A stretch of DNA of 64,000 nucleotides from Heterodontus francisci (lineage: Eukaryota), in the NCBI RefSeq assembly GCF_036365525.1, contig NC_090384.1, positions 55,549,895 through 55,613,894 of the forward strand. The letters run 5' to 3'. The notes beneath the pieces were generated by a model. The model did no database searches, was not told the origin of the DNA, and saw only the letters and a program-made list of their open reading frames with translations. Shown here one piece after another: positions 1-64,000 of this stretch (position 1 is the stretch's first letter; each line of letters begins with the position of its first letter). The position numbers were made by a program, and so were the translations under genes.

Positions 1-358
1 GAGCTTGTGTTCTAAGGGAATCCAACAGGTTTATAGTGACCAGAACCTCCCCGACTCCACTAAAAGTCTCCTTCCTTTTTCCCTTCTCTATCTGTCTCTT
101 CTTGCGTGTATTTGTGTTTGTGTGTGTGCGCGAGCGAATGCGTGAGTGAATGCGGTTTCAACAAATTCGGGATAAGGTGAGGTGATCAAGAAACAATTGA
201 TTTTCTGTTTTTTAAAACTGACAGGAAAACCTGTCTCTGTCTGTTTATCTGAAAAATAAAATACCAAGTGGCTAAAACCTAATAAAAATACACTTGCTGT
301 GGTCAGGCGTGAGGTTGAACGGTGTGAGCCACCCACATCACACAATGTGGCCATAACA
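1..358 (+). mobile_element. 3' part of an LTR-like repeat
   Basis: Pyrimidine tract, then (GT)n tract, AATAAA and terminal ...CATAACA; the same layout as the LTR ending at 13491. Confidence 0.4.
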
Positions 359-479
359 CCTCTCATAGTTAAAACCGATCTGAAATTATCTGTATCTTTA
401 TTGATATAAAATATATGTCACAGTGTTTTCAGAGTTCACTGAAAAAAAATGGAAAATATCTACTCGGTAAAGTATTTAC

Positions 480-554
480 CTCTTTCAGAGTCAGGAACAT
501 TCTCAAGAAGTGATCTGTCACTATCGTCTTCAATTTCCTTTGGTATTGTTTTCC
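480..554 (-). CDS. NCR3LG1: NCR3LG1-like exon: cytoplasmic tail GKTIPKEIEDDSDRSLLENVPDSER
   Basis: Acceptor ttgttatttaAG|GG, donor AGA G|GTAAAT, 75 nt, phase 1-1, stop-free in the frame set by the TM exon. Too short to appear in the ORF track. Confidence 0.7.
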
Positions 555-3500
555 CTTAAATAACAATGCAGTCAAAAGATATTAGTGAGCACACAAAATG
601 ACCTGAATCCATTGCAGATGAATACAGAAGGTATGAATTGAACAAATACATCATTTTTTTTCAATTTTCCATCATCCACAACATTTTGCTTTTGCACGAA
701 TTGTGACAGCTGGATATGAATTCATGATGTTTTCCACAGTTGAGAACAATAACTGCAGATTGCACCCAACAGTAATTAAGTAAGGAAAAGTATTTTGCTC
801 AATTACTTAGTTGATAGTTAGCTAGACCATTTGTCTCATGGGTGTTTTTTTTACATTTTTCAAGAATGTCTACCACATTCAGGAACAGTGGCCCTGGACA
901 GACAAGCAAGGAAATAGCAAATGGCACAAAGGGAGAGAAGATGCCACAATATCTTATAGCCTGAACTGCAAGCACTTTGTGAAACATTGTGATTTGAGTG
1001 AAACCTCCTTCCGGAGCTCAGTTCTGTGCTAAATCCACAGCAGATTCAATCTTAGACAGAGCGAAAAAATGTAAGATACAAGCTACTCCGATCGACAGAG
1101 CAACACTAAGAGATGCCAAGGACTACACATACAGATTAATAATCTATGATCTCCACTTCTGTGTTTGGAAAATATTACTTTGTACATGTAGTCTTTATTT
1201 TCCTAAACTGCTGCTGAGACAAGTAATAATCAGTACACATACTGTAGTGAACATTTTTAAGTCCCTGCATAGCATCCCACAGCACATTGATGTAATGCTG
1301 CAAAAGGGCTGACAGTTCACTCATCCCTATGATGCTGGTGTAAGATTTTTTTTATTTTTATTTTAGAGATACAGCACTGAAACAGGCCCTTTGAGTCTGT
1401 GCCGACCAAGAACCACCCATTTATACTAACCCTACAGTAATTCCATATTCCCTCCCACCTACCTACACTAGGGGCAATTTACAATGGCCAATTTACCTAT
1501 CACCTGCAAGTCTTTGGCGGTGGGAGGAAACTAAAGCACCCGGCGAAAACCCACGCAGTCTCAGGGAGAACTTGCAAACTCCGCACAGACAGTACCCAGA
1601 ATTAAACCCGGGTCCCTGGAGTTGTGAGGCTGCGCTGCTAGCCACTGCACCGCCAATCTATTTCTCCAATCACTTGTAAACCGACCATATGGAAATCATG
1701 GGCTTTACTGGGTAGACACACACAAAAAGCCCTACTTTAATGTTTAATGAGCTGATGCCATCAGGATGGCCAGACAGGTTTTGTATTATATGGTAAGAAG
1801 TCCTTAGAAAGATTGGTACTCAGTTGCCTAAAATGTACTGGTTAACAGAATGTGAATATTTAGCTTAAACCTATTACACAGGCCTGTCTATAATGACTCG
1901 CCTCATCCAATTGGCTCGGTTGGTAGCCTTCATGGTTTTGATTCATACAGCTGTGGGTTTAAGCTCCACTCCATGACTTGAGCACAGAATCCAGGTGATA
2001 CTTCAGTGCTGTGCTGAGGAAATGCTGCGTAGTTTCAGGTGCAATTTCTAAAACTTGTGTTAAATGAAGGACCTATCTATTTGCTCAGCTGTATGCAAAG
2101 GATCCGATGACAACATTCCAAGAAGAACAGGGTGCTCTCTGGCTGTTGTGAACAATGAGTCTCTCTCAACCCATACAACCAGAAAAAAGCCCAGAATAAA
2201 CTAGATTTATTTCTATTCATTGTTTCAGGAACCTTGCTCTTCCTAACACTTCTTAACTTTGTTATCAATGTTAGAACACCCAGCTGAATTTCGTTGCTTA
2301 CCTGGAAGTCGTGCCGCGAGGGCAGAAAGCAGGAGGCGATCCCACTTCAGCAGCTGGTAAGTCCGGATGTTGCAATTTGCTGGTGGTGGCCAAGTAACAG
2401 GCCACCATCCAAAGAAGGACTGCGGCCCATCCCCAAGAGCTGCTGACCCAATCAGAAGTCTGGCAGCTCAACAACCTCAGCAACGCTACTGCTAGCAGTG
2501 GCCAGTGCTGAGGCTGCAGCTCCAGAATGAGGATGCCTAAAAGGCCAGGTGCCCGCAAAGACATGTAAGTGCCTTTGCAGAAGCTGGGTCTTGGCAGCCA
2601 TGCCTTGTAATCGTGTTGCAGGCGGTCATGGAGCACTGGCAGTGCCGTTGCTGCGAGAGCGGTCATTGTCATCGGGGTACCCCTCCATAGGTCATGGTGT
2701 GCCCATCAAGGAAAACAACTGCCACTGCAATGGTTCCCATGGTTTACCTTGCAGTGTCCCCACACAGCAACCAGATCTCCAGTTGTGTGAAAATTCACGT
2801 GATATGAAATGGCCCATAATTGGCCACTTATGTGATCAGTGGGTGGCTGAACTGCCAACTTTCCCACTGCTGCCAAATGGCAGGGCAGCAGGTAAATGTT
2901 GGACTTCTCTCCAAAGCTTCCCTGCCATTTTGCAAGCCCTCCCATTGCCAGCCTGTCACCAATATCCAGGCTGATTCAGGTCACAGTTAGCCAAACAGTG
3001 AAGGATAGAACACTGCAGCCTCATCTTTATACACCGACAAGCTTTTACTTACAGAGACCCACATTTTCTATCAGTCATCTCCAACAAAAAGCATTGATGT
3101 CATATAAACTCTTTTGTTCTGAATCTCTTCTGTGCATTTTTGTTGAAACCCAAATTCTGAATTTAGCTGATAGCAAAATTTATTGAACAATCACATGGAC
3201 AATTAATTGGCTGTCATCTGCTGCTTCTTCTCCAACTTACATGTGAGTTGTGCTCAAACTCTGCTCTCCCAGTTATTCTGTGCTAATAATAAGCTAATGG
3301 ATCAGTGTTCAAGACTCTTTGAGTGATTTGGCTTTGCTCAATTGTTGGCAGCTTTGTAAGTAATGTTGGTTTTAGCCTGCTGGTTTACTGAACTGCAAAA
3401 TCATTTGTACATGAACCCTATGGGAGTCATAGGCTTTACTGGGTAGATACACACAGAATGCCCTGCTTTAATGTTTACTGAGTTTACTTCCTAATAATTC

Positions 3501-6500
3501 TAGTTCAATGCTTTCTGCAGCCACTTGCAAACAAAAGAACAAAGAACAAAGAACAGCACAGGAACAGACCATACAGCCCTCCTAGCCTGCGCCGATCTTG
3601 ATGCCTGCCTAAACTAAAACCTCTGCACTTCCGGGGACTGTATCCCTCCATTCGCATCCTATTCATGTATTTGTCAAGATGCCTCTTAAACGTCACTATC
3701 GTATCTGCTCCCACCACCTCCCCCGGCAGCAAGTTCCAGGCACTCGCAACCCTCTGTGTAAAAAACTTGCCTCGCACATCCCCTCTAAACTTTGCCCCTC
3801 GCACCTTAAACCTATGTCCCCTAGTAACTGATTCTTCCACCCTGGGATAAAGCTTCTGACTATCCACTCTGTCCATGCCGCTCATAACTTTGGAAACCTC
3901 TATCATGTCGCCCCTCCACCTCCGTCGTTCCAGTGAAAACAATCCGAGTTTATCCAACCTCTCCTCATAGGTAATGACCTCCAGATCAGGCAACATCCTG
4001 GTAAACCTCCTCTGTACCCTCTCCAAAGCCTCCACGTCCTTCTGGTAGTATGGCGACCAGAATTGCATGCAATATTCTAAGTGTGGCCTAACTAAGGTTC
4101 TGTACAGCTGCAACATGACTTGCCAATTTTTATACTCTATGCCCCGACCGATGAAGGCAAGCATGCCGTATGCCTTCTTGACTACCTTATCCACCTGCGT
4201 TGCCACTTTCAGTGACCTGTGGACCTGTACGCCCAGATCTCTCTGCCTGTCTATACTCCTAAGGGTTCTGCCATTTACTGTATACCTCCCACCTGCATTA
4301 GACCTTCCAAAATGCATTACCTCACATTTGTCCGGATTAAACTCCATCTGCCATTTCTCCGCCCAAGCCTCCAACCGATCTATATCCTGCTGTATCCTCT
4401 GACGATCCTCATCATTATCCACAACTCCACCAACCTTTGTGTCGTCCGCAAACTTACTAATCAGACCAGCTACATTTTCCTCCAAATCATTTATATATAC
4501 TACAAACAGCAAAGGTCCCAGCACTGATCCCTGCGGAACACCACTAGTCACATCCCTCCATTCAGAAAAACACCCATCCACTGTTACCCTCTGTCTTCTG
4601 TGACTGAGCCAGTTCTGTGTCCACCTTGCCAGCTCACCTCTGATCCCATGTGACTTCACCTTTTGCACCAGTCTGCCATGCAGGACCTTGTCAAAGGCTT
4701 TACTAAAGTCCATATAGACAACATCCACCGCCCTTCCCTCATCAATCATCTTCGTCACTTCCTCAAACAACTCAATCAAAGTAGTAAGACACGACCTCCC
4801 CTTCACAAAACCATGCTGTACTCGCTAATAAGTTCGTTTGTTTCCAAATGGGAGTAAATCCTGTCCCGAAGAATCCTCTCTAAAAGTTACCCTACCACTG
4901 ACGTAAGGCTCACCGGCCTATAATTTCCTGGATTATCCTTCCCACCCTTCTTAAACAAAGGAACAACATTGGCTATTCTCCAGTCCTCTGGGACCTCACC
5001 TGCAGCCAATGAGGATGCAAAGATTTCTTTCAAGGCCCCAGCAATTTCTTCCCTTGCCTCCCTCAGTATTCTAGGGTAGATCCCATCAGGCCCTGGGGAC
5101 ATATCTACCTTAATGCTTTGCAAAACACCCAACACCTCCTCCTTTTTGATAATGAGATGACTGAGACTATCTGCACTCCCTTCCCTAGGCTCATCATCCA
5201 CCAAGTCCTTCTCCTTGGTGAATACGGATGCAAAGTACTCATTTAGCACCTCACCCATTTCCTCTGGCTGCATGCATAGATTCCCACCTCTGTCCTTGAG
5301 TGGGCCAACCCTTTCCCTGGTTACCCTCTTGCTCTTTATATATGTATAAAAAGCCTTGGGATTTTCCTTAATCCTGTTTGCCAATGACTTTTCATGACCC
5401 CTTTTAGTCCTCCTAACTCCTTGCTTAAGTTCCTTCCTATTTCTTTATATTCCTCAAGTGCTTCATCTGTTCCTGGCCTTCCAGCCTTACAAATGCTTCC
5501 TTTTTCTTTTTGACTAGGCTCACAATATCCCGTGTTATCCAAGCTTCCCGAAACTTGCCAAATTTGTCTTTCTTCCTCACAGGAACATGCTGCTCCTGGA
5601 TTCTAATCAGCTGATGTTTGAAAGACTCCCATATGTCAGATGTTGATTTACCCTCAAACAGCTGCCCCCAATCTAAATTCTTCAGTTCCTGCCTAATATT
5701 GTTATAAGTAGCCTTCCCCCAATTTAACACCTTCACCCGAGGACTACTCTTATCCTTATCCACAAGTACCTTAAAACTTATGGAATTATGGTCACTGCTT
5801 CTGAAATGCTCCCCCACTGAAACTTCGACCACCTGGCCGGGCTCATTCCCCAATACCAGGTCCAGAATGGCCCCATCCCTAGTTGGACTATCTACATACT
5901 GTTTCAAGAAGCCCTCCTGGATGCTCCTCACAAATTCTGCCCCATCCAAGCCCCTAGCACTAAGTGAGTCCCAGTCAATATAGGGGAAGTTAAAATCACC
6001 CACCACTACAACCCTGTTACCTTTACATCTTTCCAAAATCTGTCTACATATCTACTCCTCTACCTCCCGCTGGCTGTTGGGAGGCCTGTAGTAAACCCCC
6101 AACATCGTGACTGCACCCTTCCTATTCCTGAGCTCCACCCATATTGCCTCACTGCATGACCTCTCTGAGGTGTCCTTTCGCAGTACAGTTGTGATATTCT
6201 CCTTAACCAGTAATGCAACTCCCCCTCTATCCTGCCTGAAGCTTCTAAAGCCTGGAACATTTAGCTGCCAATCCTGCCCTTCCCTCAACCAAGTCTCTGT
6301 GTTCGCAACAACATCATATTTCCAAGTACTAATCCAAGCTCTAAGTTCATCTGCCTTACCTGTTATACTTCTCGCATTGAAACAAATGCACTTCAGACCA
6401 CTAGTCCCGCTATGCTCAGCAACATCTCCCTGCCTGCTCTTCCTCTTAGTCCCACTGGCCTTAGTTACTATGTCCTCCTCATTTACTTCACTAGCTGTCC

Positions 6501-9500
6501 TACTGCTCTGGTTCCCACCCCTCTGCCACACTAGCTTAAACCCTCCCGAGTGATGCTAGCAAACCTTACAGCCAGGATATTCGTGCCCTTCCAGTTTAGA
6601 TGCAACCTGTCCTTCTTGTACAGGTCCCATCTGTCCCTGAATAGAGCCCAATGGTCCAGATATCTGAAACCCTCCCTCCTACACCAGCTGCTCAGCCACG
6701 TGTTTAGCTGCACTATCTTCCTATTTCTAGCCTCACTGGCACGTGGCACAGGGAGTAATCCAGAGATTACAACCCTAGAGGTCCTGTTTTTTAAACTTAC
6801 TACCTAACTCCCTAAACTCCCCCTGCAGGACCTCATCACTCTTCCTGCCTATGTTGTTGGTACCGATGTGTACCACAATCTCTGGCTGTTCACCCTCCCC
6901 CTTCAGAATGCCCCCTGTCCGTTCAGAGACATCCTTGACCCTGGCACCCGGGAGGCAACATACCTTCCTGGAGTCTCTTTCACATCCACAGAAGCGCCTA
7001 TCTGTGCCCCTGACCATAGAGATGAAGATGAAAAGGACTTTACCTTTACATTTTTTCTTCCAGATACAGACTCCTAAACACACTGCACAAAGCAACGCAG
7101 CAAAGCCACCAACAATTGGTCCAATTGGTATTTGTTCTGTTAAAATATAAAACATACACAGTTCTTTGAAAACTTGAAACAAATGAATTGTCATTTGCAT
7201 ATATTCATGAGAAGCTATGTCCTTTTCTATTGATCAGGTCAGATAACCCTACAGAAAGTGTGGTAGAAATTGGTGTAAATTCCTTTATGTGAAATGCATG
7301 TAACCTTGATAAATTTAGCAGTGGCACAGCCTGCAACCAACTTCATGTGTATTTGGGCTGGTGCTAAATTAATCGGACCTAAAACAGAAGTCAGTGCCTT
7401 TGCATAAGTTGCTGAAGGTTCTAACCCTTGTTGAAGGGCCCACTCTGGAAAATGTCCTTCCAATGAGCAGAGCAGGTGCCAGCTCTGCCTTGTGAAGAAT
7501 TCTTCAGCAGCCTCTGCAGCTGCCAACAAAAAGTGATTTTTAAAATTTACATTAAAAAAAAGCCTTTCTGAGGCGCTAGGGGGAGCAGGAGTGCCATTTG
7601 AACTCCAACCACACCCAGTCCCAGAGCACAATGACCAACTCCAGTGTGGAGTCCAGAGTTCAGGCATTGTAGCTGCATGTCTGTCCTTGACACTCCCTCA
7701 CTATCTGTGCTCTGCCAAGACAAGCTGCATTATGTAGACTTTGCCTAAACTTGTCAGCCACAAAATATGGAGCTGTGATGTGGTAATGCTAATCTTCCGA
7801 AGAGGAAAGTAGAAAGGCAGAGATTTAAATAAAGAGAAAAGTACACAGAACAACAGAAAAAAGAAAGGGTCACCTTTTTGGACTTCAATAATTGGCATGG
7901 CCATGCAAACAGCAAATGCTACAAGGTGGACAGGACAAAGTTTATACCTTGATTTCAATCAACCCAATTCTCCCACAAATTAAGTTAAATTATTCTGAGA
8001 ATAGAACACAAAATATCAACGAACTCTATTTTTAAAAAGGATTGAAAAAGAGCATTCTATCTAGTAACACTATTCCATTGTGCTGGGAAGATGTATTCAC
8101 ATTAGCATCTGCTGACAAGTATATTGGACGCCTGACCCATTCACATCGTTTGGAGGGCTGGAAAACAACATTGTACATGCACAGATTTGAGCCACAACAG
8201 ATCAGCTGTTTTGCAGCATCCATAGGAACAATGGCCGGAACTTAATGTTGGGGCAGAGGCCCCACCCACTGGCCAAAAAATCAGGGACAAGCCCACCTCC
8301 ACTGAGCCTAGAACCACATCATGATTTTCCGTGGCCCAGGCATTTTATTTGCTTCAGCAAGGACTTCCAGCTCCCGTTTCCAAGAGCTGCTGGCCAATCA
8401 GTGGGCTGGCAGCTCATCAGTCCCAGCAGCGTCACTGGAAACAGTGGCCACTACTGGGACTGCACCCAGCGAGAAGAGCAGTGATGGAAGGGGCCCCGAA
8501 ATTGAGGTAATTGTGCGGAGCCTCACTGCGGTCAATCGGCTGGGCTCCTGTCTGAAGGGAGGGGGGTGGTCACTCAAGAGGGTGGGGGAGGTGCTCCAGC
8601 AGGGGTGGCTTGTACCACTGGAGATGTCCTCCATGGGGCACCGGGTGCCCAATCACGAGGGATCCCCCGGGTTGACAAGCAGGCTGCCTGGTATTACTAG
8701 GTGGCCTATGCGGGTGCTGAAGTTCCCAGCTGCCACTGATAAAATACTATTGGCGGCAGGAGAGGCCCTTACGTGGCAAATAAATGGCCAGTTAAGGGCC
8801 TTAATTGGCCTGTGATGGGTGGGCCATTGTCGTTTCCCCGCTGCTCTTGAAATTGCAGCAGGGGCGGGATGGCAATGGGGATGGCACCCCCCCCCGCCCC
8901 CCAACCCTCCGCCTCCCATTCGATTTTATGCCCCCACCCCAGCCCGCTCCCACGGGGGATGTAAAATTCTGGCCAGTGTGACTGGGGGCCTGAAAAGCTA
9001 ATAATGTCTGCACCAAAAGCAGATGATTGGTAACTATAGACATTATCTGTGAGAAATGTAATGGGAGCTTCACTATTGTAGAGAAATAAATTCTAAGCAA
9101 AACCTGAAATCTTCTGTAACTAGATCTTACCTTCAACCGGGTCAGTGTCCAGTGTAAAATTGCCAAGTATGGTTTTATGCTTCACCACACATCTGTACTT
9201 AGTTCGATCTTCCAATGTTGGTTCAATTCTTAATTTACTGGAAACACTGAATGTTCCATCACTGTTTGTAATTAGAACCTCTGTGGATTGATCTTTTGAA
9301 ATATATTCCATTTTTCCATTTGATACCTTTAACCAACTAATATTGATCTGCTTAGGATAAAATTCCTTAACGTCACATGCCAAAATGGTCTCTGTACCAT
9401 TTGCAGTTGTAACTTCTTGTGCAGACATGCTGACCCTTGGTTGGACTGTGTAAGAGAGAACAGACAATGTAAGTGATTAGTATATCATCCTACATCAAGT

Positions 9501-12500
9501 TACATTTTACTGATTGTTGTTCTGAGAAGCCAGTAAAATCCATCATAGCTTTTGTATCGTAAAAGCTGCTCCACTGCTTCAGTCTTTTACTTCCTCCATG
9601 CAGTTTTCTTTTTTTTAACCTTTTTCCATCTCTATTGAAGATGCTGCAAGGGATGATTTTGTGACCAGTTATTCCCTATCTACATCTATTTTGGGGTAAA
9701 GATGGGATGTAGGAGAAGGGAAATCAGGTGAAAAGACATCCCACCAGATTGCTACTTAATCTTAGCCCTCCAAAACTTCAAGAGCATCAGCTTCACTGAG
9801 ACGAGTGACACCTCAGTCCTCGGGGCTCTATTGGTACAGTCTCAGCCACAAGCCTCCCAACCTCCTAATACTGAAGTAGTTCCACACAAGATGATAGGAT
9901 CATAAATGGAAAGAAAGGTGACGAGGTAGTAAGCATAAAGAAAATAAAGTATGGCAGTACACATGTACTTTGCTGGTAATTCATGCTTTGGTGTATTTCT
10001 TCCCAGGAAGGCATCCTGTCATCACTGCAATATGATAATTAATGTTTGTTATCATCCTGTTCCACTGATAATATCAGAGATATTACAGATTAACTGAATG
10101 GTTGAGAGTATGACATGGGACTGTGAAGGGTTTTATTATGTCATGCAGATTAGGGCATCCTTTACATTGGACGATGATCTCTTGCCAGGGAGCACATGCT
10201 GCTGTCCAAATCCCTTGTTTCTCCTGAGCTTCTGCAAAACCAGTATGGGGTTGGTCTCCAGCCCATTCTTTGTCTTAACCACCTATGTTTGGAAGGTCCA
10301 ATCCCTTTGTATTGGCAAGCTAATAGAGGATGCAACAAACCGCTAGAATTCTGGAGATCCTTACTAAGCTATACTGCAGGGCTTGTCCAGGCATTAGAAA
10401 CGGAACTTGTGAAATTCTATTTCACAATGATTCTGATAGCATCCGAGGCCTCATTGAACTTATTTTCTGCTTCTGTACTGGATTCTGAAATGCCACCCTA
10501 TCACATTACTCCGGTTGATCAGTGCGGGTATCTGCACTGAGAATAAACAAATCATGAATACTTGCCTGGTGTCATGCAGGCCCCCACCTGCCAAGAATGA
10601 GGCACACATTATTTCACCACATGAACATTAAAACTTAAAATTGTGGCTGGGATAAAAAGAGGGCCTATCACAAGGAATTACCAGGCCCCCTTTTTTACAC
10701 ACTAGCAGATAGTGTTGGAACAAAGGAATCAGTCATTGCTCTCCAATACACAGAAGGTGTGGTCAAACCAGTTTAGTCACATGACTAACTGGCAGTATGA
10801 ATCTGGACTTGACACAGAGTGTTTGAAACTCAAAAAGCTCCTGGACTGAGAACATCTTTCTCTTGTCTGCTCCCATCTCATTCTCACAGAACTGAAGACC
10901 CAGAGAAGACACATGAGCCCCAAGAGAGAAACGTCTCCTAAAGTGAACAAGGTTTAAGAAGAAACAAAAACAAGAAATGCTGGAACCACTCAGCAGGTCT
11001 GGCAGCATCTGTGGAAAGAGAAGCAGAGTTAACGTTTCAGGTCAGCGACCCTTCTTCGGAACTGACAAATATTAGAAAAGTCACAGATTATAAACAAGTG
11101 AGGTGGGGGTTGGGCAAGAGATAACAAAGGAAAAGGTGCAGATTGGACCAGGCCACATAGCTGACCAAAAGGTCACGGAGCAAAGGCAAACAATATGTTA
11201 ATGGTGTGTTGAAAGACAAAGCATTAGTACAGATTAGGTGTGAATATAATGAATATTGAACAGCAGCAAGTGCAAACCTGAAAAAAACAAGCTGAAAAAA
11301 ACAGCGGATAAGCAAACTGAACAAACTAAGATGAAATGAAATAAATGCAAAAAAAGATTGTAAAAAATGTAAAAAGGAATGCAAAAAAAAAGGAAGAAAA
11401 AATAACTAAAAATGACTAAAAATGAAAGTAAAGTGGGGGGCTGTCATGCTCTGAAATTATTGAACTCAATGTTCAGTCCGGCAGGCTGTAGTGTGCCTAA
11501 TCGGTAGATGAGATGCTGTTCCTCGAGCTTGCGTTGATGTTCACTGGAACACTGCAGCAATCCCAGGACAGAGATGTGAGCATGAGAGCAGGGGGGAGTG
11601 TTGAAATGGCAAGCAACCGGAAGCTCAGGGTCCTGCTTGCGGACTGAGCGGAAATGTTCCGCAAAGCGGTCACCCAGTCTGCGCTTGGTCTCCCCAATGT
11701 AGAGGAGACCACACTGTGAGCAGCGAATACAGTATACTACATTGAAAGAAGTACAAGTAAATCGCTGCTTCACCTGAAAGGAGTGTTTGGGGCCTGGGAT
11801 AGTGAGGAGAGAGGAGGTAAATGGGCAGGTATTACACCTCCTGTGATTGCAGGGGAAGGTGCCCTGGGACGGGGACGAGGTGGTGGGGGTAATGGAGGAG
11901 TGGACCAGGGTGTCGTGGAGGGAACGATCCCTTCGGAATGCTGACAGGGGAAGGGAGGGGAAGATGCGACTGGTAGTGGCATCACGCTGGAGGTGGCGAA
12001 AATGGCGGAGGATGATCCTTTGGATATGGAGGCTGGTGGGATGAAAAGTGAGGACAAGGGGAACCCTGTCACGGTTCTGGGAGGGAGGGGAAGGGGTGAG
12101 GGTAGAGGTGCGGGGAATGGGTCGGACACGGTTGAGGGCCCTGTCAACCACAGTGGGGGGAAATCCTCGGTTGAGGAAAAAGGTCATATCAGAAGCACCG
12201 TCATGGAAGGTAGCATCATCAGAGCAGATGCGTCGGAGACGGAGAAACTGGGAGAATGGAATGGAGTCCTTATAGGAGGTAGGGTGTGAAGAAGTGTAGT
12301 CGAGGTAGCTGTGGGAGTCAGTGGGCTTATAATGGATATTGGTAGACAACCTATCCCCAGAGATGGAGACAGAGAAGTCGAGGAAGGGAAGGGAAGTGTC
12401 AGAGATGGACCATGTAAAGGTGAGAGAAGGGTGGAAATTGGAAGCAAAGTTGATAAAGTTTTCTAGTTCGGGGCGGGAGCAGGAAACGGCACCGATACAG

Positions 12501-15500
12501 TCATCAATGTACCGGAAAAAGAGTTGGGGGAGGGGGCCTGAGTAGGACTGGAACAAAGAATGCTCGACATATCCCACAAAAAGACAGGCATAACTAGGAC
12601 CCATGCGGGTACCCATAGTTACTTGAAGGAAATGCATGGAGTTGAAGGAGAAGTTGTTCAATGTGAGAACAAGTTCAGCCAGGCGGAGGAGGGTGTTGGT
12701 GGATGGGGACTGGTTGCTGTTCAATATTCAGTATATTCACACCTAATCTGTACTAATGCTTTGTCTTTCAACACACCATTAACATATTGTTTGCCTTTGC
12801 TCCGTGACCTTTTGGTCAGCTATGTGGCCTGGTCCAATCTGCACCTTCTCCTTTGTTATCTCTTGCCCAACCCCCACCTCACTTGTTTATAATCTGTGAC
12901 TTTTCTAATATTTGTCAGTTCCGAAGAAGGGTCGCTGACCCGAAACGTTAACTCTGCTTCTCTTTCCACCGATGCTGCCAGACCTGCTGAGTGGTTCCAG
13001 CATTTCTTGTTTTTGTTTCAGATTTCCAGCATCCGCAGTATTTTGCTTTTATTTAAGGTTTAAGAAGAATCCTGGGCCCCAATGAAAAACAAGACTACCT
13101 ACAATCAAGGACTACATTGAACTTGAAGCACAGTAAAAACTCCTCTTCAGTGACTGCCTCAAACTTTTTCACTTTATTTTTCTTCTGCTCTTTTCTGTCC
13201 CCATTTGCATGTGCATATCATGTACGCATGTTAGCATGGGGTGCAGTGTGTATCCGTAGGTGTTAACTGATTAGAGTTTAAGTTTATGTTTTAATAAATT
13301 TCACTTTCCTTCTTTAAACCTAAGAAAGCCTGTTCATGCTCATTTCTTTGCCTTATGATTGGAAAATGGTGAACAAAGATTCACCAAGGGGGAGCTCAAA
13401 ACAGAGTGTGTTTAAAATTAAATCCCTTTACCATAAGACCAGGTGAAGACAGTAAAAAACCCCTAGACACCTTTCACACCTGGTTGTAACAGTAATTTGG
13501 GTGCTAGCATCCGGAATTTTACCCACAGACAAACAAGAGAAATTGGAAGCCAATATAATAAAAGCAAAATACTGCGGATGCTGGAAATCTGAAATAAAAA
13601 CAAGAAATGCTGGAACCACTCAGCAGGTCTGGCAGCATCTGTGGAAAGAGAAGCAGAGTTAGCGTTTCGGGTCAGTGACCCTTCTTCGGAATTGGAAGCC
13701 AAATTGTTCCCAATAAAAAAAAGAGCAAAATTAATACAGGTTTTCTTGTGGTTGTGTGTGATTGAATACTAACATGTCTGCAACTGAAGCGAGTAGCTCT
13801 CCAAGCCAGGGTGAAGTTACAAGGACTTTCCATGAAGGAGTTGAGAAAGATGGCTGAGCAGTGTGGGATCACAGTACGTGGCAAGGCTGGGAAATCTTGA
13901 ATCTGAAGAGGCAGAACAAGGTTTAAGAAGAATACTGGGCCCCAATGAAAAGCAAGACTACCTACAATCAAGGACTACAGCGAGCTTGAACACCTCTTCA
14001 GGTGTGTATCCATAGGCATTAACTGAATTAGAGTTTAAGTTCCAATAAATTTTACTTTTCTTCTTTAGACCTAAGAAAGCCTGTTTATGCTCATTTCTTT
14101 GCCTTATAATTGGAAAGTGGTGAACAAGGATTCACCAAGGGGGAGCTGAAACGACAGTGTGTTTAAAATTAAATCCCATTACAATAAGACCAGGTGATGA
14201 CAGTAAAAGACCCCTGGACACCTTTCACACCTGGTCGTTAACGCCTGGCCACACGTGCTGCTATACAAAATGACCTGGATTTTGCAGTCGACAGTGAAGC
14301 AAGGGTACTTGCCACTGACATCGAAGAAAGCTGCCTGCAAAGATCTAATGCCCTCTGTGGTGCTATTTCCTCTTTCCCCACAGCAGTTTAACTCTGGCAC
14401 CAAGTCAAGGCGATGTCTTGCTTGCAGCTGCAGAGGTACCACAAGCAGGTAGGCAACCAATCAAATTGAACCATTCACACACATCAAACCAGGAAGTTAA
14501 AAGATTTTAAAATTCTTCACTTTTAATTTAAATGTTCAGATAGACAAATAAATATATGATTATATTAAAATAAAAGTTAAACTAAAGATAAACGGACTTC
14601 TATAAAAGGAAATTATGTTTTTAAAACTATGAGGTATTTTTTATCATTCTTTTTCAGGGCCAGTGAACATGGTTAGCAGTGATTATGAATTTAGTACCCC
14701 ATTAAAAACCCAGTTACACCTCATTCAACCAGGTGTAACTTTTCAAAGAATTTCAAAGAACAAAAGAATTTTTACAGCACTCTATCAGTGTTAGATGGAA
14801 GGTCTCATCAATTCACGACTGCAAGGGAGATAGCAGTCTGTAGGAACCTCTACTATACACCAAGGAGAGGAATGTAGACTCACTGACAACAACTTCTAGA
14901 TTTTCACGTTATTTCTGCAAGCGTCCAAACTCCCATAGTTGGAGCCAGTTTCAGTGGCGCAATGACGGAACTCTTATTACCACAGCAAAATCTGGGCCTT
15001 AAAGAAAGTGAATGAATTCCATTCCGCTTCATGAAGTTCACATTAAAGGCCTGCTCAGGTCAGGAAAAAAAAAACAGACCCGAACCCAACAGAACCACAT
15101 CGGACCCGAGTCTGACCAGACCCGACCTGAGCCCGACACAACCACCGGAATGTTCACATTATTTACCTTCTGACTACGAATCTGCAGGAAGCTGCAGCGT
15201 GAGCGTGATGACATCATAGAGACGCTCACTTGCTCACTGCGCAGACTCAGTTTCCCTCCTTGACGTCCCGGATGCCCAGCTCAGGTAGGCTTTTAAACTT
15301 TTGACACTTGCTAGCAGAGTAAAATGCTGCAGATCTGGCCCGACCTGGACCCGGCCAGACCCGAGCCCGAAAACCAGACCCGGAAGAGCGACCCGACCCT
15401 CCCCGAACCCAACACATGTCGTCGGGTCCCGTTGGGTTCGGGTCGGGTAGCAGGCCTTTAGTTCACATGAGTTTCAGACCGCGCCTTTATAGCCACATGG

Positions 15501-18500
15501 GAGAGATCAATGCTAGCTTTCACTTATGGGAATGCAGCTACAAGCTAATGACTTGCCCAGTATTATTGAGTCCATGTAGAACTAAATGAACTCAGAGGTG
15601 TCCTGAACAAGAAACTCATGTGTCTAATATAGCAATGGATATGCCTCAGTGTTCTGTGTTCTCTTTGGCATAGATATCTGTGGGTTGGGTGTTATCTGCA
15701 TGCATAATGGCAAACCCTCCTGACTTCTACCCTTTCCTCATCTACATTCTTATTCTCCTCCTCAAAGCACAGGAAAAATGGAATGAATCTCCAGAGAGAA
15801 ATGTTTTATATGTACAGTTATACTATCTGTAAAGCGTTAGGAACTATTTAGCTAGGAACTATTTGTTAGGTGTAAGTGTTCCAGCAGGCGGCCACATTCA
15901 CAGCTGCACTGGGGAGTCATGCTCTATGTAACACAAGAATCAGTGGAATCAGGTTCTACAGCACAAAGCATGGTGCTGAAATAAACAAGACGGACTCCAG
16001 CCTTTTCCAAGTTTAAAGTGTGATTTTTTCTAACATTTGGGAACTAGAAACAACATAAAGACAAAATATGGTGGCAGCAAGTGTCTGTGAGGAAACCTAC
16101 AACATTTTTAAAAGCATCAGATTGAAAAATGTGGCCCAAATTAGTGCTGGAGAGAGAGACAGAAAAATTGAGTGACTCGTGCAAAAACTCTAAAAAAAAG
16201 ATCGAAATGTAAGCCGGGACGGGAATGAATGCACTGTTACAGCCCATGATGAATTGGGGAGCTGATGATGTCGTAGAGGCATTTGAGAAGTTTAAACAAA
16301 AGTGTAATTTGGCATTCAGTAGTTTCCCAAAAGGAACTAGTGAAGAGGAGAGGGTCAGCTATATCCTTCTGTTGGCTGGAGATATTATTTAACATCTGGT
16401 TCCTAAGCGAAGAGGACAGCAGAAATCCAGACAAAATTTTTCAAAGATTCAGCATCCATCTCCAGCCAAAATGAAATCATCGGATATACTGATATGAATT
16501 TCAAGGCCTCAGACAGGAATTAGATGAGCCTATTAACGATTTTCTGGCAAGATTGAAAAATGCAGCCAGAAAATGTAAATTTAAGGATACAGATGAACGG
16601 CTGATAGATCAGCTCATTTGGGGTCTTGCACATCCTGAAGTACAGAAAGCTCTAATCGGAAAGGACAAGCTCACAATATCGCAGGCTGTAGACACTGCCA
16701 GAGCTCATGAAGCCACGAGAAGACAGATGAAGACTCTGACCTGCCAAATGGCTAGCCTTCAAGTAAGCCAAGAGACAGGCAGCAGGGTTGATGCAGTGAA
16801 ACAACAACTCACAAATGTACATCAAACAGAGAGAAAGATGTGTAGGAACTGTGGATGACCACATGAATTGACAGATAGAAGTAAATGTCCCGCATGTGGA
16901 TCAATCTGCAGAGCTTGCGGAAAGACCAATCACTGGGAAAAGATGTGCAGGACACGGCAGGAAGTGGTAGATGAGTCATCAGAGCCAGAGTTACAGGGCG
17001 AAGGAATAGCAAAAGAAACCAAAACATCCATACCTGGAAGATGCCGATGGGTTTGAGAACATGATAGACATAGGAACTATACAATTGCACAAAATGTCTG
17101 GGTGTGACAGTTCACAGAGAAAAGAAATTCACACAACCATTCAGATCAAGAAGAGACTGAGAAATAAGCCCACAATGATAAATCTGAAGGTGAAGATTGA
17201 TACTGGAGCGCAGAGTAACATCATCCTGCTCAGACTATACAGCAGATTGTTCTTGAAAATTTGGAGAGAAATGGTTATCCAAGGGAAGGTGCTCTGAAAC
17301 CAAACAACGTCATGCTAAGAGCATATGGGGGAACTGAGATTCGACAGCTAGGAACAACCCAAATCAGAGGGACACACAAAGAAACAGAATCCATATTTGA
17401 CCTACACCTGAGCTGGAACAACAGAAAATACATCAACAAAACCGGAAACATCACTATCCAGTGAGAAACATGAACAACATCACCAGCAGGTGACACGACA
17501 TCACCTGTACAGCGTGCCAACTCATACTGAGAGCAACAAATGCCAAATCTACAAGATGGAGGCACAACATCTTACCACCCAAGCGATACCATGAATAACA
17601 TTTAAAAAAATACACGCTATAAAAGACTCTAAAAAGGGGTTTAGATTATTTCCACAAGTCGGATGATAATCTTTTTTATTTATATTGACAGTTATATTGA
17701 TATAGGGGCATTATGTTTTAAAGAAGGATGTTATCTATGTATATATTGTTGTACTATCTGTAAAGTGTTCAGAACTAATTAGCTAGGAACTAGTTGTTAT
17801 GTGTAAGTGTTCCAGTATGGGGCCACATTCATTGCTGCACTGGGATGGCATGTTATACGTAACACAAGAACCAGTGGAATCAGGTTCTACAGCACAAAGC
17901 ATGGTGTTGGAATAAACAAGACTGACTCCAGCCTTTTCCAAGTTTGAAGTGTGATTCTTTCTAATATCTGGGAACCAGAAACAACATAAAGACAAAAAAA
18001 GAAATCCGTTATTTCACGATGCAGAGCTCCTTTAAAATCTCAGAAAATTATCAAAGAAACTGAAGCTTGAAAGTAATGGAAGTGGCTCTCAGTCACAACT
18101 GGGTGGCAGAAACATACTTCTGTGTGAGCTTGCACCTTCTTGCTCTCTATCTGCCTCTGCAGCACCATATAGACTCAGCACCACCAACTTCAGTAATAAT
18201 AATTTTCAGAGGTGTTAAGTAGATGGAAATGCAAAGAAATCACAAGGGAACATTTGCCCATGTGCCCCAAGGTTTATTTATACACAGCAGGGAACATTCC
18301 TGTTGGGTGGATCAGGGTCAAAGCAGGTGATAGAGTCAGAGAGTCATTTAGAGAGAGGACAGAAATCATGGCTGTTATTTTAAGGATGGAGTTTTTACTG
18401 TCAGACCACCTGAAAATGTAGTTTTTTTCAAAAGGAAAATCCAGGCCCAGAATTTGCACTTGGAATTCTGAATAATTAGCTTATGCCAGAGTATTGAGTG

Positions 18501-21500
18501 TTAATAGTCTTTAACCAAAAATTACTTGGAACTGACACAGCTGTAGATGCAAACCAACCCCTGATTTTTGCTGGGACATAACTGCACAGATGCCAGCCAC
18601 TTTATGGTAACTCATCTATAGCTCAATCCAATCCTATCCTCATATGAAGTTCAAGTACACACACTTTATGAGAGAAGTCAATGCATATTATTAGGAGCAG
18701 GAACCATGGTTGACCTTTCCCCTCCCTAGGCCAGTGTTGCTGAGGCAGATTGTCACACCTTACTGCCACTCCAGGTGATATCATCTAACTGACCACATAA
18801 TCAAACATGGGACTTTCCCAGACTGCACGACTCAGTAGCACATTGGGAAATACGCATATATCACTGAGTTACCAATGCCGTCTTCTTAAATATTAGCACA
18901 ATTTAGCGATGAAATGAACACCAGAGATCTGGGAGAGCAAGGAGAATCACACCAGTAGTATCAAGGATTTAAACTGAAGTGCGACAAAGCAGCAGCAGAG
19001 TTAGGAAAGTGAGGGACACAATGGGAGTGGTCCCAAAGATCTAATGTAAAGTGCAACAGAGCAGCAGTAGGGAGATGGGAAAGTAAGGAGCACCACAGGA
19101 GCAGTCCCAAGGATTTAAACAGAGCAAGCGAGATGTATGACACAGCAGAAAAAAAAATAGCAAAGTATAGTCACAGCACAACAAAGGCTGTTGAGGGTAA
19201 GTTTACAGATAAACATTTAAGTTAGCATACCTAGAACTTAAATCTAGATGAAGAAATTAGTTAAAAAAAATTTTAAAAAGCTCAGTTGAATTGGGGAGCC
19301 TAGATGTAAGGAAGTGTGCGCATCAGGGATGGAGGTAAAAAAAATGCCTAAACTGACATCAGCACAAGCTGATTGATGAGTAGCTGGTGCGTTTTTTTGT
19401 CTCGATCAGTTACAAATCTTAAGGTTATTTCTGGTAATTTTAGATAGTGGTCTAATAAATCGAGGCATGGCAGGGCACCTCAGTCCTGTTGAATGCACAT
19501 TCTCTGCCATGTGTGAACTCCAGGATGCTTCTTTTGTCCTGGACAACCACATGTACAGGAAATGCCATCAGCTGAAGCTCTGGGTTTCAGAGCGTGAGCA
19601 GGAGTTGTTATTACTGCAGTACATTCACGAAGCAAAAGAGTCAGTTTTAGTTAAAGGATTAAAATATAAAAATGTATTTTATTGAAATCCTTTACAAACC
19701 AGAACTTTATTCATCTCAACACTGGCAAGATAGAAGCCATCCTGTTCAGTTTCTGACTGAAACTTTGGGCTAAATTTTATTTGGAGGCCACAGGTCCCGA
19801 CGTTGGGACCAGAAGTGGGTGCATTGGGGCAATCAGCGGCCGGTCGAATGCAGTTAAGTGGCGGCCATCAATTAAGATTCGGGAATTGTGGGGGCCATCC
19901 AGTGAGAGGACGGAAGTGGCAGCAGAGGCGGCAAAAGTGGTGTCCAGTGACACCACGCAAGTTTCAGCTGCCATATTTAAAGAGTGGAAAGCCCATACCT
20001 GACTGCTGCTTGCATTAATACAGCCCCTGCATTCAGGAATGCCAAGGATGGGATCGGAAGCCCACAAACAGAATGGCAGAAGAAAGACACTGGGTGGCCC
20101 CATGGTTCAATGATGCCTCCCTCCAGGCTCTGCTCCAGGCTGCAAGGGAAAGGTGGGAGGTCCTCTTCCACAGGGATGGGAGGAGGCGACCAGGCTACCT
20201 GGACGGAGATAATGGAGGAGATCAGCAGCCATGGTGTCACCCCAAGGACCTGGATTCAGTGCCGGAAAAAGATCAGTGACCTGATATGGTCTGCTAAGGT
20301 GAGTGTTCCATTCACTTCCTTTGGGTCTAGCTTTGGGTCAGAGCGAGAGACTGCATTTGGTGGAACACCAGCCTTGGCAATGGGGTTCTGGCATTGTCAA
20401 TGGGGCCTGAGGCATGGCTGAACCCCAGTCTGTCAATGCATTCCCCTGCATGGTCCCTCAAGAGTTGCTGCATGCAGGAGGTGTATGTGTGCCCCCATCA
20501 TTGCTTGCTGGACTATCATCATGAGATATCTGAGGTTTTTACTCACTGGGAGACAAACCTTGTTCACCATTATGTCTGCAGGAGAAGACTGTCCACAACA
20601 GGAAGCAGCATGCCAAGACCAGCAACGGAGTGCTTTATCTCCATGTCCTAACCATGATGGAGACCAGGGAACTGGCAGGGCATCAAGCTGGACGCGCCAT
20701 AGCTGATGCTGAGACTGGGCTCCCACTCAAGAGAGTGAGTGAGCATCTCTTGAAGCAGAAGAATGTAACTGATGGCAAAGAGCCATGCTGCGCTTGTAAT
20801 CCCCATTGCATCAATGGAGAAGCACATTTGGAGTGGTAGGAATGACATGATGGGCAGACCCGAATTCTTCAATGTCTATGATTTCTCATACAGGTCAAGG
20901 AACAATTGGTCACCTCTGAGGTGGAGGCTGCCTCAGAGGGTCCATTGTCATATCACTCCCCAGCACCCTCCACTAGTGTAATATTCTCACATCAGAGGAC
21001 AGTTGCATGCTTTTAGATTTGGGCACACAACCTAGTGAGCTCAGCACAGATACACCAGGGCAGCTGACAGAGGCTGTGACAGTTGAAGGACTGTGGGAGG
21101 TCTGGCCCATGCTGAGCACCAAGCTGATGCTGTGCCTTTGGTGTCAGCGGCAACACGGGAAATGTTGCAGAGAGGTCAGACGATATTTGGCAGAGATCCC
21201 AGTGGTTACGCGTGCCCAAGCACAGATGATGAAGGAGTACATCCAGGCCTTGGCTGCTCCCTTTTTACCTGTGCCTCTCACACTCACACACAGAAACACA
21301 CACACACATACACTGGTTAGCTCTATTACAGACAAAAAACATTTGGGCTGAATACTTACTCATTCTTGAAGGAACAGCAGATGAGATATGTTGTGTTCCA
21401 AAACTGGCATATAGTCTGGCCTTTGAGTACATGTAGACAGGTCACTGGGATCTTTTAGAACAGTTCTTTTCAGGCAGCATTGAGAATTAATTTAGCAGTT

Positions 21501-24500
21501 TTTGTTCAAAGACAGGAGATGAAATGTGTTGACACAGTGGACTTCTCAGGGTCTTTTAGAGAGGTGCTGGAAAGCTGAGCTGTGGTCTTCTCTCCTTCCT
21601 TGAGACGTTCTCTTCTCTCCTTGCTATATAATCCAACCCTAACTCAAAACAATTCCAAAGTGAAACCGACAACAGGTGGTCAACCTTTTGACCTCCATCA
21701 ATCTTAACCTGTCACTTCTTTGGAAACAACTTCTCCAGGTGTCCACAGTTCTCGGCTGTTTATTGAGCTGGAAGTCAGGGTGGTTTCCTGGAAAGGCTTG
21801 TTTTCCTCACAAGACCTCTCAATGCACCAAAACTCCTCAGACAGCACCTTCCAAACCCACAAGCTCTACCACCTAGAAAGACAAGGGCAGAAGATGCATG
21901 GGAATACCACCACCTGCAAGTTACCCTCCAAGCCTCACACCATACTGACTTGGAATTATATCGCTCTTTCTTCACTGTTGCTGTGTCAAATTCCTGGAAC
22001 TCCCTTCCTAACAGCACTGTGGGTCAACACCTTCTCAAGGACAATTAGGGATGGGCAAAAATTGCTGTCCTAGCCAGCAATGTCCACATCCCATGAATGA
22101 ATAAAAAAAGGAATGGGTCTTGAATTGAAAGAACTTTGGAAGCTTACAGTTAGGGCATTTGGAATGTTTTCATCTACTTCCTTTAAAACGTTGGGAAGGA
22201 AACATCTTTTCCTGGGGAACTATCACTCTTCAGTGTCATTATTTTCTTCATTACTGTAATTTTGCTTATGTTAATTTTGATAAGTACCAGTCCCTGATTC
22301 AGTATTAGTTTCCTTGGGATGTCCAACTTGCCATCATTTTCTTCTACTGTAAATACTCACACAAAATAATTATTCAACATGTCCCCCATTTCCTTATTTT
22401 CATTTACAATATTACCATTATTAGTTTTCAAAGCCCCACATTTCTCCTGAACACCCTTTTCTTAATTGTTAAAAATGTTTATATTGTTTTTGATATCCTT
22501 TACCGTTTCTTTTCATATTTCCTTTTTTGTAGCTCTTACTATCGCTGCCCCAACCAAGGTAATGTTAACTTTGTAAAGATTGCATTCCTCATGATCTGTA
22601 TGGCTTAGTTACTGACTGGTAAACTCACTGATTCATCAGAGGAGCCAGAAATTTAATGTTTGGAATGCAATATTGCCTTTTATAGATTGCAAACAAACGT
22701 CCTGTACTGTGAACGTAACAGCAATTTATATCACATATCAGGAAAATGATTCTGTCTCTCTTACCTGATACTTGCATCACTGAACTCTTTTCCTCTTTAT
22801 GGGGAGTAACAAAAACAATGCAGGTGTAATTTCCTTCTTCATTAAGTTGTACATTTGGAAGGTAAAGTGAAGCATTTCCTTTCCGTAAAGCGTCGTCAAA
22901 AATCTTTGCCCCATTTCTCTTTCGCAGATGTTGTCCTCCGTTAAATATATACACGTCTGTCCGGCTTGTTCGCGATTCAAAAACCCATCGAACAGCTACG
23001 TGTGTGAGGTCAGGTTCTGGGTTACTGTATTTGCATTTTAAAAGAGCATCTTCATTTACTGAAACTTCCAGCGGAGAGGGAAATATCTCCAATTCTAATG
23101 ATCCTTTAAAATAAAAACATCTTAAAACATTAATATACATAAAAGTAGCCTCATATCACATATAGATGAGCGTTTTTAAACTTTTTGTTCATTCATCAAA
23201 AAATACATTTGAAAATCATTTGTTTCAAACTATCCATTCTGTAACCATTCCCTATATATATTGATGCCCATATCTCCAGTAAACTTTCATTATAATGTGA
23301 AAAGTTTTCTGCCTTGGGTTATTGGTTCCATATCTTTTCATTAAGTATGTAAAATAGTTTTAGTTCTGATTCTCTCTTACTGTTCTATCATGGTTCCAGT
23401 CCTATTTCTCCCAATGCAGAACACCGCACTACCATCATTTGAAAATTCTTCAGGCAAGGTAAATTATTTTTCACACAGACTACAGTTAACACCCTAAACT
23501 GACCAGCATGTTTTATTTTGAATAATCCTGAGATTACTACCTTTCAGGTCTTGCTCTTTAATCTATCACTTAATTTCTGAAACTCCACATGCAGTACCTG
23601 CATTTTATTTCTTCATGTTTTATAGGTTCCGACATGAATCACTATTTCTGGCTGATGCAAAATCTTTTATATCCACTCCCTTACCCCATTACTACTGAGC
23701 TTCTGAACTGCAGTCTCTCCTGTTTGACACCTGTTGCCTCCATGGTCCCATCATTTTGTTTTCTCTTTCAAGTTTTGTCTTTGTCACAGCTATTGAGTAC
23801 TGAATATCTGGTTGGTAATTCGACATTCACAGGAGATCCTTGTACTGCCCTCCTGTCAATGCTTCCTGGATGGTCTTCCATCCCCACCTCCCAACCCCAA
23901 CACCCTATCCTTCCTATGCTCAATACCTCACTCTGCATGTGAGATTGAAGGGGCAGGGGGGAAGGTGGTGGTGACATCCTGGATTATGTATTCCAAGAAC
24001 CCTTTAGCCTCCTAAATGTGATGTGGACTTCACCAGCTAGTTCTCAAGCTCAGTAACCTTGAGCTCATGAACAAACAGCCAGAGACACCTGCTACACGTG
24101 TGGTTATCCCTGAGACACAAAATATCTAGAACTTCTCACATTGTGCAGATATCACATATCATGGATCTTAGGTGCCCACCCCCACTAGCCTCTGAATACC
24201 AAATGTAATTGTTTACTCTTAAAGGTTTAAGAAACTCAAGTGTAATGCAGTGACTAACTCCTCCAATATAATTCCTAATACACAAATATAAACTTAAAAT
24301 AATTTGCAATATCATCATGGGATATTCTGATGTTGTGAAAAGTACTGTATACATGCAAGATTTTTAGGGTAAACAAGAAAAAAAGGAAAGACTTGCACTT
24401 GCACTTGCACCACCAACAGATGCCTCAAAGAGCTTTACAGCCAATGAAGTACTTTTGAAATGTAGCCACTGTTGTAATGTAGGAAACACAGCAGACAATT

Positions 24501-27500
24501 TGCTCACAGCAAACATTCACAAACTGCAATGTGATAATGACCAGGTAATCTGTTTGTGTGATGTTGATTGAGGGATAAATATTGGCCAGGACACCTGGTA
24601 TAACTCCTCTGCTCCTCTTTGAAATAGTGCCATGGGCTCTTGTACCATAGCAGGCTGATGGGCCTCAGGCTAATATCTCATTCAAAGCCAATGCAATACT
24701 CCCTCAAGCACTACACTGGAAAGTCAATATTGCTTTTTGTGCTCAAGACATGGAGTGAGACTGGAACTCATAGCCTTATGATTCAGGAATAAGAGTAGGA
24801 CCAACTGAGCCACTGCTGAAACACAGCTGAAGAAATCTAAAGTTTATCTAAAAAAAACGCAAATATAAAAAATCCATCCAACTATTTACCGTGGCACTGA
24901 AGCCACTCCCATAATGCTGGGTGTAACTCAATTCCAAACAATTAACAGTTAGAAAGAATAAGCTATCAGTGATTGTACTTATTTCCATCCAAATTACTCC
25001 ATGTCATAAGAACATAAGAAATAGGAGCAGGAGTAGGCCATTCAGCCCCTCAAGCCTGCCCCGCCATTCAATAAGATCATGGCTGATCTGTCCCAGGCCT
25101 CAACTCCTCTTTCGGGCCTGCTCCGCATACCCTTCGACTCCCCGAGATTTCAAAAATCTCTCTACCTCCTCCTAGCCTCTACAGCTCTCTGAGGCAGAGA
25201 ATTCCAGAGATTCACCACCCTCTGAGAAAAGAAATTCCTTCGCATCTCAGTTTTAAATGTGTGCACCCTTATTCTGTAACTATGTTCCCTAGTTCGAGAT
25301 TCCCCCACCAGTGGAAACATATTCTCAACATCTACCAAGTCAAGCCCCCTTAAAATCTTACATGTTTCAGTAAGATCACGTCTCATTCCTCTAAACTCCA
25401 AATGTCATTATATCAATGGCTTGAATGAAAAACTACAGAGCTGTATATCCAAGTTTGTAGATGATACTAAGTTAGGAGGCATAGTAAGTCACATAGATAG
25501 GAGCAGGATGTTACATAAGGACACAGACGTTAAATATTTGAGCAAAACTGTGGAAGATGAAATTTAATGTGGGGCAGTGTGAGGTAATCCACTTTGGATC
25601 TAAAATCATAGATCTTCATGGCACCTGACTCAAAATTGTAAAGAAGCAAAGAAATTTGAGTGTCCATATACATAAAATCCTAAAAGGCTAGTGCACAGGT
25701 ACAAAAAGTAATCTAACAGGTGCACAGCCTTTTTCCTCAAGGAGTTAGAATACAAAGGAGAAAGGTTTACACTTCAGTGTACAAAGCCTTGGCCAGACCC
25801 CATCTGGCATTTTGTGTTCGCTATTGGGCACTATACCTCAGGAAGGATATGTATTTATATATATGTATAATAAATCGCTACAAATTTTAAAAAGAGGACA
25901 TATGATGGTTTCTTCCAACCTTTATTTACATGTGGTTGACCAGAATGATATTAGAGTGTAAAGGGTTAAACTATGATAACAGTTTGCATTTTTTAATATA
26001 TTCTTTCATGGGATGTGAACGTTGCTGGCAAGGTCAGCCTTTGTTGCCCAACCCTAATTGCCTGAGAAAAGCTAGTGGTGAGCTCCTTTCTTGAACTGTT
26101 GTAGTCCATCTGGTGTAGGGACATCCACAGTGCTGTTAGGAAGAGAGTTCTGGGTTTTTGACCCAGTGACAGTGAAGGAACGGCGATATAGTTCCAAGCA
26201 GGTGGTGGTGTTCCCAAGCCTCTGCTGCCCTTGTCCCTCCAGGTGATGGAGGCCACAGGTTTGGAAGATGCTGTCAAAGGAGGCTTGGCAAGTAACTGCA
26301 GTACATCTTGTATATAGTACACACTGCTGCCACTGTGCATCTGTGGTGGAGGAATGAATATTTAATGTGGTGGATGGAGTGCCAATCAAGTGGGCTGTTC
26401 TGTTCTGGATGGTGTCTAGCTTCTTGCATGTTTTTGGAGCTGCATTCATCTAGGTAAATGGAGAGAATTCCATCACACTCCTGACTTGTGCCTTGTAGAT
26501 AGTGGACAGGCTTTGATGAGTCAGGAGGTGATTTACTTGCTGCAGAATTCTCAGCTCTGACCTGGTCTTCTAGCTGGTCCTGTTAAGTTTCTGTGCAATG
26601 GGAACCCTCAGGATGTTGATGGTGGGGGATTGAGCGATAGTAATGCCTTGAATGCCATGGGCTGATGGTGCGAGTCTCTCTTGTTGGAAATGGGCATGTC
26701 TGGCACTTTTGTGTTACTTGCCACTTATCAGCCCAAGATTGATGTTCACATCTTGCTGCATGTGGACAAGGACTCCAGAAACTGCTGCCAATTTCAGAGG
26801 AGTAATGATAATGAACGCTAACAGTTTAGTTGTCATTACTACCACCTAATAAGGGATTTTTAAACATAGCACAGCAATTTCATGATTGAAAGAGTACTCA
26901 TTATTATGGCAATGATCTTTATATTTTTCAAAAATGTTCTCAGTTAAGAGTAAGCAGGGAAAATATACAGAAAAGTATGAACTTAGATGGGAAAAGTTCT
27001 TAAGAATCAGAAAAGTGTAAATTAAACCATTCTATACTATTACAGGTTTTTGACTTGAGTGCAGACCAGAGCAAACTCCAGGATTAACAGTGATTTTCTT
27101 AATAACTGTAGAAGTTAATGTGCAAGTCAGAGATTAGACAACGACAAATACTTCTTGATGCTCTGAACAACAGCAGATGGCACAATAAGAGTGAATTCTT
27201 CTTACTGAAATCATAGGCAGGGGGAGGTATAGGAGAATACTCTACTGAAAGAAAGAAATCATAAATCATTTTAGCTGCATTTCTTAGAAAAGAAAGCTTC
27301 AACGAAAAAAGTTCAAACTTTTGTCTTTGTGCCTTCAGTTTGTAAAATGCGAATTTAAAGAAAAATCAGATCAGTAATGATCTTGACGGGAAAATTGAAA
27401 GCAAGACCACAACACAGAAAGCTGAAATCTTCCTTTTTTTAGTTTAGAAATACAGCACTGAAACAGGCCCTTCTGTGTCGACCATTAGGATTTATACTAA

Positions 27501-28225
27501 TCCTACACTAATTCCATATTCCTACCACATCCCCACCTGTCCCTATCACCTACTAGGGGCAATTTATAATGGCCAATTTACCTACCAACCTGCAAGTCTT
27601 TTGGCTGTGGGAGGAAACCGGAGCACCCAGAAAAAACCCATGCAGACACAGGGAGAACTTGCAAACTCCACACAGGCAGTACCCAGAATTGAACCCGGGT
27701 CGCTGGAGCTGTAAGGTTGCAGTGCTAACCACTGCGCCGCCCTAACTGGGAGCAGCCACATTTCAATGATTTTTCTCCCCTAGGATAAGTATCTCTGAAA
27801 ACATGGAGTTTATCAGTGTGTCCGAATTATTGGCTCTTTTACTTTCCTCATTACACAGTCATTTATTGATAGAGTTAATGAGAAAAGTCACTTAAGAATC
27901 ATTATACTGCACAACCCTTTTGTATTTGGGGTTCAAATAAAAACGATGACTGCAAGTATTTCAATTACTGAAAACGTTTCGATAAATCATCGGTAAAAAC
28001 TAAATCCACGCAGCACAGCATAAGGTCTAAACTCTTCGCACGCAGAATTGGCCTGAAGCAAAATAAAGGTCAAATTTCAGAATCAGATCATTATTACAGG
28101 CTTGTCTGTTTCGGCTTCCAGTGCCCACAATCTGACCCAAGAGAGACCAGAACCCAGAACCCTGCTATTTTACCTGATAATGAAATAAAATACACGATGA
28201 TAACACACAAAGGTAAGAACCTCAT
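480..28225 (-). CDS. NCR3LG1: B7-H6 / NCR3LG1-like gene (SP-IgV-IgC1-TM-cytoplasmic), 5 coding exons in window, 3' end runs off the left edge
   Basis: Exons 28174-28225, 22765-23103, 9131-9445, 7044-7136 and 480-554 splice in frame (874 nt, all phase 1, GT-AG). The product MRFLPLCVIIVYFISLSGSLELEIF...GNASLYLPNVQLNEEGNYTCIVFVTPHK...FYPKQINISWLK...NSDGTFSVSSKL...YRCVVKH...NFTL closely parallels human B7-H6 as recalled ([57 protein letters not shown]; NFTL). Confidence 0.85.
1347..1654 (-). mobile_element. HE1-like tRNA-derived V-SINE
   Basis: Minus-strand head GGCGGTGCAGTGGCTAGC (A box)...GGGTTTAATTC (B box), V-domain-like core, and CR1-type tail GGGCCTGTTTCAGTGCTGTATCTCTAAA. Near-copies at 27435 and 44716. 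Confidence 0.85.
1905..2245 (+). mobile_element. Degenerate SacSINE1-like DeuSINE
   Basis: tRNA-like head TGGCTCGGTTGGTAGC...GGTTTAAGCTCCACTCCA, then a decayed Deu-domain-like body. It is the reverse complement of the copy at 24385-24817. Confidence 0.65.
2281..2940. mobile_element. Degenerate Harbinger-type MITE (family of 8233 and 56182)
   Basis: Starts CAGCTGAATTTC and shares the internal CCAATCAG..GGCAGCTC..CAGTGGCCA core and the TAATTGGCCACTTA motif with the other copies. Right boundary approximate. Confidence 0.5.
3530..7021 (-). mobile_element. CR1 LINE, 5'-truncated within the ORF1 SGNH esterase; ORF2 APE endonuclease plus RT, frameshifted
   Basis: ORF1 motifs SMVRG, LPGA, VHIGTNN and LHLN; APE motifs FNARSI, YRPP, GDFN, LDLV and SDH; RT motifs GVPQGSVLGP and KFADD; (TTGTTCT)n 3' tail. 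Confidence 0.95.
7044..7136 (-). CDS. NCR3LG1: NCR3LG1-like exon: transmembrane segment and basic stop-transfer
   Basis: Acceptor ttttatattttaacAG|AA, donor AAA G|GTAAAG, 93 nt. Translates EQIPIGPIVGGFAALLCAVCLGVCIWKKKCK. Confidence 0.88.
8233..8974. mobile_element. Harbinger-type MITE
   Basis: Imperfect TIRs GGCCGGAACTTAA / GTAAAATTCTGGCC. The interior is the reverse complement of the 56182-56941 copy. Confidence 0.7.
9131..9445 (-). CDS. NCR3LG1: NCR3LG1-like exon: IgC1 domain
   Basis: Acceptor ttctctcttacacAG|TC, donor GAA G|GTAAGA, 315 nt. C1-set motifs LACDVKEFYPKQINISW, NSDGTFSVSS and YRCVVKH. Confidence 0.93.
10961..13054 (-). mobile_element. Penelope-like retroelement: RT C-terminus plus GIY-YIG endonuclease, with inverted pseudo-LTRs
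   Basis: ORF 11444-12724 has MGTRMGPSYA, RYIDD and VVYCIRCSQCGLLYIGET..RFAEH. Inverted repeats of about 305 bp (10961-11264 / 12716-13019) with a ~35-nt tail on the right. TSD AAGGTTTAAGAAGAA at 10949-10963 and 13055-13069. Confidence 0.95.
12917..12953 (+). ncRNA. Minimal type I hammerhead ribozyme motif in the Penelope pseudo-LTR; minus-strand copies at about 11027-11063 and 13657-13693
   Basis: AGTT-CCGAAGA-A-GGGTC-GCT-GACCC-GAAAC-GTT-AACT: stem I AGTT/AACT, CUGANGA-like core with a U-to-C change, 5-bp stem II, GAAA, palindromic AACGTT stem III. Confidence 0.7.
13555..13692 (-). mobile_element. Solitary Penelope pseudo-LTR end fragment with tail
   Basis: Near-identical to the reverse complement of 12919-13054, inserted in the Gypsy leader. 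Confidence 0.85.
14272..14998. mobile_element. Non-autonomous TIR element, probably Harbinger-type
   Basis: Imperfect TIRs GACCTGGATTTTGCAGT / ACAGCAAAATCTGGGCC around non-coding sequence. Confidence 0.5.
15044..15460. mobile_element. hAT-family MITE (417 bp)
   Basis: TIR TAAAGGCCTGCT / AGCAGGCCTTTA, perfect 8-bp TSD GTTCACAT (15036-15043, 15461-15468), subterminal CCCGA repeats. Confidence 0.92.
15802..17999 (+). mobile_element. Deleted Gypsy (Mag-like) LTR element: LTRs 15802-16068 and 17729-17999, gag and protease only
   Basis: Paired LTRs, 5-bp TSD AGAAA, PBS-like TGGTGGCAGC, gag ARKCKF..IDQLIWG, zinc knuckles CRNCG..H / CRACGKTNHWEKMC, protease KIDTGAQSNI. RT and integrase are deleted near 17400. 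Confidence 0.9.
19340..19640 (+). mobile_element. CR1 5' UTR / ORF1 N-terminal fragment
   Basis: MAGHLSPVEC..AMCEL...HMYRKCHQL resembles the Cys-rich N-terminus of shark CR1 ORF1. Confidence 0.5.
19767..21270 (+). mobile_element. Decayed PIF/Harbinger transposon with Myb/SANT-like DNA-binding gene
   Basis: Starts with TIR GGGCTAAATTTTAT. The frameshifted exon reads APWFNDASLQALLQAARERWEVLF...WTEIMEEISS..TPRTWIQCRKKISDL and ends AAG|GTGAGT at about 20299. Right boundary approximate. Confidence 0.75.
21690..22109 (+). mobile_element. 3' fragment of a CR1/L2-group LINE
   Basis: Ends CAATTAGGGATGGGCA...CCACATCCCATGAATGAATAAAAAAA. Same family as 25990-26780; the tail is shared with the SINE at 55739. 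Confidence 0.7.
22765..23103 (-). CDS. NCR3LG1: NCR3LG1-like exon: IgV domain
   Basis: Acceptor ttttattttaaAG|GA, donor TCA G|GTAAGA, 339 nt. Has Cys-B (LLKC), Trp-C (VRW), GNASL and GNYTC, a VFVTPHK FG loop, and sequons NAS and NYT. Confidence 0.93.
23500..24190 (-). mobile_element. Old CR1 ORF1 fragment
   Basis: QGSPVNVELPTRYSVL motif and remnants of VISGLF and VGTY esterase sequence. Confidence 0.5.
24385..24817 (-). mobile_element. SacSINE1-like DeuSINE
   Basis: Minus strand has a tRNA-like head (GTGGCTCAGTTGG), Deu-domain-like TGTCCTGGCCAATATTTATCCCTCAA, and tail TACTTCATTGGCTGTAAAGC. Confidence 0.8.
25005..25422 (-). mobile_element. CR1 LINE 3' fragment (subfamily of 40335)
   Basis: RRMRGDL-like and FFSQRVVNLWNSLP motifs, (TTCTTATG)n tail, near-identical to 40335-40750. 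Confidence 0.9.
25423..25985 (+). mobile_element. Old CR1 RT fragment
   Basis: SKFVDDTKLGG and FNVGQCEVIHFG remnants with stops. Confidence 0.7.
25990..26780 (-). mobile_element. 3' fragment of a CR1/L2-group LINE
   Basis: KKLDTIQNRTAHLI..NSLPNSTV...LQQFKK, with the same 3' tail as the copy at 21690. Confidence 0.75.
27435..27741 (-). mobile_element. HE1-like V-SINE
   Basis: A box GGCGCAGTGGTTAGC, B box GGTTCAATTC, same body and tail as 1347-1654. Confidence 0.85.
28174..28225 (-). CDS. NCR3LG1: NCR3LG1-like exon: signal peptide MRFLPLCVIIVYFISLS(G)
   Basis: ATG with A at -3 (AAGATGA), hydrophobic 17 codons, ends TCA G|GTAAAA in phase 1, joins the IgV exon as GGA (Gly). Confidence 0.8.
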
Positions 28226-28304
28226 CTTCCAACGGGAAAATACGAACTTTATCCATGGAATAGATTCCTGAAAATCTGTCGCCAGTTTCCAAACTACGTG
28301 GATC

Positions 28305-28321
28305 AGTTTCACTTTCGTTTC
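28305..28321 (-). promoter_or_regulatory. ISRE / IRF-binding element in the NCR3LG1-like promoter
   Basis: AGTTTCACTTTCGTTTC (minus: GAAACGAAAGTGAAACT) matches the ISRE consensus AGTTTCNNTTTC with a third GAAA core, 80-96 bp upstream of the ATG. Confidence 0.7.
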
Positions 28322-28699
28322 AAACTGATCATACCCGATGTGGGTTTATGGAGTGATTGTACTGAGGACTTTACACCAAGGTGTGATATAAAAAAACACT
28401 GGAATGGTTGTAAACTGACATGTATTTTATCTATTTTAAAGTTAAATGCAAGAGAGTATTCTTGTTTATTCTCTACCGAAATGATTGTTCAGCTGGTTAC
28501 GTTTTTACACAAGATTACTTTTTTACACCCACTCCCAACACATTCCTGGACTCATTGCAAACACTGCTCAGCACAGCCCAGCACCAGTTTCATTGGCCGT
28601 GTTGAAATTAGACTCCTCAATGTTAAGCATCTCTTTCTACCGGCAACAGAACATGTCCAAGCGTGGATGTTAATACCAAGAAAATCTCTTGCAGTGGCA

Positions 28700-29500
28700 C
28701 GCAACAGAACCCGGGATGGGGGGGACAGAGCCCGGGAGACACAACCGGAGGAGGGGTGGCGGTGGTTATCGAGGCCCTGTACAGGGGGGCGGGGTGGAGG
28801 CGGGAGGAACGGAGCCCCAGGGAACAGATCCCGGAATCGGGCGGCGCAGAGCCCAATTTGACAGAGCCCTGAGTGGGGTGGGCAGAGGCCAGTGTGACTG
28901 AGCCCGGGATGGCTGATAGGGGTGGGTGTGCAATGGACAGGAAGGGGTGGGGTACAGAGCCAGGGTTGGGGGGGTTCAGAGCCTGCGATGGGGGGGGTGG
29001 GTGGCACAGGTTGGGGATGGGGATGCAGAACTGGAGGGGCATTGAGACAAACAGAGCATGGGAGGGGCATAGCAAGTTAAGCAGAGTGAGGGGCATAAGG
29101 GGGAATCAGAGTCTGGGGGAAGAATAAGTAGAGCGGGCGGAAGCAGGAGGAAAGTGGAGTGCAGGAGGGGGTGACGGTGAGAAAAGAAGGGGAAGGGGAG
29201 CAGACGCAAGCAGGTGGGAGCAGAAGTAAGGGGAGTAGGAAGGGGGAGCAGGTGGGGAGTAGGAGCACGGAAAGTTGGGGGCAGTGGGTGGGGAGCAGGA
29301 GCCTTCAATGGAGCAGAGCATTGGTGTGAGAAGTGTGATAGGTGTAGCAGATCAGGGAGAGAGTGAGGGTGGAAGGAAGGAAAACGTGACCCAGGACTAA
29401 GGGTGCTGGGTGAAGGAGAGAGAACACATTCCAGGTCTAAGGGGTTGTAGCAGGGAAGAGAGGGACAATGGTCCAGACAGGGTGATGAATCATGTTCTCC
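28700..29500. repeat. G/purine-rich low-complexity tract upstream of the NCR3LG1-like promoter
   Basis: Dense GGG/GGGG runs on the plus strand. The overlapping Pro- and Gly-rich ORFs are compositional artefacts. Confidence 0.6.
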
Positions 29501-31615
29501 TCCCTGGTTACCACAGTGCCCCATCTGCCACTGCAGCTCTCACCCAGAGTGTTTATCTTGACAGAGTGACTAGCAACAGTGTGGATACTGCCGGGTTTCG
29601 ATCAAGTCATGATGTTATCTTCTGCACATGGGTCAGGCCACCCATTGACATCACTCATCCTAAAAGCTGCGACTCCTCTAATTATGTCATTCTGACTCAT
29701 TTTTGTTGAATGAAATACATCTCACTAAACCAATCTTCCATCTCAAATTATGTAAAACAGTCAAAGCAATTCAGCTTCAGAGAAACAGCTGCAGCAACCC
29801 ACATGATCAAGAGGCCACATATTTAAAAGGTTACACAATTCAATCGCTGGGTTGGCCTGGCATTCCATGCAGTGTTTTTAGGGTCGAAGTGAGTTTGGAG
29901 GCTGTTCAGTCTGGAGGGCCCACTCATTCAGTAGACAAGGAAGTATCGTGGATGTTTTCACAGATCATGCTGATAGTGTGCCATGAGTGACTCCTGGTTC
30001 ACAATGACTGGCAGAAATTGGTGCCATTCAACCCCCTAGAGTGGGCCCTGGCTTGTCAGACTTGCCAATCCTCATAGCTACTTAATTCATTTCATTTCCA
30101 CTTGGTCAGCCCTAAACCAGGGAAGTAGCGACTGTGCTGTGTCCCTGCATGGCCACAGAACTAGGTTTGTGCCTCCTCACTGAGTTCCCTTTGTACCTTG
30201 GCACATGATACTTGAACTATTACCATCCACCTCTTGGTGGGCAACAGCCACAATTCTGTGAGAATCCCAGTAAAGCCTTTACAATAGCAGCAGTCACCTC
30301 TCAACAAGTTGCAGGGAAACACTGCAATGCCATGTAAGGTACAGGTCAGTTGAATGTCCTTTGGATTCCTCAAAGGTGCTGAATGCTTTGAGAAAGAAGC
30401 ACAGAGCAGCCTGGTGCCTCTGGAAGAACATTTCTTGCACCTGATCCACCCATTCTGTCATTTACTGAAGCAACAACTCTGATATACCCATTCAGGCAGG
30501 TGGTCTTACTAATAAAGAGCAGATTTTACTAGGTGGATCCCTGAACAGCAGTGAGTAGGTGGAGCTGGTTGGCAAATCTAAGGAGACATCTGTCTCTCCT
30601 GAGAGGTGACATGTGCGAGAGCCCTCAACTGAGGATTCCAAGACCAAGAATTCAGTGATGTTGCCTGTTAACAAGCAATGATTCCAGAGCATTGGTCTCA
30701 CATGCAAGCTGTAGAGACTGTCTCATGTCTCGTCTCATGGTGCTGATGACAGGAAAATTCGAGAAGTTGCGAACCTACATCTGCAGTGTAATGAGGAAGG
30801 CAGAAGAAGAAGGAAAACTCTGGTGACTGGGAGTCCAGGAGATTAATGTAGCCGCTGGCCAGACATTAGGAGAAGAGTATAAGAGCTGTCATCATTTCTG
30901 TACTGGCAACAGTTACTTGTTCTATAGATTACAGTCTTGCAAACTAACCTTGACTGCTCAGAAACTGCAGTTTCAGTGTGGAAGACATGACTCCTAGTTG
31001 AATCCATTTTTCAGAATCACACCCCTGTGTACTTGCATTAAACCATGCACTGCACCCAATGACCCTGTTCATTTGATTCTAGTGTGTGTACTGTCAGCAG
31101 AATGATCATGGCCACAGAAGTGTCATGGAACAGAAATCATGGCAGAAATCGATGTGGCCAGTTCTGATGCTGAGTTTTAGCTGAGGGGCCCTGCCTGACT
31201 TCATTTTCCAGTGGTTTTCAAAAGGAAAATCCAGGGCTTTGTATCTGAGAAGGTTGTAAACAGTCTGCTGTTCAGACTACACATTGACCTGTTGGGCACT
31301 GCTGGTCAGAGAGCTACTGATGTGCTGTGGCCAGTGCAGAGACAATGCAGAGAAAAGAGAAATGCTCCTAGTATAGGAGAAAACAAAATTGATTCAAATG
31401 TAGGAATGATATCGAGAAATCATCCTTCATACAAGGCAATCCAAATAGTCTGGCTCAATCATAATGTGATTTTTTTTTTCAATGAGCAACATCAGACTTA
31501 GGAGAAGGAGTAGGCCAGATGGTGCTTTGAGCCTGCTCTGCCATTCGATAAAATCATGGCTGATCTGGAGGAAGAGAAGCAATGGAAGGAGGATGAGCAA
31601 TATTCATAGATACAC

Positions 31616-34264
31616 TGCTTGAGTTGTGTACCGATCATAACCTCTGCATCACCAACTCATTCTTTCACACTAAACCATGTCACCAGGTTTCATGGAGGTA
31701 CCAAATATCGCGTCGTTGGCACCAGCTAGACCTCATTGTCACAAGGCGAGCTGCCTTAAACAGTGTTCAAATCACATGCAGCTTCCACAGTGCGGACTGC
31801 GACACCAACCACTCCCTAGTGTGCAGCAAGGTTAGACTCAGACCAAAGAAGTTGCATCATTCCAAGCAGAAGGGCCACCCACGCATCAACACGAGCAGAA
31901 TTTCTCACCCACAGCTGTTAGAAAAATTTCCAAATTCACTTGTAACAGCCCTTCAAAACACTGAGACCAAGTGGGCCCACATCAGAGACACCATCTATGA
32001 GTCAGCTTTGACCACCTACGACAAAAGTGCGAAGAGAAATGCAGACTGGCTTCAATCTCATAATGAAGAGCTGGAACCTGTCATAGCCGCTAAGCGCATT
32101 GCACTGTTGAACTACAAGAAAGCCCCCAGCGATTTAACATCCGCAGCACTTAAAGCAGCCAGAAGCACTGCACAAAGAACAGCCAGGCACTGTGCAAACG
32201 ACTAATGGCAACACCTATGCAGTCATATTCAGCTGGCCTCAGACACCAGAAACATCAGAGGAATGTATGATGGCATTAAGAGAGCTCTTGGGCCAACCAT
32301 CAAGAAGATCGCCCCCCTCAAATCTAAATCAGGGGACATAATCACTGACCAATGCAAGCAAATGGACCGCTGGGTTGAGCACTACCTAGAACTGTACTCC
32401 AGGGAGAATGTTGTCACTGAGACTGCCCTCAATGCAGCCCAGCCTCTACCAGTCATGGATGAACTGGACATACAGCCAACCAAATCGGAACTCAGTGATG
32501 CCATTGATTCTCTAGCCAGCGGAAAAGCCCCTGGGAAGGACAGCATTACCCCTGAAATAATCAAGAGTGCCAAGCCTGCTATACTCTCAGCACTACATGA
32601 ACTGCTATGCCTGTGCTGGGACGAGGGAGCAGTACCCCAGGACATGTGCAATGCCAATATCATCACCCTCTATAAAAACAAAGGTGACCGCAGTGACTGC
32701 AACAACTACCGTGGAATCTCCCTGCTCAGCATAGTGGGGAAAGTCTTTGCTCGAGTCGCTCTAAACAGGCTCCAGAAGCTGGCTGAGCGCATCTACCCTG
32801 AGGCACAATGTGGCTTTCGTGCAGAGAGATCGACCGTTGACATGCTGTTCTCCCTTCGTCAGATACAGGAGAAATGCCGCGAACAACAGATGCCCCTCTA
32901 CGTTGCTTTCATTGATCTCACCAAAGCCTTTGACCTCGTCAGCAGACGTGGTCTCTTCAGCCTACTAGAAAAGATTGGATGCCCACCAAAGCTACTAAGT
33001 ATCATCACCTCATTCCATGACAATATGAAAGGCACAATTCAACATGGTGGCTCCTCATCAGAGCCCTTTCCTATCCTGAGTGGCGTGAAACAGGGCTGTG
33101 TTCTCGCACCCACACTTTTTGGGATTTTCTTCTCCCTGCTGCTTTCACATGCGTTCAAGTCCTCTGAAGAAGGAATTTTCCTCCACACAAGATCAGGGGG
33201 CAGGTTGTTCAACCTTGCCCGTCTAAGAGCGAAGTCCAAAGTACGGAAAGTCCTCATCAAGGAACTCCTCTTTGCTGACAATGCTGCTTTAACATCTCAT
33301 GCTGAAGACTGCCTGCAGAGTCTCATCAACAGGTTTGCGGCTGCCTGGAATGAATTTGGCCTAACCATCAGCCTCAAGAAAACGAACATCATGGGGCAGG
33401 ACGTCAGAAATGCTCCATCCATCAATATTGGCGACCATGCTCTGGAAGTGGTTCAAGAGTTCACCTACCTAGGCTCAACTATCACCAGTAACCTGGCTCT
33501 GGATGCATAAATCAACAAGCGCATGGGAAAGGCTTCCACTGCTATGTCCAGACTGGCCAAGAGAGTGTGGGAAAATGGCGCACTGATACAGAACACAAAA
33601 GTCCGAGTGTATCAGGCCTGTGTCCTCCGTACCTTGCTCTATGGCAGCGAGGCCTGGACAACGTATGTCAGCCAAGAGCAACGTCTCCATTCATTCCATC
33701 TTCGCTGCCTCCGGAGAATACTTGGCATCAGGTGGCAGGACCGTATCTCCAACACAGAAGTCCTCGAGCTGGCCAACATCCCCAGCTTATACACACTACT
33801 GAGTCAGTGGCGCTTGAGATGGCTTGGCCATGTGAGCCGCATGGAAGATGGCAGGATCCCCAAAGACACATTGTACAGCGAGCTCGCCACTGGTATCAGA
33901 CCCACCGGCCGTCCATGTCTCCGCTTTAAAGACGTCTGCAAACGTGACATGAAATCCTGTGACATTGATCACAAGTCGTGGGAGTCAGTTGCCAGCGTCC
34001 AACAAAGCTGGCGGGCAGCCATAAAGGCGGGGCTAAAGTGTGGCGAGTCGAAGAGACTTAGTAGTTGGCAGGAAAAAAGACAGAGGCGCAAGGGGAGAGC
34101 CAACTGTGTAACAGCCCCGACAAACAAATTTCTCTGCAGCACCTGTGGAAGATCCTGTCACTCTAGAATTGGCCTTTATAGCCACTGCAGGCGCTGCTTC
34201 ACAAACCACTGACCACCTCCAGGCGCTTATCCATTGTCTCTCGAGATAAGGAGGCCAAAGAAGA
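31616..34264 (+). mobile_element. RTE-clade LINE, 5'-truncated, one reading frame with two premature stops
   Basis: APE end (HQLDLIV, CDTNH), RT (YRGISLL, GVKQGCVLAP, LFADN in place of FADD), C-terminal CSTCGRSCHSRIGLYSHCRRC. ORFs 31624, 32263 and 33523 share one frame. Confidence 0.95.
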
Positions 34265-35129
34265 CATAACATAACTGGCAGAAAAGCTGGAAAAGTGAAA
34301 TGGAGGTACTGTGCAGTTTGTGCTGCTTGCAATTCCCAGCATCTGTTGTCTGTATTTCAAAAGACATGTTATAAACTGTGTTAACTGTAGGTGTGGAGCA
34401 GAAGGCAATGCTGCTCTCTGCTGTCCCCATGCGCATCTGCCAACTTTCCCACAACTCCATGTTTGAAACTCTGCTCAAGTTTCAGCCCAAATCAAATGAA
34501 AATATTAGCATTAGCTCTTTACTCCCCACTGGGAGGACCAGATTAGTTAACTTACCTTAATGTTTATTGTAAAACGTTAATAATTTATTTATTTTGTAAC
34601 TGTTAAATTCATAAACATTCATTTAGATAATATATTTCTGCAATTTGCAGGTGAGATCATGGTGGGAATAATTATGTAATTAGAGTTGAGAAGCAGCAAA
34701 GTGACAGTTAATAATATGACAAAGAAACTGACGGTACAGAACCTGTTCCCTGGTGTTCTGCAGAACAGACAGAAGGTAAAGAAAGCATGTTTCCTACAAC
34801 ATCATAGTTTGTTCCACTTTGAATACCTTGCCACAGTATGGGCATGGGTGTGCAGCAATGAACAAGCTGAACAGCAGTCTGAGTATTTTAAAAGAAACCT
34901 CAGTCAAAGTATAAGGAAAGTTCAAGGAAACAGTTTGTGGCATGCACATGGCCCATCTATATGGTTCTTTGCTTTATCTTGGCAGATTTTATCACTTACG
35001 TTTTCCCAGGTCCTCTGATGGGAAGTTGGATTTATACTTTCTGTCACCTCCACCTACTCAGCCTGGATTGGTTACCTGTGGCGAGGATGCCTTGCAGTGG
35101 TAAACACAATAATCCTCATTTCATCCATT

Positions 35130-35413
35130 TTGTGCACTTTGGAAGTGTAGTCACTGATGTAATGTAAACAAACATGGCAGTCAACGTGCAGGCAGCAAGG
35201 TCCCACAAACAGCAATGAGATAAATAGCCAGACAAGCTGTTTATTAGTGATATTGTTTGGAGGATAAGTATTGGCCAAAGCCCAGGATATCTTCCCTTCT
35301 TCGCTTTGAGTAGTGCCATGAGAACTCCACCTGAGAGGACAGATGAGGCTTCAGTTTAAAAGACGACACCTCCGACAGTGCCAGCCTAGTTTATGTGCTA
35401 AAGACTATGGAGT
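35130..35413 (-). mobile_element. DeuSINE fragment inside the duplicated block; counterpart at about 58675-58915
   Basis: Matches the body of the 24385 SINE and is present at the same position in both copies. Confidence 0.7.
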
Positions 35414-36289
35414 GTGGCTACCTGTCTGTGGCACAGACATCCCACTGATGAATCTTCTGGAACCCTTCCATGTCCTTGAGCTCCCTGAGGAGAAGAGGAA
35501 TTCTAAAGGAATGTCCATCCTATTTGTGAGGGAGGTTACAATGAAGCCACCATTACTGTTAGGTATTTATGGAAAAGTTTAAATAATTACTGAAACTACA
35601 AAAGGACAAAAAATGTTCCCAAAATAAGTGTAGCAGAAGAAAAGCAACAAGTAAAGAAAAACAAAATAATTCCAATCTGTGAGAGATATAGCTTTGAGGT
35701 GCAGTGATGCATTTTGGGTGGCTATGCACCTGCTGTCTGTCTGCTTTTTCCAGTAAACACTGATGACCTCACAGTACCACGGAGGTTTGAGGCCTCATTT
35801 TAAATACATTTTGGAAGCTTAATGAGCTTCTTGCCCTGAAGCAATGGAAGCCAATTCCCTCCCCACCCCCCCCACCCCCCACCACGTGCTGTCCATCAGA
35901 AATCCTCAGGCAGACCTCATTATCATACTTCCACTGCAAGGCTTGTTGCTCCACAATTTCTAGCATCTGGTACATAACAGTCAAATTTCAGCCTCCCATG
36001 AATGTTAGCTATCGCCATAACTATAAATTGTTTTAAATAACTGCATGCAACTTCTATATTACTGCATTTTTTAAATCAACATTTATTTGATGTGATTTTC
36101 AGATAAAATTAGTCCATCATTTGACTTAAACATATACGGTTTGAACATATATACAGCTTAATGATTTAAAAGGGTGTCTGGTTCACATCTAAAAATCATG
36201 TACTGAAAAACATTTTGTCCAAGGGCCCTTTCAAAGTGCTTTCATGGTATTTAAAATGGTAATCCATAACTCAGCAATAAAACTGTATT

Positions 36290-37168
36290 GAACACAACAA
36301 CACAAGAATTAGGAGCAGGCGTAGGCTATTCGGCCCTTCAAGCCTGCTGTGCCATTTGTTAAGAGCATGGCTGATCTGATTGTGGCCTCAACTCCACTTT
36401 CCTGTCTGCCCACATAACCCTCAACTCCCTTGTTGATAAAAAAATCTATCTAAATCAGCCTTGAATATATTCAATGACCCAGCCTCCACTGCCCTCTGGG
36501 GAAGAGAATTCCACAGACTAACAACACTGTGAGAGAAATTTTTTTTCCTCATCTCTGTCTTAAATGGGACATCCCTAGTTTTCAAACTGTGTCCCCTAGT
36601 TCTAGACTCCACCATAAGGGGAAACTTCCTCTCAATATCCACTTTGTCAAGTCCCCTCAAAATCTTATATGTTTCAATAAGATTCACTCTCATTCTTCCA
36701 AACTCAAATGGGTATAGGTCCACCATGCTCTGCAACCTTTCCTCATAAGATAACTCCTTCATCCCAGGAATCAGTTGAATGAACATTCTCTGAACTGCTT
36801 CTAGTGCAATCATATCCTTTCTTAAGTAAGGAGACCAGAACTGTACACAATACTCCAGATGTGGTCTAAGGCCCTGAACAGTTGTTGCAACACTTCCCTA
36901 CTTTTATACTCGATTCCCTTTGTAATTAACATCAACATTCCATTTGCCTTCCTAATCACTTGCTGTACCTACATACTAACATTTTTTTGATTTCATGTAC
37001 CAGGACAACCAGTCCCTCTGCACCATAGAGTTTTGCAGTCTCTTTCCATTCAAATAATAATATACTGCTTTGCTATTCTTCCTGCCAAAGTGGACAAGTT
37101 CATAGTTTCCCACATTATACTCCATCTGCCAATTTTTTGCCTACACCAAAACCCTTTGTAGACTCTTT
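36290..37168 (-). mobile_element. CR1 LINE 3' fragment
   Basis: LEAVQRMF..IPGMKELSYEERL and LWNSLPQRAVEAGS, CR1-type tail. Confidence 0.88.
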
Positions 37169-38518
37169 TGAAATTGTAAAGTTATTTTATTATGTTCCTT
37201 AAAGGATATTACTTTCTTCTGTAATTTAATTGATCTCTTTTCAAAACAGATCAGGTTTTAAAAACAAAATCTTTCTTTCACTATGTACGAAAGTCACAAC
37301 ACTTTTCAATCATTTCACTAAACATTAACTAGCATTGGGAAGAGGCACCTTTTGCCGAAGCATTTGCAACTGAAGTTGAAAATGAGTTTTCTACAAAAAT
37401 TATAAATGGATGAACACACGCAATTGCAGAAAACAAGCACCAACAACCGTGATCTGAATGCTACATGATTAAAAAGGTTTTATTTCAGAGCTGTGTTATG
37501 GTGAGAAGTTCGATATTTTCAGAAGAAACTGCAAGATTGCAACATCTCAGCACCTCAACAGCAATTTTGAAATGTAAGAGTTCAGCTGCGACTCCTGAAC
37601 AAACTTTCAACATTCTCTTTCGATGATGCCCTAAGATTAAAGGTAGGAATGTAGTCATGGCAAAACATGTTTAAATTCCTTTTTAATATAGTACCACAAC
37701 AAATCAGGCTCTGAATTATTCTTTCCATAAGATTGTAGATTCTAGTGATTAAAAATTGTGGTTGCAGATATTGGCAATATTAAGATTCTTAAACCTTGCA
37801 TCTTAGCACAAGACTTCCAAACAGCTGGAATTATATCTAAGGAAACAGTTGGTCCCTAATATGAATATTGTAAATGGACCCCACTGGAAAAATCTACATA
37901 TTTTTCTTTACTCTTTCTTATTGGAATATATTCAAATGCACACCCCATAAAATTACTAGTTTTTATAAAATGCTGTAGTTTCCCTGGTCTGGATTGGGTT
38001 GCTGGTTAACTCATGAGCACGTAAAAGCAGCCAGTCTGTGCTGTATAAATAATGTATAATTATGACTTTAAGGAAGATCAATAGCAGAGAGCAGAAAATA
38101 AGATGATCTAACAATTCTTCTTGAGCAGGACTCAGTAGAATATCTAAAGCAAATATTTGACTAAAAGTTTCACTGCCAACCATTCAATTAGAAACAATGG
38201 TAGAATATTCTGGTTTGCCAGTCCTGGTACAGATATGTTTGATTATCCAAACATCTGCAACTCTGTTGAATCCTATTCCAACGTTTGAGGCAATGCTGCA
38301 CCAAATGATTACTGGATTTGGCTCCATTATTCCAAAGCTTCCTACTTTCCAATGTCCAGCAGCAGAAACCAGAATGCAAGAGTGTTGATTGAAGTTCATC
38401 TAATATCAGAATTTTAACATTATCTTAAAACAAAATACTATCTCTGTGTTGAGTCTGTGACTGCAGTACACCACATTTCCTCATACTCAAGTGCCTTGCT
38501 TCTGGAGTAGATCCAGTG

Positions 38519-38544
38519 TTAACTTGGATCATTAATCACTTTCT
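38519..38544 (-). CDS. Candidate terminal coding exon, (E)KVINDPS-stop, of an upstream gene; 3' UTR extends to about 37170
   Basis: Strong acceptor ttttatttatttttacAG|AG, short phase-1 frame ending in TAA, then about 1.3 kb of AT-rich sequence with AATAAA at 37479-37484 and 37186-37191 (minus). No upstream exons found in the window. Confidence 0.35.
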
Positions 38545-38703
38545 CTGTAAAAATAAATAAAATATGAATAGGTATCTTCACATTTTAGCATTAGAAAGTG
38601 TAATGGAAAGAATTGAACCTCAGCATTTGACAAATGTGGCCCATATCTAAGTGTATATTTTAACACATTTGCACCTCTGTATAATTCCATTATAAATACC
38701 TAT

Positions 38704-39110
38704 TGTTATGGAACAAAACCACTTCAGAGTCAGGAGTGAGCTGGAATCAGGAAATCTTTATTGCAAGCATGCAGGGGAAAGCCTTCAGTAGACCAAAGTC
38801 TCTCAGAAACTTTTCAGTTACAGCAGAATTATTTATACAAAAGTTTCACACAGAACTGATACAACAGGTTACTCATATGCCCATATTTTGTTATCTTACT
38901 ATTGCTTATGCACTTCTTTTTCCACATTTTACAATACAAGTTCTTCTTGGTAACTTCGCCCTCCCCAATGCTTCCATTGCACAAGCACATTTTATCTTTT
39001 ACAACAGATAAGCAGACCAAGGCGTCGTGATGGAAAAGGTACAGCAAGAGAAAAACAACTTCAGCTGTGTAAGCCTGAGTAACTCTATTAACCCCTCATT
39101 CTCCACATCA
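38704..39110 (-). mobile_element. Candidate solo LTR
   Basis: Minus strand reads TG...TATAAAT (about 38835)...AATAAA (38757-38762)...CATAACA. Flanks CCTAT / CCTCT resemble a 5-bp TSD with one mismatch. Confidence 0.4.
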
Positions 39111-39254
39111 CCTCTAACTAAAATTGTAATGAAAACTGCTTATGCAAGCATGTTACAGTGTAATTACATTCTTTTGCCATTATTGGCACTGTAGCACCTC
39201 AGTTTTGTACCTCAGTTTCTCAGTCTGTACTGCAGAAATTCCTACCATCAGCCA

Positions 39255-40334
39255 AAGTCACAGTAAAAAAGGAGGTAGTTAAGATACAGAAAGGGCTAAA
39301 AATTGATAAAGAGGAGGTACTAAAAAGGCTGGCTGTACAAGTAGATAAATCACCAGGCCTGGTTGGGGTACATCCTAGGTTGTTGATGGAAGTAAGGATG
39401 GAAATTGCAGAGATACTGGCCATAATCTTCCACTCCTCCTTAGAGGAGTAATGCCAGATGACTGAATTTCAAATATTACATGCTTGTTCAAAAAAAGGTG
39501 TAGTGAGAAATTCAGCAATGACAGGCCAGTCAGTTTAACCTTGGTAGCACAGAAGCTTTTAGAAATGATAATCAGGGACAAAATTAAGTCACTTGGACTA
39601 GTGTGGATTAATTAATGAAAGCCAGCACAGATTTGTCAAAGGCAGTCATGTTTAGCAAACTTGATCGAATTTTTGGAGGAGGTAACAGAGAGGTTAGATG
39701 ATGGCAATGTGATTGATGGGTGTATATGAACTTCCAAAAGGTATTTGATAAAGTACCATATAACAGGCTTGTCAGCAAAATTTAAACCCATGGAATAAAA
39801 GGGGCAGTGGCAGTCTGGATATAAAGTTGACTAAGTGACAAGAAACAGAGTAGTGACAACTAGTTGTTTCTTAGACTGGAGGAAGTTATACAGTGGTGTT
39901 CCCCAGTGGTCGCGGCTTTTCTTGATATATATTAATGACTTGTGCCTGGTGCATAGGGCACTATTTCAAAATTTGCAGATGACATAAAACTTAGAAGTCT
40001 AGTGAACAGTGAGGAGCGTGGTGATAGAGTTCAAGGGGCCATAGACAGGCTGGTGGAATAGGTGGACAAGTGGCCGACGAAATTTAATGCAGAGAAGTGC
40101 AAAGTGATACATTTTGGGAGGAAGAAAGAGGGAGACAATATAAACTAAAGGGTACAATCCTAAAGGGAATGCAGGAACAGAGAGATCTTGGGGTTATACG
40201 TGCACAAATCATTGAAGCTGGCAGGCTATGTTGAGAAAGCCGTTAATAAAGCATATGGGATCCTGGGTTTATAAATAGCATCATAGAGTACAAAAGCAAG
40301 GAAATTACAATGAACCTCTGTGGTTTGGCCACAA
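39255..40334 (+). mobile_element. Old CR1 RT fragment (left part; resumes at about 47289)
   Basis: DKSPG..G.HPRLL, RPVSLT and SKFADD remnants; breaks at the LVRP-equivalent TGGTTTGGCCACAA. Confidence 0.8.
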
Positions 40335-43300
40335 CATAAGAACATAAGAAATAGGAGCAGGAGTAGGCCATTCAGCCCCTCAAGCCTGCCCCACCATTCA
40401 ATAAGCTCATGGCTGATCTGTCCCAGTCCTCAACTTCTCTTTCAGGCCTGCTCTGCCTAACCCTCGACTCCCCGAGATTTCAAAAATCTGTCTACCTCCT
40501 CCTTAAATACATTTAGTGACCTAGCCTCCACAACTCTCTGAGGCAGAGAATTCCAGAGATTCATCACCCTCTGAGAGAAGAAATTCCTTCGCATCTCAAT
40601 TTTAAATGTGTGCCCCCTTATTCTGTAATTATGTCACCTAGTTTGAGATTCCCCCACTAGTGAAAACATCTTCTCAACATCTATCCTGTCGAGCCCCCTT
40701 AAAATATTATATGTTTCGATAAGATCACCTCTCATTCTTCTAAACTCTAATGAATAAAGGCCTAACCTGTTTAGCCGTTCTTGATAAGACAACCCCTTCA
40801 TCCCAGGAATCAGCCTAGTGAACCTTTTCTGAACTGCCTCCAATGCTAGTCTATCCTTCTTTAAATATGGGGACCAAAACCTGTACGCAGTACTCCAGGT
40901 GTGGCCTCACCAACACCCTGTACGGTTGTAACAGGACTTCCCTATTTTTAAACTCTAACCCCTTAGCAATAAAGGCCAAAGTTCCATTTGCCTTCCTATT
41001 TACTTGCTGCACCTGCATGCTAACCTTTTGTGTTTCATGTACAAGAACACCCAGATCCCTCTGTACTGCAGTATTTTATAGTCTTTCTCCATCTAAATAA
41101 TAATCAGCCTTTTTATTCTTCTTACCAAAGTGGATTACCTCATATTTTCCCACATTGAACACCATCTGCCAAATTTTTGCCCACTCACTTAACCTATCTA
41201 TATCCCTTTGCAGATTCTTTGTGTCCTCATCACAACATGCCTTCCCACCTATTTTTGTATCGTCAGCAAATTTAGAGACACTACACTCTGTCCCTTCCTC
41301 TAAGTCATTGATGTAGATAGTAAATAGCTGAGGCCCTAGGACCGATCCTTGTGGCACCCCACTAGTTACGGCTTTCCAACCTGAAAAAGACCCATTTATC
41401 CTGACTCTCTGCCTTCTGTGTGTTAGCCAATCCTCAATCCATGCCAACACATTACCCCCAATACCCTGAGCTCCTATTTTGTGCAATAACCTTTTATATA
41501 GCACGTTATCAAACGCCTTCTGAAAATCCAAATACACAACATCTACTGGTTCACCTTTATCCACTCTGCTTGTTATATCCTCAAAGAACTCTAACAAATT
41601 TGTCAAACATGATTTCCCTTTCGTAAAACCATGTTGACTCTGTTTGATTGCATTATGTTTTTCTAAATGTCCTGCTATTTCTTCCTTAATAATCGACTCA
41701 AGCATTTTCCCAATGACTGATGTTAATCTAACTAGTCTAAGATTTCCTGCTTTTTGTCTCCCTCCTTTCTTGAATAGAGGTGTCACATTAGCGGTTTTCC
41801 AATCCACTGGTACCCTACCGGAATCCAGTGAAATTTGGTACATTATGACCAATGCCTCCACTATCTCTGCAGCCACTTATTTTAAAACCCTTGGGTGCAG
41901 GCCATCAGGTCCTGGCGATTTATCTGCCTTTAGTCCCATCAGTTGGTCCAGCACCTTTTCCCTCGTGATAGAGATTGTTAAAAGTTCCTCCCTCCCATTT
42001 ACACCTTGTTCATGTATTATTATTGGGATGTTTATAGTGTCCTCCACCGTGAAGACTGATGCAAAATATTGGTTCAAATTATCTGCCATTTACCTGTTCC
42101 CTGTTGTTGATTCCCCAGTCTTATTCTCTAAGGGTCCCACACTTACTTTAGCTACTCTCTTCCTTTTAATATACCCATAGCAGCTCTTACTGTTTGTTTT
42201 TATGTTTCTTGCCAATTTAATCTCATAATCAATTTTCTCCCTCTTTTTTAGTTTTTTAGTCATCCGCTGTTGGTTTCTAAAAGCTTCCCAATCCTCTGGC
42301 CTACCACTCATTTTCACCGCATTGTACGCCTTTGCTTTTGATTTGATACTCTCGTTAACTTCCTTTGTTATCCACGGGTGGTTCATGGTTCTCTTCAAGT
42401 CCTTCCTTCTGACTTGAATAAATGTTTGCTGAGTGTTATGAAATATCTGCTTAAACGTCTACCACTGCTCATCCACTGACTTCCCCTGTAGTCTATCTTC
42501 CCAGCCCTCTTTAGACAACTCTTTCTTCATACCTCTGTAATTGCTCTTGTTTAAGTTGAAGACACTGGTTTGAGACCCGAGTTGCTCACCCTCAAACTGA
42601 ATTTGAAATTCTACCATGTTATGATTGCTTCCCCCTAAAGGATCCTTAACTATGAGATCTCTTATTAATCCTATCTCATTACACAATACCAAATCAAAAA
42701 TTGCCTGTTCCCTTGTAGGTTCTGTGACATATTGCTCTAAGTAACAATCCCTGAGGCACTCTATAAATTCGTCTTCCGTGCTACCCTTGCCAATTTGATT
42801 TGTCCAGTCTATATGTGGATTAAAATCACCCATGATAATTGCAGTGCCCTTCTTACACGCCTCCATTATTTCCTGATTAATATCTTGCCCTACAGAGAGG
42901 CAACTCCTCGGGGGCCTATAGACCACTCCCACCTGTGATTTCTTTCCCTTGCTATTCCTTATTTCCACCCAAACTGATTCTATATCACAATCTGTTACAC
43001 CAAGATCATTACTCACAACTGTACTGATCCCTTCCTTTAATAGCAAAGCTACCCCACCTCCTTTACCTTTCTGCCTATTCTTCCAGAACGTCTAATATCC
43101 TTGAACATTTAGATTCCAGTCCTGGTCATCCTGCAACCACGTCTCTGTGATAGTTATCAAATCATATTCATCTATTTCTATCTGTGCCGTCAGCTCATCT
43201 ATCTTGTTACAAATGCTATGTGCATTCAGATAAAGAGCCTTAAGTTTTGATTTTTTTACCATTTTGACCTACTCTGGTTCTAATTTCTGCTGTACTCTTG

Positions 43301-44100
43301 TGCTTGTATTCTCTGTCCCTTCCTGTCACTCTCTGGTTAATGTATGTTCCTTCACTACCCTGCACCTCTGCTCTCTCATTACTATTCGACTTTTTAAACT
43401 TCCCTTCAATTGAACCCTTCCCCCCACTATTTAGTTTAAAGCCTTATCTACAACCCTAGTTATACGATTCGCCAGGACACTGGTCCCAGCATGGTTCAAG
43501 TGAAGCCCATCCCCACGGAACAGTTCTCTCTTTCCCCAGTACTGATGCCAGTGTCCCATGAATTGGAAACCATTTCTCCCACACCAATCTTTGAGCCACA
43601 CTTTTACCTCTCTAATCTTATTTACCCTGTGCCACTTAGCACGTGGCTCATGTAGTAATCCGGAGATTATTACCTTTGTGGGTCTGCTTTTTAATTTGGC
43701 CTCGAGCTGCTTGTAGTCCCTCAGCAGAACCTCTTTCCCTGTCCTACCACGACAACTGGATCTTTTCCCTCCCACTCCAAGTTCCTCTCCAACCCAGAAG
43801 AGATGTCCTTAACCTTGGCACGAGGTAGACAACACAGCCTTCGGGACTCTCTATCTTTGCTGCAGAGAACAGTATCTATTCCCTTAACTATGCTATCCCT
43901 ACTACAACTACATTTGTCTTTTCTCCCCCCACTTGAATGGCACTCTGAACCCCGGGTGCTGTGGTCATTTTGCTCATCCTCCCTGCTCAGTATTTAGGAT
44001 CACAGTATTTAAGAAAAAAAACTATTTAAGTGTACTCTTAACCTGTAATGACGTCGCCTGATTTAAATTACTTGGCCAAAACCAAAAAAAAAAGAGAAAA
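40335..44100 (-). mobile_element. Near full-length CR1 LINE (esterase ORF1, APE, RT) with stops and frameshifts
   Basis: ORF1 KVIISGLL..DGLHLN (43431-43775), APE YRPP and GDFN, RT GVPQGSVLGP and KFADD, (TTCTTATG)n tail. Confidence 0.95.
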
Positions 44101-44221
44101 GAAAAAACAACATGAGACAGGGAAGAGGGAAAGAAATACCCACCAATCGCTTCCCAGCCCTCCTGTGATGTCACATTTTGATTTTTGCTGGTCAAGCAGG
44201 TCCACAGAACAGAACAGAGCA

Positions 44222-44508
44222 CTCTCACTGTCGCTACTGCTGTTTCTGTGTCAGGCCTCGCTCTCCACCCTTTATACACCGGCTGCTCTCACCGCCGTCG
44301 CTGCTGCTTCTGTGTTGGGCCTCGCTCTCCGCCCTTTATACACCGGCTCCTCTCACCGCCACCCGCTGCTGCTTCTGTGTCGAGCCTTGGCTCTCCGCCC
44401 TTTATACACCGGCTCCTCTCACCGCCACCCGCTGCTGCTTCTGTGTCGAGCCTTGGCTCTCTGCCCTTTAGACTTCGGCTCCTCTCACTGCCACTGCTAC
44501 TGCTTCTG
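44222..44508 (-). repeat. Tandem 64-66 bp monomers (about 4.5 copies), three with TATAAA next to GGGCGG/GGGTGG
   Basis: TTTATA recurs at 44271, 44335 and 44401, with a variant at 44467. Minus-strand unit ...GAGAGGAGCCGGTGTATAAAGGGCGGAGAG... Confidence 0.85.
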
Positions 44509-44715
44509 CAGAATCGGGCCAGATCTTGTTCTTTTCCCAATGTCAGGTTCTGTGGCGGAACGGCTGGAAAATCAGAGCAGCAGCGGCACCATGGAACTCA
44601 ACGCCGGGATTGCTGGGCCCGATCATCCTGGCAGCGGGGACGCTCCATGGCGGCCTCTCCTCCACTCTGCGATGGGACCTGAGTTTACAAATTTAAATTA
44701 CATATTTACATTAAT

Positions 44716-44905
44716 TAGGTAAATTGGCCATTAAAAAAAAATTGTCACTAGTATAGGTAGGTGGTAGGGAAATATAGGGGCAGGTGGGGATGTTTGGTAG
44801 GAATATGGGATTAGTGTAGGATTAGTATAAATGGGTGGTTGAAGGTCGGCACAGACTTGGTGGGCCGAAGGGCCTGTTTCAGTGCTGTATCTCTAATCTA
44901 AAATG
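44716..44905 (+). mobile_element. 3' half of an HE1-like SINE
   Basis: GGTAAATTGGCCATT...GGGCCGAAGGGCCTGTTTCAGTGCTGTATCTCTAA. Confidence 0.75.
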
Positions 44906-45013
44906 TAATCCGCAGCGATCTTACTTTCAGTTGCCAATCTTCAGCACAGCGTGTGGCACTCACACGCCTTCACTTTCCTGTCCAGAGAAAGCTGACATCA
45001 CCGAGGTGAAGAA

Positions 45014-47085
45014 GGGGTGAACGCTGCACAATGTAGTGTCTGGGGTGGGGGGTGGGGAGGGGTCAACTCTGCTCTAAGTACTGTAATGGGGGGAAGGGGT
45101 GAACTCTGCACTATGTACTGTTTGGGAGAGGGAAAGTGTGAACTCTACACTATGTACTGTAATGGGGGGGAGGGGTGAACTCTGCACTATGTACTGTATG
45201 GGAGAGGGAAAGGGTGAACTCTGCACTATGTACTGTAATGGGGGGAAGGGGTGAACTCTGCACTATGTACTGTATGGGAGAGGGAAAGGGTGAACTCTAC
45301 ACTATGGACTGTAATGGGGGAAGGGGTGAACTCTGCACTATGTACTGTATGGGAGAGGGAAAGGGTGAACTCTACACTATGTACTGTAATGGGGGGAAGG
45401 GGTAAACTCTGCACTATGTACTGTATGGGAGAGGGAAAGGGTGAACTCTGCACTATGTACTGTAATGGGGGGAAGGGGTGAACTCTGCACTATGTACTGT
45501 ATGGGAGAGGGAAAGGGTGAACTCTGCACTATGTACTGTAATGGGGGGAAGGGGTGAACTCTGTACTATGTACTGTCTGGGAGAGGGAAAGGGTGAACTC
45601 TACACTATGTACTGTAATGGGGGAAGGGGTGAACTCTGCACTATGTACTGTATGGGAGAGGGAAAGGGTGAACACCACACTATGTACTGTAATGGGGGGA
45701 AGGGGTAAACTCTGCACTATGTACTGTATGGGACAAGGATAGGGTGAACTCTGCACTATGTACTGTAATGGGGGGAAGGGGTGAACTCTGCACTATGTAC
45801 TGTATGGGAGAGGGAAAGGGTGAACTCTACACTATGTACTGTAATGGGGGGAAGGGGTGAACTCTGCACTATGTACTGTATGGGAGAGGGAAAGGGTGAA
45901 CTCTGCACTATGTACTGTAATGGGGGGAAGGGGTGAACTCTGCACTATGTACTGTATGGGAGAGGGAAAGGGTGAACTCTACACTATGTACTGTAATGGG
46001 GGAAGGGGTGAACTCTGCACTATGTACTGTATGGGAGAGCGAAAGGGTGAACTCTGCACTATGTACTGTAATGGGGGATGGGGTGAACTCTGTACTATGT
46101 ACTGTAATGGGGAAAGGGGTAAACTCTGCACTAGGTACTGTATGGGAGAGGGAAAGGGTGAACTCTGCACTATGTACTGTAATGGGGGAAGGGGTGAACT
46201 CTGTACTATGTACTGTAATGGGGGAAGGGGTGAACTCTGTACTATGTACTGTAATGGGGGAAGGGGTGAACTCTGCACTATGTACTGTAATGGGGGAAGG
46301 GGTGAACTCTGTACTATGTACTGTAATGGGGGAAGGGGTGAACTCTGCACTAGGTACTGTAATGGGGGAAGGGGTGAACTCTGTACTATGTACTGTAATG
46401 GGGGAAGGGGTGAACTCTGCACTAGGTACTGTATGGGAGAGGGAAAGGGTGAACACTGTACTATGTACTGTAATGGGGGAAGGGGTGAACTCTGCACTAG
46501 GTACTGTAATGGGGGAAGGGGTGAACTCTGTACTATGTACTGTAATGGGGGAAGGGGTGAACTCTGCACTATGTACTGTAATGGGGGAAGGGGTGAACTC
46601 TGTACTATGTACTGTAATGGGGGAAGGGGTGAACTCTGCACTAGGTACTGTTTGGGAGAGGGAAAGGGTGAACTCTGCACTATGTACTGTAATGGGGGAA
46701 GGGGTGAACTCTGTACTATGTACTGTAATGGGGGAAGGGGTGAACTCTGCACTAGGTACTGTATGGGAGAGGGAAAGGGTGAACTCTACACTATGTACTG
46801 TAATGGGGGAAGGGGTGAACTCCACAGTATGTACTGTATGGGAGAGGGAAAGGGTGAACTCTGCACTATGTACTGTAATGGGGGAAGGGGTGAACTCTGC
46901 ACTAGGTACTGAATGGGAGAGGGAAAGGGTGAACTCTACACTATGTACTGTAATGGGGGAAGGGGTGAACTCTGCACTATGTACTGTAATGGGGGGAAGG
47001 GTTGAAGTCTGCACTATGTACTGCATGGCGGGGGGGTGGGGCGGTAAGGTAGGGGTGAAGTCTGCGTTATGGTGTACTGTTTGCA
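45014..47085. repeat. Minisatellite of about 2 kb with 36/37-bp and 39-bp unit variants
   Basis: Core GGGTGAACTCTGCACTATGTACTGTA followed by either ATG(G)GGGGAAG or TGGGAGAGGGAAA, with degenerate units at both edges. Confidence 0.97.
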
Positions 47086-47288
47086 GGGCTAGCAACTTTT
47101 AAAAAATAGTGCAAGCACCTGTTCCTGCTCCCACCCCCGCAACATGATGGGGGAGTGGCCGCTGTGCATCTGCAGTGTTCCCACCAGATGCAAGATTGCG
47201 TCAGCACAGCGGTGCGGGTCCTGTGCATGGCAGCCGCCATTTTCTGCGCTCACCGTCGGTTCTGGCAGCAGGAGCTCACGATCGATCC

Positions 47289-47755
47289 CATTGTGTCCAA
47301 TTCAGAGCACTGCACTGTAGGAATGATATGAAGGCCGTTGAGAGGGTGTAAAAGGGATTTCTTCAAATAATTCCAGGGATGAGGGACTTCAGTCACATGG
47401 AAAGATTGTAGAAGCTGGGGCTGTGGTCATTAGAGAAGAGAAGGTTGAGAAGAAATTTGATAGAGGTGTCCAAAATCAGGAGGTGTCAAGACAGAGTCGA
47501 TAGAGAGAAACTGCTCCAATTCACGGAAGGGTCGAAAACCAGAGGACACAGATTTAAGGTGACTGCCAAAAGAACTGGAGGTAATATGAGAAAAACCTTT
47601 TCTAATGCAACAAGTGGTTATGATTTGGAATGTACTGCCTGAGAGGATGGTGCAGGCAGATTCAATCAAGGTCTTCAAAAGCAAATTAGACAAGTGCATG
47701 AAGGGAAAATATTGCAGGGCTACAGGGAAAAGGTGGGGGAGTGGGACCGGCTATT
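47289..47755 (+). mobile_element. Old CR1 3' fragment (continuation of 39255-40334)
   Basis: CVQF..., LEKRRLRRNLIEV, TRGHRFKV and IWNVLPE. Confidence 0.8.
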
Positions 47756-48024
47756 ATAGTCCACCTTTAAGTGGGCGTGGATACATTTTCAGTGCACCTT
47801 GCTAGAGAGGAAATGGTGTAGCATACTATGTGACTGAATCTCATTCTCGATCTGCTGCTGATCACCAAACAGACCAGCCATGTACAGATGTTCTCTTGCA
47901 ATGTAATGCCATGCTACTAGCCTCAATTAGTGTTAACTGACCCATGATGCGTGGTTAGTGCCTTGATGTCTGATGTCTGAATGAGGTACTTTGATTTCCA
48001 GAGGTATTTGATAAGGTGCCACAT

Positions 48025-49092
48025 ACGAACATATGAATTAGGAGCAGGAATAGGCCACGGGACCCCTCAAGCCTGCTCCGCCATTCAATATGTTCATGGC
48101 TGAACTGATTACTCCACATTTCCACCTATCCCCGATAACCTTTCACCCCCTCGCTTATCAAGAATCGATCTACCACTACCTTAAAAATATTCAAACACTC
48201 TGCTTCCACTGCCTTTTGAGGAAGAGAATTCCAAAGAAAAAATGTCTCCTCATCTATGTCTTGAATGGGCGACCCCTTATTTTTAAACAGTAACCCCTAG
48301 TTCAAGATTCTCGCACAAAGGGAAACATCCTTTCCACATCCACTCTGTCAGTACCTCCCCAGGATCTTATATGTTTCAATCAAATTGCCTCTTACTCTTC
48401 CAAACTCCAGCGGATACATGCCCAGCCTGTCCAATCTTTCCTCATAAGACAGGCCACCCATTTCAGGTATTAGTCTAGTAAACCTTCTCTCTACTGCCTC
48501 CAACGCATTTACATCCTTAAATAAGGAGACCAGTACTGTACACAGTACTCCAGATTTGGTCTCACCAATGCCCTATATAGCTGAAGCATAACCTCCCTAC
48601 TTTTGTATTCAATTCCCCTCGCAATAAACTATAACATTCTATTAGCTTTCCTAATTACGTGCTGCACCTGCTAACCTTTTGCGATTCATGCACTAGCACA
48701 CCCAGATCCCTCTGCATCTCAGAGCTCTGCAATCTCTCACCATTTAGATAATATGCTTCTTTATTATTCTTCCTGCCAAAGTGGACAATTTCACACTTTC
48801 CCACATTATACTCCATTTGCCAGGTCTTTGCCCACTCACTTAACCTATCTAATCCCTTTGTAGCCTCCTTATGTCCTCTTCACAACTTACTTTCCTACCT
48901 ACCTTTGCATCATCAGCAAATTTAGCAATCATACCTTCGGTGCCCTCATCTAAGACATTTATATAAATTGTAAAAAGTTGAGGCCCCAGAACAGATCCCT
49001 GTGCCACACCACTCGTTACCTCTTACCAACTAGAAAATGACCCATTTATGCCTACTCTCTGTTTGCTGTTAGCTAACCAATCTTCTATCCAG
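48025..49092 (-). mobile_element. CR1 LINE 3' fragment
   Basis: Minus strand has VAQGSVLGP, KFADD and a CR1-type tail. Confidence 0.85.
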
Positions 49093-49099
49093 GTCTAAA

Positions 49100-51022
49100 C
49101 AAAAAAATTAACGTTCTTGACATATCAAATGGGTTTTAGTCCGTTCCGTTGCACCCCGATGATCAGTACAAATTCGCCTTTAGCTTTAAGGGACAACAAT
49201 ATACATGAACTTGCCTTCCACAAGAATTCCATAACAGCTCCTCTATCTTTCATCAGCGAATGGAAACATGCCTAAAGAAGTTCAGTCGCGCAGACTGACT
49301 GATCGAGTATGCAGACGACTTATTGTGGATCTCTGAAAGTGAAGGAGAACATAGGAAACTGTTGAGGGACTTTTTGAGACTTCTGAACACAACAGCCTTT
49401 AAGGATAACCCCAAAAAGGCACAGATAGAGAAAGAGGAAGTTCAGTTTCTGGGACTCACTATTCGACCAGGAGAATGCAAGATCAGGGCAGGAACTGCCC
49501 TGACTAGGCTCGGTAACCACTCTCCAATTGTTTTTGGGTCTGACAGGTTACTGTAGGAAATTCATTGAGAACTATGCTGATACAGTGGCCTCCTTACTGA
49601 GGTTACTAAAGAAGGGTGTAGAATAGAAGTTGAATGGGGAATGTGAGGAAGCCTTTGTTCAGTTAAAACAAGACTGACAGACAGATCCAACCTTGGCAGC
49701 TGTAGATCCTGGGAAAAGCTTCTATTTGGAATTGGCAGCTACAGATGCCAGTCTGACTGTTGTCCTTATGCAGGAAATGCACCATCAGTTGAGACCAGTG
49801 GCCTATGCGTCCTGCATCCTGGTCGGTGTGGAGAAAGCCAGTTTGCAGTGTTCAACCTGTCACTTTAGATTAGATTAGATTTATTGATCCATCACTCCCC
49901 AACCCACTTATTCTTAAACAGGAGGATCAAACAGGGAACTATGTATAGTGTGCAACTAGCTAGATGGACATTATTGTTAGAAGGCAGTGATCTTAAGGTT
50001 GAAGTGACTGGGGAACGTAAATTAGCCACCCATCTTAATTATAAGGGAGAGTCTCTATTTGCACAGTTGAGGGAGTGTGGGAAATGGAAAGAAGTTTTAA
50101 ATCAGGCATACATCCTGAAGGATGAGCCATCTATGCGGATGGCTCAAGCTTTGTGGAAAAGGGAGAAAGGAAAATAGGATGCAGAATTTAAGATTCAGAT
50201 GGGAACGTGGAGATGGCCCTGTCACTTCCCCACTATCTTTAGTGTTCAGTAGGCAGAGTTAGCCACAATCACCTATGTGGTCACACATCTGACAGAATTT
50301 CCCCCTCCTTACAGCATCTGCTCCAACTCATTCTTTACATGTAACACATGTACAGAAAATTTGGCCATTTGGGCCAGACGAGCATTTTAAGTCAGCAAAT
50401 GGAAAGACTTTGATCACAGTCCCGACGTTGACAACAATATTGGAAACTGTAAAGGCAAAAAGGCACGAGTATTACATCCAAAAGATCAAGGCCCACTCTA
50501 AAACCAAGCCCAGATGGGAAGGTAACCAGAAAGCCGATGAACAGGCTCAGAGGGGTGCAAAGAGAGGAATCCCAAGGGACTGTTATCAGTCAGGAGTGGT
50601 GGTCACTGCTGCCGCTACTCAGAATATGGTCCGACTCCCACCAGATCTTAAGACTATTCAGTTAAATGATGTAATATTAACGGCAATCGCAAAGGAAGAA
50701 GAAGAGGACAGAGACAGAGAATGGCCTGATGGGAGTGGGGAGGTCCAGACCAGAGAGGTAATGCTGTTTAAAAGTGATAAGTGGGTAGTTCCGGAAATGT
50801 ATGCAGAAGAATTCATTCAGCTTCTAAATGGAAAACCAGGGACAGGACACCCAGGACCCAAAGAAGATTTTTGTAAAAACTGTTTGATATATGCTGCTAA
50901 TAATCCTGACTCACACAGAAAAAGGCATCTCTGGGACATACATGACAGTCTGAGGGACCGTGGCAGTGTGTCCATTTTGACTTTATTGGGCCCTTGCTCA
51001 CTACTAAGAATGGTAGTAAATG
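49100..51022 (+). mobile_element. Decayed retrovirus-type pol fragment: RT, tether (degenerate RNase H), RNase H, integrase N-terminus; foamy- or loki-like ERV
   Basis: RT VLDISNGF*SVPL..QYKFAFSFKGQQYT*TCLPQEFHNSSSIFH..YADDLL..NPKKAQ..VQFLG; tether FYLELAATDASL..RPVAYAS; RNase H IYADGSS..Q*AEL..KIKAH..GNQKAD; integrase GHPG..CKNCLI..PWQCVHFDFIGPL. Confidence 0.85.
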
Positions 51023-51560
51023 AATCATAGAATATAATCATGGATTGGTTACAGCACAAAGGAGACCATTCAGCCTATCATGTCTGTGCCAGCTCACTGG
51101 AAGAGCAACTCACCTAGTCCCACTCCCCTGCCTTTTCCCTGTAGCCCTGCATCGTTTTTTGCTTCAGATAATTATTTAATTCTCGTTTGAAGGCCTTCAT
51201 TGAATCTGCCGCCACCACACTCTCGGGCAAAGCATTCCAGGTCCTAACCATACACGGTGTAAAAAAGATTTCCTCATTTCTTTTGCCAATCACCTTAAAT
51301 CAGCATCCTCTGGTTCTTGACCATTCCACCAACGGGAACAGTTTCTCCCTACCTACTCAGTCCTGGCCCCTCATGATTTTGAACACCTCTATCAAATCTC
51401 CTCAATCTTTTCTTCTCCAAGGAGAACAGCCTCAGCTGTTAAGTAAGTGGCCAAAGATCTGGCAAATGGAGTATAATGGGGAAGATGTGAAATTGTCCAT
51501 TTTGGCAGGAAGAATAAAAAAGCATATTATCTAAATAGTGAGAGATTGCAGAGCTCAGAA
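51023..51560. mobile_element. CR1 fragments (3' end on minus 51023-51435; short RT piece on plus to about 51560)
   Basis: CR1-type tail, TRG-LKV remnant, and WPKIWQMEYN. Confidence 0.7.
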
Positions 51561-51764
51561 CATTCAGCATCAGAGAGGGGGAGGTCAGAGGGTATAGTGA
51601 ATACACGGCAAGGGGTCAGATCAGAAAGGGTAGGGTCAGAGGGAAGTGAAGGGGAAGGAAGATCTGGAGGAGTTTTCTTCTTTCCGACGGGATTTTCATT
51701 TGTCTCTTTAACCTTGTTCACCCTCATTGCTTTCTATTTCCTTCCTTGTGTTTGATAAAGTGTC

Positions 51765-53199
51765 AACCAAAACTCATTTTCACAGCCACATCTCCTTCCT
51801 CAGTTGAGCTCTTCTTCCGTCGCATCCGCCTCCGGGCTCAGTTCTTTGACCAGGTGTCCTCCCCCTGACCAGCAGACCCATTCACCCGCCTCCAGCATTC
51901 TCCCTCTACCTGGACCCCTCTCCCTGGCCTCTGACCCACTCTTGATATTTTCATTGAAAACTGTCAGTGAGACATTGGTCATCTCAATTTCTCTGCCCCC
52001 CTCACTCACTCTCAGCTGTCCCCCTCTGAACTTGAGGCACTCCGTTCTCTCAGGTCTAACCCTGACATGGTCATCAAACCTGCTGACAAGGGTGGTGTTC
52101 TTGTTGTCTGGCGTACCGACCTCTACCTTACAGAGGCTCAGCAGCAACTCACAGACACTTCTTCCTACCTCCCTCTGGACCATGACCCCACCACCGAACA
52201 TCAAGCTACTGTCCACAGGACTGTCACTGACCTCATCTCCTCTGGAGATCTTCCCTCTACAGCTTCTAACCTCATAGTCCTGCAACCCCGGACAGCTCAC
52301 TTCTACCTCCTTCCCAAAATCCACAAATGGGACTGTCCCGGCAGACCCATTGTGTCAGCCTGCTCCTGCCCCACTAAACTTATTTCTTCCTATCTTGACT
52401 CTATCTTTTCTCCGCTGGTCCAGTCTCTTCCCACCTACATCCGTGACTCTTCTGAAGCCCTACGCCATTTTGACAATTTCCAGTTTCCTGACCCCAACCG
52501 CCTCCTCTTCACAATGGACGTCCAATCTCTCTACACCTCCATCCTCCACCAGGATGGTTTGAGGGCGCTCCATTTCTTCCTTGAACAGAAGCCCAACCAG
52601 TCCCCATCCACCACCAACCTCCTCCGCCTGGTTGAACCTGTTCTCACATTGAACAACTTCTCCTTCAACTCCACTCACTTCCTTCAAGTAAAAAGTGCTG
52701 CTATGGGTACCCGCATGGGCCCTAGTTATGCCTGTCTTTTTGTGGGATATGTCGAGCATTCCTTGTTCCAGTCCTACTCAGGCCCCCTCCCCCAAATTTT
52801 TCCAGTACATTGATGACTGTATCGGTGCCGTTTCCTGCTCCTGCCCCAAACTAGAAAAGTTTATCAACTTTGCTTCAAATTTCCACCCTTCTCTCACCTT
52901 TATATGGTCCATCTCTGACACTTTCCTTCCCTTCCTCGACTTCTCTGTCTCCATCTCTGGGGATAGGCTGTCTACTAATATTCATTCTAAGCATACCAAC
53001 TCCCACAGCTACCTCGACTACACTTCTTCACACCCTGCCTCCTGTAAGGACACCATTCCATTCCCCCAGATTCTCCGTCTACGCGCATCTACTCTGATGA
53101 TGACAGCGCTTACATGACAGCACTTCTGATTTGTCTTCCTTTTTCTTCAGTTGAGGATTCCCCCCCACTGTAGTTGACAGGATCCTCAACCGTGTCCGC
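51765..53199 (+). mobile_element. Penelope-like element RT fragment (family of 10961)
   Basis: VIKPADKGG, FYLLPKIHK..PGRPIVS, TMDVQSLYTSI, AMGTRMGPSYA and YIDD, with frameshifts. Confidence 0.92.
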
Positions 53200-54859
53200 A
53201 GAATTCACAGCAGGGCTCCTTCCTTAGTTTTTTGCTGGATCTCTCACAGCTCTCAGCTGGACAGCCTTTTGTGGTGCTGTTGTGATTTCTCTACTCTCCA
53301 GAGAACTACCTTTTAAGGTAACAATCTCTCACCTCTGTAACAATGCCTCTGTTAGGAGATGCAGGGCCCCCTCCCAGTGGTGACCAACAATAACCAAGGT
53401 TGTGGCTACTTCACACCTTCTTTGTGTCAGCAGAACCCATTCAATTCAGAAATGTCTCTTGATGGGTTCAGGATGGGTGTAATTGACATGTCTTAGCTCA
53501 GAATGTCTTCTTTTGTCCTTAACAGACAGTAAGACAGTCTCAATATACAGGGCCAGGTCAAATAACATTCAGTGGCCATTTTGCAGCACATTGTCCACAT
53601 TTTAAAAGGAAAAGTCAATTTTTTTAACTCGTCAGTTTGGGTTGTGTATTTTCGTTGCTGCACTTCTCGTGAACGTGATATAAGGAAAATCCAGGCCTTT
53701 ATAGCAGATGAAGTTGTGAACAGTCTACTGCTCAAATTACTCCCTAACCTCTTGTGTAGTGCTGGTCACTGATGTATTCGAGAGCTACTGATGTGCTGTG
53801 GCCAGTGCAGAGAAAAGTCACAAGAAGGATCAATATTATAGGCGAAAACAAAATCAATCCAAATGCAGGAATGATTTCAAGGAATCATTTTTCACTCAGG
53901 GAAATCCAAAAGGCCTTGATCAGTCATAATGTGAAGTTATTCTCAACGAGAAAGAGAAGCAATGGAAGGAGGATGAGCAACATTCATAGATACACAGAAC
54001 AGAATTGGCAGAGAAGCTGGAAAAGTGAAGCGGTGGCACAGTGTTGATTGTGTTGCTTGCAATTCTCAACATCTGTTCCAAAAGACACATTATATATTGT
54101 TATGCTATCTGTAAAGTGCTTGGAACTAATTAGCTAGGAACTAGTTGTTATGTGTAAGTGTTCCAGTGGGACCACATTCACAGCTGCACTGGAGAGTCAT
54201 GGGATATGTAACACAAAACCAGTTTCACCAGTCCCTACCAGGCAGCATGGTGAGCTATATTAAATACAAAGAGCTCCAGTCATTCCAAGTCTAAAGTGTG
54301 ATTATTTCCAACATCTGGAAACCAGAAAACAACAAGAAGACGTAACATGATGGCAGCAAGTGTCTGTGGGTAAACCTAGAACATTTTAAAAGAATTAGAT
54401 TGGAAAAATGGACCCAAATTAGTGCCAGAGAGAGAGAAAGAAAAACTGAGTGACTAGTGTGAAATGAAAAATGAAACGTTAGCCGGGACAGGAATGAATG
54501 CACAGGTACAGCCATAATGAATTGGGAAGCTGATGATGTTGTAGAGACATTTGAGAAGTTTAAATAAAAGTGCAGACTGATATTCAGAAGTTTCCTAAAA
54601 GACACTAGTGAAGAGGAGAGTGTCAGTTATCTCTTTCTGTGGGTTGGAGATAAAGGATTACATTTATTTAACAGCCGGGACCTAAGTGAAGAGGACAGAG
54701 AAACCAAGACAAAATTTTTGAAAGATTCAGCACCCATCTCCGGCCAAAATCAAATCATCCGATATACCAATATGAATTTCAAGGCCTCAGACAGGAATTA
54801 GGTCAGCCTATTGACAATTTTGTAACAAGATTGAAAAATGGCTGCATTTTCTGACAATG

Positions 54860-54878
54860 CAACCACTAGGTGGCGCAG
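54860..54878 (+). promoter_or_regulatory. CTCF consensus motif
   Basis: AACCACTAGGTGGCGCAG matches the CTCF core CCACYAGRKGGCRC. Motif only; binding untested. Confidence 0.5.
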
Positions 54879-55738
54879 TACTTGCACCTGCACAAATGAA
54901 GGCTCTTCAACTGGAACGTCATTGTCTGCGACGTTCAGGCATCTGCCGGGATTAAAGATGGCGCTGCTCAATTTATCACAGGAAATGTTCATGGATAGAT
55001 TGTTGTAGCAAACTAACCATACATTAACTTGGATGGAAGCCCAGTTATATGCTACTATGTAGTTATAGGATACTAATTGTAATCCTCAGATCCATTTAAT
55101 ATTCCAGTAGTCAAATTAAATACAAAAGGAATTTTATGATTGAATTTTCATTGGAAGATAGTCAATTGTCACTAGAGGCAGAGTATAAAATGTGCTGCCA
55201 ATTCGTTGTTGTGATTTGTTTATATGACTGATCAGGACTGATTTCAGCTGAACGCAGCTACTAGCTCCCACCCCACTGGCCGCTCTCCCCACTCGGCAAC
55301 TTGCTTTCTTCCCCCTCCACCCCACTGGCCGCTTCCCCCCTCAGCTGATCGCTCCAGACCTCGCTGCTCCGCCTCCCCCCCACTCCCCTGGCCGATTGTT
55401 CGCTCACTCCCCACCGCCCCCTCCCCCACATCCCTCCAGCCACCAGCTCTAGACCACACTGCTTCCCTCTTCTCGGCTACTCAATCTCACGTTTCATCAG
55501 TCACCACGTGCCGCCCGAAGAAGCAAAGAATGCTGCAAGGGATGATGGGGCGACGTAGGAGTGAGTGCCTGAGAGGAGGGAAGCGGCACAGAGCAAGGGA
55601 TTCCTAAAATGTTAATATGTGACAATGGCACCCAATTTACATCCAGACAATTTAAGGAATTCGCTGACCAGTATGGGTTCAACACCATCACCTCATCACC
55701 ACACTACCCAAGGGGACACAGATTTATAGAAAGACATG

Positions 55739-56133
55739 GGGGAGGCGGTGGCCTAGTGGTATTATCACTGGACTAGTAACCCAGAGACCCAGGGTATTTC
55801 TCTGGGGACATGGGTTCAAATCCCACCACAGCAGAAGGCGGAATTTGAATTCAATTAATAAATCTGGAATTTAAAGCTAGTCTAATGATGGCCATGAAAC
55901 CATTGTCGACTGTTGTAAAAACCCATCTGGTTCATTAATGTCCTTTAGGGAAGGAAATCTGCTGTCCTTACTTGGTCTGGCCTACATGTGACTCCAGATC
56001 CACAGCAATGTGGCTGACTCTTACATACCCTCGAAATGGCCTAGCAAGCCACTCAGCTCAAGGGCAATTAGGGATGGGCACTAAATGCTGGCCTGGCCTG
56101 CGACGCCCACATCCCATGAAAGAATTTAAAAAA
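55739..56133 (+). mobile_element. Full-length tRNA-derived SINE nested in the integrase
   Basis: A box TGGCCTAGTGG, B box GGTTCAAATCC, A-rich tail, TSD ACATG (55734-55738, 56134-56138). Removing it restores FIERHVRMVKR. Confidence 0.9.
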
Positions 56134-56181
56134 ACATGTCCGGATGGTCAAAAGAACACTTGTAAAATGCCAAGAGACAAA

Positions 56182-56941
56182 GGGCTGAATTTTACGCTGC
56201 CCCAGTGAGTCGGATGATGGCGTGGGGGCAGTGTAAAATTGAGTGGGAGGCTCTGGAAGGCCTTCCTGCCCCGCTCCCGCCTCCGGCCAACTTTACGGCA
56301 GTCGGTGGAGGCAGAGGGGAGTGGGGGCGAACGGCCCGCCTGCTTGCCCCAGGCCAATCGAGGCCCTTAAGTGGCCACTTAAGGGCATTTGCCCACATCC
56401 ACGGGTATTTTACCCTTGGCAAGTGGGCGTGCTGGGGACGTGAAAGGCTACCCAGCGATAGCTGCCGGCCTTTCCGTGCGCCGGGTTGGTGCCATGGCAG
56501 TCGGGCATAGTGTGCCCAAATGAGGGCCGCCCCCACCTCCCAACCTACCCCTGCCTCCCAACCCACACCCGGAACCAAGACGCCCCCTTCTCCCCCCAAA
56601 CGACTACCCTTGCCTCGCTGCCACCACTGACCACTCCCCCGGCGAGGCAAGCCCAACTGACCTAAGATCCTAGCTCATGGAGTTGGCTGGGCTGTAGTCC
56701 CAGCAGTGGCCACCGCACCCTGTGGCGCTGCTTGGACTAAGAGCTGCTGGACCTCTGATTGGCTGGCAGCTCACATAGGTGGGACCTCCTCCCTCAAGCG
56801 AGTGGAATTCCCGCCTCGAGACAATTAAAACCCGGGGACCCATAAAATGCAGGTCGGATCCCCAGGCTAGGCAGAAGCGGGTTCACCACCAACTTTTATG
56901 CCGGTGATCAAGTGCCATCCGCCTATGGTAAAATCCAGCCC
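56182..56941. mobile_element. Harbinger-type MITE (760 bp) nested in the integrase
   Basis: TIR GGGCTGAATTTTAC / GTAAAATCCAGCCC, 3-bp TSD AAA. Removing it restores the frame CQETKEDPNLALL. Confidence 0.92.
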
Positions 56942-59153
56942 AAAGGAAGACCCAAACCTGGCCTTATTGTCACTCCGATCCACAAGGCTGACATGAAATC
57001 ACCTCCAGAACTGTTGAATGGAAGAAAATATAAGACCACTCTGCCAAGCAAAATACATCCTTCAAGTGGCCAGGAGGAAGGAAGTGAGACAACAACTCAC
57101 AGAAGCACAGGTAAGAGGAGAGCAACACTTCAAACATATGCTAAGTCCCTACCCGAACTGTTGAAAGGACAAACTGTACACGCACAGGATCCAATCACGA
57201 TAACCTGGAGCCCAGCAAAGGTTGTTGGTGAAGCTGAGACCCCAAGGTCATATATCATTGAGACCGAAACAGGTAACCAAATGAGAAGGAACAGAATCCA
57301 TATTCGACGTACACCTGAGCTGGAACAACAGAAAAGACCATCAACAACATCAGAAACATCACTATCCAGCGAGGCAACTTTAACATCACCAGCATTTGAC
57401 ACAACATCGCCCATACAGCGTGACAACTCACCACTGAGAGCAACAAATGCCAAATCTACAAGATGGAGACAGAACATCTTACCACTCGAGCGATACCGCG
57501 AATAATATTTTTTTTAAAAAAGAATACACGCTATAAAAAACTCTAAAAAGGGGTTTCGATTTTTTCCAAAAGTCGGTTGATAATCTTCTTTAGTTATATT
57601 GACAGTTATATTTATATAGGGGAATTATACTTTAAAGAAAGACGGATGTTAAATATTGTTATACTATTTGTAAAGTGCTAGACACTAATTAGCTAGGAAC
57701 TAGTTGTTATGGGTAAGTGTTCCAGTGGGGCAGCATCCATGGCTGCACTGGAGAGTCATGGGATATGTAACACAAAACCAGTTTCACCATTCCCACCAGG
57801 CACCATGGTGAGCTATATTAAACACAAAGAGCTCCAGTCATTCCAAGTCTGAAGTGTGATTATTTCCAACATCTGGAACCAGAAAACAACAAGAAGACAC
57901 AGCACACATTATAAACTGTGTTAACTGTAGGTGTGGAGCAGAAGGCAATGCTGCTCTCTGCTGGCCCCATACATGTCTGCCAGCTTTCCCACAACTCCAT
58001 GTTTGAAACTCTGATCAAATTTCAGCCCTAATCAGAAATTATTCTTTTACAATTAGCTCTTTACTCCCCACTGGGAGGACCAGATTAGTTCATTTACCTT
58101 AATGTTTGTTGTAAATCTTTAATAATTTATTTATTTTGTAGCTGTCAAGTTCATAAACATTTCTTTTTAGATAATATATTTCTGCATTTTGCAGATCAGG
58201 TCATTTTGGGAATAATTATGTAATTAGAGCTGAGAAACAGCAAAACCACTGTTAATAATATGGCAAAGAAACTGACTGGAAAGAACCTGTTCCCAGGTGT
58301 TCTGCAGAACAGGCAGAAGGTTAAAGAAAGCATGTCTCTTATAATATCAAAGTTTTTCCACTTTGGGTTCTTGCTACAGTATGGGCATGGATGTGCAGCA
58401 ATGAACAAGCTGAGTAGTGGCCTGAGTGTTTTAAATAGAACCTCAGTCAAAGTATAAGGAAAGTGTGAGGAAACAGTTTGTGGCATGTACATGGCCCATC
58501 TACCGATTGGAGAGAAATGGTTCTTTGCTTTATCTTGGCAGTTTTTGTCACTTACGTACTCCCAGGTCCTCTGATGGGAAGTTGGATTTATACTTTCTAT
58601 CACCTCCACCTACTCAGCTTGGACTGGTTACCTGTGGCGAGGATACCTAGTAGTGAATACAATAACCAATTACCTGATGTAATGTAAACAAACTTGGCAG
58701 TCAATGTGCAGGTAGCAAAGTCCCACAAACAGCAATGAGATAGATGACCAGTCTGTTTATTAGTCATATTGTTTGGGTGATAAATATTGTCTGCTTTGCT
58801 TTGAGTAGTGCCAAGAGTTATTTTGTATCCACCTGAGAGGACAGTTGAGGTTTCAGTCTAAAAGATGACACCTCCAACAGTGGCAGCCTCGTTTATGTAG
58901 GAAAGACTATGGAGTGTGGCTACCTGCCTGTGGCACAGACATCTCACTGATGAATCTTCTGGAACCCCTCTTTGTCCTCGAGCTCCCTGAGGACAATCGG
59001 AATTCTAAAGGAACATCCATACTATTTGCGAGGGATGTAAGAGTGAAGCCACCATTACTTTTAGGTGTTAATGGACAAATTAAAATAATTACTGAAACTA
59101 CAAAAGGATAACAAAATGTTCCCAAATAAATATAGCACAAGAAAAACAAAAAG

Positions 59154-61802
59154 TGTCAGGAAACCCCCCACCTGCCAAGACTGAGGTACACATTATTTCG
59201 CCACATGAACATTAAAACTTAAAAATTGCAGGCCCCCTGACTGGAAAGACATTTACATTGCACCAGACTGTGTTGAAACAAAGGGAACCAATCCCCCCCG
59301 CTCCCCCCACAATATACAGAAGAGCCCTGGTCAAACCAGTCGGTCACCTGACCACCTGCTGGCCAACTAGGGGAGTTCTAAACTAGAAAAACAGAATTTG
59401 AACTCAGAAGGCTGTGCTCCTGGAACTGAAGCAGAACCCTCTCTGCCTGCATCCATCTCTTTCCCATGGAACTGAATCTTGTGAAGGCACGTAAACTCAG
59501 AGAGAGAAAAATCTCCGACGTGAACAAGGTTTACGAAGAATACTGGGCCCCAACGAAACGCAAGACCATATCTTCAATCAAAGGCTGCAGTGAGCTCAAG
59601 AAACAGTAACACGATATTGCCTCAAACTGTTCTACTTATCTTTTCTTCTGCTCCTTTCTGCGCCTATTTGCACATGTGGATGCTAACGTAGATGCGTCGT
59701 ATATCCGTAGGTGTTAACCGTATTAAAGTTTAAGTTTAAGGTTTAATAAACTTCACTCTTTCTTCTTTAAACCACAGAAAGCCTGTTTGTGCTCATTTCT
59801 TTGCCTTATAATTGGAAAGTTGTGAACAAGGATTCACAGAGGGGAATCTCAAAACACAGTGTGTTTAAAATTAAACCCTGTTACAATAAGACCAGGTGAA
59901 GATAGTAACAAACCCCTAGACACCTTTCACACCAGTTTGTATGAGAAATTGGGTGCTAGCGTTTGGAATTTTACCCGCAGACAAATAAGTGAAATTGGAA
60001 GTGGGAAGCCAAATTGTTCCCAATCAAAATGAGCAAATTATTACAGATTTTCTTGTGGTTGTGTGGTTGAATACTAACATGTCTACAACTGAAGTTAGCA
60101 GCTCTCCAAGCCAGGGTGAAGTAACTTGGGATAAGTTAAAAGCACTGTCTTTGGAGGAGTTGAAGAAAATGGCCGAACAGTGTGGGATCACTGTACATGG
60201 CAAGGCTAGGAAATCTGAACTCCTAAGGCTAGTGGCCAACCATTTTTCCCTTGAATCTGAAGAAGCAAAAGCAGTGTTAGAAACAGAATCCGACTGGATA
60301 TTGTTAGCAAAGATATAATTGGAACAGAGGAAACTTGAATTAGATGAAAGAGAGAGGGAGAAAGAAAGAGCCTTCCAGAAGGAATGCGAAGAAATTGAAA
60401 GACAGGAGAAGGAATAAGAGAGAGAGAGGAGAGAGAGAGGGAAAGAATATTCTGGAAGGAATGTGAAGAAAGAGAGTTACTATAGCTTGAGTTAGCTAGA
60501 GGGCGACAGAGTAACCCTAGTGAAAGCATGGCCAATTTGGAGGAACAGAATTCAGGACTGGGCACAAAATTGAGAAAACTCACTCAATTAATCCCAAAAT
60601 TCAATGAGGAAGATGTGAAAGCATTTATCGTGTCTTTCGAGAAACTGGCAAGGCAACGAAAATGGCCAACTGAGACCTGGTCTCAGCAAACTAGCTGGAA
60701 AAGCTCGTGAAGTTTATTCCTTGTTGCCAGATGAGAGTTCATCAAATTATGAACTAATCAAAAATGCTATCCTCGGGGCATATGAATAAGTACCCGAAGC
60801 CTTTCGCCAAGTTTAGAACCCTCAAAAAGCAAGCTAATCAAACTTACCTGGAGTTTGACAGAAGCAAGCAGTGGGCTTTTGACCAGTAGCACAGGACTTT
60901 ATAAATACAATTCAGCGATGGGACTCTCAGAGAAGTAATCCTTGTAGAAGAAATTAAAAAGTCTCTCCCATTCTCAGTAAAGACACATGTGGAGGAGCAG
61001 CGGGTTCAAGGAGCCTGGCAAACCGCCTTTCTGGCGGATGAGTTTACATTAATTTATAAGTTGGTCAGGAGAACTTTACCTGATCATCCCCATAAATCCA
61101 AAAAGGACAAAGGGTGGGAAGGTGATATTCGGCCAGGCATTCCTGGAAGAGAAAGGAAAGCAGGAGACACGGGGGCCCTTCTCCAGCCAAAAAAGGTGTA
61201 ATAGGCAGGCATTTAAAAGCTGACTGCTGGAAACTAAAGGGGAAACCGGTAGGGTTAATAAGGGCACAGGCTCAGTGCAGATGGGACCCTGATGGATTCC
61301 ACAGAACAAGCTATGGCTTTAACTGCAGTGAGAGTGCAACCCAGGAAGCTTACTGCAGCCAGTGCAGGTAAAGTTAATAGGATTCCTGAAGGTTAACAGG
61401 GTTTTGTATTTGAAGGGAAAGTAATCCCATATCCCGCAAGTAGGGCCAGCAAGCCCATAGTGATTCTCAGTGACAATGTGGCCTCTAGATCTCTTTTACT
61501 GGGAAAAGGCCTGACCTTTCCCCCAGAGAGTGCAGTGAACACCAGAATGATGGTGAATAGTATTGAAGGGCAGTGTATGCCTGTGTACACTGGATGCATC
61601 TGGAGTGCGACCTGGTTTCGGGACCGGGATTGTCCCTAGTTTGCCTGTGGATGGGGCTGACCTGCTCCTAGGTAATGATCTGGCAGGGTGAAAGTGGTTA
61701 CCACCCCACCCCCCAAGTAGTGAAAGAAAGACCGCAGGATGTCAGAGAAACAGGGCAGTGGCAGGAGACGGTCGCCTGAATGTGTAATGGATCAGGCCAT
61801 GT
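59154..61802 (+). mobile_element. Gypsy (Gmr1-like) element: 5' LTR 59154 to about 59944, decayed gag and protease, truncated by CR1
   Basis: LTR homologous to 10570-13491, PBS-like TTGGGTGCTAGC, gag LIPKFNEEDVKAF..FEKLA..KWP..GKA.EVY..VPEAFRQ, degenerate protease ILSDNVAS. Confidence 0.85.
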
Positions 61803-62870
61803 TCAATTTCAGAGGGCTTTCGATAAGGTCCCACATAAGATGTTAGTGTGCAAAATTAAAGCACATGGGATTGGGGGCAAGGTACTGACATGGATAGAGA
61901 ACTGGTTGGCAGACAGGAAACAAAGAGTAGGAATAAACAGGTCTTTTTCAGAGTGGCAGGCAGTGACTAGTGGGATACCACAGGGATCAGTGCGAGGACT
62001 CTAGATATTCACAATATATATTAATGATATAGATGAGGGAATTAAATGTAATATATCCAAGTTTGCAGATGACACTAAGCTGGATCGGAGTGTGAGCTGT
62101 GAGGAGGATGCAGAGAAGCTCCAGTGTGATTTGGAGAGGTTGAGTGAGTGGGCAAATACATGGCAGAGGCAGTATAATGTGGATAAATGTGAGGTTATCC
62201 ACTTTTGTGGCAAAAACAGAAAGGCAGACTATTATCTGAACGGCGATAGATTGGGAAAGGGGGAGGTGCAGCGAGACCTGGGTGTCATTGTGCACCAGTC
62301 GCTGAAAGTAAGCATGCAGGTGCAGCAGACAGTTAAGAAGGCAAATGGTATGTTGGCTTTCATAGCGAGAGGATTCGAGTACAGGAGAAAGGATATCTTG
62401 CTGCAATTATACAAGGCCTTGGTGAGATCACATCTGGAGTATTTTGGTCTCCTTATCTGAGGAAGGATGTTTTTGCCATGGAGGGAGTGCAGCAAAGGTT
62501 CACCAGACTAATTCCTGGGATGGCAGGACTGACGTATGAAGAGAGATTGGGTCGATTAGGCTTGTATTCGCTAGAGTTTAGAAGAATGAGAGGGGATCTC
62601 ATAGAAACCTACAAAATTCTAACAAGACTGGACAGACTAGATGCAGGTAGCATGTTCCCGATGGCGGGGGAGTCCAGGACCAGGGGACACAGTCTAAGGA
62701 TAAAGGGTAAGCCATTTAGGACCGAGATGAGGAGGGATATCCTCACCCAGAGAGTGGTGAACCTGTGGAATTCTCTACCACAGAAAGCAGTTGAGGCCAA
62801 ATCATTAAATATATTCAAGAAAGAATTAGATATAGTTCTTAGGGCCAAAGGGATCAAGGGATATGGGGAG
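61803..62870 (+). mobile_element. CR1 LINE RT 3' fragment
   Basis: FQRAFDKVPH, GIPQGSV, KFADD and RVVNLWNSLP. Confidence 0.92.
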
Positions 62871-64000
62871 GGTGGCAAATGTTATTCCCTTGTTCAAGAA
62901 AGGGATTAGGGATAACCCTGGGAATTATAGACCAGTCAGTCTTACGTCGGTAGTGGGCAAATTATTGGAGAGGATTCTGACAGACAGGATTTATAATAAT
63001 TTGGAAAAGCATAGTTTGATTAGAGACAGTCAGCATGGCTTTGTGAGGGGCAGGTCATGCCTCACAAGCCTTATAGAATTCTTTGAAGATGTGACAAAAC
63101 ACATTGTTGAAGGAAGAGCAGTGGATGTGGTGTATATGGATTTTAGCAAGCCGTTTGATCAGGTTCCCCATGGTAGGCTCATTCAGAAAGTAAGGAGGCA
63201 TGGGATACAGGGAAGTTGGCTGTCTGGATACAGAATTGGCTGGCCCACAGAAGTCAGAGGATGGTAGTAGATGGAAAGTATTCAGCCTGGAGCTCGGTGA
63301 CCAGTGGTGTTCCACAGGGATCTGTTCTGGGACCTCTGCTCTTTGTGATTTTTATAAATGACTTGGATGAGGAAGTGGAAGGTTGGGTTAGCAAGTTTGC
63401 TGATGACACGAAGGTTGCTGGAGTTGTGGATAGTGTGGAAGGCTGTTGTAGGTTGCAACGGGACATTGACAGGATGCAGAGCTGGGCTGAGAAGTGGCAG
63501 TTGGAGTTCAACCTGGAAAAGTGTGAAGTGATTCATTTTGGAAGGTCAAATTTGAATGCGGAATATAGGCTTAAAGACAGGATTCTTGGCAGTGTGGAGG
63601 AACAGAGGGATCTTGGGGTCCATGTCCATAGATCGCTCAAAGTTGTCACCCAAGTTGATAGGGTTGTTCAGAAGGCGTATGATGTGTTGGCTTTCATTAA
63701 AAGTGGGATTGAGTTTAAGAGCCGCGAGGTTATGCTGCAGCTCTATAAAGCCCTGGTTAGACCACACTTGGAATATTGTGTTCAGTTCTGGTCGCCTCAT
63801 TATAGGAAGGATGTGGAAGCTTTAGAGAGGGTGCAGAGGAGATTTACCAGGATGCTGCCTGGACTGGAGGGCATGTCTTACGAGGAAAGGTTGAGGGAGC
63901 TAGGGCTCATTGGAGCGAAGAAGGATGAGAGGTGACTTGATAGAGGGGTACAAGATGATGAGAGGCATAGATAGAGTGGATAGCCAGAGACTTTTCCCAG
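62871..64000 (+). mobile_element. Second CR1 LINE RT fragment, runs off the window
   Basis: NPGNYRPVSLTS, GVPQGSVLGP and KFADD; abuts the previous copy directly. Confidence 0.92.

Follow-up and report, generated by a model that had tools for sequence, protein, structure and literature searches.

Which retroviral lineage left the pol-like sequence near one end of a 64,000-nucleotide stretch of the Heterodontus francisci genome (hereafter the window) is the question that this locus raises. The earlier note on this DNA had read it as a fossil of a foamy- or lokiretrovirus-like endogenous retrovirus (ERV), representing a basal retroviral lineage in cartilaginous fish.

The pol fragment and its flanks

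Positions 49092-51020 of the plus strand contain a genuine, decayed fragment of a retroviral pol that is cut off at both ends; it was found by tblastn and HMM searches, and its limits were refined from contigs and repeat comparison. The RT palm, thumb, tether, RNase H and integrase start follow one another in this order on the plus strand, and the fragment is damaged by ten in-frame stops and six frame shifts over seven segments. A tblastn search with P0009, a near-intact unnamed Pol protein of 1145 aa, yielded five colinear segments over P0009 residues ~267-948 with a sum E=3e-128.

The RT has lost its N-terminal part, and the remaining palm (49104-49484; Pfam RVT_1, E=1.1e-21) contains stops at 49137, 49206 and 49296. 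The thumb and the tether, the latter a degenerate Ty3/Gypsy-type RNase H, occupy 49489-50039 (RT_RNaseH_2, E=3e-13), with stops at 49501, 49624 and 49675 and an internal gap near 49852-49871; this piece matches MLV/XMRV RT chains in the PDB (E=3e-8 to 2e-7). The second, acquired RNase H is spread over three frames at 50060-50565, is interrupted at 50123, 50189 and 50250, and shares 51% identity with P0009. Its separate pieces give weak Pfam matches (E=0.0011 and 0.045), while the domain read through its breaks with X scores 90 bits (E=1.5e-27) against an HMM from which the window copy and its nearest relative were left out; among 200 shuffles the highest score was 7.7 bits. The last segment (50566-51020, with a stop at 50943) comprises a linker, a partly deleted integrase zinc-binding region and the first residues of the integrase core, and corresponds in tblastn to P0009 residues ~773-948. 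The integrase piece taken alone has no Pfam match and aligns to P0009 residues 914-948 at 51%; the RNase H/linker piece, P0004, found no homologue among 639 candidates and no significant match in the PDB.

The motifs named in the earlier note are present and in order in the six-frame and segment translations, namely LDISNGF, QYT..TCLPQ, FHNS, YADD and FYLELAAT..RPVAYAS, followed by IYADGSS, AEL, SANGK, KIKAH..GNQKAD and FDFIGPL, and the RVT_1 and RT_RNaseH_2 matches bear out the RT and tether. The letters that it had set in brackets within these motifs are absent from the sequence, where stops or other residues stand instead.

High-copy LINE fragments adjoin both ends of the pol fragment. The left one (48021-49091, minus strand), which we take to be CR1/L2-like, is 71% identical to 40334-41441 and has a contig depth of 3e5-1e6, with loose contig ends behind 49091. 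Those on the right (51021-51559, minus strand) were recognised by repeat matches and have a depth of 4e4-4e5; within them, 51117-51437 is 74% identical to 47413-47747 in inverted orientation and 51438-51559 is 90% identical to 48719-48844, also inverted. The depth and junction evidence comes from contigs of sequencing run X1, from which the window DNA possibly derives. The two junctions are crossed by two of these contigs with 0 differences. Most of pol has a contig depth of 9-23, compared with 4e4-1e6 for the flanks, so the copy number is low, and a 2575-nt X1 contig that matches 50056-50230 with 27 differences (~85% alike) comes from another, diverged member of the family. The family is therefore rare, with at least one further copy.

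The earlier note had seen neither gag nor env nor LTR, and the window indeed yielded no LTR pair and no protease, gag or env sequence of the pol element. Used as tblastn queries, 10 relatives and a pair of SnRV ORFs (in the gag and env positions) detected no further piece of this element in the window, and no repeat pair flanks the fragment within 36000-64000. A product of the window copy seems unlikely in view of its numerous breaks and the lack of an LTR at the locus, and to judge from the sequence the copy is now likely inert. A search of sequencing runs for this DNA gave four holders, 0 of which are recorded as RNA.

Phylogenetic placement

Homologue searches returned 3, 53 and 150 proteins, most of them unnamed, and the nearest relatives of the window copy are unnamed Pol proteins with a best identity of 58% in RT. 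Reference labels were set by motif match to the accessible part of the alignment published in PMC7947760. P0089 (also locus L018) was labelled snakehead retrovirus (SnRV), P0126 was labelled WDSV, and P0073, P0076, P0144 and P0175 were labelled lokiretroviruses, joined by P0142 in the RNase H and integrase trees; foamy, beta, delta and gamma Pols were taken from IMG/VR motif scans and labelled by motif. The trees took in 33-61 of ~230 proteins, and all of them leave out CmiERV-I, ERV-L, fish foamy-like ERVs and a verified Odin element. The RT tree of 61 rows was reduced to 53 by dropping L052 (labelled delta, in fact gamma), P0032 (long and mislabelled) and six others, and P0010, a mis-extracted sequence on a long branch, was dropped from the RNase H tree. 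A search of viral_contigs with P0009 returned no locus; a search with alignment A1 found there only SnRV (L018), and its 11 distant metagenome-contig loci (24-32%) were not used. P0044 and P0048 were considered as Odin elements, which the check did not confirm; both have a PF-type RT, a tether and a second RNase H grouping with that of lokiretroviruses, and are possibly Odin-like. Further literature drawn on comprises several other papers (PMC10699275, PMC6001957, PMC4977317, PMC8922424, PMC10435555, PMC11089739, PMC9040795).

In the 53-row RT trees the window copy is sister to P0008/P0009, with support of 100/97 under LG+G4 and 100/95 under the mixture model, for which the bootstrap fell barely short of settling. 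It lies inside a canonical-retrovirus side of 39 rows, with lokiretroviruses and Gypsy outside (100/99 under LG+G4 and 100/98 under the mixture model). The RT+tether tree of 35 rows is concordant, placing the window copy among canonical retroviruses with 99/99; class I rows (epsilon/gamma; WDSV and MLV) form in this tree a 100/99 branch without it. Within the canonical side, a ten-row clade holding the window copy and P0064 is moderately supported (86/92 and 87/87 with RT, 84/88 with RT+tether); its members include P0008, P0009, P0124, P0011, P0063, P0064 and kin. The earlier note had proposed RT and RNase H trees as a check: as built here, with no verified Odin included, they yield a canonical retrovirus and not a Gypsy element, and no grouping with lokiretroviruses or foamy viruses.

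The RT core, compared over 50 positions of which two are stops in the window copy, has 38 identities to P0009, 30 to SnRV (hand count and script agree), 29 to WDSV, 18-24 to lokiretroviruses, 19-21 to foamy viruses and 6-18 to Gypsy. Counted by hand over the same 50 positions, HERV-L has 23, ZFERV-2 22 and AciFLERV 19. Over 102 positions of the palm there are 59 identities to P0009, 48 to SnRV, 31-38 to lokiretroviruses and 32-34 to foamy viruses. When the tether is included the ranking is different, with 35% identity to WDSV, 32-34% to the four lokiretrovirus proteins and 31% (89/287) to SnRV.

In the trees of the second RNase H, a split with support of 99/97 and 97/96 places the window copy together with SnRV, gamma and epsilon and separates it from lokiretroviruses and foamy viruses, which agrees with RH group III in the accessible text of PMC7947760. 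The AU test over 148 columns of this domain rejects neither lokiretroviruses nor foamy viruses (p=0.34 for each). A further RNase H test (p=0.49) is uninformative, because its constraint could be satisfied by shifting the pair to a basal position within its own group. The earlier note had used the presence of two RNase H domains as a pointer to lineage; since this layout is normal for all retroviruses according to the same part of PMC7947760, it points to neither foamy viruses nor lokiretroviruses. The P0009 integrase shows 42-45% identity to lokiretrovirus integrases and 36% to that of SnRV, and the integrase tree leaves P0009 without a resolved position.

Origin of the fragment and rival explanations

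The closest named sequence is CmiERV lineage I (CmiERV-I; scaffold 2) of the elephant shark (Han 2015, PMC4422223), the pol of which was translated by hand from the supplement of that paper and compared outside the trees, P0064 serving as its stand-in (46/66 residues identical by hand in the RT N-terminus). By hand, it shares 36/50 residues of the RT core and 52/102 of the palm with the window copy. A C[AS]P[TV]V signature is present in CmiERV-I and in 6 of the 53 RT rows, all from the clade of the window copy, which itself has lost that part. By eye, CmiERV-I also has the F.LE.A tether motif, a GPW..FIGP integrase start and RNase H motifs similar to those of the window copy. Whereas the window copy is a 1.9-kb pol remnant, CmiERV-I has the full structure of a provirus, including LTRs, gag and env; about half of the residues differ, and the window copy therefore belongs to a different family. 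The novelty claimed in the earlier note is thus lost at the level of lineage, the closest named relative by hand comparison being an ERV already described from a cartilaginous fish.

In the tree of Han 2015, CmiERV-I clusters with SnRV. The SnRV-related group was named clade Huo by Xu 2018, in the accessible part of which it holds class III ERVs and occurs in all major vertebrate lineages. SnRV itself shares with the window copy the LDISNGF and PQ-type motifs and the side of the RNase H tree, and differs from it in the low RT+tether identity, the divergent integrase and the lack of a supported joining. We consider that the fragment was left by germ-line integration of a class III, SnRV-related retrovirus of clade Huo near CmiERV-I, with a probability of about 0.8. 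Membership in Huo is likely on the basis of the hand comparison with CmiERV-I and the tree of Han 2015, both of which stand outside our own trees.

Following established retroviral biology, the RT of the parent pol would have copied RNA and its active second RNase H would have degraded RNA, while the tether would have been a catalytically retired structural remnant and the integrase would have inserted the DNA. The parent may have reached the germ line through an infection, or a family member already resident there may have been copied, and the inserted copy would have decayed after fixation. LINE insertion and deletion would then have removed gag, protease, the rest of the integrase, env and both LTRs from the locus.

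The window copy and CmiERV-I could instead belong to an unnamed early lineage of canonical retroviruses, separate from SnRV, that has retained an ancient tether and an integrase resembling that of lokiretroviruses, in which case Huo would be a loose grade. No tree joined SnRV to the clade of the window copy with support, and in the RT trees this clade branches off before foamy viruses and orthoretroviruses (90/96 under LG+G4 and 98/93 under the mixture model). The P0009 integrase is nearer by identity to lokiretroviruses than to SnRV, and the tether in P0063 and P0064 scores well above the Pfam cut-offs. However, the base of the RT+tether tree is an open polytomy, the AU test does not reject a grouping of the clade with SnRV (p=0.36 for RT, p=0.14 for RT+tether), and both Han 2015 and Xu 2018, the latter in its accessible part, place such elements with SnRV. 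Long foamy branches, together with the absence from the trees of references such as fish foamy-like ERVs and ERV-L, may have produced the early branching artificially. The basal position proposed in the earlier note accordingly finds weak support in the order of branching, while key references are missing from the RT trees that give this order. A separate early lineage appears to us unlikely. Considerably less probable is an origin of the fragment from clade Tu, the foamy-like ERVs of which have been reported from the catshark and the elephant shark. Such ERVs are described in the catshark in the accessible literature, and foamy viruses share with the window copy the PQ-type motif, a DL/I.NGF motif and a similar integrase-start motif. 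In the PDB, the RT palm matches foamy RTs best (58 bits versus 54-55 for MLV, with no class III protein among the matches listed), and the AU test with RT alone leaves room for a grouping with tetrapod foamy viruses (p=0.12). With RT+tether this grouping becomes borderline (p=0.049) and the identity to foamy viruses, at 22-24%, is the lowest of all groups; the four to five tetrapod foamy RTs form a 100/100 branch of their own, fish foamy-like RTs share only 19-22 of 50 core positions by hand, and the foamy RNase H falls on the other side of its tree. The foamy-like affinity proposed in the earlier note is therefore disfavoured.

The other half of that proposal, a lokiretrovirus, would be the first in cartilaginous fish. 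Lokiretroviruses are defined by an RT sister to other retroviruses, a group I RNase H, grouping with that of foamy viruses, and an env like the Mononegavirales fusion protein. As far as PMC7947760 was accessible, they resemble the window copy in having a tether and an RNase H and in the integrase of its relatives. The tether of the window copy is well kept, and the whole fragment scores 166 and 149 bits with lokiretrovirus proteins versus 127 with SnRV. The RT motif argues the other way, being PF-type in 23 of the 23 lokiretrovirus RTs examined (24 are published) and PQ-type here. In addition, the AU test rejects the grouping (p=0.006 for RT, p=0.002 for RT+tether), lokiretroviruses form a 100/99-100 branch without the window copy, and their RNase H belongs to another group, so that a lokiretroviral origin is highly improbable. 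Equally remote, in our view, is an origin from a retrotransposon of Gypsy/Metaviridae or Odin-like type that had gained an extra RNase H, a reading with which the Ty3-like tether and the lack of env or LTR at the locus would be consistent. A grouping with Gypsy is rejected (p=0.0002, RT+tether), a 100/99-100 branch sets the window copy apart from the Gypsy rows, Gypsy elements have a single RNase H versus two here, and CmiERV-I has an env. The earlier note was thus right in seeing a retroviral rather than a Gypsy pol with tether and RNase H. Odin elements are recognised by an RT sister to that of lokiretroviruses, a dual RNase H and no env; the position of the window copy inside the canonical retroviruses argues against them.

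Standing of the locus and other features of the window

As a class III, SnRV-related remnant, the window copy is one more decayed ERV locus of its class, real but ordinary, and its family may already figure in the supplements of Xu 2018. According to the accessible literature, 2843 clade III RT loci occur in 6 cartilaginous-fish genomes, where they make up the majority of ERVs; class III loci number hundreds per genome, and a single copy matters little. A true lokiretrovirus would have mattered, because lokiretroviruses were found in 0/6 cartilaginous-fish genomes in the accessible part of the source, and the open literature, as far as accessible, yielded no report of one in sharks; the RT data reject it. 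The residual value lies in the clade, the near-intact members of which (P0009, P0011, P0063 and P0064) could help to settle the unity of the 'SnRV-like' group and the root of canonical retroviruses. It is a doubtful prospect that aquatic vertebrates harbour an extensive retrovirus lineage, hardly named so far and represented by the fragment, CmiERV-I and at least nine unnamed Pols, that is distinct from SnRV and branches off ahead of foamy viruses; with its least-eroded tether and loki-like integrase, this lineage would come closest to modelling the pol of the ancestral canonical retrovirus.

The window contains several features besides the pol fragment, and its repeats would fit a shark host, as the earlier note had supposed. 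V-set and C1-set immunoglobulin exons are located at 22625-23155 and 9120-9476, both on the minus strand, and the V domain is nearest in the PDB to CD276/B7-H3 (E=1e-21) and B7-H6 (E=4e-11); by this similarity the exons likely belong to a B7-family host gene ~26 kb from the ERV. Direct repeats at 54090-54320 and 57649-57878, 90-95% alike, flank an integrase-like stretch (55597-55731), and from this arrangement 54090-57878 is classed as an LTR element of its own that has suffered an internal deletion. Other LTR elements have left Gag-like fragments at 16493-16858 and 59989-60318 on the plus strand, with Pfam matches to Gag_p24_C (E=1.5e-5) and Rho_N-like (E=1.7e-5) that are both just around the cut-off. 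A GIY-YIG domain (E=4e-4) accompanies two RT-like frames, presumably Penelope-like, at 11444-12727 (minus strand) and 51971-53198 (plus strand), which are 89% alike over 621 nt. The region 44937-47102 consists of tandem arrays with units of ~76 and 36-39 nt and has long open frames on both strands.
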